64,000 bases of DNA from contig NIVC01000343.1 of NCBI GenBank assembly GCA_002269645.1, positions 227,273 to 291,272 of the forward strand, read 5' to 3'. The notes beneath the pieces were generated by a model, which ran no database searches, had not been told where the DNA came from, and worked only from the letters and a program-made list of their open reading frames with translations. The DNA comes from Macrostomum lignano (lineage: Eukaryota). The position numbers and the translations under genes were made by a program. Each line of letters opens with the position of its first letter. Within the stretch, counting starts at the first letter, position 1. Positions 1 through 64,000 of this stretch are shown one piece after another.

Positions 1-642
1 CTTAACAAGCGACTCAACTGCACTGACGACCCGTTTGCCTTCAACCGGCTTGGATGCCTAAAAATACCCGAGTCGAATAATTACTTAGATATGCTGGCCA
101 AGCTGCACAACTACGTACAGGTGCGCCAGGGAGCTCTCAACTCGGAAGAGCTCCGCTCGGGGTGCAATCTGCCTAACTGCGAGGAGACGCACTACGGCAC
201 GTCCTTCTCATATTCTCCCTGGCTCATTAACGACTTCCAGTGGCAATGGGCTATCCACAAGCTGCTGTTTAATCGGAAAGGCACACTGGACTACCTGCAG
301 CACGCTGAAAATGAATCCTACATAGAAAATCCAACGTATGAGTTCAACGAGTACAGTAGCATAATGCGGAGTGTTAACGTCTACCGCGAGAACAGCTACG
401 TTACCATTAACGAGGAGGTTGAGCTGACAACCGTGTCAAATCTGATCTCCTCGGTTGGTGGCATCATGTCCATCTACGTTGGCATCACGTTCACTCTGGT
501 GGCGGAGTTTTTTGACTTTCTGTTCTGCGTGGCCAGGGCGGCCGCCCTACGCTCAAGAAAGGCGGCTCCAGCTGAACCGTCTGATGACAGAGTGTTCACC
601 ATGCGGGAGGAATCAGTGGATACGGTGAAGACAGAAACTTAA
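1..642 (+). CDS. DEG/ENaC (amiloride-sensitive sodium channel family) subunit, C-terminal part; 5' end lies outside the window
   Basis: Frame 1 is open from base 1 to TAA at 640-642. It contains a Cys-rich late extracellular segment, VNVYRENSYVTINEE, and a pre-TM2/TM2 signature (LISSVGGIMSIYVGITFTLVAEFFDFLF) resembling the ENaC consensus L.S.IGG.LGL..G.S..T..E. AATAAA-type signals follow in the 3' UTR. Confidence 0.85.
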   Translation, partial: LNKRLNCTDDPFAFNRLGCLKIPESNNYLDMLAKLHNYVQVRQGALNSEELRSGCNLPNCEETHYGTSFSYSPWLINDFQWQWAIHKLLFNRKGTLDYLQHAENESYIENPTYEFNEYSSIMRSVNVYRENSYVTINEEVELTTVSNLISSVGGIMSIYVGITFTLVAEFFDFLFCVARAAALRSRKAAPAEPSDDRVFTMREESVDTVKTET

Positions 643-1899
643 CCATCAAGGATAAATGAAACCTGGCTAATGAAACGTTAATAAAAAGCTAACCTGCAGT
701 GACTAACGACCCACTGATAAACTACAAAAGAATGGATGCAGTTATGTAGTACAATGATATTATTCAATTCCAAATATAGAAAGTTATGCAATGAATAATA
801 AAGGCAAATACATCTGAAATTACTTTTAAACTAGAGTACATCAGTATCAAAAGCAAAGTATATTTTAGCTCGTAACCATCGCGGTACAGTATTAACTGCG
901 GCAACTTTTTTTTGTTTAAAGCGAGAGCCATGAAAAAAGCATTACACTAAAGTGTGACCAATTATCCACCAGTACAGGCATATAAACATTCAAAGTACAC
1001 GAAAAACAGTATTAGCAAGTCTCGGATGGGATGAACTATCGCAACTGATACGGTAGTCATATTCAAATATTTGCACTAAGCTTATTCAACTGCTGAAATT
1101 GATGCATATGAGCATCCTTATTCATCGTAAAATCAATGACTATTAGACAAATTATCTCATAAAATATTTATTATTAGCAGAAAGACACGAATCAATCCAT
1201 TAACGTGGCGCTGCCATATAGATATCCATGGAAACGGCACGTTTTTAAACTCTCGTTTTCCATGAAAGTAAAATAGTACGACAGAATTGGGTAGACAAAA
1301 ATAAACTGAATCAGTACAAAACCTAATAGAAAGCCCACAGGAAACTTTCTGTTAGAAGAGCAAAGTACAAGGATTTGCCAATCGAATTAACTGGTGCATG
1401 CGGCACCCAAGTTTAGTTGCAGAAGGCACTAAGCAAGCAAAACTCTATATTTACATTGCAGTTGAACTTTTCCAGAGGCAGCAATAAAACAGCCGACTTC
1501 CAACCAGAAGACCAACAGAGAGAAATCATTTTCTGAACGGAATAAATGCAATCCAAATGTCCGTGCCACATAAAAATGTCCCTCGCTTCTGTAGCAGCAA
1601 TTCATTGCATAATCCGCTCAGCTGTGATGGGCATTTGTACCGGTAGCGAGAAATTCTGACTATTCAAATCTATATCCATTTGGCTGTCTGTCTGCCCGTC
1701 GAACTTTTCACCCGGAATTTCGCCCGGAATTTTTTGCGTTCACCCGGAATTTTTTCCTATTCCAGTAATGCAATCTGATCCGGGTGGAAATTCCGGATCT
1801 GTAACGAAAGTTTACAGAATCCGGGCGAAATTTCCGGATCAAAAAGAAAAATTCCGGAAAATAGACCCGGATCGCTAAAAAAAATCCGGTGACTGTTCC

Positions 1900-2480
1900 G
1901 GGTGCGATCCGGGCGAGTGGAACGGATCAGCACACAAATCCGGGCTAAATTCCGGGCGACGAAAACCGGATCAACACACAATTCCGGGCGAGTGAACCGG
2001 AACAGCACACAAATCCGGGCTAATTCCGGGCGAGTGAACCGGATCAGCACACAAATCCGGGCTAATTCTGGGCGAGTGAACCGGATCAGCACACAATTCC
2101 GGGCGAGTGAACCGGATCAGCACACAATTCCGGGCGAGTGAACCGGATCAGCACACAATTCCGGGCGAGTGAACCGGATCAGCACACAATTCCGGGCGAG
2201 TGAACCGGATCAGCACACAAATCCGGGCGAGTGAACCGGATCAGCACACAATTCCGGGCGAGTGAACCGGATCAGCACACAAATCCGGGCTAATTCCGGG
2301 CGAGTGAACCGGATCAGCACACAAATCCGGGCTAATTCCGGGCGAGTGAACCGGATCAGCACACAAATCCGGGCTAATTCCGGGCGAGTGAACCGGATCA
2401 GCACACAAATCCGGGCGAATTCCGGGAGAGTGAACCGGATTAGCACACGAATCCAGGTGAATTCTGGATGATTGAACCGG
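1900..2480 (+). repeat. Left subterminal tandem array (30-42 bp units, GGGCGAGTGAACCGGATCAGCACACAA...)
   Basis: Tandem units are directly visible; the ORFs over this region are repeat translations. Confidence 0.95.
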
Positions 2481-3045
2481 ATTTGCAGCCAAATCTTAGG
2501 CTTATCACAGTAGCAGAAAATTAAATAAAGAACGGGTCATTGTTCCATACATTTTCCACGACTACGAATTGAATCGAATTCGATTTAGCCGTCCACGAAC
2601 AGAAATACTGAATTCAGTTGTGCACAACTGCAAATCGTATATTTCTATGCACTTCTACGTACTTTCAGAAACAAAAAATGCTGACCTTCTGAATGTCACT
2701 CGGATGGGCAGCTGGACTTCGATGCTACCATCAACTTTTTTTGAAGCCGTATACGGTTTTATATACCTTATCGCGACATTGGCTGCTCTTCAGGGATCCC
2801 CATCGCCTACCTCTGATTGCATCTGTCAGGTGGGTCACTCGCTATACAGCTAATTAGCTAGTTAACTCAAGTCAGCTGACTTGTCTATTCACTTGCTTAA
2901 GAATTGTAAAGATCTCCGCAAAAATTAAGGAACGACTTTTGTCTCATTTTCCAGGACCTATCAGGGCTCATAAATGTAGACAGCCAATGTCTCGAAGAGC
3001 GTTTCTAATGAAATCGAATCCAGCAAATTTGGCCTTAACAAAAAG

Positions 3046-3903
3046 CTAGAAATTAATTGCAAATAAATGCGGTGGTGGTGTTATGCACTCGATCTTGGAC
3101 ATCGCCCGCATTTCACTCCTCGAGTAGCTCGCGGTCTGGAAATATATGTTTCCAGAAGTCGGCCCCTCATTTTCGGCAGCACTGGCGATTCGTCGCGCCT
3201 TCACCTGGTCCGCCTTCTTTTGCCGCTCTGCGGCTGGCCGAGATTGAAAGAGCACTGCCTGGCTTCTCGCCACGGTCGTGTCGGATTCCGACGAGCTCGT
3301 AGCGGAGATAGCTTCCAATCGAAGAACTTCAGCTTTCATCTGACGATTTTCGGCTTGAGCCTCCGACAGCTTTTCACGAACTCCGCTCAATTGATGGCCT
3401 ATTAAGTACATAAAAATGAGGAGAGTGGCGAAGCAGATTCAAACTTAAGAATCAACAACACTTATATATATACGAGGCTGCTAACGTCTTCTAGTATATG
3501 CATAAAAAACTTACACAGTTCGTCCTCGGCTTCGCCTTGGGCCCGAATCTGATCCATCATTGTGGTGCATGACGGGCATCGTGACGGCTGCGGTTGCTGC
3601 GATGGCACACGCGCCAAAGCAGTCGCTTCAATCGCTTGGGCCTTTCTATCCAAAGGCCCCTTCCAGAGAGTGGCGGAATACCGGGATCCGGTACTCTTGT
3701 TAGCAGCCGTGACAACGTGATCTGCTCACGGCTGGTGCAACTGCAAACGCCTTAGACAAACCAATGGAGCATGTACCGACAAAAATCGGATTAGCGTCTA
3801 TCTTAATAGGAAAGCTGCTTTGCATACTGGGCCAGTTAGAGCTATTTGGAACCATGCCACAGTCTCCGTCTAGACACCCAGCTGTGCCAAACAATATGGT
3901 TGG
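3046..3903 (-). CDS. Putative spliced accessory (non-transposase) gene inside the CACTA-like element; CxxC plus coiled-coil protein
   Basis: Phase-consistent exons ~3903-3777, 3721-3515 and 3398-~3049; introns GTACAT...GAGCAG (55 bp) and GTAAGT...TAATAG (116 bp), both phase 1. The joined product includes LDGDCGMVPNSSNWP, RCPSC and ELCHQLSGVREKLSEAQAENRQMKAEVLRLE. Start and 3' end are uncertain. Confidence 0.5.
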
Positions 3904-4284
3904 CTGATTTTATGCTTCTAAGCGTCAAATATGACGATAGAATCATTCAGCCCGTTGACACACTAAGCAGCTGTGATAGACTACATGCCAGTGGAAGTCA
4001 AACCTCTCGCACACAAACAGGGCGCAACAATTTTTCAATTGTCACCTGTACGGAGGATGGGCTCAGCCTCACATTACGGACGCTACAGAGCCGCCGAAAA
4101 GCAGATCAATTCACATTGCAATTTCGAGGCTTTATTACCCCTCGCTTTCCAAGAGGAATTAGCGCCGTTGACCAAATGGATGCCAGGGATTGCCTGATGG
4201 GATAGCCATTTGCTGGGGTCTGTATTCAGCGGTTTTCCATCGGAGGCTTCCTCTCAAAATCCCCATGGAACTTATATAATGGAT

Positions 4285-5040
4285 GCCGGATTGATTCCGA
4301 CTCAAGTCCCAAAATTTTCCCGGATCAGCTTCGCCCGGAACTTGGCTGAAATTCGGGTCAAGGGAGCTGATCCGGGTGAATTTTCCGGATCAGTTGGTCC
4401 GGATCACTAGGGAATTCCGACTCAAGTCCCGAAATGTTCCCGGATCAGCTTCGCCCGGAACTTGGCTGAAATTCGGGTCAAGGGAGCTGATCCGGGTGAA
4501 TTTTCCGGATCAGTTGGTCCGGATCACTAGGGAATTCCGACTCAAGTCCCGAAATGTTCCCGGATCAGCTTCGCCCGGAACTTGGCTGAAATTCGGGTCA
4601 AGGGAGCTGATCCGGGTGAATTTTCCGGATTATTTGGTCCGGATCGCTAGGGAATTCCGACTCAAGTCCCGAAATTTTCCCGGATCAGCTTCGCCCGGAA
4701 CTTGGCTGAAATTCGGGTCAAGGGAGCTGATCCGGGTGAATTTTCCGGATTATTTGGTCCGGATCGCTAGGGAATTCCGACTCAAGTCCCGAAATTTTCC
4801 CGGATCAGCTTCGCCCGGAACTTGGCTGAAATTCGGGTCAAGGGAGCTGATCCGGGTGAATTTTCCGGATCAGTTGGTCCGGATCACTAGGGAATTCCGA
4901 CTCAAGTCCCGAAATGTTCCCGGATCAGCTTCGCCCGGAACTTGGCTGAAATTCGGGTCAAGGGAGCTGATCCGGGTGAATTTTCCGGATCAGTTGGTCC
5001 GGATCAATGGAGAATTCCGACTCAATTCCCGAAATCTCAC
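4285..5040 (+). repeat. Right subterminal array, about 6 copies of a 120-bp unit
   Basis: Near-identical 120-bp period (GGAATTCCGACTCAAGTCCCGAAA...) visible by eye. Confidence 0.95.
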
Positions 5041-5309
5041 CCGGAACATTTTCACCCGGAACACTACTGAAATTCGGGTCTACACCCAGAATTCCATAGT
5101 GTTCCGGGTGAAAAATTCCGGAAAATCAGACCGGAACAGCTTTCCTTTTCCCGAAAATTTTCCGGATCATATTTCCGGATTTTTTTCCGGAACAAGGGGC
5201 TGTTCCGGGCCAAAAAAGCTGATCCGGGCCTTCACCCGGAAATCAATTAAAAATCGGGCCCGGATCACAAAATTCCGGAAAAAATTCCGGGTGAAACGTT
5301 CGACGGGTG

Positions 5310-5690
5310 TCTTAGTGTTTGTCTGCTGATCTTCCTGTCTGTCTGTCTGTCTGTCTGTCTTCCTGTCTGTTGTCTGTCTGTCTGTCTTCCTGTCTGTCTG
5401 TCTGTCTGTCTGTCTTAGTGTTTGTCTGCTGATCTTCCTGTCTGTCTGTCTGTCTGTCTGTCTTCCTGTCTGTTGTCTGTCTGTCTGTCTTCCTGTCTGT
5501 CTGTCTGTCTGTCTGTCTTAGTGTTTGTCTGCTGATCTTCCTGTCTGTCTGTCTGTCTTCCTGTCTGTCTGTCTGTCTTCCTGTATGTCTGTCTGTCTGT
5601 CTTAGTGTTTGTCTGCTGATCTTCCTGTCTGTCTGTCTGTCTTCCTGTCTGTCTGTCTGTCTGTCCGTCCGTCCGTCTATCTGCCCGGCT
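5310..5690 (+). repeat. Compound (GTCT)n microsatellite
   Basis: GTCT runs interrupted by TCTTCC and TTAGTGTTTG spacers. Confidence 0.95.
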
Positions 5691-5734
5691 ATCTGTTCGC
5701 ACATTGACACCCGGCTTTCAGCTATGAATTGGAA

Positions 5735-6578
5735 TCAGTTCCCAGCGGCGGTGGCAGACGCGGACACAATCAGCGCGGCCAGGCGAGCGCAGAACAAATC
5801 GCAATCCTCGCCGCACTCGTCAATCAAACGGCGAGGCGCATCGCCGAGTCGAACGGCGGCGTCGCCGTCTGTCAATAGCAGCGAGTCGGGTGACGTCCGG
5901 CCGACTGCCCAGAGCTCGGCGGCCAGCTGGTCCCGAAGCCGGTCGTGGCCGCCGTCAAGCAGAGCGTCGATCAGCAGGCGGGCCAGGCGCGGCAGCAGGC
6001 GCTGGCGGACAGCCGGCCGATCGTGCAGGCGACGGCGCTCGCGCAGCGATCGGAACAGGCCGAGCGCCAGCTGGCAGGTGGCCGGGTGCGGATCGGACAG
6101 GCCGGCGCACAGGCAGTCCAGCAGGCCGAACAGCTCCTCGGGTGGCGGCGGCTCGCTGGCTGACTGCTCCTGCTGCTGCTGCTGCAGAAGTACAAAAAGT
6201 GCACAAGAAAGTGTCAGTACATAATGCGATTCCCACCCGTGAGGGCCAACCTCCATAGCACAGAGGATGTACATGCCAAACGATTAGAAAGTCAAAGAAT
6301 CATTCAGGTACACCCTGTGTGAGCGCGTGTACAAGTGCGTGCCTGCGTACAGTATTGGCGCGCTTGCGTGTGCTCAGGAGTCAGCGGGATGTGCAGAACT
6401 GCCGTCAGCGCGCAGCCTCACTGCGAATACTGATTTTCTATCAAGTTAAGATGCCGCATATAAAACTGGAGCATGGCTACCTCATTATTAAACTATCAAG
6501 CGAAGAAGCCTAAAAATTATTTATTGTATTCTTTGTAAGCTTGTACTGCAGTACAAGAGGATTTTAAATTTTACACAA

Positions 6579-6619
<41 letters not shown>

Positions 6620-6638
6620 GGCAGACAGACAAACAGAA

Positions 6639-6683
<45 letters not shown>

Positions 6684-6758
6684 GGCAGACAGACAAACAG
6701 AAAGACAGACAGACAGACAGACAGACAGACAGGCAGGCAGACAGACAGACAGACAGGC

Positions 6759-6823
<65 letters not shown>

Positions 6824-6842
6824 GGCAGACAGACAAACAGAA

Positions 6843-6883
<41 letters not shown>

Positions 6884-9800
6884 GGCAGACAGACAAACAG
6901 AAAGACAGACAGACAGACAGACAGACAGACAGGCAGGCAGACAGACAGACAGACAGGCAGACAGACAGACAGACAGACAGACAGACAGGCAGGCAGGCAG
7001 GCAGGCAGACAGACAGACAGGCAGACAGATAGCTAGCTAGATAGATACAAGTAGCTTAGGTCAGCCACAATATCAACACAAACCTCGCCACCCTCAGCCC
7101 GCTGCAGCTGCAGCAGGCGCCGCGAAGCCAGCGTTGATCCTCCGGCCGTGCCAGACGCCTCCAGCTGGAAGAACAGCGGCCAGTGTGACAGCAGACAGTC
7201 GTGCGCCAGGCTGAGCAGCTTGCAGCGCAGGTCCGGATCGCCGCTGGACCAGGCCGCCTGGCGCATCGGGCCGAGGGCCGCGCGGATCACCTGAGAGAAA
7301 TAACGGCTTGACTCATTAATCTCTGCTTTTAATTCGCTCTTTCACCAGCATGAATGGATTCAATTTTTCCGATACATCCTAAATACTCCGTATGTTTATT
7401 TGCTACTCCCTGTCTTCATTCATTCCGCTACTGTCTGTCTTCATTCATTCCGCTACTGTCTGTCTTCATTCATTCCGCTACTGTCTGTCTTCATTCATTC
7501 CGCTACTGTCTGTCTTCATTCATTCCGCTACTGTCTGTCTTCATTCATTCCGCTACTGTCTGTCTTCATTCATTCCGCTACTGTCTGTCTTCATTCATTC
7601 CGCTACTGTCTGTCTTCATTCATTCCGCTACTGTCTGTCTTCATTCATTCCGCTACTGTCTGTCTTCATTCATTCCGCTACTGTCTGTCTTCATTCATTC
7701 CGCTACTGTCTGTCTTCATTCATTCCGCTACTGTCTGTCTTCATTCATTTCGCTACTGTCTGTCTTCATTCATTCCACTACTGTCTGTCTTCATTCATTT
7801 CGCTACTGTCTGTCTTTATTCATTCCGCTACTGTCTGTCTTCATTCATTCCGCTACTGTCTGTCTTCATTCATTCCGCTACTGTCTGTCTTCATTCATTC
7901 TGCTACTCCCTGTCTTCATTCATTCCGCTACTGTCTGTCTTCATTCATTTCGCTACTGTCTGTCTTCATTCATTCCACTACTGTCTGTCTTCATTCATTC
8001 CGCTACTGTCTGTCTTCATTCATTCCGCTACTGTCTGTCTTCATTCATTCCGCTACTGTCTGTCTTCATTCATTCCGCTACTGTCTGTCTTCATTCATTC
8101 CACTACTGTCTGTCTTCATTCATTCCGCTACTGTCTGTCTTCATTCATTCCGCTACTCCCTGTCTTCATTCCGCTACTCCCTGTCTTCATTCATTCCGCT
8201 ACTCCCTGTCTTCATTCATTCCGCTACTCTATATGATACTGCATAAATGTAGGCAAAAAGTTCACCTGCGGCGCCATCTCGCGAAATGGTTTCCTAGTTT
8301 CCATAGCAACCAGCGCAAGCAGATCCAGAGCCAAATCTAGCCAGCGCAAATCTGCGGCCTGCAGCTGCATAACGGAGTCCAACACGGGCGCCAGCTGCTG
8401 CGGACCGAGCAGATGGCGGAAGGCGCGGCACCAGGCCAACAGGAGGCGCAGCGCGGGTCCCGCCAGCGTCGGATCCGACAAGACGCCTGGCGCCGATGCC
8501 AGACGGGCTGGCAGGTCGCGAAGGCGGGCAAAGTTTGCCGCTCGCACTTTGGCGGCCGATTCGCCAACGGAGTCGCAGACGGCGGCCAGACTGTCTAGGG
8601 AGCAGCGACGAATCTCGGCAGCAACTTCGGCGGCAGCAAGGCTGGCGATCTGCGTTGTAAATTTATTTTAATTTCAATTTCAAATCTACTTGGCTACTTG
8701 TAACAACATTTTAAGCTTTCGGTAACTGCCGCAATAAAGGGGACTGACTGTCAACCTGCAGCACCAAAGGGGCTTTAGCATCAAGGGGTTTAGCATCAAG
8801 GGGCTTTAGCCAGAACCAAGGGGCTTTAGCTTGAACCAAGGGGCTTTAGCTTGAACCAAGGGGCTTTAGCTTGAACCAAGGGGCTTTAGCTTGAACCAAG
8901 GGCCTTAGGGGCTTTAGCCAGAACCAAGGGGCTTTAGCTTGAACCAAGGGGCTTTAGCTTGAACCAAGGGGCTTAGGGGCTTTAGCCAGAACCAAGGGGC
9001 TTTAGCTTGAACCAAGGGGCTTTAGCTTGAACCAAGGGGCTTTAGCTTGAACCAAGGGGCTTTAGCTTGAACCAAGGGGCTTTAGCTTGAACCAAGGGGC
9101 TTAGGGGCTTTAGCCAGAACCAAGGGGCTTTAGTTTGAACCAAGGGGCTTTAGCTTGAACCAAGGGGCTTAGGGGCTTTAGCCAGAACCAAGGGGCTTTA
9201 GCTTGAACCAAGGGGCTTTAGCTTGAACCAAGGGGCTTTAGCTTGAACCAAGGGGCTTTAGCTTGAACCAAGGGGCTTTAGCTTGAACCAAGGGGCTTTA
9301 GCTTGAACCAAGGGGCTTTAGCTTGAACCAAGGGGCTTAGGGGCTTTAGCCAGAACCAAGGGGCTTTAGCCAGAACCAAGGGGCTTTAGCCAGAACCAAG
9401 GGGCTTTAGCCAGAATCAAGGGGCTTTAGCCAGAACCAAGGGGCTTTAGCCAGAACCAAGGGGCTTTAGCTTGAACCAAGGGGCTTAGGGGCTTTAGCCA
9501 GAACCAAGGGGCTTTAGCCAGAACCAAGGGGCTTTAGCCAGAACCAAGGGGCTTTAGCCAGAACCAAGGGGCTTTAGCCAGAACCAAGGGGCTTTAGCCA
9601 GAACCAAGGGGCTTTAGCCAGAACCAAGGGGCTTTAGCCAGAACCAAGGGGCTTTAGCCAGAACCAAGGGGCTTTAGCTTGAACCAAGGGGCTTTAGCCA
9701 GAACCAAGGGGCTTTAGCCAGAACCAAGGGGCTTAGGGGCTTTAGCCAGAACCAAGGGGCTTTAGCCAGAACCAAGGGGCTTTAGCCAGAACCAAGGGGC

Positions 9801-12800
9801 TTTAGCACGAATCAAGGGGCTTTAGCCAGAACCAAGGGGCTTTAGCCAGAACCAAGGGGCTTTAGCTTGAACCAAGGGGCTTAGGGGCTTTAGCCAGAAC
9901 CAAGGGGCTTTAGCCAGAACCAAGGGGCTTTAGCCAGAACCAAGGGGCTTTAGCCAGAACCAAGGGGCTTTAGCCAGAACCAAGGGGCTTTAGCCAGAAC
10001 CAAGGGGCTTTAGCCAGAACCAAGGGGCTTTAGCCAGAACCAAGGGGCTTTAGCCAGAACCAAGGGGCTTTAGCTTGAACCAAGGGGCTTTAGCCAGAAC
10101 CAAGGGGCTTTAGCCAGAACCAAGGGGCTTTAGCCAGAACCAAGGGGCTTTAGCCAGAACCAAGGGGCTTAGGGGCTTTAGCCAGAATCAAGGGGCTTTA
10201 GCCAAAACAAAGGGTGCCAGCACCAAGGGTCGCAAGACCCAAGGGTCGCAAGACCCAAGGGTCGCAAGATCACCAAGGGGCGCCAGAACCAAAGGGCGCC
10301 AGAATCGGGGAGGTCCCTGCCTCCTGGATCCTGACCTACTACAGTTGCTGGACATCTAAGCTGTGATCGAGTGCAACTACTTTTTATCGCCATCTCTCAC
10401 CGCAGAGTCCAGCAGGCCGGCCAGCGCCTGTTCAGAGTCGATAGCGGCAGCCAGGGCGGACATCAGCCTGGCCTGAGCGTCCGGCGGCATACCGCGCGAC
10501 TGGAAACCGTCGCGAGCAAACTCGGCCAGCAGGCCGGACAGTTGAACGGAGCTGGCCAGATCTGGCCGACGGGCCAGGACAGCTGCGATTAGTTCGGCAG
10601 AGCAGAGATGAAGACGGGAGGAGACTGCAAAATGGGGCATGGGGTTGGTGAAATTCAATTTTAATAGCTCATTTTGATTTTCTACAGTTTTAAGCTAAAA
10701 ATATTACAGCTGCATATTTGACCTATATATTGTATATGTCAATCAGTATTTGGCAGCCAGTCTCACCCTGCGCCTGTGCACCGCCGCAGTCGGCCAGAAG
10801 GCAGCCGACGGCCACGGCCAGAGCCGGAGTCGGGTCCTCAGGCTGGCAGGCAGCCAAGCCAAGCAGCAGGCCGCACTGAGCGTCAGCTAAAGCGGCGGCA
10901 ATGGCCGGCCAGGCGGCGGCCGACTCGGCTGGCCGGGCGCCACGCTCGGCAGCAGCCAGGAGGAGTTCGGCCAGGCCGGCCGGCGGGTAGGGCAGCTGAC
11001 GCAGGTAGGCCAGGTTCGAGCGCAGGTCGCGAAGGGCGCAGTGCAGCTTTTGAAGGTCGTGCTCGCGGACACGGGCGCCTTCGCCCAGCTGCTGATGATA
11101 GGCCTGCAGGGTGGCGGCCAGCTCGCGGGCAATGAGGGCGCTGACCTGGTTTGGGCAGGCGCGTGTGGATGATCTAATGACTTTCTAATGATCTAATGAA
11201 TTTCTAATGATCTAATGACTTTCTAATGATCTAATGACTTTCTAATGATCTAATGACTTTCTAATGATCTAATGACTTTCTAATGATCTAATGAATTTCT
11301 AATGATCTAATGACTTTCTAATGATCTAATGACTTTCTAATGATCTAATGACTTTCTAATGATCTAATGACTTTCTAATGACTAGAATGACTTTCTAATG
11401 ATCTAATGAGACTGCAGAATAATCTGATGAGATTCCAGAATAATCTAATGAAACTCAAGAATGATCTTATGGGATTCCAGAATAATCTAATGAGACTCCA
11501 GAATGATCTTATGGGATTCCAGAAAATCTAATGAGACTCCAGAGTAATCTAACGAGACCGCATAATTTTTTAATGACCCCATAATAATCTGATGAGATTC
11601 CAGAGTAATCTAATTAGACTGCAGAATAATCCAATGAGACTGCAGAATAATCTAATGAGACTCGAGAATAATCTAATTTAACACTAATAAACTAACGTGT
11701 CGTTTATAATACTTGATTGCGAATATTCTATAATGATCTAATGCGACCCTAATGATCTAATACGGTCCTGATTATCTAATTTGACCCAAATAACCTAATG
11801 CGATTCTAATGATCTAATGCGGCGACTTTAAGATCTAATACATGCATCTATGCAATGCTAATAAATGGCTAAAAACCCACGCGACAGCATGACCCTGTCA
11901 GCAAATACCTGCTCAGGCTGAAGCTGGGCCACCAGATGAAGCAGATCGCAGGTCAGTCTCAGCAGCACCTGCATCTCACTGTCCTCGCCGCCATCGTCAA
12001 GGCCGTCTAAGAAATTCTGATTGGCCCGGAATTGGCTTTTCCAATAGGCGGTGCCGGTGGCCTCCAGTAGGGCGGCACGCGTCGAGTTCAGGACCTCCGG
12101 ATCCTACGAGGATTAAAGCGTTGACTTGTAGAGTTCCAATATTTTAAACTAAAGCTTTCAATTTCCTAATACTACTTGTTAGTAACACCCTAACAAACGC
12201 AAAAAATTTCCCACCACAAGAAAAAATCATCACAAACGTGAAGTCCCCAAAACATGAAAAATACTCAAAACGTCAAGAAATCCCCAAAAACATAAAGAAA
12301 TCCTCAAAAAACATGAAGAAATCCCCAAAAAACATGAAGAAATCCCAAAAAAACATGAAGAAATCCCCATAAACATAAAGAAATCCTCACAAACATGAAG
12401 AAATCCCAACAAACATGAAAAAATCCCCACAAACATGATAAAAATTCCAACTAACATGAAAAATCCCCACAAACATGAAGAAATCCCCACAAACATGAAG
12501 AAATCCTCACAAACATGAAGAAATCCCAACAAACATGAAGAAATCCCCACAAACATGAAAAAAAACCCACAAACATGAAGAATCCCCAGAGACATGAAGA
12601 CATCCCCAGAGACATGAAGAAATCCCCACAAACATGAAGAAATGCCCACAGACATGAAGAAATGCCCACAGACATGAAGAAATCCCCACAAACATGAAGA
12701 AATCCCAACAAACATGAAAAAATCCCCACAAACATGATAAAAATTCCAACTAAAACATGAAAAAATCCCCACAAACATGAAGAAATCCCCACAAACATGA

Positions 12801-15800
12801 AGAAATCCTCACAAACATGAAGAAATCCCAACAAACATGAAGAAATCCCCACAAACATGAAAAATCCCCACAAACATGAAGAAATCCCCACAAACATGAA
12901 GAAATCCCCAGAGACATGAAGAAATGCCCACAGACATGAAGAAATGCCCACAGACATGAAGAAATCCCCACAAACATGAAGAAATCCCAACAAACATGAA
13001 AAAATCCTCACAAACATGAAGAAATCCCTACAAACATGAAGAAATCCCCACAAACATGAAGAAATCCCTACAAACAGGAAGAAATCCCCACAAACAGGAA
13101 GAAATCCCCACAAACATGAAGAAATCCCCACAAACATGAAGAAATCTCTACAGACATGAAGAAATCCCAACAGACATGAAGAAATCCCCAGAGACATGAA
13201 GAAATCCCCACAAACAAGAAGCCCACAACCCTAACAACAATGCTCAGCCCACCTGAAATGCCTTAGAATCGGCCACATTGGCTAGGAAGTCGGCCAGCCC
13301 CAGCCAGAGCTCCAGGCACTGGCACAGCAGGTCGCAATTTCCGGCGTCGGCAGTCAGCCGGGTCAGCAGGTGCAGCGCCAGCTGTCTCTGCTGCTCATCC
13401 TGAGCGCCAAGCTCGGCCAGCATCGGCCGCAGGCAGTCCAGCGCCGGTCCCAGCCGATCCTCGGCACCGGACACCTGGCACAGGTGCGCCAGCCCGGCCA
13501 GAGATCGGCGCCGGACGCTGGAAAGAAAGGCGGGCCCGAGCGGCCGCTGACCGCCCGGCTGCAGCAAACCGGCCGCGGCCGACCAGGCCAGCTCGGCCAG
13601 CAGGCGCTCCGGATCGGCTGGCGAAGCGGCGTGCAGGGCCAGGTAGAACAGAAGGTCGCAGGCGGCCGGGGAGGCGGCCTCCAGGCACCAGCAGAGAGGC
13701 GAAGCGGCCAGAGCGGCAAGAAAGCGAGCGCAAGCGATGGCAGCGTCGGAATCGGCGGCCTGACCAATCAGGCAGCCTTGGAGGCGGCGAACAGCTTGGA
13801 CTGAATCCGGTGTCGCGACTTTCCTAGTCATTTCTTTAGTTCACCTTCACTTGTCTCTGTTTACTCCGTTTTCTCTCTCTCTGTCTAGCTCAATCTTGTT
13901 ATTCTTATCTCTCTCTCTCCCTTGCTGCCTTCTGATTGGTTCTCCATTCTCGCCTCTCTCTTCAGTCGCGCACTTCACCCCTCTCCTTATTATCTGGAGT
14001 CAACCCCCCTCTAAATTAGTCATATAAATATACTTGTTTGGGCCCTGCGCCCACTTACTGGCGTATCTTAGTATTCAATTTAACATCTAATTTAGTTCTA
14101 GTGTTTTTAGTCTTATTTTCTCTACATGGCGCCCAATGTATTTAACTCCAATTAAATATCTCATAATTCAATCGTTAGTTTTTTCTACATGGCGCCCAAT
14201 GAAAAATAATTCAGTCAATACAGTAAGGCTGGCAAAGGCCATGCCATCGTCGTAGTCGTAGCCCTACACCAGTCATCTCGTCATCCCGTCATCGACTCCT
14301 AATCGTCTCGTCTCTGCTTGCCGGCCTCTCAATCGTCTCGTTGCCGGCCTCTCAATCGTCTCGTCTCTGCTTGCCGGCTTCTCAATCGTCTCGTCTACCG
14401 GCCTCTCAATCGTCTCCTCTCTGGTTGCCGGCCTCTCAATCATCTCATCTCTGGTTGCCGGCCTCAATCGTCTCGTCTCTGGTTGCCGGCCTCTCAATCA
14501 TCTCGTCTCTGCTTGTCGGCCTCTCAATCGTCTCGTCTCTGGTTGCCGGCCTCTCAATCGTCTCGTTTCTGCTTGCCGGCCTCTCAATCGTCTCGTTGCC
14601 GGCCTCTCAATCGTCTCGTTGCCGGCCTCTCAATCGTCTCGTTGCCGGCCTCTCAATCGTCTCGTCTCTGGTTGCCGGCCTCAATCGTCTCGTCTCTGGT
14701 TGCCGGCCTCTCAATCGTCTCGTCTCTGGTTGCCGGCCTCTCAATCGTCTCGTCTGCCGGCCTCTCAATCGTCTCATCTCTGGTTGCCGGTCTCGTCTTC
14801 GGAGTCGGTGCCGGCAGCATATTCACATTTCAACTCGGGCTGTCGGTCTCGTCTTCGGAGTCGGTGCCGGCAGCATATTCGCATTTCAACTCGGGCTGTC
14901 GGTCTCGTCTTCGGAGTCGGTGCCGGCGGCATATTCACAATTCAACTCGGGCCGTCGTCACGTCTTCGGAGTCGGTGTCGGCAGTCAATCTCACCGGTTT
15001 TTGTCAAACTTTCTTCACTCGGTCCCCTCCTCTCTTGTCAGTGTCTCCAGTTGTCTCTAGTCGTCTCCAGTTGTTCTTTTCATCAACTTGATTCTCATCT
15101 CATCTCATCTCTCTCATCTCAGCTCTCTTACTCAACTGACAATGTTAATGTTTTCTCTAAACTGTACTAGCCATTTACAATTAAAAATTGCTAATTTTTA
15201 AGGGGGAGGGTGGATATATTCAGTCTTTTCAGTCTTCTCATTGGTTCAAAAACTACTCAATAAAAATCTAAGTTTAAAATTCGGTCTTAATATTTGCATT
15301 CGCTCTACTGTTTTTGTATTCAAATTCTTAGTCATTATGTATTTTTCAAATCGTTTTATACACCATTTATTGTGAATGTGTTTTTCAATTTAATTCGACC
15401 TAATTCTAACTCATTAATTTCAATTGGTAATGGTACTCGAAAATTCTTGCCGGCAACGACGAAAAATCTAAGTTTAAAATTCGGTCTTAATATTTGCATT
15501 CGCTCTACTGTTTTTGTATTCAAATTCTTAGTCATTATGTATTTTTCAAATCGTTTTATACACCATTTATTGTGAATGTGTTTTTCAATTTAATTCGACC
15601 TAATTCTAACTCATTAATTTCAATTGGTAATGGTACTCGAAAATTCAAAAAATGTTCCATTTTTTGGGGGGAGTGTCGCGACTTTCCTAGTCATTTCTTT
15701 AGTTCACCTTCACTTGTCTCTGTTTACTCCGTTTTCTCTCTCTCTGTCTAGCTCAATCTTGTTATTCTTATCTCTCTCTCTCCCTTGCTGCCTTCTGATT

Positions 15801-17492
15801 GGTTCTCCATTCTCGCCTCTCTCTTCAGTCGCGCACTTCACCCCTCTCCTTATTATCTGGAGTCAACCCCCCTCTAAATTAGTCATATAAATATACTTGT
15901 TTGGGCCCTGCGCCCACTTACTGGCGTATCTTAGTATTCAATTTAACATCTAATTTAGTTCTAGTGTTTTTAGTCTTATTTTCTCTACATCCGGACTTAC
16001 CTGGGCGAGTGAGTTGGATTGGCTTAGCAATTAGGATACACGGCGGCCGTGGACAGCAGCTGAGGATCTGGGAGGCTGGCCCAGCAACTGACACTCTGGG
16101 AGGCTGGTCCAGCAGCTGAGGATCTGGGAGGCTGGCCCAGCAACTGACACTCTGGGAGGCTGATCCAGAAGCTGAGGATCTGGGAGGCTGGCCCAGCAAC
16201 TGAGGATCTGGGAGGCTGGCCCAGCAGATGAGGATCTGGGAGGCTGGCCCAGCAGATGAGGATCTGGGAGGCTGGCCCAGCAACTGAGGATCTGGGAGGC
16301 TGCCCCACCAACTGCGGATCTGGGAGGCTGGCTCAGCAACTGAGGATCTGGGAGGCTGGCTCAGTAGCTGAGGATCTGGGAGGCCAGCTCAGCAACTGAG
16401 GATCTGGGAGGCTGGCTCAGCAACTGAGGATCTGGGAGGCTGGCTCAGCAACTGCGGATCTGGGAGGCTGGCTCAGCAACTGAGGATCTGGGAGGCTGCC
16501 CCACCAACTGCGGATCTGGGAGGCTGGCCCAGCAGATGAGGATCTGGGAGGCTGGCTCAGCAACTGAGGATCTGGGAGGCTGGCTCAGCAACTGAGAAGC
16601 TGGGAGGCTGGCTCAGCAACTGAGGATCTGGGAAGCTGGCTCAGCAACTGAGGATCTGGGAGGGCAAGCACCTGGTCAAGCAGCAGCTCGGGCAGCGGCA
16701 CAGGCGGCGGCTGCAACCTGGCACCCAAAGCCTGGCACAGCTGGGGCGTCAAGGCGGCCAGCCGCTCCGCTAGCCGGTCCGGCCGCTCATCGAGGGCAAC
16801 CTGCAGTAGGGAGGCGGCACAGCGGAGGCCGGTAGAGCCGGCTGGCTGGCACAGCAGAGACTCGGCCGAGTCCAGTAAAACTCCGGCCAGATGATCGCGA
16901 CCGTCCATGCGGCTCAGGTCGGCCAACACCTGCGGTGAAGTAGTTGGCGCACTTCTGATTGAGTCTTTATTAGCGAGTAGCATTAAGCTGGTCGCAGAGG
17001 GTATTGTTTATGAGTGCTGTGCCTGCGTACAGCATTGGCGCACTTGCATGTACTCAGGAGTCAGCGGAATGGGCAGAACTGCCGTCAGGGACGAAGTCGC
17101 CGAAGGCGTTGCGCCAGGATGCCCGCAACACTTGAGATACGAGATTCAGCAAAACTTCCCACCTTGGCAGTTTTATTAACTAGAAAAGCTGGCGATCTGG
17201 CATCGGACAAGCTGGCCAGCGCCGATGCCAGCAGCTGTGCCAGCCGATGCCGACGCTCGCCACCAGCGGCAGCGAGTCGGCGCTCCAGCACACCTAGACA
17301 ATGGTAGTGCACCCAGTCTGAGCAGCCGCTGTCGCTGCTGGCAGCCGACTCTACAAATGCCAGGCAGAGATCGCAGCTGTCTGGCCGCTGTTCAAATGAT
17401 TCCAGCAGCCTCCCATTGGCGGCGGCATTGACGCCGCTATAGAATTCGTGGATAACGCTAGCCAAGTGCTCGGCTGAGGCTATCTCAGACAT
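5735..17492 (-). CDS. XPO6: Exportin-6 homolog, 9 exons, about 995 aa; exon 3 is interrupted by an LTR element
   Basis: Exons 17492-17163, 16929-16672, [16000-15990 + 13805-13253], 12103-11909, 11145-10767, 10624-10401, 8649-8266, 7290-7084, 6181-5735; all GT-AG and phase-consistent. Motifs match recalled XPO6: SVIHEFYS (cf. SLMTEFFH), LVNKTAKV (IRNKLCKV), SQFRANQNFLDGLDD (IQFRYNQAQLEELDD), LHCALRDL (LHCSLRDL), HWPLFF (NWRYFF). Confidence 0.88.
6560..7030 (+). repeat. (AGAC)n microsatellite in XPO6 intron 8
   Basis: Directly visible. Confidence 0.95.
7400..8227 (+). repeat. 25-bp minisatellite (CATTCATTCCGCTACTGTCTGTCTT)n in XPO6 intron 7
   Basis: About 33 tandem units; the three long ORFs here are artefacts. 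Confidence 0.95.
8770..10205 (+). repeat. 20-bp minisatellite (GGGGCTTTAGCCAGAACCAA)n in XPO6 intron 6
   Basis: About 70 units with two variant types (ccag/ttg) and periodic GGGGCTTA insertions. Confidence 0.95.
11165..11830 (+). repeat. Degenerating GATCTAATGACTTTCTAAT repeat in XPO6 intron 4
   Basis: Perfect 19-bp units grade into diverged units. Confidence 0.9.
12210..13215 (+). repeat. 20-bp minisatellite (AAACATGAAGAAATCCCCAC)n in XPO6 intron 3
   Basis: Directly visible tandem units. Confidence 0.95.
13811..15989 (+). mobile_element. Non-autonomous LTR retroelement (TRIM/LARD-like), 2179 bp, with apparently identical 316-bp LTRs
   Basis: LTRs at 13811-14126 and 15674-15989 (TG...CA). 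5-bp TSD TCCGG at 13806-13810 and 15990-15994. PBS TGGCGCCCAA at 14127 (tRNA-Lys(CUU)-type); PPT GGGGGGAG before the 3' LTR. Interior has no gag/pol, only tandem repeats and a ~200-bp duplication. Confidence 0.95.
16055..16662 (+). repeat. 28-bp minisatellite (CTGAGGATCTGGGAGGCTGGCTCAGCAA)n in XPO6 intron 2
   Basis: Tandem units begin within about 10 bp of the exon 2 donor. Confidence 0.95.
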
Positions 17493-18253
17493 TTGCTTTC
17501 AGATTGGATCGATATTGGGACTGGACAGGTAACTACTAACTTACAAGCATGCAAGTAACATAGGACCTACGATTTCAGTAACAATAATATCAATAGTGAT
17601 ACTTCTATATGCTCAAATGATTAAATGTTAGAGATGGACTGGATTTCGATTTCAATTTTGAATTTCCAAAAATTGACATAAAAATTGGGCCATGATAACT
17701 TCAATTTCAATTTCAAATTTCAGAAAAAATCAAGTTTTTTCCCTAATTTTAAGCAAATTTTGTGCATAAGACGTGTGGAGAAAGAGAAGAAGAGGTGCCA
17801 CAAAATAATGTCATAAGGATTTATGACAATTATAAAAACATTCATTGGGAAAGGGATTAAGGACAGAGAGAGAGAGAGAGAGAGAAAGGATAAAGAAGGG
17901 ATAAAGAGAAGGAAAAGGGACAGCAAACTCTTAGACTTAAAAAAAACACAAAGAACCAAAGTGCCAACACAATATGTAGTTGTGACTGTCAACTGACACA
18001 GCTATCCACTAATTAAACTTTATTCCCTATCGACTGAAAATGACTTCAAATTCATTTTTTGTCTATGAAGATTTCCTACAATTTGGCTTTTAAGTTTATA
18101 GTTTTTAGTAGATGGGAATTCCCTCATAGGCTAAACAAAGTGTCTAGCATGTCAATAAGCAAGAACCCTTTATCCCATCCCTGCTTTTATTAGTTACCAG
18201 TTTATCTATTTCTTAGATAGTCTATCTACGAGCGTAATATCTATATATCTAAG

Positions 18254-18548
18254 CATACATGCGCAACCTTCAAAATTCGGTCGGCCATGCGACTTAGTTT
18301 TAACAAAAATGCGACATAGTTTTTGGCCAAAAATGCAAATTACATGTAAAAAAACACTAATGCAAAATCAACACAACTTTGGGTAAACGGCAGGGGTAAC
18401 TAGAACTGTCTTATTAGATCAAAATGCCTCGTCAGCTACTTAGTGCTACTACTTTGGTATTTTTCGGGTGGGCATTTTTGCGACTTCCTTGATTGGCCGC
18501 CAAATCGGTCGGCCGCCAGCTGACTTGGCCAACTGTTGCGCATGTATG
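18254..18548. mobile_element. hAT-type MITE, 295 bp
   Basis: 14-bp perfect TIR CATACATGCGCAAC / GTTGCGCATGTATG; 8-bp flanks TATCTAAG / TGTCTAAG (1 mismatch). Confidence 0.65.
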
Positions 18549-19064
18549 TGTCTAAGGTTGTTTGCAATTTAAGTTATATACCCTTTTCAATAATTGGCTA
18601 TATAATGTCACAAATTTAGTTTGGTAACTTTAAATTTCTAGCCTTAGAGGAAGACCAAATCTAGCTTAGCCAATGAAAAAGCAGTGAGAAGAGGTCAAAG
18701 TTAGATAAAAGCAAGCAAAAATTCTAATTATTTGTTAGCTAAGCTAGCAGCTAGGGTATTACCTTTTTTCTTTTTTATTATGCTGATTTACAAAAAGGTT
18801 TTTTATTTTTTAGGCCTAGCAACTTCTAATAATTCATGCAAAAAGTTGAATCAAAATTAATGAGCACTTCAACAAAATTTGATAATGAATTGCTTTTTTA
18901 GGTAAATCATGACATAAACTAAATCATACATCTAAATCAAAAATCTAGAGTATAGACAAATAGTAGTTTTTGTTGAGTCAAGTTTCATTTCCTTGGGTTG
19001 AGTAGGGCTTAGTTTGCCGTGAGTTGAATAACTTTCAAGTTTTTGTAAATGCCAGAGGAACTGG

Positions 19065-19374
19065 CTAAGGTAGAACTTCGGGCCACTTCTGCAGCTTTTT
19101 TGACGTAGAAGTGGTGGCCCACAAAGCCCTCTGTTTTGTTAACAACAACCAAGAACTTAAGGGAAGCCGCGTCCACATCTGCTCCAACTCCTTATCGTTG
19201 CTCCTTGCCTTAGAAACTGGCCCCCTCAACCAAAGGACGAGCTCAGGAATGGAATGCTGGTGCAAAATCATCAAACTCTATAAGATGACCACCGTCAACT
19301 TTGCATGGGTCCTGGTCCACTGCGGCATTGATCTTAACGAGGCAGCAGACCACGCCGCTGGTGCGGCGCCATAA
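19065..19374 (+). pseudogene. Degraded non-LTR retrotransposon RNase H fragment
   Basis: VHICSNSLSLLLAL ... VNFAWVLVHCGIDLNEAADHAA resembles the I.SDSLSAL.AL ... WVPGH.GI.GNEAAD.AA motif of LINE RNase H; catalytic residues are eroded. Confidence 0.7.
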
Positions 19375-19657
19375 ACTTACTTTAGGCTCTAGTAAACTTG
19401 CTTTAGTTTGCTTGTTTAGGTAATCCTTTAATTTCCCACTCTAGTCTTTAGGAGTCTAGGCCCTAAATTATTTAAACCCCTTTTTGAACTTTTCAGAGTC
19501 CAACAAGCTCAGAGTTCTTACAAGAGTTTAGTAGTAGTAGTAGGGCCTAGTAGTGTTATCTAGTAGAGGATATTGCTGAAGTGCTAATGGGGGAAATCTT
19601 GGTGCCACATGAACTCCTACAAGTATGTTTCAAACAAATTATCACTGGTTCCATACA

Positions 19658-22600
19658 CAGGGGCGTAGCGAGGGGGGTATCGGTGTATCAGCCGATACCC
19701 CCAAATTTCCAAAGCAAAAATTTTTTTATTTACTTTTTTTAGTTGCAAGTGACTGTTAAGGAAGAGAAAGGTATCCGAATCGATAGAATAACAATTAACA
19801 AACGAATAGAGTGATTATATGTAATAGTATCATTAATAGCTTGTATGCATTAGAAAAACATTAAGGCCTAAGGGGATGTGTGGATCTCAAGTCATTTCAT
19901 TGCTTTCTTTGTACTCGTATAACTTGGTCCTTGGACAACTATCAACTATCAACTCATTCTCCCAACCGACCAACCGACTATTAAGGGGTGAGGGGGTGAA
20001 TGGATAACCGAGGGGGTGGGACTGGGGCGTGGCCCGTGGGCAGTCTGCCAGCTGAGCCAGTGGAATCAGTGATGAACGATGGGGTGGGTTGCCTGGCCAG
20101 TTTTTGCTGCAAAATGCATTAGCTTCTGAATTGTTTGAAAGAAGTCTGTCTTGAATTAACTAGAAAATAAAATTCAGGGGCCAGGGGATGAAGGGTATAT
20201 TATGTACATAGGAGAGAACTAGAACTAGAAGGAAAGAAGGAGGAACTAAATAGGCATGTACATTAAGAAAGACTAAGATGAGCATCTACGTCTGCCTGCT
20301 GACCCCACCATCCTGAGAAGACTAAAAAGGGGAAGGAATAAGGAAAGAATTAACTATAACCTCGCCTCCTCCAAGCCATTTATTCTAAGGCCATAAAGCC
20401 ATTTATTCTAAATCTAAGGCAGATTTTTTTATTTCTGGACTGCTACTAAAGTCTGCAAAATAGTTCATGTGGAATTCAAAATGAGCAAGCGAAAATCTCA
20501 TGGTCATGATATCCGCTCATTATTTGAGAACTTAAAGCGGTCCCACCCTAACCCTGATCCTGCGCTACTGTCTACGCCTAGTTCTAGCACTACACAGCCA
20601 GATTCATCTATTGTGTCTTGTGACATTGCTACTGGCAGTTTGCCCGACTTGGCTACTCCGAATTTAGTTCCAACAGCTCCCGAGCAATAACTGCAAGCTA
20701 CTATTACTTCTTCAAGTCAGTTTGATGAGTCTGATCTCCAACATCAAGCAGATGAAGCAGCTGCTGAGACTGAGATCAATGTCAATGACATCGGCTATGC
20801 TGTTGAGCTTTGTCGCAATGGAAAGCTGGATTCAGCTACTCGACTGCGATTCCTTAAGGACTGTTGGGTGCCCCCACAAGGGTACTCATTCCCATTCACG
20901 CTTAAATCTGATAAGGGCAATGTCCACAAGCACTACTTGTCTCACCAACATCTAACTGGTCGCAATGCATGCTTTGCGTATTCTGCTAAGCTCGGCGGCG
21001 TATTTTGCAAGTAAGTTAGAAGTTAATGTGAGTTTATTGATGTATTGCTAAATTGTACTCTTGACATCTAGATCTGGTCTTGAGGTACATGTATGGACCA
21101 CAGATACTAGAACAACTCTAGTATCTAGTATCTAGTATCTAGCATTCTAGTATCTGTGGTATGGACTTAATGCTCACTCCTACCATTCTAACCATTTCTT
21201 TCTCTTTTAGGTATTGCGTTCTATTTCTTCCGACCAACTTTGCCATCCATGGACAAACAGTTGATGCCTTTGTGGGAACTCCATGCACTAAGTTGGATGT
21301 CATCACAACAAAGCTGAAGAAACATTTGCAATGTGACTACCATAGAAGTGACTCTATGATCAAAGCCGATGCCCTGCTATCTGGAACGAATGTTGGCCAC
21401 ATGCTGGATGTCAGTTGCGCAAAGCTAGTGAAGGAAAATAGGGAAAGACTAAAACAAGTAATTGAACCAATTGAATTTCTCGCTCGCTGTGGTCTGGCTT
21501 TTCGAGGACATTGTGACTGTGGACCTATAAAAGTTCATCCAGATGGAACTATTAACTATGATAAAGGGAACTTCGTCGCGCTTCTGCAGCTTCTCGCAAA
21601 ACATGATCCTATTCTATGTGAACACATTTGCACTGGACCATCAAAGGCCAATTACACTTCCAGTGAATCACAGAATGAAATAATTCAGGCTCTGTCTGAT
21701 GTTATCACCCAAGATTTAGTAAAAAAAATCAACAAAGCAGGCTACTTTGCGCTGCTTGCAGATGAGACTACGGATTCTTCGCACAAGGAACAGATGTCCA
21801 TCTGTGTTAGGTACCTCGACATCAGTGATGGAAGTGTAGCTATTCACGGAGAGTTCATATGCTTTGTTCACGTTGAAGATTTGACTGGTATTGGGCTTGC
21901 AACAAAGCTTCTCGAGATGCTCGATTCTCTCCATATTACAGCACAACTTGTTGCTCAAGGCTATGATGGAGCTTCAGCCATGTCTGGCAAGTTCAATGGC
22001 ATTCAGGCAGTGATTCGCGAGCAGCTGGGAAGAAAACTAGCAATCTATGTGCACTGTGCTGCGCATAATCTAAACCTGTCCCTGCAGGATGCTTGTAAGC
22101 TAGATTCAGTTTGTGCCGCTATTACTGCTGTTAATACAGTCACAGTCTTCATTCGTTCATCACCGCAAAGAACAGCACTGCTTGAAAAAATCAAAGAGCT
22201 GGTTCCGGAGTCATCTGTGCATCAACTTCTACAGCACTGCAAGACCAGATGGGTTGAGAAGCAGGAGGCTTTCATCCGATTCAACCTGCTCTTCCCAGCA
22301 ATCATTGAAACTCTAGAGGAGATCAGCACATGGGGAGGAGAGGCAGGCAGCAATGCTCGAAACAACCTCAAACTTTTGCTAGACAGCGAATATGTTATTG
22401 CAGGCCACATCATTGATGCCATTCTCACCATCACCAAGCCATTATCAGAGAAATTGCAGTGTGTAGATCTCAATCTTGTTGATTGTGTCAATGAAATTAA
22501 GGCTGTCATCGATGTTCTTCGAGATCTCCGCTCTGATGATGGCCATGTCCATTACAATAAGATATTCGATTCTGCTGAGAAAGCACTCGGCGAGCCACTA

Positions 22601-23725
22601 CAAAAGCCTCGAACCAGTGCCAGGTGTCGACAGAAGCATCGTGCCAACCCCAATGTCTCCACGGCACGTGATTACTTCCGCATAGCAATGTGCAATCCAT
22701 TCCTGGATGGGATAATTGCTACTCTTGAGGAGCGCTTCAGTTCTCATGCGCAGCTTGCATTCCAGATGGCACGACTGCTTCCTCAGAGTGTTGTTGACAA
22801 AAGTTTTGACAGCGTGAAGAAATCGATAGAAATTTACATCGGACAGTTACGAGGATTAAGCTTTGTGGACGACATCGAGGCTGAATTCTTGCTATGGAAA
22901 AAGTGCTGGCAGAATGTCGATCAAAAGGACAGACCGCGAAGTGTGCTCGAGACGTTGGTAAATTCAGCTGTTAGCCTCCAGAGCTTTCCTAACATCCGGT
23001 TTCTACTACAAGTTCTGGCGACGATTCCTGTCACCACTGCAACTGCTGAGCGATCATTCAGTCAGCTTTGTCCACTAAAGTTGTACCTACGTTCTACAAT
23101 GGGACAGGAGCGACTGACAGGATTGGCCCAGCTTCTAATCCACAAGGACATGAAGCTGGACATTGATAAAGTTATTGATCAGTTCGTACAGAATGGGTAT
23201 TGTAGAATTGATCTGTAAGTACAAAGTTAAACTTTTAGACAGCAAGTTTTGATAGGCCTAGATTGAGCATGCGTAACATACATAACTAATCACAATACGA
23301 GTAGAAGATTACATGTACATTAAATGTAATAATATAGGAACAAAAACCAAACTAATACAGTAAGAGCTTGTGCATACTATTATATTCTCTATTAATCAAA
23401 ATGCTATAAGTAAGCTATACTTAGTATTCTACATTTATACTTCTTGTATTGTCCCATATGATGTAAATGTGAAATATGGAATATGGAAGGTTGGTCACTG
23501 CGTTATTTGCTTGGAAAAGTGTTGGTGATTTGATAGAAGTTGAAATAATTTTGTTTTTTCTTGCTTTACGAATATGAATTACGAGTATATATGCATATAC
23601 AAATATGTACACTAAAAGTCGTTTTATGAATTAAGCCAAGCCGGAAAAATGCACATGTAATGAGTGAAAGTAGACTGATAACAGCTAACCAATACCCCCA
23701 AAAAAAAATCCTGGCTACGCCCCTG
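19658..23725 (+). mobile_element. Full-length hAT DNA transposon (ZMYM1/P52rIPK-like transposase group), 4068 bp
   Basis: TIR CAGGGGCGTAGC(G/C)AGG at both ends; 8-bp TSD TCCATACA / TCCATGCA; encloses the transposase gene. Confidence 0.93.
20481..23218 (+). CDS. hAT transposase, 2 exons (20481-21010, 21211-23218), one in-frame TAA at 20688
   Basis: TTF-type zinc finger spans the phase-2 intron (VFCK|YCVLF). Motifs LAFRGH, LADETTDSSHKEQ (D), QGYDGA (D), HCAAH (CxxH), TRW and TAERSFS (E), plus the C-terminal hATC dimerisation motif LRSTMGQERLTGLA. Confidence 0.9.
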
Positions 23726-24089
23726 TCCATGCATAGTTAAAAACTTGGCTTTGCAGTTGCCCCACATTCCCTCTATAGTTTTCATGCATTGACTTTAGCT
23801 ACAGAGATGATAGATTGTGGCATTGGAGGTCAGCCAGCCATACTGGTAGTAGTTGAAAGTTCAAAAAGGGGTTTAAATAATTTAGAGTGGGAAACCAAGG
23901 ATTGCCAAAATTTGGTGTAAAATATTTTAACACAGAAAATTAAGATATTGTGAATTAGAAGAGGAACAGAACCAAAAAACCAAGTTTATGTCAGAAGGCA
24001 TTACTTTTTACTTTTAGGCCTAGGCTTATTGTGATATATAATAGTAAATAAAATAGCATGAAGATCAATTTTTAATAAAGTTATATAAA

Positions 24090-24864
24090 AGGCAATGCTT
24101 ATTTAGCCGGCACTGGCTAAATAAGTTTGCTACTATTTAGCCAGCAGTCCTGCCCTATTGCCGGTCAAATAAGCTCGTCACTATTTAGCCGGCAGTCCTA
24201 CCCCACTGCCAGTCGAATAAGCTCGTCACTATTTAGCCAGCAATCCTGCCCCATTGCCAGTCAGTCAAATAAGCTTGTCACTATTTAGCCGGCAATCCTG
24301 GTCCTCCATGGCCATGCCATTATATATATTTATTCAAGATATTTAAACTTTGGGAAATACAAAGTAGGTACAGCGAATATAAATTAATGCAGATTCAGTA
24401 CAATTTATTACTTGCCTTCAAGTTTGTTTACTTGGTTCTAGACTAGAATTCTTGCATATTCCAGAAATTATTTGTAGCAGCAGAAGACACCTAAACAAAT
24501 TAAAAATTAACTATGCATGTTTTACTTTCACTTTAATCTCTGAATCAAAACCACTCATTAAAGCCAAAAAACACTGCAAACACCTTTATCGAAAAACTCC
24601 AAAATTGTTGTATAAATAATTAGCTTGTAGTATGTTAAATTATTAATTTAAGGTCATGACAAGCAGTGCGCAGTTATAAAATGTATAAATGTATTTTGAC
24701 CAGCATGTTCATTGGGGGCCAGGACTGCCAGCTAAATAGTGACGCGATTATTTGACCGGCAGTGGGGCAGGACTGCCGACTAATTAGTGACGCACTTATT
24801 TGACCGGTGCCGGCTAAATAGTAGCGAACTTATTCGACCAGTGCCGGCTAAATAAGCACTGCCT
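24090..24864. mobile_element. Foldback/MITE-like element with internally repeated inverted arms
   Basis: AGGCAATGCTTATTTAGCCGGCACTGG at the left and its near-perfect reverse complement at the right; CTATTTAGCCGGCAGTCC subunits repeat in opposite orientation at each end; AT-rich core. Confidence 0.7.
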
Positions 24865-25965
24865 ATATAAAATTCGTTGGAGCTAAACGTTAGGCAAGAT
24901 ATACCAAAAGAAATGCTTTGGACGAGCTTCCAATAAAAACAGTTGCAATTTTAATATGAAAAGAGTGAAAAGTTCCTCCTAGGCCTATCTTCTAATCTTC
25001 GTAGTGTATTTTTCGGCGAAAACCAGTCTGAGAAACATTTTCTAAGAAATGTATTCGGTATTCCAAGTTGGTCCTTGACTGCACATTGATTTGACATCAG
25101 AGAAGATCAGCCACAGCGATCTATGTTCTTTTGTGTTGATGAAAGAATAATCAACTTCAAATTTATTCGAAGGGTAAACGCTTGAAAAAGACGGGATTCT
25201 CTAGATGAGAGTGACCTCCCCAATAGCACAAAATTAACATTTTAATACCGGTATTAATTGTCTAATATTTTAAAAATTTCAAACAATTTGCTTGAAATTT
25301 TATTAAATTTTTAGCTTTAAAGGATTCTAAGTACCAGTTTTTGAACTTACCAAGAGAAATGTTAAAGCTGGTTTGTTTATCTACAAATATTTTTCTATGA
25401 ATATTAGCGGCAAACTAACTGTGATGCTGAATAGTGCTACAGCTTATTAGAGCTGGTTGCCAGCATCCAGAATAATTTTTATTGCCCCCCCTCCCTTTAA
25501 GTGGGGCCCAGTAAGTTTTCTTATCAGTTGGCTCTGGTGCAATCATTAAAATTGGCTGTGAAGTTTATCTCGCTGATAAAATTTGCATTAAATAAGCCCA
25601 TTTAAAACAGTTTTTCGACTATTTAATCGGGGACCTTTAGCATTAAAGCAGATACAAGAAATTTTAACTGTCTTCCTTCTAGACAATTTTGAATCTTTTA
25701 GTGAAAACGCAATCAAAATTGGTCAAGAATTGCAATCTCTAGAGTGTTATGGACATACAAACAAATATATTAGAGATTTAGTAGGCCTATATTTGGATTG
25801 ATTGGATGGATGGATTGATGGATGGATTGGATGGATGGATTGGATTGGATAGATTAGAAGATGGGATATGCAGCAGACAATGTAGCAAAACTATGCTTAT
25901 CTAGATAATTTAGGTTCAATTGTGGGTGCTACACTCACAGAATTTCATTTGGTTTATACATTGGC

Positions 25966-26410
25966 AGTTGTTATTTGTCTGGTGACCGGACAAATAGCCT
26001 TTTTGTTAATTTGTCCAGTTAAATTGCTAACACAAATATCTTATTTGTTTTATGATGAATATTATAGATTTTTAAGACCTTTTCTCGTATACTGATTAAT
26101 ATTTTCTTGTATTACTTGAGTGTAAGCAAAGCAGTGTATTCAATTCGGCATAATTTGGTGTATAAGACACACACTAGTATAACAATATAATAATCAAGAT
26201 ACGAGTAAGAAGTCTTTGAAGTCTAGAAATATTTACTCTTGTGGGTTTTATAAACTAGATATTTTAGCATATCAATTTAACCGGACAAATAACAAAATGT
26301 CTATTTGTCTGACATTAACCGGATGAATAAGAAAGCATGATCAGGAGTCAGTAACCAGACAAATAACCATATTGCTATTCGTCCGATCACTGGACAAATA
26401 ACAACTGCTT
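25966..26410. mobile_element. Older foldback/MITE-like element
   Basis: GCAGTTGTTATTTGTCTGGTGACCGGACAAATAGC is mirrored by GCTATTCGTCCGATCACTGGACAAATAACAACTGC. Confidence 0.5.
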
Positions 26411-28399
26411 CATATATTTAAATGTATCAGTACCATTAAGGCCTAATATTTTTACAATTGTTAGTTTTCCAAATAAACTACTAAATACCCAATAGTATCA
26501 AGTACTTTGTTAAAACTTTTTTGTCCTTAAAAGGGTTAATTTTTAATATTTGCTTAGCTGCTGGCTTTGCTTAGAATGACCAAACAGACCCTAAGATTAA
26601 GGCAAAAAGACTTGCAAAATTCAAAATTCAATATGTAATAATAATGATAGGGCCTAATAATACTAATAATAATGACAATATTGATTTAATGTCAGTACAC
26701 AGAAATAAACACAAACAACTGCACAATTTTAGCCATGGGGATAAGCTGAAAATTATTGACAGATCCATGTGGATAAAATTAGAATTATTGACATGGCCTA
26801 TAGACTTGAATGGTGGTAGCTATTTCATTAAGCTGCTATGAAGATAAGCTAGAAATTATCAACATGGATAAGCTGGAAATTATCAATATGGATTTGTATG
26901 GATAAAATTGGAATTATTGATATGGGACTGTGAGGATAAGCACTTCCACTAATCTATACTAGATACTATACCTATCTCTTAATAATGACTATGTCTTTAA
27001 TGCTAATAGGGATAATAAAAGCCTATATACTAAAAATAAAAGCCTAAAAATGTTTAGAAAGATATAAAGATATAATAGGCCTATATCATACATGCCCAAC
27101 CTCAAAATTTCACCTGTCCAGTGTGATTTAATTTTGTCCAGATTTGCGACTTACCTATATGCCACTATACTGAAAGACTGAGGGGGAGGGGGAGTAGCAT
27201 ACATATTGCAATATGGTGCTTATAGAAAAATGGAAGTATCTCATTTCTTTTCCTTTTCTCTCACCTTCACTCTTTTTCCCGATTGATTTATCATTCACTT
27301 ATGTAGAATTGCAGACTGCAATACAATTGCAGTCGTAGACTAGCAGTAATTAAAAGTAGTATCTAAGTAGCTGAGTCAAGAGTGAAAGATAGAATAAAAG
27401 TATAAAAAGTATTATATTTCATCATTACATTAAATAAATTTGTCAGAACTGCAAAATACATAATTTTCTTTTTTCTTTATTCATTTTGTTACAAAGCCTC
27501 AGCAAAGGAGACAACAGGCAGAAAAATCTCCTAATTGCAACTTAGTTCCTCCCAATTGTGACTTAGTTATTCCTGATTACAACTTATTTTCTCAAGATTA
27601 TAACTTGTTCTTCCCTATTGCAACTTATGAGCTAGTTTCTCCCAATTGCGACTTAGTTCTTCCCGATTGCAACTTAGTTCCTTTCAATTGCAACTTACAA
27701 GCTAGTTCCTCAAGATTGCAACTTAGTTCCTCCCAATTGTGACTTAGGTCCCCCCAATTGCAACTTATTTTAACTTTGTAGGCCTATATGACTTTTTCTT
27801 GCTTTTTTTCTCTTTTCTTCTCTTTCTCTTTTTCTCCTCTTTCCCTCTTTCTTCTCTCTCCTTCCTCTTTTATTTTTCTTTTCCTCTTATTTCTTTTTCC
27901 CCCAATTTTTCATTTTTTGCATTTTTGATTTTGCAACTTACCTTTGCTGGCAGCCATTTTACCTATCTAGTTTGGACAGGTTGAGGTTGGATAGGTGTTG
28001 GGCATGTATGGCCTATACTATAAGGGCTATGTAATTAGTTTCCAAAATAATATAGTTAAGAAAAATGTATCATTTTTTTTAGTATTTAAAACTTTTCAAC
28101 TTAAAAGTCAATTGTTAGAATATGTATTACTGAACTCATTGCTTTTTTATCCATTTAGTCTTAAAACCATGTTAAAAGATAGCATTATCAATTCATCCTT
28201 TTTGATCTTTTTTAACTCTTTTCTGAGGCCTTAAATGGTTTTTCATGGGTTTCAAAGTTCAAATTAGAGATAGGACAAATAAAATTTTTGAACCAAATCA
28301 ATTTGATTCAAATATCCAATAGAACTGATTTAAATAACAAATAATATTAAGTACAAATATTTTAATGAATATTATCCCTTTAGTAGCCCTCAACCAATA

Positions 28400-29000
28400 G
28401 GCTAGCATCTTTATTTCTTGCTCAATAAAATGTGCCTAGTCCAAATGCCAACTCTATCCTTCCAAGTTTGTAGGAATCAATGCTCTGAATCCATGTTCTA
28501 TAAACTTTATTTTTAATGCTCTACTTCTAAAGCTTCAAGTCTGAGCATTGAGACTGCTTAATCACTGAGCTGCCTTTCTTCAAGACATGCCATATATTGT
28601 CCCATTCTTAATTCCTCCTTCATTTATGAGCCATAAGCCTACAACCCCTAATACTCTCAACTCTTTAAACTCAAATGTCTCAGTCCTCCATTCCTTCTAA
28701 AGCCTTCTCAAACCTTAACACCATATGCTCAATTGTTACATATCTAATCCTTTTGCCTTTCCTTATAATACAATTATCCCTAATTCCTTTTCATTTATAA
28801 GCTATAGTATCAATACTTAACTCTTGACTTGTTCCAAATCTTCATTCCATATCATAGCAACTATATAGTGCAAGTTATTTAGATTATCAATTTTCTGATT
28901 CAAACAAAATATTTGGTTGATTTAATTTAATTCCAAATATTCCAAATATTTGTCACACTTCTAGTCCAAACCTCTTATTTTATTTTTTATCTTTGAAAAG
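28400..29000 (-). mobile_element. Possible highly degraded L1/Tx1-like LINE remnant
   Basis: Broken minus-strand fragments KGKRIR and RNGGLRHL resemble the post-RT W.GK..RI...GGL motif; many stops. Confidence 0.3.
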
Positions 29001-30615
29001 AAAAAACCACAAGGATCCAAATCTACCTTAGTGCATCCAAAAAGTTCTTAGACACCTGTCTTATCTCTGCATCTGTTTGATCAATTTTTATAAAAATTTG
29101 CACAAACATAGGCTTATACATCATGAATTCAGTGCTTCAGTTTCAGCTTAATCAGGTTGACAGAGCAAAAGCAATCAATCATTTACTGAGGAACCTACAA
29201 AATTAGAAATACAATTTTAAACTCAACAAAATGTAAAAATTAATGAGCAAAGAGTTCAAACTGACAAGTTCCAGAGCTTCAAAAGCCAGTTGTGAAAATC
29301 ATTAAAATCTTCATTCAATTGAATGCATTTGTCATATTGCATTGGCAACTCCTCAGTCCTCATCCTCAATCCACATATCCCTAGGTATTGCTCTGATCAG
29401 CCCCTCATTAGTATTAAAACAACTAGGGTTTAATCAATATTCATAAAAAGCAGTGATATTTTGCTGATTAATTTTTATAAAAATGAGCTGCAATGTCACC
29501 ACTGGAGTCCAGATTCAATGCTCTTCAAAATTGTATTGCTAATTTTGTAGGTTCCTCAGTAAATGATTGATTGCTTTTGCTCTGTCAACCTGATTAAGCT
29601 GAAACTGAAGCATTGAATTCATGACATATAAGCCAATGTTTGTGTAAATTTTTATAAAAATCGTTTGAACAGATGCTGAGATAGGAGTGGTGTCTAAGAA
29701 CTTTTTGGATGTAGTAAGGTAGTAAATGTAAAAGATATAACTTATAAGCAGTCAGATTTGTCATATACAAAAATTCTATGGTCACCTTTGCCTTGTGATT
29801 TGTTTTGATTTTATATTATTGCTTTGGCCTTTGGATTTGCAACATTTTTCATTTGCAAAAACCTATTTGCTTTTTGGCAAGTAGTAGTACTTATAAATAT
29901 TTGTATATAATATATTTTTAAGTAGTATATAAGCCACTTAATTCCTAAATATAGTTGTAATAAGAGAAGAATATAAAAGTACTCTAGACAAGATGCAAAT
30001 ATTTACAAGTACTAAGCAAAGCTAGTCTTCTGTTTCTTTTAATGCAGACATCTAAGCCTCTGCATGTTAGTGTGCTAAGTAATTTTATAAACAATGCTTT
30101 AGCATTTTAGCATTAAAGCCTTTTATAAGCCTTTACATCTTAGCAATTCCCCTATGAACCATGAACTATTGCATCTGAGCAATTCTTTGTAAGTCTTAAG
30201 TCATTAAATTTTAGCGATTCCCCCTATGAACTTTGTAATATCAGCAATATCTCAGTAATTGGTAGGGGTTAAAAATGGTAGACCCTAGTGCTTTTTTAAT
30301 GCTTCAATATGCATTTTAGGACTCAACTCAACTTGAACTAAATGTTTAAAACTCGTCTCAACTCAATCCTCAATTGTTAATTTGTTTATAAACCATAATT
30401 GTTATTTGCCATAACTTTGCGAACCAAAGTTTATATGAACATCTTTTTAATTTATATTGTTTTAGAATTATCAGAATTCAGCGTCTTTAGCATTATTAAG
30501 ATAAAATATGTTTCAATACAAACGATTTTTAGTTAAATAAGGAGGAAAAAACTAAGTAAATTAAGAATACTGATCCCTATTTGAATTACAGATACAAACA
30601 TTAATAATCAGCAAG

Positions 30616-31011
30616 ATGGAATTCAAAACTGCCGAAGGCCTCCTAACCAAGCCAATGTACACTGGCGAGCCACTGGCCCGCCCGGCTCACTGCCCCGACC
30701 CGGCTGTCGCCTCGGCTGCTCACCCGCTTCAGGCGTCCGAGACTAATTTCTCTGCTCAACGCGACTCGCGCGATCTGGAACTGGTGCGCGCTGTCCAGGG
30801 CAAAGCGGCCGCCATCGCCATGGCCATGGAGCGTCGCCTTGCCGGCCAGTCCGACCGCCTGCCTGGCCTGGCCTCATCCAGTCTGCAGGCCAGAATTTTG
30901 CGCGGCTGCGACTCGGAGATTGGCTTCGAGGATCAGCTGAACCTGGCCTGTCACAGCGAGGCGGCCGGGCAGCCGCACGCCCTGATGGAGAAGAAGCTGG
31001 GCCTGCTGTAA
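30616..31011 (+). CDS. POMP: Proteasome maturation protein (UMP1/POMP), single coding exon, 131 aa
   Basis: HPLQASETNF, QGKAAAIAMAMERR, RLPGLASSSL, GCDSEIGFEDQLN and PHALMEKKLGLL match the UMP1 family pattern; AATAAA at about 31047. Confidence 0.93.
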   Translation: MEFKTAEGLLTKPMYTGEPLARPAHCPDPAVASAAHPLQASETNFSAQRDSRDLELVRAVQGKAAAIAMAMERRLAGQSDRLPGLASSSLQARILRGCDSEIGFEDQLNLACHSEAAGQPHALMEKKLGLL

Positions 31012-31512
31012 CTGGCGCTCTATTTTAGAGGGGGGCTGGGGTGTATAATAAATATGTCAAAAAGTGTTAGGCTGGTGCACAGACTCATGTCAGGTGGATT
31101 AAGTAACAATGTTTTTGCTAATTAACAAGTCGCCTAATTCTTAATAAATATACGAGTATAATATTAGTTATAAAGCTTAGTAATTCAAGTATTGTCTTAT
31201 TCAGAAAGTTTCTCAGATACGTTAACCCATGAAAGCATGTTTAATTAATAAATCAAACTAACAAATACAGAAGGTTCCAGTCTTTTTTGTTTTCTTATCC
31301 GCCAAAAAACTTTTGTTATTTTCTTTTGATTTATGTTTACATATTGCATAGTTGCAGATGGACTTTGTTTCTGTGAATTAATGTTGGTTGTCAGTAAAAA
31401 TATTGTTCATATTTCATAATAAATTTTACATTGCAGTTAACTCGCAAGACTGGGTCAACTTCTGCTTTATTTGGGATAAGAACAGACAGTAATCCTCCGC
31501 CTAGCAACTCAA

Positions 31513-34500
31513 ATGCAACCGGGCGGGTTGTTCAATCTTGGCGGAACTAGCGGCAGTCTGTTCTCTTCCACTGTTGCAGCAACAGGCAGCAGCGGAGGCG
31601 GCAGTCTGTTCTCTTCTGCTTCAGCAACAACAACAACAGGCAGCACTGGAGTTGGAGGCGGCAGTCTGTTTTCCTCTGCATCAACAGGAGGCGGAGGCCT
31701 GTTCTCTTCTGCCGCAGGCGGCGGCTCCTCTGGCGGTTTGTTTGCCGGGTTCAGCTCAACTGCTCAGCAGGGCGCTAGTGGTTTTGCCTTCGAACCGGAC
31801 TCTAACAGCGATGAAGGGGAAGCTGACGGCGCATCTGCCCAGCCACCTGGCCAAGATGGCGCCAATCGTGAGGAAGAAACCGACAGCGATGGCAACCAGA
31901 TGCAGAGCGGAGAAGACCAGGAAGCTGAGCAGGAATACGATAATGATGGCGATGATGGGCAGGATGATGAAGAAGCCCAGGATATCGAAGAGGATAATTC
32001 TAGCGCTAAATCGGCCACTGAAGGCGACGAAGCTGAGGACAATGAAGATGAAGATACGGAGAAAGACACAGAAGACAGCAATGGAAACAGCGCCAGCGAA
32101 GGCAGTGGCGGCAGCAGCAGCAGTAAGCAAGCCGCGGAGCCAAGGCGACTGGCTATAAAGCGACCGGCCGACCGGGTGCAGCTTGACCAGATTAACGAGG
32201 ACCGAACTGAAGAGACCGATTTTGTTGGCGATCTGCGTCAGCGGATTAAAATTAGTCGGCGAACAAGCGGCAACGAGACTGCTCAGCAGCAGCCGCAGCA
32301 GTCCAGCACTTCTATAGTGTTGCGCAATCTGCCAGCCGAGTTAAACGCTGACGAGCCGCTGCGTCGCCTATTCAAGGGCGTCATCCGGGTGTACGCTAAC
32401 TGCGCCAAATGTCAGGCTATTTTACACTTTGACAGCGCAGCCGCCGTTGATGCTGCTATGGAAAAGGCCTCGTCGGCCCGCCTGCGAATCCGATGCCCCA
32501 ACTTGGAGGCATTTCGACGTCGCCTGCCCGGTGGTGGAAGCGCCACCGCGGCGCCGGCGGCCGTGTCCGCGCCGGCACAGGCGCCAACTATCAGCGCCTC
32601 CTCGTTGGCGCTGCCAGCGTCGCAGAGCTTGGCAGATCGAATCCGAGTGCTGGAATCCGTAGAGCGGCAGCTCAGAGTCAAGCTGGGCAAATCTGGCGCC
32701 GCTGTGTCGGCCACCTGCCAGGACATGTGTCCGGAGAAGGAGCGCTATCTGCGCGAGGATCGGCATCGAGTGCACTCGTTCGAGGCGGCGCCGGGCCGGC
32801 CAGGCGTGATGGACCCGGCCAGGGCCGTCAAGGAGTACTCGCGCTCCGCTGCTGATCAGGAGGCTCCGCTGCCCCACGAGCTCCGCCCCTTGCCTGTGCT
32901 GCAGAGGACTCTGCTATATCTGTCTACTTGTATTGCTGATATTGGCGATCGAGAGGGGCGCTGGCAGGAATGGTGCGTTTGGTTTATTTCATTCAATATT
33001 TTTAAAGCTGTTGATGCTAGTGCTAATCTCGTGAATGATAATGATAAATGCTTATCCTAGTTGCTAGATGCTTATCCTGGTTGATAGATGCTTACCTAGG
33101 TTGTTAGATGCTTATCCTTGTTGCTCTAGATGCTTATCCTGGTTGCTAGATGCTTATCCTGGTTGCTAGATGCTTATCCTGGTTGATAGATGCTTACCTG
33201 AGTTGTTAGATGCTTATCCTTGTTGCTCTAGATGCTTATCCTGGTTGCGCTAGATGCTTATCTTATCCTGGTTGCGCTAGATGCTTATCCTGGTCGCTAG
33301 ATGCTTATCCTGGTTGCTAGATGCTTATCCTGGTTGCGCTAGATGCTTATCCTGGTCGCTAGATGCTTATCCTGGTTGCTAGATGCTTATCCTGGTTGCG
33401 CTAGATGCTTATCCTGGTCGCTAGATGCTTATTCTGGTTGCTAGATGCTTATCCTGGTTGCTAGATGCGTATCCTCTAAATGCTTATGCTGAACATATTC
33501 TGGTTGATATACGCTCGTACTATACGGTAAAGGTTAGATCCTAAATGTGCCTACAACCCCAAACGCCAAAGCCTGACACTAACTAGCTAATTGTGTTACT
33601 CCCGCTGTGCCCCGACAGGTACGAATTCCTATGGGATCGAACTCGCGCTATTCGCAAAGAGGTGACTCAACAGCGGCTGTGCAGCCCCGGCGCAGCCGAG
33701 CTGGTCGAACGCTGCGCCAGATTCCACGTGTACGCCGGCGCCCGCATGGTCGGCATGCCAGCCGACGTATTCGATGAGAAAATCAATAATGAAAATCTAA
33801 GTGTCTGCAGACTCTGCGCGAGCTCTACAGCGACTTGTCTGGCCAGTGTCCAAACGAGAGCGAATTCCGAGCCTATATGATCCTCATGAAGCTCAATGAT
33901 CCCAACGTACTAGACGAAGTGCATCAGCTGTCCGCTGACGTTCGCGCCTCTCCGCAGGTTCGTGCAAATTGTGTAGCGCTTTAATGTCATTCTCAGGCAG
34001 GCGGCTGTACACCCTGTCCGAGTGCTGCAGAATCGTAAGAGTGATTCTGTGATCTCAGTGATCTCAACTCAACTCAACTCAGTGATTCTGCAGCCACTCT
34101 AGCGCGCCTCAGACACGACTCTACGACCACCGTAGTCATTAAAGAAGCGCCCCAAAGAGTCGTTTCAAATTTGCAGACAATGAAACGCCTCAAATTGACT
34201 TTTTGATGACTTGTACCCTGGCATCTCGTCGTTTTTGAGTCGTCTAGAGTAACTTCATTTTTATCTTCTTATCTGCCTTACCTGTACCGACTCTGGGACG
34301 CTTCTTGGCCTAGGTACCGTTTTCATCGGGATGGACATGCTTTTAATGTATTTTCCTCCATTCAAACTCGCAGGTTCGTCTGGCGCTTCGGGCCTTCTTC
34401 GCGCTGTCTAGCAACAACTATGTTGCTTTCTTTCGCGCCGTCCACCGGGCCGAGTTCCTGTCCGCCTGCCTGCTGTTGCGCTACTTCACCCAGGCCCGCA

Positions 34501-36896
34501 TTGCCGCCTTGCGAACAATGAGCTACGCCTTGCGCCCGCCGCCCTCAGCCGGCCAGCGGCTGCGCCTTCCGCTTGGCCGCCTGCCGCTTGGCTTTGAAGA
34601 CGCCGACGATGCGGCCAGTTTCTGCAAATTTATGGGCTTCGAATGCGACTACGAGACGTCGGTAGATGAGCCGGCCGTCTGGCTGGAGCGGGCCGTGGCC
34701 AGCGCGTTCGATCCGACCGAGTCGCGGTCGGTTCGCGCGATTCGAGTTGTGGAGAGCAAACGCGGCAACCGGTCTGTTGGCGAATGTCTCTGGGGCGGCC
34801 CGCTGCCCGAACTGCGACTGCCCGAACCGTCTGTGAGCTTCGACGAGCGCGGTCGCTACATTGGCGACCTATCGTTGTCACGCGGTGCCACTCCGCCGCC
34901 GCCGCCGCCGCCGCGATCGAAAACCCTGACTGCTGCTGTTCTCCCGACTCTGACGTCGACATCGTCTACTCAGCCAGCAGCGGCGGCTCCTTTTAGCCAG
35001 GCGGCCCCCATCTTTCCGTCATCGTCTACGTCGCTGTTCTCACAGACAGCTGCTGCTGGGGCTGCGGCAGCGCTGTTCCCCACAGCCGTGTCGAAGGCGC
35101 CAACACCGCAGCCTCCCGTTCTAGACGACAAGCTTATCGTCTCTTTATCAGACGAAATCGTGTCCTCCGCTCTGCCGCCTCTGCTTCACAGCGTTGCAGC
35201 TGATGTATTGGATGGCGCTCGGGCCCTATCTAACGCCGTTGCCGACGCTTACGCCGACACTTTTAACGGCGCCACAAGAGATTTGTGCGCCGAAATTGCT
35301 TCGGAAATGCTGGCCGAAACTCGCTCTCACACGACCGCTATTAGTGACGTGGCTGACTGTCTGATTGGCGAAGTTATTCATGAAGCTATTCGTCGGGAAA
35401 GCCAAGAACTGCTGGACCGCAGTCTAGTTGAGTCGCTGGACACTGTAATCTTTGACGCGCTGATATTTGAAGAATCTGAACTCGCCTGTCGCCAGTTCGT
35501 TGCCGAAAAGTCCACCCGGCGCAGTCTGGATTCCAGTCTCATTCTTGAGCATCGCAATCGGCGGCTTCGCCTAGTCTGGGACTCCTGGCGCCGTCTGTCA
35601 GTAACCAAAGCGGCCTCGCGCGCCCGCCTGTCAGACATGGCGCCGTGCGCTCCGCTAGTTGACCCGTTCCAGCTGGTGGACCGTCTGCACGGCCGCCAGC
35701 CGCCCGACGTGTCCGTAGCCCGGCTGCCCCGCGCCTCCGCCGATCCTTCGCCAGCCGCCGCTGCCGCCCTGGCCGCAGCTGCCGCTGTCTCTCGGCCGAT
35801 TCCCCTGCCGGACACTTGCCGACTGGCGCTTCTGCTGTCCCCTGACTGTCCCGCCGCCGCTGCTAGTTGGCTCCGGCTGAAGTTGGCGCCAGCGCTAGTT
35901 GCTGATACGGCTGAAGCTGCCGAAGCTGCGGCGGCTACGCACTGCATTGCTGACGTGTCAGTTCTCGGCTCGGAAGCTCATCTGGCTCTGCTACACCTGC
36001 CCACTCTGGGCTTCGCCTGCACTCCCGAGTCGAACTCCAACCGCGTAGCAACTGTTGGAACTGTTCGACTGCGCCTGCTGGGTGGCCGGCCCACGCCTAT
36101 CTGGCATCGGGATCTCCTGCTGGGCTTTCGCTGGCTGCTGGACCAGCCCACTCTGCCGCCCTACAGGCTGCGACAGTCCACGGCGCCTAACCTGGCTAGC
36201 GCTGTTGAATCGCTTCTATTGGATGCTTATTTCCGCCCGCTGGCCAGCCTAGCCGAGCGCTGCGATGCCGCCGGTCAGCCGCAGCCTCCTCTACGCTGTT
36301 TGATTCAATTATACAATGCCTGCATTGTGGCTCTGGGCCCGCTGGCCTCCCCTGCCGCCGTTGCCGAACTACGCCTGCCAGATGCGCCGCTTCCGCCGCC
36401 GCCTGCTTGCGCGACCTCCGCCTGGCGCGTCAATCAAGAAGCCATCGCATGGCTTCTGTCCGCCTATCCGCCCGCCTGTCCGCTGGCCGGAGCTGCCGCC
36501 GCGCTGTCGGCCAACCGGCCAGTCAGTCGGTTTCCCTGGGCCCGTCTGGCCGCCCGCCTGGCCGATCGTCGCCTGTCTGCCCGCCTGTCCGCCGACATCT
36601 GGCAGCGAACTCCGGCCGGTTCGACGGCGCCTGTCCGGGCCGAACTAGCCCGACTAGACGTTGACGACTTCTTGCCAGAGCATTTCTATCAGCAATGGCT
36701 GCTGCAGGAATCGCCAGCTAGGACGGAGGCGGAAGCGCCGTCTAGCCAGCGGTACGTCGTCTGGCGCCCGCCGCCTCCCAAGCCGTCTCCACAGCTATCT
36801 GAATTAGCCATGGCAATGGAGAAACTGCGCCAGAGATTGCACGAAGCGCAGGCTGAAAGTCGCATGACTGCTCAACTGCTAAGGGAATCGTTTTAA
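31513..36896 (+). CDS. MCM3AP: GANP/SAC3 (MCM3AP, xmas-2-like) TREX-2 scaffold; 3 exons with an apparent frameshift at ~33800
   Basis: Exons 31513-32972, 33619-33957, 34374-36896. N-terminal GGLF/SLF repeats, acidic tract and RRM-like segment. SAC3 motifs [13 protein letters not shown]-like ([13 protein letters not shown]), [55 protein letters not shown] and [11 protein letters not shown]. Confidence 0.9.
33060..33475 (+). repeat. 20-22 bp minisatellite (GCTAGATGCTTATCCTGGTT)n in GANP intron 1
   Basis: Directly visible. Confidence 0.95.
34070..34330 (+). repeat. Dispersed repeat, copy 1 (GANP intron 2); related copy at ~45465-45730
   Basis: Shared blocks CAACTC.GTGATTCT.CAGCCACT, CATCTCGTCGTTT..GAGTCGTC.AGAGT and GGGACGCTTCTTGGCCT.GGTA. 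Confidence 0.7.
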
Positions 36897-37909
36897 ACGC
36901 GTGGATGTTTAACTCACTTTGGGCTTCTCTTTGGGCTTCTTGAAGTACAGGTTAGTATTAGGTATTGCGATTTAGTTGTATAGACTAGAACATTAGGCCC
37001 CTTCGAGAGCAAGTATTATACTACGACCCCTTGATGACACTTTCCTTGATGCCTGATAGCAAATTCCATCTTCGCCACGGTATATATGAGGATGCGGAAG
37101 ATGCGGATTAACAGTAGACCTTTTTTGTGCGCCAAGACAAAGCAACGCAGGCACACGAAATTATATATTATTATAATAGAATATATTATTATAACTACGG
37201 GATATTATTTTGCGGGATGTATTCAGATAAATCCCGGAGCCATACTTGTATGTCTATGGTTGAAGGCTCGAGGGATTTAAGTGAAATACCGACCGAAAAC
37301 CCCATAGAATATCTTATACTTTGTCAGGCAAGTTTAGAATTCCCATTTGGCAGCAGTAGATTTAGTCTTGCCCATAGACATAGACAGACAAAAGGCAAGC
37401 AACCAATCAAAATCCTGCATTTATTTCCTAAAACAAAACTAACAAACGCTTAGAGGTTTCAGCCTGTTCAACTGCAACACTTGTTTGTCTTTCCCATTGC
37501 TTGCGGCTAAAAAACTTATATTTATCGTTTCATAATGCCTTGCAATAATAATAGTACATATCGCATTTTTACTTGCATTGATGAATGATGCGTTGTGACA
37601 GTTCATTATGCATAAGTGTTGCTTTAATTATTATATTTGAATTCTTTTATAACTTCAGAGTGTAAGATTTTACTAGATTTGACTTACCCTGGTAGTATAG
37701 TACGGGTTTACAGACAGGAACAGAGGGAAAAGTTTATCCAAGTATTCAGGTCAGGTTTCAGTCAGGGGAATTTCTCAGATATATATTAGTTAGAGACAAA
37801 GGGGAATTTCTCAAATCCACAGTAGTCAGGGGCAAAGGGAATTCTGTCAGTCTAATTTTCAAGCGGTATTATCAATTAATAGTTTAGGAGTAGTAACCTA
37901 GCAAGAGTA

Positions 37910-38107
37910 GGCCGGGGTTGTAGCCTAGTGGTTAAAGGGTCGGACTCACGACTGAAAGGTCGGGGGTTCGATTCCCGATCCCACTGGGAACAATTTGTGT
38001 CCTTGAGCAAGACACTTGAAAACTCTGCATTGCGTCAGTTCACCCGGCTGTAAAATGGTGGTTAAAGCATTAGCTGAGGTGATTGAGGGTGTGTGTGGCG
38101 ACCCCCC
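37910..38107 (+). mobile_element. tRNA-derived CORE-type SINE, copy 1
   Basis: A box TAGCCTAGTGG, B box GGTTCGATTCC, then TGTGTCCTTGAGCAAGACACTT...GCTGTAAAATGG resembling the CORE domain. Confidence 0.8.
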
Positions 38108-38253
38108 TATATTATAGAATAAAAAAACTATGATAGTAACTGCATTCTACTTCAAGTAGTATCCCATCAACCCTGCGGACTTTTTATGCCTAGCTAGTCG
38201 CCACTCTATTCGGCAGCCAGCTGTGTATACACGTGCCTTCATCAACCGTTGCC

Positions 38254-38586
38254 ATGCTGCCGCACAACCTGCTAATGGCGGCCGTGAACCACCCAATGCT
38301 GGTGGAGTTAAAAAATGGCGAAACCTACAATGGGCATCTGGTGAGCTGCGATCACTGGATGAATCTCAACCTGCGCGAGGTGATTTGCACCTCTAGAGAC
38401 GGCGACCGGTTCTGGAAGGTGCCCGAGTGTTACATTCGCGGCTCAACTATTAAATACCTGCGCATACCCGACGAAGTTGTCGACTTAGTGAAGGAGGAGC
38501 AGACCAAGGTTCGCAATCAGAATCGCAATGCGGACGGCGGCGGCGGACGCGGCCGCGGCGGCGGCAAACTCGGCGGCGGACGAGGC

Positions 38587-38618
<32 letters not shown>

Positions 38619-38757
38619 ACGCGGAGCTGCCGGCGGCCCTCGGGAGGCGGCGGTGTCGGGGGCCGTGGCGGCGGCGGAGGCGGAGGCAGAGGCGGCTACC
38701 ATGGCAACAGTAGTCGCGGGGCTCAGGCTTAAACAGCCTTGGGAAAGCGTTATTTAA
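38254..38757 (+). CDS. LSM4: U6 snRNA-associated Sm-like protein LSm4, single coding exon; the RGG tail has a probable 1-bp deletion at ~38642 (corrected stop at 38732)
   Basis: [75 protein letters not shown] is the LSm4 signature, followed by an RGG tail. Confidence 0.97.
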
Positions 38758-39440
38758 TCTCCATCGGGTGGAGACCATATGATGTTTGGCAAATTTTACC
38801 ATTCTGTGTAACTTTAGTATATAGTATAGTATATTTTTAGCTTTGATGGTCTACTAAAAAATGCGGGTTGCTATGATTGAGTAATGTCTAGTTCAGCTAC
38901 TAATATTCGTGGGGTGTCTATATTATATCAGAGTCAGTCTGGCATTTGTGTTCGTTACTAATTCTGTATAAAATAAAAATTAACTAAAATTATGTAAGCG
39001 AAAATCTGCCATCTCGCTTAAATGCCATTTGTACGGCTTGCTTTGTATGTTATTTGTTTGCGTTGCAATGTCTGCTTTTTCCCCGTGTTTGCTTTTGTAT
39101 TTGAAACAAAATACAATTCATAACTTCTGTGGGAAGAGATAATTGCCTCTTTTCTTAGATTGTTTGAACAATAGGTTTGTTTATTTTTATTGCATTTAGA
39201 GTTAGTACCGCAACTTTGCTAGCCACACTACTTTAATAAGTAGAAAAGTTAGATTTTTCAATTTCTAGCTTTCATTTTAATCTTATTCCAGATTGAGATG
39301 TCTTCGTTTGACCGCTGCCGGATTTTCGTAGCTTCGCGGCGGAATTTCTAATAACTTTTTTGAATTATCAACTGGGCTGTAGCTGGTTGAACTACTTAAT
39401 AGTAGCATAAGTGAGGTTTCTGTTCAAGTAATTTGAAAAA

Positions 39441-42400
39441 ATGAACAATAACGCCAGAGGCAGTCCAACTGGCGCTAGCGGGGAGCGCCAACTGGCTTTA
39501 TGGCAGGCGCGCCTGCGCCGTTGGCGCGAATTCGACACTGAGAGCCAATCCTCGGTGGCGGAATGCTTCGATGCAGCTTACGTGAGCCGGATGAAGGTGG
39601 CCGACATTGAGCAGCTGCCTACTAAGCGGCCGTTAAAGGTTTGCTTTACTAATGATATATGATGTATTGTGGCCACCCCTTACTGTACCTGGATGAAGAC
39701 TTGGGCAGAGTTCCCACAATCATTTCTTGTTTTTTAAGCACTAATATTAAGGCTACTATCTTATTTCTAGTCAAGCCACCTTGAAAAGCGGCCATCCCAC
39801 TCCTAGCTACCCCACAAAGAACTCCTAGCTACCCCACTCCAAGCTACCCCACCAAGCAGCTATCCCACTCTTAGCTACCCCACAAAGCGGCTATCCCACT
39901 CCAAGCTACCCCACCAAGCAGCTATCCCACTCTTAGCTACCCCACAAAGCGGCTATCCCACTCCAAGCTACCCCACCAAGCAGCTATCCCACTCTTAGCT
40001 ACCCCACAAAGCGGCTATCCCACTCCAAGCTACCCCACCAAGCAGCTATCCCACTCCTAGCTATCCCACAAAGCGGCCATCCCACTCCTAGCTACCCCAC
40101 AAAGCGGCCATCCCACTCCTAGCTACCCCACAAAGCGGCCATCCCACTCCTAGCTACCCCACAAAGCGGCCATCCCACTCCTAGCTACCCCACAAAGCGG
40201 CCATCCCACTCTTAGCTACCCCACAAAGCGGCCATCCCACTCCTAGCTACCCCACCAAGCGGCCATCCCACTCCTAGCTACCCCACAAAGCGGTCATCCC
40301 ACTCCTAGCTACCCCACAAAGCGGCCATCCCACTCCTAGCTACCCCTAAAACATAGAAGTGCATAGTATCCGGCCTCGATCCCCAGGTGTCAGATCCCTG
40401 GCGTCACGAATGGCAGCGCGGAGTTCAGGTGCCCGTCCTCGCCAGGCAGGAGCAACCAAAGCCGTCTGTCCGCTATCTGGATGCCGACGACTGCTTAGTC
40501 GAATGCGACGGCGTGGACGTCAAATTGACGCCAACGCCCAAGTGGCGCCTGCCGAAGAAGTTGCTCACCAGCCTTGACGACTACACGTTTGACCCGGAAA
40601 CCCAGGAGACCTCCACCGGGCCTGTCGCTATTCGACCAGGGGAACCGGAGCCCCGGTGCCGGCTCTACTGCTCCGACGAGCTCGACCGACGCTGGATCGA
40701 CGCGACGTCCGGCTCGGCTTCGGTGTCGCTGGACAGTCTGGAAGCCGTGTTCACCGCCGCGGAGTCACTGGCGCACGAGCGCATGCTGGACCGTCTCCGC
40801 ACCGTGGCCGGCCTGGGCATCGAGTACGACACCACGGTGCCTTGTAGCGTCTGCCAGTCGCTCGAAGTCGAAGAGGACAACGAGATTCTGTTCTGCGACG
40901 GTTGCGACACCCCGGTGCACCAGGCCTGCTACGGTGTGGCCTCGGTGCCCAGCGGCAGCTGGCTGTGCAGGCCCTGCAGCCTGGGCGTCCGACCAATCTG
41001 CGCCCTGTGCTCAAGCAGCGGCGGCGCTATGAAATCTACGAGAGACGGCGCCACCTGGTGTCACGTGTCCTGCGCCCTGTGGATCCCAGAGGTTGGATTT
41101 GCCGATCCTGAGCGAATGGAGCCAATCACTAGGCTGAATGAGATTCCCACTGGCAGATGGAATCTGGTGTGCCGGCTCTGCCGCGAGAAAGTCGGTGCCT
41201 GCATTCAGTGCTGCGTGAAGCAGTGCAAAGTGGCTTTTCACGTTACCTGCGCTTTCAGGCACAAGCTGGTCATGAGACAGGTGAACAGTTGCTTTTATCC
41301 CGATTGTGTTCTTGCTTGATTCCAAACTAGATATCCCATTGACTAATATATCCCAAATCAGTTAACCTATAGCCAAATCCAAAATCAGTTATCCCATAGC
41401 CAAATCCCAAATCAGTTATCCCATAGCCGAATCCCAAATCAGTTATCTCATAACCAAATCCCAAATCAGTTATCCCATAGCCAAATCCCAAATCAGTTAT
41501 TCCATAGCCAAATCCCAAATCAGTTATTCCATAGCCGAATCCCAAATCAGTTATCCCATAGCCAAATCCCAAATCAGTTATCCCATAGCCAAATCCCAAA
41601 TCAGTTATCCCATAGCCAGCTTTTATCCCAAGCACTCAGCAACCAGCCTCTACATCCCTGCCTCCGTAACTCAGGTGTTATCAGGCGGTGACGTCCGCAA
41701 CCTGGCCTACTGCGAGCGGCACGGTGACAAGTTTAGGCAGACGGGCGTCACTCCGCACAGCTCGCCTACCAAAGCCAGGCCGAAGTACAAAGGCGTCAGC
41801 GGAGGCGGCGGCGGTGGTGCTGGCGGCGCAGCCGGGGCTGGCCGAGGCCGGGGCCGCGGTCGGAAGCGAGGCCGGCCGCCATCAGCCGCCCGGGCAAAGC
41901 TTGCGGCGGAAGTCGCGGAAGAAGACGCGGAGGCGGAGGCGGACCCGGACGCCAGCCAGGATTCGCTGCTGGATGCGAAGCGGCCGCGGCTTGATGAAGA
42001 CGTCATGTTTGAAGATGCCATCGATTCGTCGACTGCGGTCAAATCTGAGACTCTTGACGGCGATGGCGCTGCTGAGCTGAAACCCGAGCTGCCTAGCGAG
42101 GATGGTGGCTTCGAGTCCGAGCTGCAGCCTCGGCCGGATTCGGAAGCCAAGGAGGCTCAGGTTGAAGATGACCCTCTGGCAGCTGCTGTGAGAGCCGCCG
42201 CCACCGCTGCTGATTCTGGCGACGATCCGGACGGTCAGGAGAATCAGCGAAATCAGCTGTAAGGTTTTTGGACAATTTGATTTACAAATAGGGACTTGGT
42301 AGATTGTTAATAATTGATTTTAGATTGATTTGTTTGGAAATATTTAAGAACGGAAAAACAGACAGGCAGACAGACAGACTGACAGACAGACAGACAGACA

Positions 42401-42487
42401 GACAGACACTAAGACAGACAGACAGACAGACACTAAGACAGACAGACAGACAGACAGGCAGGCAGATAGAAAGACAGACAGGCAGGC

Positions 42488-42520
<33 letters not shown>

Positions 42521-42523
42521 CTA

Positions 42524-42560
<37 letters not shown>

Positions 42561-45064
42561 GGGACAGACAGACAGAGAGACAGACACTAAGACAGACAGA
42601 CAGAGACAGACAGACAGTCACTAAGACAGAGACACTCAGACACTAAGACAGAGAGACAGGCAGACACTAAGACAGACAGACAGAAAAACACTAAGACACT
42701 AAGACAGAGACACTAAGACACTAAGACAGAGACACTCAGACACTAAGACAGAGAGACAGGCATACACTAAGACAGACAGACGGAAAAACACTAAGACACT
42801 AAGACAGAGACACTCAGACAATAAGACAGAGAGACACTAAGACAGAGACACTAAGACACTAAGACAGAGACACTCAGACACTAAGACAGAGAGACAGGCA
42901 TACACTAAGACAGACAGACGGAAAAACACTAAGACACTAAGACAGAGACACTAAGACACTAAGACAGAGACACTCAGACACTAAGACAGAGAGACAGGCA
43001 GACACTAAGACAGACAGACGGAAAAACACTAAGACACTAAGACAGAGACACTCGGACAATAAGACAGAGAGACACTTAGACACTAAGACAGAGACACTCA
43101 GACACTAAGACAGAGACACTCAGACACTAAGACAGAGAGACAGGCAGACACTAAGACAGACAGACGGAAAAACACTAAGACACTAAGACAGAGACACTCG
43201 GACAATAAGACAGAGAGACACTAAGACACTAAGACAGAGACACTAAGACACTAAGACAGAGACACTCAGACACTAAGACAGAGAGACAGGCATACACTAA
43301 GACAGACAGACGGAAAAACACTAAGACACTAAGACAGAGACACTAAGACACTAAGACAGAGACACTCAGACACTAAGACAGAGAGACAGGCAGACACTAA
43401 GACACTATGACAGAGAGACAGACTGACACACAGACAAACAGACAAACTCATTTCTCGAGTCGAGACAATAAGATTAAAAGTCAAGCCACACCCTCCCGCA
43501 GGTTGAAAGAGCTGGAGGCGAATTTCTATACCCTGTTCAGCAAAGAGGAGCTCATCGCTAAGATGGCTCCCGTCAAGGTTGACGCGCTCGCCTTGTCGCT
43601 TCTGCTGGACTACTGGAAGCTGAAGAGAACGGTAGGTGCTTTCAGTCCTCGTTTACAATTAACCTGCCAGTGAGTGTCCTGTGGCTCAGTTTAAACCGTT
43701 GCTTTTTTGCTCAACAACAGGCCAACGGATGCCGGCCACTGATGGAGCAGCCAGACGACCAGTCTCTGCGGCCGGTGAACACGGAGGAGCGCCGGCTGCA
43801 GGAGCGAGCCCAGATGTTCGTGTGCCTGCGCCACGACATGGAACGCGTGCGCAATCTCTGCTATCTGATTGTCCGGCGCGAGAAATTGAAACGATCTTTA
43901 TTGTCAACTGGGGAGCGAATCTCCGCTGTTCAGTTGAAGCCGACTCGCAAGAATAAATCACTGCGCCGACTGCAGCCGGAGGACTGGAGCTTCCTGACCG
44001 ACGCTCACATCGGCCCGTCGTTCTACGAGAATCAACAGCTGCTCCGGTCGCTGCTTCAGCCGGCTGAACAGCAGCGAGACTCGCAGAGGCCGTCCAAGCC
44101 CGCTGCTGCTGACCAGTTCGAAGATGCTCCACAGCTGGACGAGTCGCCAGCTGCTCAGCCGTTGGCACCCGGCTGCCTCGATCCCAGCGAGATCTGCCTC
44201 ACAGACGGCGACTACCGGCGTCTGGGCCGGGAGTTGCGCGACGGTGGCCTGCTGGCTACAGCCGCTGGCGACGGCGAGGCGGCCGCGGCAACGCTGATCG
44301 ATTTGGGATCATCGGCGCCCGCCCCGACCCAGCAGCGGCGTCAAGTGGCTCGACGTCGGCGACGTAGGCGAACGGATGCCGACGGCATCGCCACGGCGGA
44401 CTCGACTAATTCGTTGGCTGCTGAGCAGGCTGTCGCCGAAGCGACTCGCGCACTCCGACAGCTGCCGGCCAGGGCGCTGCGAGTGGCCGAGACCATTCGG
44501 CGACAACTTCGCGCGGGCCTGCGCGATCCGATGTTCAACAGTCTGGTTGCCGATTGTCCGTCTTCGTCAGACGAAGACGATGATGTTGCCGACGAAGTGA
44601 GCAAGCATCGGGTTGATATGAACGGTTCAGAAAGTCAAGACGGTTCGGTCTCCGCGAGCTCTTGTGCCCGGAAAAGTGCATTGCTGGAAGAAAATATCTA
44701 TAATCATAAGCAGGTGGGTGCAGACCCGGAAGTGGAACTGGATGCGGAAGCGGATGCTGACCTGGAAGTGGAACCAGATGCGGACCCGGAAGTGGAACCG
44801 GATGTGGACGCAAATAATTGCGCAGCAACGGAGGCATTCGATGACGCGAATACGCCTATGGAGGCGGATCCAGATGCCGACCCGGACGATGACGACGGCA
44901 ATGGCGAACCGACGCCGACACCGCCGCCGATGGCCGACACGGATGTCGACGCTGATGAAAATGGCGAGGAGGAAGAAGCAGCTTCGCCTTGTAGAAAAGA
45001 TCCGCCTCTGGCGTCAGAACGACAGTCAAGTGGAAATATTTTTGAGAAGCTGAGCAAAGCGTAG
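39441..45064 (+). CDS. JADE: JADE/PHF15-17 (rhinoceros-like) PZP-domain HBO1 complex scaffold; 5 exons
   Basis: Exons 39441-39638, 40387-41280, 41675-42258, 43502-43631, 43721-45064. DPWRHEWQRGVQVPV is JADE-type EPL1; PHD-Zn knuckle-PHD (CSVCQS...FCDGC...VHQACYG...WLCRPC; WCHVSCALWIPEV); YWKLKR; LRHDMERVRNLCYLIVRREKLKRS. Confidence 0.9.
39785..40345 (+). repeat. 31-bp minisatellite in JADE intron 1
   Basis: AGCTACCCCACAAAGCGGCCATCCCACTCCT units. Confidence 0.95.
41350..41617 (+). repeat. 27-bp minisatellite in JADE intron 2
   Basis: CCAAATCCCAAATCAGTTATCCCATAG units. Confidence 0.95.
42358..43445 (+). repeat. AGAC / CTAAGACA compound satellite in JADE intron 3
   Basis: Directly visible, with higher-order repeat blocks. 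Confidence 0.95.
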
Positions 45065-46190
45065 ACATCCCAGCTCTATCGCCAGTTCTCTGCGTCCGTG
45101 ATTATTTTAAAGTGCGTCCTGCTGGCCTTCAGAAGCGCTTTCTGTTGTCTTCGATCAATCATTCATTCTCTTGTGTTTGTTGGTTCTCTCCTCTTTTGTC
45201 ATTGTAAATTGGTAAAGTCCGGCCTACTATAGTGCATGGTGTGCTCAATTTCAGTTAGTCACGCATTGGTTGCATGATCTCATTAGTTTTGTCCTGAAAT
45301 TCTGTCCGACTGTATTCAATGGGCATTGAATTCGGTGCAGCCTGTCGTTTGAAAGCGTTACCGTGACAAGAATTGCTAAAAAGTCTCTGCAGTAGCTTAC
45401 TAGTGGCTCTAGCGACTGTGGTGGCGACTCTTGTGCACTTTAGACGCACTTTAGGTGCACTTTAGACGCAACTCGGTGATTCTTCAGCCACTTCAGCTCG
45501 CCTCAGATACAACTCTTGGGGCCCCATAGTCATTTCAGAGTCGCAGACAATAAAACGCATCAAATAGATTTTTTGGCGACTTGACGACCGAGACATCTCG
45601 TCGTTTCAGAGTCGTCCAGAGTCAGTTCTTTCCTATTTTACCTGCCTTAGCTGCAACGACTCTGAAACGATTTTGGGGCGGCGCAAGTGGCTTTGGGACG
45701 CTTCTTGGCCTGGGTAACCGTTTTCACCGGGCTGCGTTGGTGTCTACCCATGCTTCTCTTTCTTGTTACTTCAGTAATTGTGTTAACGCCTCATGCTGCA
45801 GCTGGTCACTCTCTATTGTCCTTACATTTTAATTAAGTGTTTTAAACTATCCGTAACACTTGTTATTTTGTTCGTTCGTTCGTATAGTCCCGCTTGTGTC
45901 CGTGACATTGTCTCGTATTATTACCAATAGTCATACGAGTATTTTGCTGTACTTTACTCTGATTCCGCTGTAATTAATTGGTGTAGTTATTAATTTGTAA
46001 TTGGAATCCGTGCCTACATAGGTAGGCTTACATTTTCACAATGCAAACAGTTGCTTCTATAAAATTATAATTGTGCTTTTCTAAGCGCTATGTCTATATC
46101 TGGCTGGTTAATCAGAAATCAGTTCACTACTAACGACTTCTATCGTGGGTCTTTTGTTTTAATAATAATAATTGATTTCACCTGCCCTAA

Positions 46191-46398
46191 TGGGCTGCGT
46201 ACGGCTGTTCAGTCCAAGGACTGGGGGGTCGCCACACAGCCTCAATCACCCCAGCTAATGCTGGCACCCATTTTACAGCTGGGTGAACTGAAGCAATGCA
46301 GAGTTAAGTGTCTTGCTCAAGGGCACAAATTGTTCTGAGTGGATCGTGAATCGAACCCCCGACCTTTTAGTTGTGAGTCTTAACACTTTACCCTAACC
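46191..46398 (-). mobile_element. tRNA-derived CORE-type SINE, copy 2
   Basis: Reverse complement of the family at 37910 and 59326, including the 3' tail CCCAGTCCTTGGACTGAACAGCCGTACGCAGCC. Confidence 0.8.
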
Positions 46399-46571
46399 TG
46401 AAATATGGGGGGGGGGGCAGAGTGGCATGGTTCTCAGAGTCGAACTCAAACTCAACTCAACGCAGTGCGACGACATTGGCTGATAAGATTATTCTCATAT
46501 CTCAACTGGGTATTATAAACTGCAAATTCATGCACGAATTATAATCAGAATTCATATACTCTGCGCTCCAA

Positions 46572-47705
46572 ATGGCGACTCTGAGTCAGCTCTCAGTTCC
46601 AACACTAATCATTTTGTCAGCTGTTGCCTCGGCTGGCCTGTCGCTTGAACAAGGTTTACTGGTTGGTGAAACATTGCTTCGGTTGCTTCAATTTTTTGCT
46701 TATTTGCTCACGTTATTGTCCTACTTTAGTCATGATCTACTCACTCTCCTATACTAATAGCTGATTGATCTACTCACTCCTATACTAATAGCTGATTGAT
46801 CTACTCACTCTCCTATTCTAATAGCTGATTGATCTACTCACTCTCCTATTCTAATAGCTGATTGATCTACTCACTCTCCTATTCTAATAGCTGATTGATC
46901 TACTCACTCTCCTATTCTAATAGCTGATTGATCTACTCTCTCCTATTCTAATAGCTGATTGATCTACTCACTCTCCTATTCTAATAACTGATTGATCTAC
47001 TCACTCTCCTATACCCAACTGATTGATCTACTCACTCTCCTATACTCAACTGATTGATCTACTCACTCTTATACCCAACTGATTGATCTGCTCACTCTCC
47101 TATACTCAACTGATTGATCTGCTCACTCTCCTATACTCAACTGATTGATCTGCTCACTCTCCTTTACTCAACTCATTGATCTACTCACTCCCCTATACTC
47201 AGCTAATAGGCTAATCTTCAGCTAATCTTCTCACTCCTCTGCTCAGGTTGGACCAGCGGATGACAACAATGTCTTTCTAGGCGGCACCTGGCCAGCAAGT
47301 TGCCTTGGCAACAGCATCACGCAACGCCCGTCATCCATTGGCGCCAACAAATGCTGGATCTTTCACCAGCACTGGTACGCCTTCCCTTGGAACCCGTTCC
47401 GGCACAGCTGGATCCGCTACGCCAATCTTGTATTCGAATTCATCGGCGACAGTCAATCAAGCTCCGTGATGGTGCACGACCGGCCGTTCGCCTCCGACCG
47501 ATGCTCTAACGGTATTCTGCGCAGTCTTGGCGCCGGCGCCAGACCCGACGCGCCTGGTGGTTTAGCCTGCGCCCGACGTTGCGCCCAGAGCTACAAGCAG
47601 GTGCATGGCAATTATACCTTGTTGTGCAACAACTGTCACAATTTTGCTAACGCTCTGGCGGCCGCTCTGCTATCGCCGTTTGGTTGCCCTGACTGGTGCA
47701 GCTGA
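46572..47705 (+). CDS. Putative secreted protein with a permuted papain-like (PPPDE/LRAT-type) His...NC motif; 2 exons
   Basis: Exon 1 from 46572 encodes a signal-peptide-like MATLSQLSVPTLIILSAVASAGLSLEQ (donor at 46654). Exon 2 is one open frame from ~47247/47257 to 47705 with IFHQHWYAF and GNYTLLCNNCHNFANAL. The exact acceptor is ambiguous. Confidence 0.6.
46735..47205 (+). repeat. ~31-33 bp minisatellite in the intron of the secreted-protein gene
   Basis: CTACTCACTCTCCTATTCTAATAGCTGATTGAT units. Confidence 0.95.
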
Positions 47706-47829
47706 CTGGTGCACGGTTGCTTGTGAAAAATAACTGCACACCTTATGGATAGAAATATATATTAATTTTTGGTGTACGCACTCATCTGCAACATGTGCGA
47801 GCATTCTCGTCTCTAACATACTTGTCCGT

Positions 47830-48081
47830 AGCTTGTATGCTCTCGTGGGCATCATGTGCAGCTGTCCGTGGCTTGTACGCTCTCGTGTGCATCATGTGCA
47901 GCTGTCCGTAGCTTGTACGCTCTCGTGTGTGTCATGTGCAGCTGTCCGTAGCTTGTACGCTCTCGTGTGTGTCATGTGCAGCTGTCCGTAGCTTGTACGC
48001 TCTCGTGTGTGTCATGTGCAGCTGTCCGTGGCTTGTACGCTCTCGTGTGTGTCATGTGCAGCTGTCCGTAGCTTGTACGCT
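47830..48081 (+). repeat. 40-bp tandem repeat, about 6 copies
   Basis: GCAGCTGTCCGTAGCTTGTACGCTCTCGTGTGTGTCATGT units. Confidence 0.95.
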
Positions 48082-49243
48082 TTATAGAATTTAAATTTAA
48101 AAGCATAGCTGGTAGAGATTTTGATTGAGTATTGACTCCAATAGACTTCTCTTGTTCATCATCGGCTTGAAGGACCTTTAGGCCTATATTAATATCTGTG
48201 GCTAAGATAATGACTTAAAATTAACCGTCGTCAGGGTTGCGAAAAACTTTGCGAGCTTCAGTACATTATAGCTGGAAAGAATATAAATGACTAGAACTTG
48301 TGGTACATATATTTAGCACATTAATCGAGAGCTATGGACGCTGCCATTCCTATGATGAAGCTTGCATTTTCGCTCTCATGAAAGGGTTGTTCCTTCCGCT
48401 CTCCTCCAAACGACGGCCCGGCAGAAAAAATGTGAACTGAATGGCCAACTGCGCACATGATGCAGTTGCTTCAAGTTTAGCTAACTCTGTGCCGGATTCT
48501 GCTATTTTATTTTCATAATTCATAAATGCGATAGTCCAGCATCGGCGGTGATGAAGCGGCACGCAATGTTGATTCTGCTGTGGTTTTTTGCCGCCCTTTG
48601 CTGCCATGGAATTCGCTCCACTACAGCTAGGAATAGACTTGGGGCAAGCCAGTGCTGCGGTTTCCAGCTGCCCGTCTGGGATTGTCTACCGCAGCAGATC
48701 CACAGATCCATTGCTTGCTGGCTGAACAGGGGGGGGGGGGGTGAGCCTGACATTCCTCTTTCCAGCCCATCTCTGCCACTGATTGATGATGAATCATAAG
48801 CGGAATGGATAAAAAGGAGAATAAAAATATTATAGACTAGGATTTGCAGCCTCGCCTTGCGCCACTCTCTCCCTCTTCTTCGCTGTACGCCCGCACTTCA
48901 TCTTTGCTAGTGGCAGACAAGCCGGCATTGGTCTGTAACTGGGTCGATACGGCGGCGGCGGCGGCGGTTCGGTATTTAAAAAGGCGGAGCCCCACCTTTG
49001 ATCTCGCCGACCGCAACAAAATTTTTCCCACACACAGACGCGCATCGCCGTCAAACAACAACCTCCACTCTTGTTTCTCTGCGTGCCTCGCCCAGCGCCT
49101 CGCCGTTCATCAATTTCAGTCGTCCCTCTCCCCGTCTGCCTGACAAGACAGCATCCCCCGCGCGGAGGAAGACTGGAATATAGGAGCCAGACTTGGCTTG
49201 GCGCGCAACAAGAGGGAGCAGCTGAAGCAGCCTCAATTGCAAA

Positions 49244-50766
49244 ATGCTCCGCCTGCCGCTGCTCTTTTCTGTTGGCCGCCTGGCGGCCATTGTCATCGTT
49301 GCGGCGTCTTACGTCGCGGCGCTTCCTCCAGAATGGAATCTGCCGCAGCCCGGAGCGGCCGCCTGGGGCTCGGCGGTGCCCGGCAGTCATCGCTGCTGGC
49401 CGATCCCCAGCACTATGGGGCTGTGCTACGGCATCGGCTACCCGGAGATGCGCCTGCCGAACATGCTGAACCACGAGAGCGCCAAGGAGGTTGAGGAGCA
49501 GACTAAGCATTGGCAGGCTCTGGTGAATACTAACTGCCATCCGGAGATCCGAGTGCTGCTGTGCTCAATCTACGCTCCGGTGTGCATTGAGCACTTATTA
49601 GAGAAGAGCATCCAGCCCTGCCGGAGCCTATGCGAGTCTGTGAAGTCCTCCTGCCTGGCCATCATGGAGAAGTTCGGCTTCGGCTGGCCTGACATGCTCA
49701 ACTGTACTCAGTTCCCGCCGGAGAACAATCTCATGTGCATCAAGCGGTCCGCTACGCGTGAGTTCCCGCAAAGTCTGACGAAGGACAGTTGTTAACATAG
49801 ACCAATTTGTTTGTAAAATCTCTCTTAATGACATCCGATTTCAGAAACTGATGTGGCTGTACAATCAGGTGAGTTTTATTAACATTCTTACAGAATTGGG
49901 GGGCCAGGTGCGCATTGAGTGGTTATCTGATTATAAACTGACTCCGAAAATCTCCACAGCCCAGTGCCAGGCGTGCGTTCAAGAGCCCAGCTACGAGTCT
50001 TTGGTCAGCGGCTACTGCATGAACGATATTGGTGAGTATCGTTGCCCAATCATAAAGAATGTATGGGGTTAAAACAATTAATTTCGATGCCCCTTTGCTC
50101 TGTAAAATCTGCTTAGTCACTACACGATTCCTCTACAATTCCACAGTGCTGAAAGCGCGCATCGATCACGTGACCACCGGAGCGGCTGGCCGACAGTTTC
50201 AATTCAAAGGCCGGCTGAGATTTTTCTCGGTGCCTCGCCAGCTGGAGTCGTCGTCTGCTGAAGAACCGCCGAGGCCGCGGCGCAAGCGGCAGCGTCAACG
50301 GCAGAGACGCCGGAATGTCGGAGGCCGACGTCGAAAAAGCGGGAGCCGTGGCGTTTCGCTTCGGCTGGCCGGCGGTGGCCAAATCGCCAACTGCACGCTG
50401 GCCGCGGACTGCCCGCTGCTTGAAGCGGCCGCGGCCCATCCCAAGCGGCGCTACCTGCTGATGGGCTCGCTGGCGGCTGGCGGCGACGCCCTGGACGTGA
50501 AGTTCATGACGGAGTGGAACAATCGCCAGCCGACATTTCGCCGGGCTCTGCGCAGCATCCGCCGGGACAGACGGAAGCGCCGGGACAGCGGCGGCAGCCT
50601 CTGCAGCGGCGGCGCGTCGCTTCTGGGCCTGAAGACCGACGGCGGCGACGCGGCTAGACGTCGGCAGGCGCGCAGGAATCGGCGCAAAGGTGGCGGCGGC
50701 CGGAGGAGGAAGAACCGCAGGCGGACGGACGCAGCTAAACCGCGGCGGCCGAGAGCTGAGCGCTGA
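49244..50766 (+). CDS. SFRP: Secreted frizzled-related protein (sFRP1/2/5 class), CRD plus netrin-like domain; 4 exons
   Basis: Exons 49244-49757, 49845-49868 (24-bp microexon), 49960-50031, 50147-50766, all phase 1. Signal peptide; CRD with 10 Cys (LCYGIGYPEMRLPNMLNHE...CHP...PCRSLCESVK.SC...FGFGWPDMLNC); NTR motifs CQAC, YC and CPLL. Confidence 0.95.
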
Positions 50767-51559
50767 GTTTTGAAGGCTGGAATTCCGCAATGTCTAACTG
50801 TATTTATTGCTGCTAAATGAATCAGCCTCTGACCAATGCGGATGACCCATGGGCTCCAATGAGCCGGGTTCTCTAACTCACATTACTAACTATATATGCA
50901 ACACTGTTACTATAATTCGGTATGCTTTTAAGTTTCAACAGTTCATGTTATTTGTGTTTATAAGCTGGCAGAATCCTTGAACATGGTTCGCACTTTAGCT
51001 AGTAGCTATATGATGATATCGGCTGCTGCATTCGTGGCAAATAATTCCATTAATCCCATATTGACCTTGTTGCTTGAGCAGCATTATAATTGCTTGTATA
51101 GAGCAACTGTAGATCTAGCCTAACTATTGAAATCATTTTTGCAGTAGTTTCAAGGATCCACTGGGTAGTGAATGCAAGTAACTCAAATTTAAGAATTTTG
51201 GGGTATTTTAATTTTAAAAGTGTTGCTTCTTCCTTCAACTACCAAGTGGTCCTTGTGTAGTTACATAAATGCCCGGAACTGAATTCAGGCCTAATGCTGT
51301 TTCTATTTTTAGAAGCATGATTAAAACAAAACTTACCGCAGAAAACTAAATTGTAAATTAATAAATGACCATTGAATATATATGAAAGTATTTTGGCTAG
51401 TTTGCGCGGGCTGCGCTAACTGGCGTTTGTGTACGCTGCCCACCCCTGCCCCTCCCCGCGGCTTCCCCCACCCCGGTGTTGGGGGGGGGGGGTTGCGTGG
51501 CGGGGGGTTTTATACCCCGCGGTTGGCTCTTTGGCCTCGCTGTCGCATTGCAATTGAAA

Positions 51560-51930
51560 CTCGCTGGGAGCGAGTTCAGCGATTGCTGCATCAACTACAA
51601 GGAGGCTGCCGCGGTGCTGCTGGCGTTGCTGCACTGGCGCCGTCAACTGCACAACTGCCGGATCGCTGTCTACTGCGACAATTCTGCAGCCTGCGCGATT
51701 ATCAACAAGGGGTCATCCAGGGAGCCCCGGCTGTTGCGGCTGCTGCAGACTGTTGCTCTGCTGTGCCTAAAGCAGAACATTGTGGTCACCGCCCACCATG
51801 TGCCCGGCCGGTTTCAGCTGTTTGCCGACGCCGCCTCCCGCCTGCATTGCCGGCAGGAGTTGCTGAATTTTCTGTTGCGAGCCTATGCAACCGCCTCTGT
51901 TTGCCCGCATGAATTTGCGGGACATGCGCT
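51560..51930 (+). pseudogene. DIRS-type RNase H domain fragment
   Basis: INYKEAAAVLLAL, IAVYCDNSAACAIINKGSS and AHHVPGRFQLFADAASR match the DIRS RNase H pattern; fused directly to repeat A1 by the deletion. Confidence 0.85.
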
Positions 51931-51964
51931 TAGCCCTGCCTCCGCCGCCTTTCTTTTTTTACAG

Positions 51965-52940
51965 GTCGCCTCCCTGGGTCTCTCGACGCTGCCGCCGCCA
52001 AACTGCTCCAGCAGGCCTACGCATCATCGTCCAAGAGGTCGCTGTCATCTGCTGTCCGCTCCTGGCAACGCTTCTGCCGAGAGCGGCGGCTCGACCCACT
52101 CGGCTGTCGGGCGGAGGATCTCGCAAACTACGTCGGCCAGCTCGTGGACGGCCGGCTCAGCTCCTTCGGCAGCGTCCGCGTGCATATCAGCGCTCTGTCC
52201 GCCAGTTTCCGACTGGCGGGAGTGCCGGACCTGACCAGGCACCCGCTGCTGCACCTGGTTCTGCGGGGAGCCAAGCGCGAGCTGGGGTCGGAGCCGAGTC
52301 GCAAGCTGCCGGTGTCGCCAGACCTTTTGTCGAGACTGCGGCTGCAAGTCGACAGCTCGAATCCTGTGCAGGCGGCCTGCTGGGCTGCGGTCATGTGCGC
52401 TTGGTGGGGGATGTTCAGGAAGTCCAGCCTGCTGCCGCGAGGGCGCGCCGATCCGCCAGTGCTGCGACTGAGCTCGCTGGCAAGATGCCCGAAGGCCTTC
52501 TTCTGACGTCCAGCTTCGGGAAGACCAACCAGTACGGCCGGACGCATCGCGTGCTGCTGCCAGAGTTGACTTCGGGCCACCCGCTCTGTCCAGTGGCGGC
52601 ACTGCGAGGCCACCTGCGCTGCAACCGGCTGAAGCGGCGGCAGCAGGGCCTGTTTTCATTCAGCAGTGGATCGTCCGGTCACGCATCTCTGACGTCCCGG
52701 AGGCTCGATGTACAGTTCAGGTCGTGGCTCGGCAAGGCGGGAGTGCCGGCGGCCGGGTTTTCTGTGCATAGCCTGCGGCGAGGCGCCGCCACCTGGGCGG
52801 CCCGGTGCGGCTTGTCAGTGCGGGAGATCCAGTGCGTGGGTGACTGGCGCAGCGACGCAGTGAGCGTCTACCTGTCCCGCGATGACACGGCTCTGCGTGC
52901 GGCGCGCAAGCTTGCTGTTGCGGCGCTTGACCAAACCTGA
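51965..52940 (+). CDS. Tyrosine recombinase of the Ngaro element; apparent 1-bp deletion at ~52483
   Basis: N-terminal LDAAAAKLLQQAYASSS...WQRFC...SVRVHISAL; catalytic R (GMFRKSS), K (FGKTNQ), HSLRRG, GDW and VY. Confidence 0.88.
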
Positions 52941-54059
52941 CGTGTTTCGCGGTTTTTTTGAAGAAAGGTTTTGGGCTCCTTTTTTTGTTTGCTTGTCCGC
53001 TTTTGCTTGCCTCTGCTTGGTCTGCTTTTGCTCTAGTCTGTTTTCTTGCTGCTTTTGGTGTTGGGGGGAGTGCATGGCAGCCTTCCCTGACCTCCTCGCT
53101 GTTCCTGCGCCATTTGCTGCTCTTGAGCTTGCTGCGTTCGTCTTCTGGGGTGGGCAGTGGGCACTAATGGCTAGTTTGCGCGGGCTGCGCTAACTGGCGT
53201 TTGTGTACGCTGCCCACCCCTGCCCCTCCCCCGCGGCTTCCCCCCACCCCCGGTGTTGGGGGGGGGGGGGTTGCGTGGCGGGGGGTTTTATACCCCGCGG
53301 TTGGCTCTTTGGCCTCGCTGTCGCATTGCAATTGAAAAAATTTTTTTTTCGTATCCTGTCACTCTTTTAATCCTGCTTTGATCCGTTCTAACTGTTGTCA
53401 ATAATGCTTGAATATTTTCTCGTAATCGGACTGAAATATACGGGGGGGGGAGTGCATGGCAGCCTTCCCTGACCTCCTCGCTGTTCCTGCGCCATTTGCT
53501 GCTCTTGAGCTTGCTGCGTTCGTCTTCTGGGGTGGGCAGTGGGCACTAAAGAACGAAAATATGACCATTTAGTTCGAATTTCAACTTTTTATTGACTTGG
53601 GGCAATTTATTGTTTGGAAAGATGCAAACAGACATTCGAATTTCACTATTCTACTTTTTAAACTTGCTACTATTAGTAGTGGAAACTAATTTAATTTTTC
53701 TATCAAGCCAGAAACTAGTAAGCTCTTTTTAACAAAAACAACGGTAAAAAGCACTGGGCCAGTTTTAGGCGAAGCACAGACTGGAATTCTGGAATGCCAA
53801 GCGCATAAGAATCTCTACGGGTGCATCCAGTTTAATGTCCGGTTCTGTGATCTTTCAGAGATCACTGCCTTCTCATCAATATTCGCAGGGCATGGCTGCG
53901 GACGCACGCTCACACGGGGTGTACAATGGCCCTGACTTTCTACAGGCATGTGATCGACCGCCATGTACACTTTCTGTGCCTCATGGCTGTGAATCGCATG
54001 ATTCGTCTTTGCACGATTAACTTTCCTGCACACAAGCTCCAAATTAATGTGGCCGCGCT

Positions 54060-54400
54060 CTCTCTCTTCTCTCCTCTCCCATCTCTCCTCTCCCTTCTCT
54101 CCTCTCCCTTCTCTCCTCTCCCTTCTCTCCTCTCCATTCTCTCCTCTCCCTTCTCTCCTCTCCCTTCTCTCCTCTCCCTTCTCTCCTCTCCCTTCTCTCC
54201 TCTCCCTTCTCTCCTCTCCCTTCTCTCCTCTCCCTTCTCTCCTCTCCCTTCTCTCCTCTCCATTCTCTCCTCTCCCTTCTCTCCTCTCCCTTCTCTCCTC
54301 TCCCTTCTCTCCTCTCCCATCTCTCCTCTCCCTTCTCTCCTCTCCCATCTCTCCTCTCCCTTCTCTCCTCTCCCATCTCTCCTCTCCCTTCTCTTCTCTC
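54060..54400 (+). repeat. (TCTCCTCTCCCT)n-type pyrimidine satellite
   Basis: Directly visible. Confidence 0.95.
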
Positions 54401-55032
54401 TCCTGGCCCTGAGGTAAAAAGTTTGCCAACCCATGATCTAAGGAGCACAATAAAAATGACCCATGAGCAACTCCAATTAAATTTTTACCACTTTCATTTA
54501 TTTTAGCAATTTAGATGGGAACTTTCTCACGAAACCCTTTTATAATTAATGACGCAGAAGCTTCATAAAAAGATTTTGTACTAAGTATTAACCGACTTTT
54601 CCTGTTACTTTTTTAGTTTACACACTCTCTGTGTCCATCTGCGGAATTGCTGGGCTTGGTTCGTTAGAGAGGAAAATGCATATGCAGTGCGGCATTGTTT
54701 GTACCAATCCACAGTGCTTCGCAGTTTCGGTGGGGTGGGGGACAAGGAAAGTCCCATGCAGTGAAGGCTTCGTAAAATTGGCCCCTGGTGCCAAGTGCCA
54801 AGGTGTCAAGGAGCGCACGTACATGTAGTGTGAGATGGGTGTCACAGCTCGTATTTAAAAGCATAATTTCAATGAGCTCAAATATACTCAGCAACAGTCA
54901 TAAGTTCCAAACTACAAGCGAGATTATTTTTTCTCACTTTGCGAGTGACGCAGCTTACGCATTCGATAAGCGTATTGCCACTTGGGGGTTGTCCAGGATG
55001 ACTTCCTAAAACGCAACATTTGAAAAGAGAAT

Positions 55033-55165
55033 CCACCACAGACTGTTACGGAGCTGCGTCATGCCATTGAAAACGCTTGGCAGCAGCCTCCCCAGGACTT
55101 TCTGCACCGCCTCATCCTGGGGATGCACCGCAGAGTCGCTGCACTTCCGCATGCGAGGGGGATCA
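55033..55165 (+). pseudogene. Tc1-like transposase C-terminal remnant
   Basis: PPQTVTELRHAIENAWQQPPQDFLHRLILGMHRRVAALPHARG matches the Tc1 C-terminal pattern P.....L...L...W..IP...I..LI.SM.RR..AVI.ARG. Confidence 0.7.
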
Positions 55166-55658
55166 TTATTGATTCAATCAACTTTCCCTTTCTCGGGGCG
55201 GCTTTGTTGCGTAACTTGAGGGTTGAATTGTGAGTGAGAATTTGTCGCAATAAAGAAGAAAAACAATTCATCTCACTTGGAGGGTGGAACTTTTGATTGT
55301 TCCTGAGGCTGAATTTAATATAATAGTTTTGAAAAACTCAGTAAGAGATTCCATGAGAATGGCCATAGACACTCGGTCCTTATTGGTAGAAAGCGGAAAC
55401 TCCTTAAATATGATAATGCAACGAAAGGCAGATTATTGTAATGCATAAAGCATAATCGCTTCATATTTGCATGTTGGAGACCACCTGGGTGCAGGGCCGG
55501 AGGCAAAAGCGGTGCTAGCTATGCTGGCTGGCGGGCGGTGGTGGACTCTCCATCCTGGTCACCTTTGCGTCAGTGCATGTAAGTCCCTGCTACAGTAGCA
55601 AATTGTATTCCTTTTTACGACCCTTCTTATCTGCTTAGGGAGGGTATTAAGTTTAGGT

Positions 55659-56011
55659 CATGGGGTCGGCAACCTCCGGCCCGCGAAGCCTCTCTATCTG
55701 GGCCTTTGAAACTTCACAATAGCAATCCGGCCTGCTCAAGTTTTGTGTCTCCTCTCAGCTCTCTTCTCTCTAATCTACTCTCTAATCTCTTTTCTCATCT
55801 CTCTCCCCTCTCTCTTCTCTCCCCTCTTTCCCCTCCTCTTCTCTCCCCTCTCTCCCTCATCTATCCTCATACGAGTGCTAACTTCTCTTTTATCTCTTCT
55901 CTCATCGATCCCTCGCCTCTCCTTTCCTGTCTCATCTCTCATATTCTTTTCTCCTGCATTTCCACTCTCATCAGGCTAGCAGTCTTGAGCTGGAATGTTT
56001 GCCGACCCCTG
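55659..56011. mobile_element. hAT-type MITE, 353 bp
   Basis: Perfect 8-bp TSD GTTTAGGT at 55651-55658 and 56012-56019; TIR CA(T)GGGGTCGGCAA / TTGCCGACCCCTG. Confidence 0.85.
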
Positions 56012-56364
56012 GTTTAGGTCCTCATCAATGGGGAAAGCATGCAGGAGGCTGAGGTGTGAGTATTGGGGGGGGGGTGGGAACATGTGGGCAGGGGAGGAAA
56101 AGCGTGTGTTTATTTTTCCCAGTCACCATGGTGATTGCTTGCTTTCCCATTCCTCTCAATCCATCCATCTATTCTCTTTCTATCCCGTGCGACTCACTCG
56201 CCCCCCCTCTGAGCAGCGTACTCTCTCCTGCATTCCTGATCGAACTGGAATTCCCATCACTGAAGTGCATGACTCAAGAGTTCGTGTCTCACTTTCACCT
56301 TTCACAGTTGAATTTGTCAGACAGGTATTAAAAGATTTACTATATACCTACTTATGCTTATTGT

Positions 56365-57561
56365 CAGGGCCGTCGCCACCAGAGGGACAGGCAGGACATG
56401 TGCCCCCCCCCGTAAAAGCTTTGGGGGGGGGATATGTTAATGCTTTCCCCCACCTCACCTCAGGACCCGATATGGAAATCAATAATTTTGCTTCAGGGCG
56501 CTGAAAATTATAGCCTGCGGCGCCAAAATGAGTGCCTGCGGCGCCAAAATGAGTGCCTGCGGCGCCAAAATGAGTGCCTGCGGCGCCAAAATGAGTGTTC
56601 TGCGGCGCCAAAATGAGTGTCTGCGGCGCCAAAATGAGTGTCTGCGGCGCCAAAATGAGTGCCTGCTGCGCCAAAATGAGTGCCTGCTGCGCCAAAATGA
56701 GTGTCTGCGGCGCCAAAATGAGTGTCTGCGGCGCCAAAATGAGTGCCTGCTGCGCCAAAATGAGTGTCTGCGGCGCCAAAATAAGGAATTTAGTCATGTA
56801 CATGTAGGAATTTAGTCATGTACATGTAGGAATTTAGTCATGTACATGTAGGAATTTAGTCATGTACATGTAGGAATTTAGTCATGTACATGTAGGAATT
56901 TAGTCATGTACATGTAGGAATTTAATCATGTACATGTAGGAATTTAATCATGTACATGTAGGAATTTAATCATGTACATGTAGGAATTTAATCATGTACA
57001 TGTAGGAATTTAATAATGTACATGTAGGAATTTAGTCATGTACATGTAGGAATTTAATCATGTACATGTAGGAATTTAATCATGTACATGTAGGAATTTA
57101 ATAATGTACATGTAGGAATTTAGTCATGTACATGTAGGAATTTAATCATGTACATGTAGGAATTTAATAATGTACATGTAGGAATTTAGTCATGTACATG
57201 TAGGAATTTAATCATGTACATGTAGGAATTTAATCATGTACATGTAGGAATTTAATCATGTACATGTAGGAATTTAATCATGTACATGTAGGAATTTAAT
57301 CATGTACATGTAGGAATTTAATCATGTACATGTAGGAATTTAGTCATGTACATGTAGTAATTTAATCATGTACATGTAGGAATTTAGTCATGTACATGTA
57401 GGAATTTAGTCATGTACCTGTAGGAATTTATTCATGTACATGTAGGAATTTAGTCATGTACCTGTAGGAATTTATTCATGTACATGTAGGAATTTAGTCA
57501 TGTACATGAAGAATTCCTGACTTCGTTCCCCTCCAGCATCAAATCCATGGTGACACCCCTG
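56365..57561. mobile_element. Probable hAT-type MITE expanded by two internal minisatellites (21-bp GGCGCCAAAATGAGTGTCTGC and 22-bp CATGTACATGTAGGAATTTAGT)
   Basis: Imperfect TIR CAGGGCCGTCGCCA / TGGTGACACCCCTG; flanks CTTATTGT / CTTTATTGT; arrays at ~56518-56780 and ~56780-57500. Confidence 0.55.
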
Positions 57562-57999
57562 CTTTATTGTTGTTGGTTAAGTACAGAGTGACCGTTCGTG
57601 TATCGGATGGATGCTAAGGTGCACTTCAATTCTAAAAATAGTAGCTGGCCTCTGCCAGCTCGCCTTCTTCAGCCATAGCGTAGTCAAGGACTCAATAAAA
57701 ATTCCAATTAAAATATCAAGCTCTAACTAGACTTTATTGGATTATAAACGGAAGTTTTGTTTGAATTGGCAAAATTATTGCAATAAAAATCCAGTTCAAA
57801 CCGGATCTCCTGTACACCCGTGAGCTCATCAAGTTTACAGCCTTAGTCCTGTGCGCTCTATACCTGCTTGAATCCTCTCTGCTTAGTGGAGTGCAGGGAT
57901 ATCTAAGTCTGGGTATGCTGTATCCACATGAGTGTGACATGGGCAATATCCAACTTTCTGCTCTAGCTCGTAGTCTCTCCTCCTCTCCTCTCATTTAAT

Positions 58000-58560
58000 C
58001 TCACCTCATCTCGTCTCATCTCGTCTCACCTTGTTTTCATCTAATTTCCTCTAATCTCGTCTCATCTAATCTAATCTCATTTCATCTCATCTCATCCAAT
58101 CTCATCTCATCTCATCCAATCTCATCTCCTTTCATCCCATCTCATCTCATCCAATCTCATCTCATCTCATCCAATCTCATCTCATTTCATCCAATCTCAT
58201 CTCATCCAATCTCATCTCATCTCATCCAATCTCATCTCATTTCATCCAATCTCATCTCATCCAATCTCAACCAATCTCATCTACAATCTCATCTCATCTC
58301 ATCCAATCTCATCTCATTTCATCCAATCTCATCCCATTCAATCTCATCTCATATCATCCAATCTCATCTCATTTCATCCGATCTCATCCCATCCAATCTC
58401 ATCTCATCTCATCCAATCTCATCTTATTTCATCCAATCTCATCTCATCCAATCTCATCTCATCTCATCCAATCTCATCCCATTCAATCTCATCTCATATC
58501 ATCCTATCTCAACCAATCTCATCTACAATCTCATCTCATCTCATCCAATCTTATCTAATT
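58000..58560 (+). repeat. (CATCT)n / CCAAT satellite
   Basis: Directly visible. Confidence 0.95.
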
Positions 58561-59065
58561 TTTAATCTAATCTCATTACATCTTCTGTTCTTTCCTCTCC
58601 TGCCCTCTCCGCTCTAGCTACTAAGTAGCTGTCCTCTAACTGAGCAACGCTATCTGCATATTTTAAAAGTTCAGTCCCACTTCAACAAAGCCAGAACCAG
58701 CTGCTGGCAGCCGATGAGGGAGTGGCATTAAACCAGTTTTACTGCTCACAGCCCAGACAACGCACCCGCCTCCTGAAACAAGTCAACATTTCGAGCCCGC
58801 CACCCCCTTCAGTTCTCTCTCTCTCCCTCACTACCCATTCTGCTTCTGCATTGTCCAATGGCGCATTGCCGCCGTGCAGTACCTGGCCCGGACCCCCCCC
58901 CCCCATCGCTCACACAGTCCGCTCTCACGGCCGAGTATATCTACCCTGAGCAACTGGCAACCCAGCTGCTTTAGTCATTTTCCTGCTCCATTTCCCAGTG
59001 CTTCCTTCACGTTCCTCCCCTCCTTCAGCCAGCAGAGGCTCGAGAGTGAGAACATCGGTGAGGCA

Positions 59066-63853
<4,788 letters not shown>

Positions 63854-64000
63854 GTATGCTTGAATCGAGACCCTTTTCAAAACTGTTTTTTTAACTTACA
63901 TATTCAGAAACAAGCAGAGGTCAGAAGCTACATTTAAAAATACAAAAAATGAATAATACGGCTCGAAAATAATGTAAAACGTAAAGAAGCGTCATGTAAA

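Follow-up and report, generated by a model that had tools for sequence, protein, structure and literature searches.

TRIM and LARD elements, such as ta-TRIM, a non-autonomous LTR element of taeniid tapeworms (PMC4558846), depend on an autonomous element for mobilisation in trans. LTR elements make up ~21% of the genome of the flatworm Macrostomum lignano, and the genome paper mentions a "2-kb long LTR retrotransposon" (PMC5730564). The Ty3/Mdg4, Bel/Pao and Ty1/Copia families described from M. lignano were mined from reverse transcriptase and have LTR promoters with a TATA box (PMC12801592). In DV1, ~85% of the genome occurs as three paralogous copies with a CDS divergence of 1.1%, and the divergence of the three subgenomes is indel-dominated (PMC10733133). 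Exonic transposon alleles in young polyploids are buffered by duplication, one copy being hit by a copy-specific insertion and the others remaining intact.

The window analysed here is a 64,000-nt stretch of M. lignano contig NIVC01000343.1 that contains a 2,179-bp LTR retrotransposon (13811–15989) lying antisense in a minus-strand gene. The element resembles ta-TRIM and its class in having LTRs, a target-site duplication (TSD), a putative primer-binding site (PBS) and a polypurine tract, in lacking gag and pol, in measuring <4 kb, in its flatworm host and in its presumed need for mobilisation in trans, a likeness of structural features. It differs in its minisatellite interior and in its 2.18-kb length, which is larger than that of classic TRIMs and smaller than that of LARDs. 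The described M. lignano families share its host and a TATA box in the LTR promoter, whereas the element is devoid of the reverse transcriptase from which they were mined and a motif scan found no heat-shock element in its LTR. The insertion is a typical instance of a buffered allele in a young polyploid, with no point of difference, and fits the indel-dominated divergence of the subgenomes.

Structure of the element

The element and its repeats have the following features.
13806–13810, no strand: left TSD, TCCGG
13811–14126, plus strand: 5′ LTR, 316 bp, TGTCGCG...CTCTACA
13935 and 14023, plus strand: 5′ LTR signals (motif scan), inverted CCAAT at 13935 and TATAAATA at 14023
14127–14138, plus strand: putative PBS, TGGCGCCCAATG
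14179–14201, plus strand: second copy of the LTR end and PBS (repeat-family scan)
14301–14794, plus strand: minisatellite, 30/23-bp unit, ~18 copies (tandem repeat scan)
14774–14984, plus strand: minisatellite, 56-bp unit, 3.8 copies (tandem repeat scan)
15262–15646, plus strand: 200-bp tandem duplication, 1.9 copies, 100% identical
15571/15371 and 15594/15394, minus (gene) strand: poly(A) signals in the 200-bp duplication, AATAAA and ATTAAA, respectively
15666–15673, plus strand: polypurine tract, GGGGGGAG
15674–15989, plus strand: 3′ LTR, 316 bp
15990–15994, no strand: right TSD, TCCGG

The two LTRs are identical at 316 of 316 positions and have the TG...CA ends that define an LTR retrotransposon structurally. 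The 5-bp TSD is within the 4–6 bp expected for such elements. The PBS directly follows the 5′ LTR and presumably matches the 3′ end of tRNA-Lys, and the polypurine tract adjoins the 3′ LTR. Tandem repeats account for ~1.07 kb of the 1.55-kb interior. Gag, pol and env are absent, and the element ORFs of at least 50 aa contain no Pfam domain. The element is non-autonomous, TRIM/LARD-like and without coding capacity, a property that an earlier sequence-only reading of this DNA had missed. No further copies or solo LTRs were found in the ~150 kb formed by the window and two paralogous loci (L001 and L003). There are no tRNA genes in the window and no Rfam families between 13000 and 17600.

Integration is recent as judged from divergence, because the LTRs differ at 0 of 316 bp compared with 2–4% divergence of introns and flanks between the paralogs. 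The sequence-only reading had called the element young, which the identical LTRs and the TSD bear out, and its span of 13801–16003 located the element correctly and was slightly generous in extent.

Structure of the host gene and the insertion site

The coding exons and signals of the interrupted gene are as follows.
17163–17492, minus strand: coding exon 1 (MSEIAS...)
16672–16929, minus strand: coding exon 2, ending ...LLLDQ in phase 0
16001–16671, minus strand: intron 2, nearly all a 28-bp minisatellite (16054–16663, 22 copies)
15990–16000, minus strand: first 11 nt of coding exon 3, GTAAGTCCGGA, with the acceptor AG at 16002–16001
13829–13831, minus strand: ATG in the antisense 5′ LTR, in frame with exon 3 (MTRKVATPDSVQAV...), ORF 13244–13831
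13253–13805, minus strand: other 553 nt of coding exon 3, donor CAG/GTGGGC at 13253/13252
13760–13761, minus strand: candidate phase-0 acceptor AG of GGTCAG/GCC, exon start 13759, use of which deletes 19 codons in frame
13421–13423, minus strand: ATG, CDS start of GenBank model BOX15_Mlig014829g12 (P0002, 668 aa)
5735–12103, minus strand: coding exons 4–9, all intact (12103–11909, 11145–10767, 10624–10401, 8649–8266, 7290–7084 and 6181–5735)

The nine-exon structure agrees exactly with annotated proteins P0001 and P0003, down to the DQ/VSPD junction. The element begins 11 nt downstream of the coding exon 3 acceptor, which is untouched. When the flanks are joined and one TSD is kept, the minus strand reads CAG/GTAAGTCCGGATTCAGTCC and the result is a 564-nt in-frame exon that starts VSPDSVQAV. 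L001 and L003 in the same assembly both have this exact empty site, in which TCCGG occurs once. Alignments of the window with both paralogs break precisely at 15989 and 13810, and exon 3 minus the element is identical to L003 at 564 of 564 positions. The sequence-only reading had reconstructed this exon from the interrupted copy and had proposed a search for an uninterrupted paralog. The search found two, and their empty sites have the reconstructed sequence.

The annotated models of L001 and L003 use the CAG/GTAAGT acceptor and read ...LLLDQ/VSPDSVQAV.... Annotation of M. lignano was guided by RNA-seq (PMC5730564). Because these RNA-seq-based models use this acceptor, the element is exonic rather than intronic, and the earlier placement 11 nt inside exon 3 at a CAG/GTAAGT junction is correct. 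The junction matches the donor consensus at 9 of 9 positions, far above the gene's own donors, and has the AG/GTAAGT form of a recursive-splice motif; the claim that the acceptor is also a perfect donor holds.

Identity of the host gene

Domain and similarity evidence indicates that the host gene is a divergent exportin-6 (XPO6), the identity that had been assigned from the letters alone. Precomputed Pfam annotation places TPR_XPO6_C (PF26714) on P0001, P0002 and P0003; a local Pfam scan of the gene model did not recover this domain. An exhaustive phmmer search of 1.84 billion representatives returned 11 matches, and every specifically named one is an exportin-6. These named relatives are from Aplysia (E = 8e-15), Harmonia, Clonorchis, Dinothrombium and Bacillus rossius. 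The PPPVPLP sequence aligns with the TPPPSPT motif of XPO6. Identity to the Aplysia protein is ~20–30% per exon, which makes the M. lignano protein very divergent.

Searching Pfam and PDB with the gene model sequence yielded nothing useful, and the importin-beta N-terminal (RanGTP-binding) domain had no IBN_N or Xpo1 Pfam match at E < 1. The UniRef name of fragment P0005 is "Xpo1 domain-containing". A word-indexed protein search with the N-terminal 384 aa returned no match, probably because the candidate list was filled by low-complexity Ala/Leu words, and the full-length query returned M. lignano proteins. The gene IDs Mlig014829, Mlig018760 and Mlig007834 are not mentioned in searchable paper text.

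Copies of the gene in the assembly

The sequence-only reading treated the interrupted gene as the XPO6 allele. It is instead one of three subgenomic copies, and the other two, L001 and L003 on contigs NIVC01000342.1 and NIVC01000202.1, are intact and each annotated as a 998-aa protein. The three CDS are near-identical, with 19–23 nt differences in ~2,985, and the changes unique to the interrupted copy (L002) are 8 synonymous, at codons 444–983, and 0 non-synonymous, a count that also speaks for a young insertion. The window matches L002 without any difference over 23,423 bp. A 9-nt deletion in its last exon further marks the interrupted copy, and its contig has SNPs of its own as well as a second private insertion. 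Neither the LTR-ATG ORF nor the hAT ORF had an exact-product match. Because ~85% of the genome is in three paralogous copies, the interrupted copy is considered redundant.

The GenBank annotation of the interrupted copy consists only of a C-terminal ORF, P0002, which is exactly the last 668 aa of the gene model. The sequence-only reading had not noticed that this model starts at ATG 13423 and not at the LTR ATG. An older fragment protein, P0004, begins at AADSD, precisely at the GGTCAG/GCC exon start.

Fate of the interrupted copy

The probable outcome is that a recent non-autonomous LTR insertion has created a fresh loss-of-function copy of XPO6 that is buffered by two intact copies. The element integrated antisense, 11 nt past the exon 3 acceptor, in one of the three subgenomic copies. 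The default transcript would pass from exon 2 into the antisense 3′ LTR because the native acceptor is untouched. The read-through frame with the insert is VSPDVEKIRLKTLELN followed by a stop, in agreement with the premature stop that had been predicted for normal splicing. Translation would thus end 16 codons on, with canonical poly(A) signals ~430 nt beyond the stop. Simple consensus scans, which cannot separate splicing outcomes, detected no strong acceptor within the antisense element or immediately after it. The transcript is expected to be non-productive, full-length exportin-6 would no longer be made, and the copy has most likely lost its function. This loss would be tolerated because the two other copies are intact; their 998-aa proteins are expected to compensate, and the consequence for the organism is probably nil. 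Two observations weigh against loss of function. The 668-aa P0002 may stem from genuine transcription of the downstream exons, although multi-mapping reads from paralogs that are 99% identical would explain it equally well, and zero non-synonymous changes are also expected under continued selection.

In-frame rescue of the transcript is unlikely. The element would be spliced out in an enlarged intron 2 with GGTCAG/GCC as the acceptor, either in one step from the exon-2 donor or recursively through the regenerated CAG/GTAAGT, and the product would be an exportin-6 of a predicted 976 aa that lacks 19 residues (VSPDSVQAVRRLQGCLIGQ). GGTCAG/GCC is the sole other downstream phase-0 AG without an intervening stop, and the regenerated donor is much better than the gene's own. 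These 19 residues belong to a loop of XPO6 proteins that is unconserved and of variable length, flanked by the PPPSP motif and the conserved helix that follows it. The start of P0004 coincides with the required exon start, and the interrupted copy is free of non-synonymous decay. However, the native acceptor and branch-point region are intact and would compete, the cryptic site lacks a good pyrimidine tract and was missed even by a relaxed scan, and P0002 differs from the predicted product. It is improbable that insertion behind AG/GTAAGT has converted part of the exon plus the transposon into a new spliceable intron, leaving a functional exportin-6 minus the 19 loop residues. As in recursive splice sites and transposon-driven intron gain, an acceptor lies directly before a perfect donor, and 2.2 kb now separates this donor from the downstream AGs. 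Unlike in those systems, the motif pre-exists in the intact copies, at an intron of 0.67 kb, for which recursive splicing would be unexpected, and the nearest acceptor, TTCAG, breaks the frame.

An N-truncated exportin made from the downstream exons is a poor prospect. Such a protein would start at the LTR ATG 13831 (~804 aa), at the annotated ATG 13423 (668 aa) or after spliced-leader trans-splicing with a leader that ends in ATG. It would be without the N-terminal HEAT repeats, which bind RanGTP in importin-beta family members. The sequence-only reading was right that ATG 13831 is in frame, and P0002 does start at 13423, but an antisense LTR promoter to supply the upstream ATG finds no support. 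The LTR TATA and CCAAT are on the plus strand, pointing away from the downstream exons, and no antisense promoter is evident. A transcript holding ATG 13831 would lead a longest-ORF caller to ~804 aa and not 668, neither candidate acceptor matches the YTNCAG trans-splice motif, and multi-mapping reads together with ORF calling may have generated P0002 artefactually. It is very improbable that the gene is unaffected by a merely intronic element, with exon 3 starting downstream or a separate exon ending at 16001. The GTAAGT at 16000 is donor-like and TTCAG follows the element, but GTAAGTCCGGATTCAG is contiguous in the two element-free copies and translated as VSPDSV in RNA-guided models, which contradicts the separate exon that the sequence-only reading had entertained. 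Use of the GTAAGT...TTCAG pair drops 16 nt and shifts the frame, as had been read directly from the sequence, and a 16-nt intron is impossible. An assembly artefact, in which a repeat was wrongly joined into the contig, is scarcely credible. The Mlig_3_7 assembly is redundant and repeat-rich, but misassembly does not produce a perfect 5-bp TSD, complete LTR termini and a correctly placed PBS and polypurine tract, and the contig has SNPs and a second insertion of its own. The intronic and artefact explanations were both rejected on the empty-site and annotation evidence.

Discussion

The XPO6 insertion is an otherwise ordinary transposon insertion. It provides a clean, datable recent retrotransposition in a laboratory model, with identical LTRs and empty sites in two sister subgenomes. 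Gene-less elements of this type cannot be in the published M. lignano LTR catalogue because that catalogue was seeded from reverse transcriptase. The 668-aa GenBank protein PAA85163.1 is no distinct short exportin but a truncated model of the transposon-disrupted copy, and XPO6 knock-out or RNAi designs in M. lignano must allow for three copies. If the new-intron explanation were true, the locus would capture how a transposon brings about intron gain and moves an exon boundary in a neopolyploid animal. As a probable loss-of-function allele, the interrupted copy illustrates the start of the loss of one of three subgenomic copies after whole-genome duplication.

The interrupted gene encodes a divergent exportin-6

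With the element and one target-site duplication (TSD) left out, the minus strand carries nine GT-AG-bounded exons that encode a 995-aa ORF.

Coding exons of XPO6 (minus strand)
17492-17163, exon 1
16929-16672, exon 2
16000-15990 and 13805-13253, exon 3, split by the element
12103-11909, exon 4
11145-10767, exon 5
10624-10401, exon 6
8649-8266, exon 7
7290-7084, exon 8
6181-5735, exon 9

A full-length protein search retrieved P0001, the GenBank entry 'hypothetical protein BOX15_Mlig018760g1 [Macrostomum lignano]' (998 aa; identity rounds to 100%), which has a precomputed Pfam match to TPR_XPO6_C. Exhaustive phmmer analysis of P0001 against 1.84 billion representatives returned just 11 other matches. 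When generic labels (hypothetical, uncharacterized, domain-only) were set aside, every remaining name was exportin-6 (Aplysia, E = 8e-15; Harmonia; Clonorchis; Dinothrombium; Bacillus rossius). MAFFT alignment places the XPO6 motif TPPPSPT opposite M. lignano PPPVPLP. These results identify the gene as exportin-6, the name given in the sequence-only reading. IBN_N and Xpo1 were undetected by a local Pfam scan of the host protein, which marks it as a very divergent exportin-6. The introns are largely minisatellite (28-bp, 20-bp, ~25-bp and (CTGT)n-type units at 16054-16663, 12230-13221, 7400-8230, 6520-7040 and elsewhere), with copy numbers that vary among the three paralogous loci.

The insert is a gene-less LTR retrotransposon

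The element is bounded by a 316-bp direct repeat (13811-14126 and 15674-15989) with zero mismatches that starts with TGTCGCG and ends with CTCTACA. TCCGG at 13806-13810 and 15990-15994 brackets both LTRs. The left LTR is abutted by TGGCGCCCAATG, which looks like a tRNA primer-binding site (PBS) and is probably close to the complement of a tRNA-Lys 3' end; the right LTR is abutted by the polypurine tract GGGGGGAG. The sequence TTTTCTCTACATGGCGCCCAATG (the final 11 nt of the LTR together with the putative PBS) occurs twice, at 14116-14138 and 14179-14201 with a spacing of 63 bp, giving the element two candidate PBS. Tandem repeats make up most of the 1.55-kb interior: ~18 copies of a 30/23-bp unit, 3.8 of a 56-bp unit and an exact 200-bp duplication. 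No element ORF has a Pfam domain, and the element matches no Rfam family. The LTRs, TSD, putative PBS and polypurine tract, coupled with the lack of a Pfam-domain ORF, identify an LTR retrotransposon that is complete in structure yet carries no genes; its sense strand is the plus strand. On that strand the LTR has an inverted CCAAT box at 13935 and TATAAATA at 14023; a motif scan of the LTR found no heat-shock element. The element as a whole is similar to TRIM/LARD elements, already known in flatworms (ta-TRIM; PMC4558846). The M. lignano LTR catalogue is seeded on reverse transcriptase, and this gene-less class cannot appear in it (PMC12801592).

Paralogous loci place the insertion inside exon 3

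The 90% cluster of P0001 contains two more GenBank proteins.

XPO6 loci
L001: NIVC01000342.1, P0001, 998 aa
L002: NIVC01000343.1, P0002, 668 aa
L003: NIVC01000202.1, P0003, 998 aa

L002 and the window agree at all 23,423 shared bases, which places the window on contig NIVC01000343.1 of the M. lignano assembly Mlig_3_7. P0002 is GenBank's model of the interrupted gene itself. The sequence-only reading had proposed a search for an uninterrupted paralog, and two were found: L001 and L003 both contain CCAGGTAAGTCCGGATTCAGTCCAAGC, with one TCCGG and no LTR, and BLAST alignments of the window to each stop precisely at 15989 and 13810.

The exon coordinates moved onto L001 and L003 give spliced coding sequences that translate exactly to P0001 and P0003, including the junction ...LLLDQ|VSPDSVQAV. 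The GenBank annotation was built on RNA-seq transcripts assembled with genome guidance (StringTie, TACO and TBONE; ORFs by TransDecoder; PMC5730564), and CAG|GTAAGT is therefore the acceptor that the transcript-based models use in both intact copies. Exon 2 ends in phase 0, an in-frame TAA lies upstream of the CAG|GTA acceptor, and the sole other phase-0 AG is GGTCAG|GCC, 57 nt beyond. The paralog junction, the transcript-based acceptor and the frame thus put the element 11 nt inside coding sequence, as first read, and rule out a simply intronic position.

The insertion interrupts the reading frame

With the element present, the native acceptor leads into VSPDVEKIRLKTLELN-stop, the predicted premature termination. 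On the gene strand, the element's 200-bp repeats contain AATAAA and ATTAAA. The acceptor doubles as a perfect donor (9/9, well above the gene's own donors); pairing it with the TTCAG 3' of the element loses 16 nt and shifts the frame. The observation made in the sequence-only reading is borne out in every detail.

Two routes to a product were weighed. Joining exon 2 or the regenerated donor to the cryptic acceptor GGTCAG|GCC would delete 19 codons in frame, and the alignment places these residues in a length-variable, unconserved XPO6 loop; rescue by this route is unlikely. An N-truncated exportin could start at ATG 13831 in the antisense LTR, which is in frame with the exon 3 ORF, but the LTR promoter signals face away from the downstream exons. 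An N-truncated product is improbable. The P0002 model starts at ATG 13423, not at the LTR ATG. The copies share 98.4-100% identity across their XPO6 exons, and 93% of read pairs from genomic DNA map to multiple places in the M. lignano genome (PMC10733133), so the P0002 model is no proof of expression from the interrupted copy.

A 234-aa fragment protein, P0004 (MetaClust UPI0007A1465F), starts with AADSD, the first codon past GGTCAG| (13759), and extends to the 3' end of exon 4; gene prediction on a contig with the same insertion may be its origin.

Other features of the window

The window's XPO6 copy has a second private transposon insertion absent from L001 and L003, a 3.6-kb element with internal sub-repeats and 42-nt terminal inverted repeats (88% complementary), within a (GACA)n tract ~430 bp downstream of the stop codon. 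The hAT ORF listed below lies ~3.7 kb upstream of the XPO6 start; among the matches listed for L003, no alignment of at least 300 bp covers it.

Features outside the LTR element
1695-5307, terminal-inverted-repeat element
21161-23218 (+), hAT-family transposase, intact 685-aa ORF, DUF4371 and hAT dimerisation domain
31513-33060 and 34476-36896, large Ala-rich ORFs, no Pfam match
38233-38757, LSm-domain protein (ORF and Pfam)
40387-41319, PHD-finger protein (ORF and Pfam)
49244-49795, secreted Frizzled-domain protein (ORF and Pfam)
51476-52940 (+), ORFs with weak RT_RNaseH and tyrosine-recombinase (Phage_integrase) matches, both under Pfam cut-offs, which suggest a DIRS-like retroelement remnant

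The insertion is recent in a triplicated gene

M. lignano DV1 is a neopolyploid with ~85% of its genome in three paralogous copies. SNP divergence among these is 2.2% across the genome and 1.1% in CDS, and indels dominate the differences (PMC10733133). The three XPO6 copies fit this picture.

Coding differences between XPO6 copies
Window vs L001: 16 synonymous, 4 non-synonymous
Window vs L003: 17 synonymous, 2 non-synonymous
L001 vs L003: 17 synonymous, 6 non-synonymous

Majority polarisation assigns 8 synonymous and 0 non-synonymous private changes to the window copy. Its last exon has, within 5735-5760, a 9-nt in-frame deletion that removes three Ala codons from the terminal Ala run (...SATAAGN vs ...SATAAAAAGN in both paralogs). 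Exon 3 minus the element is identical to L003 (564/564). The LTRs have 0 differences, compared with 2-4% divergence of introns and flanks between copies, so the insertion is young, as proposed, and much younger than the subgenome split.

The disruption of exon 3 by the element is near certain. Of the three XPO6 copies, the window's was most likely disrupted recently and rendered non-productive, and its loss most likely has no effect on the animal.
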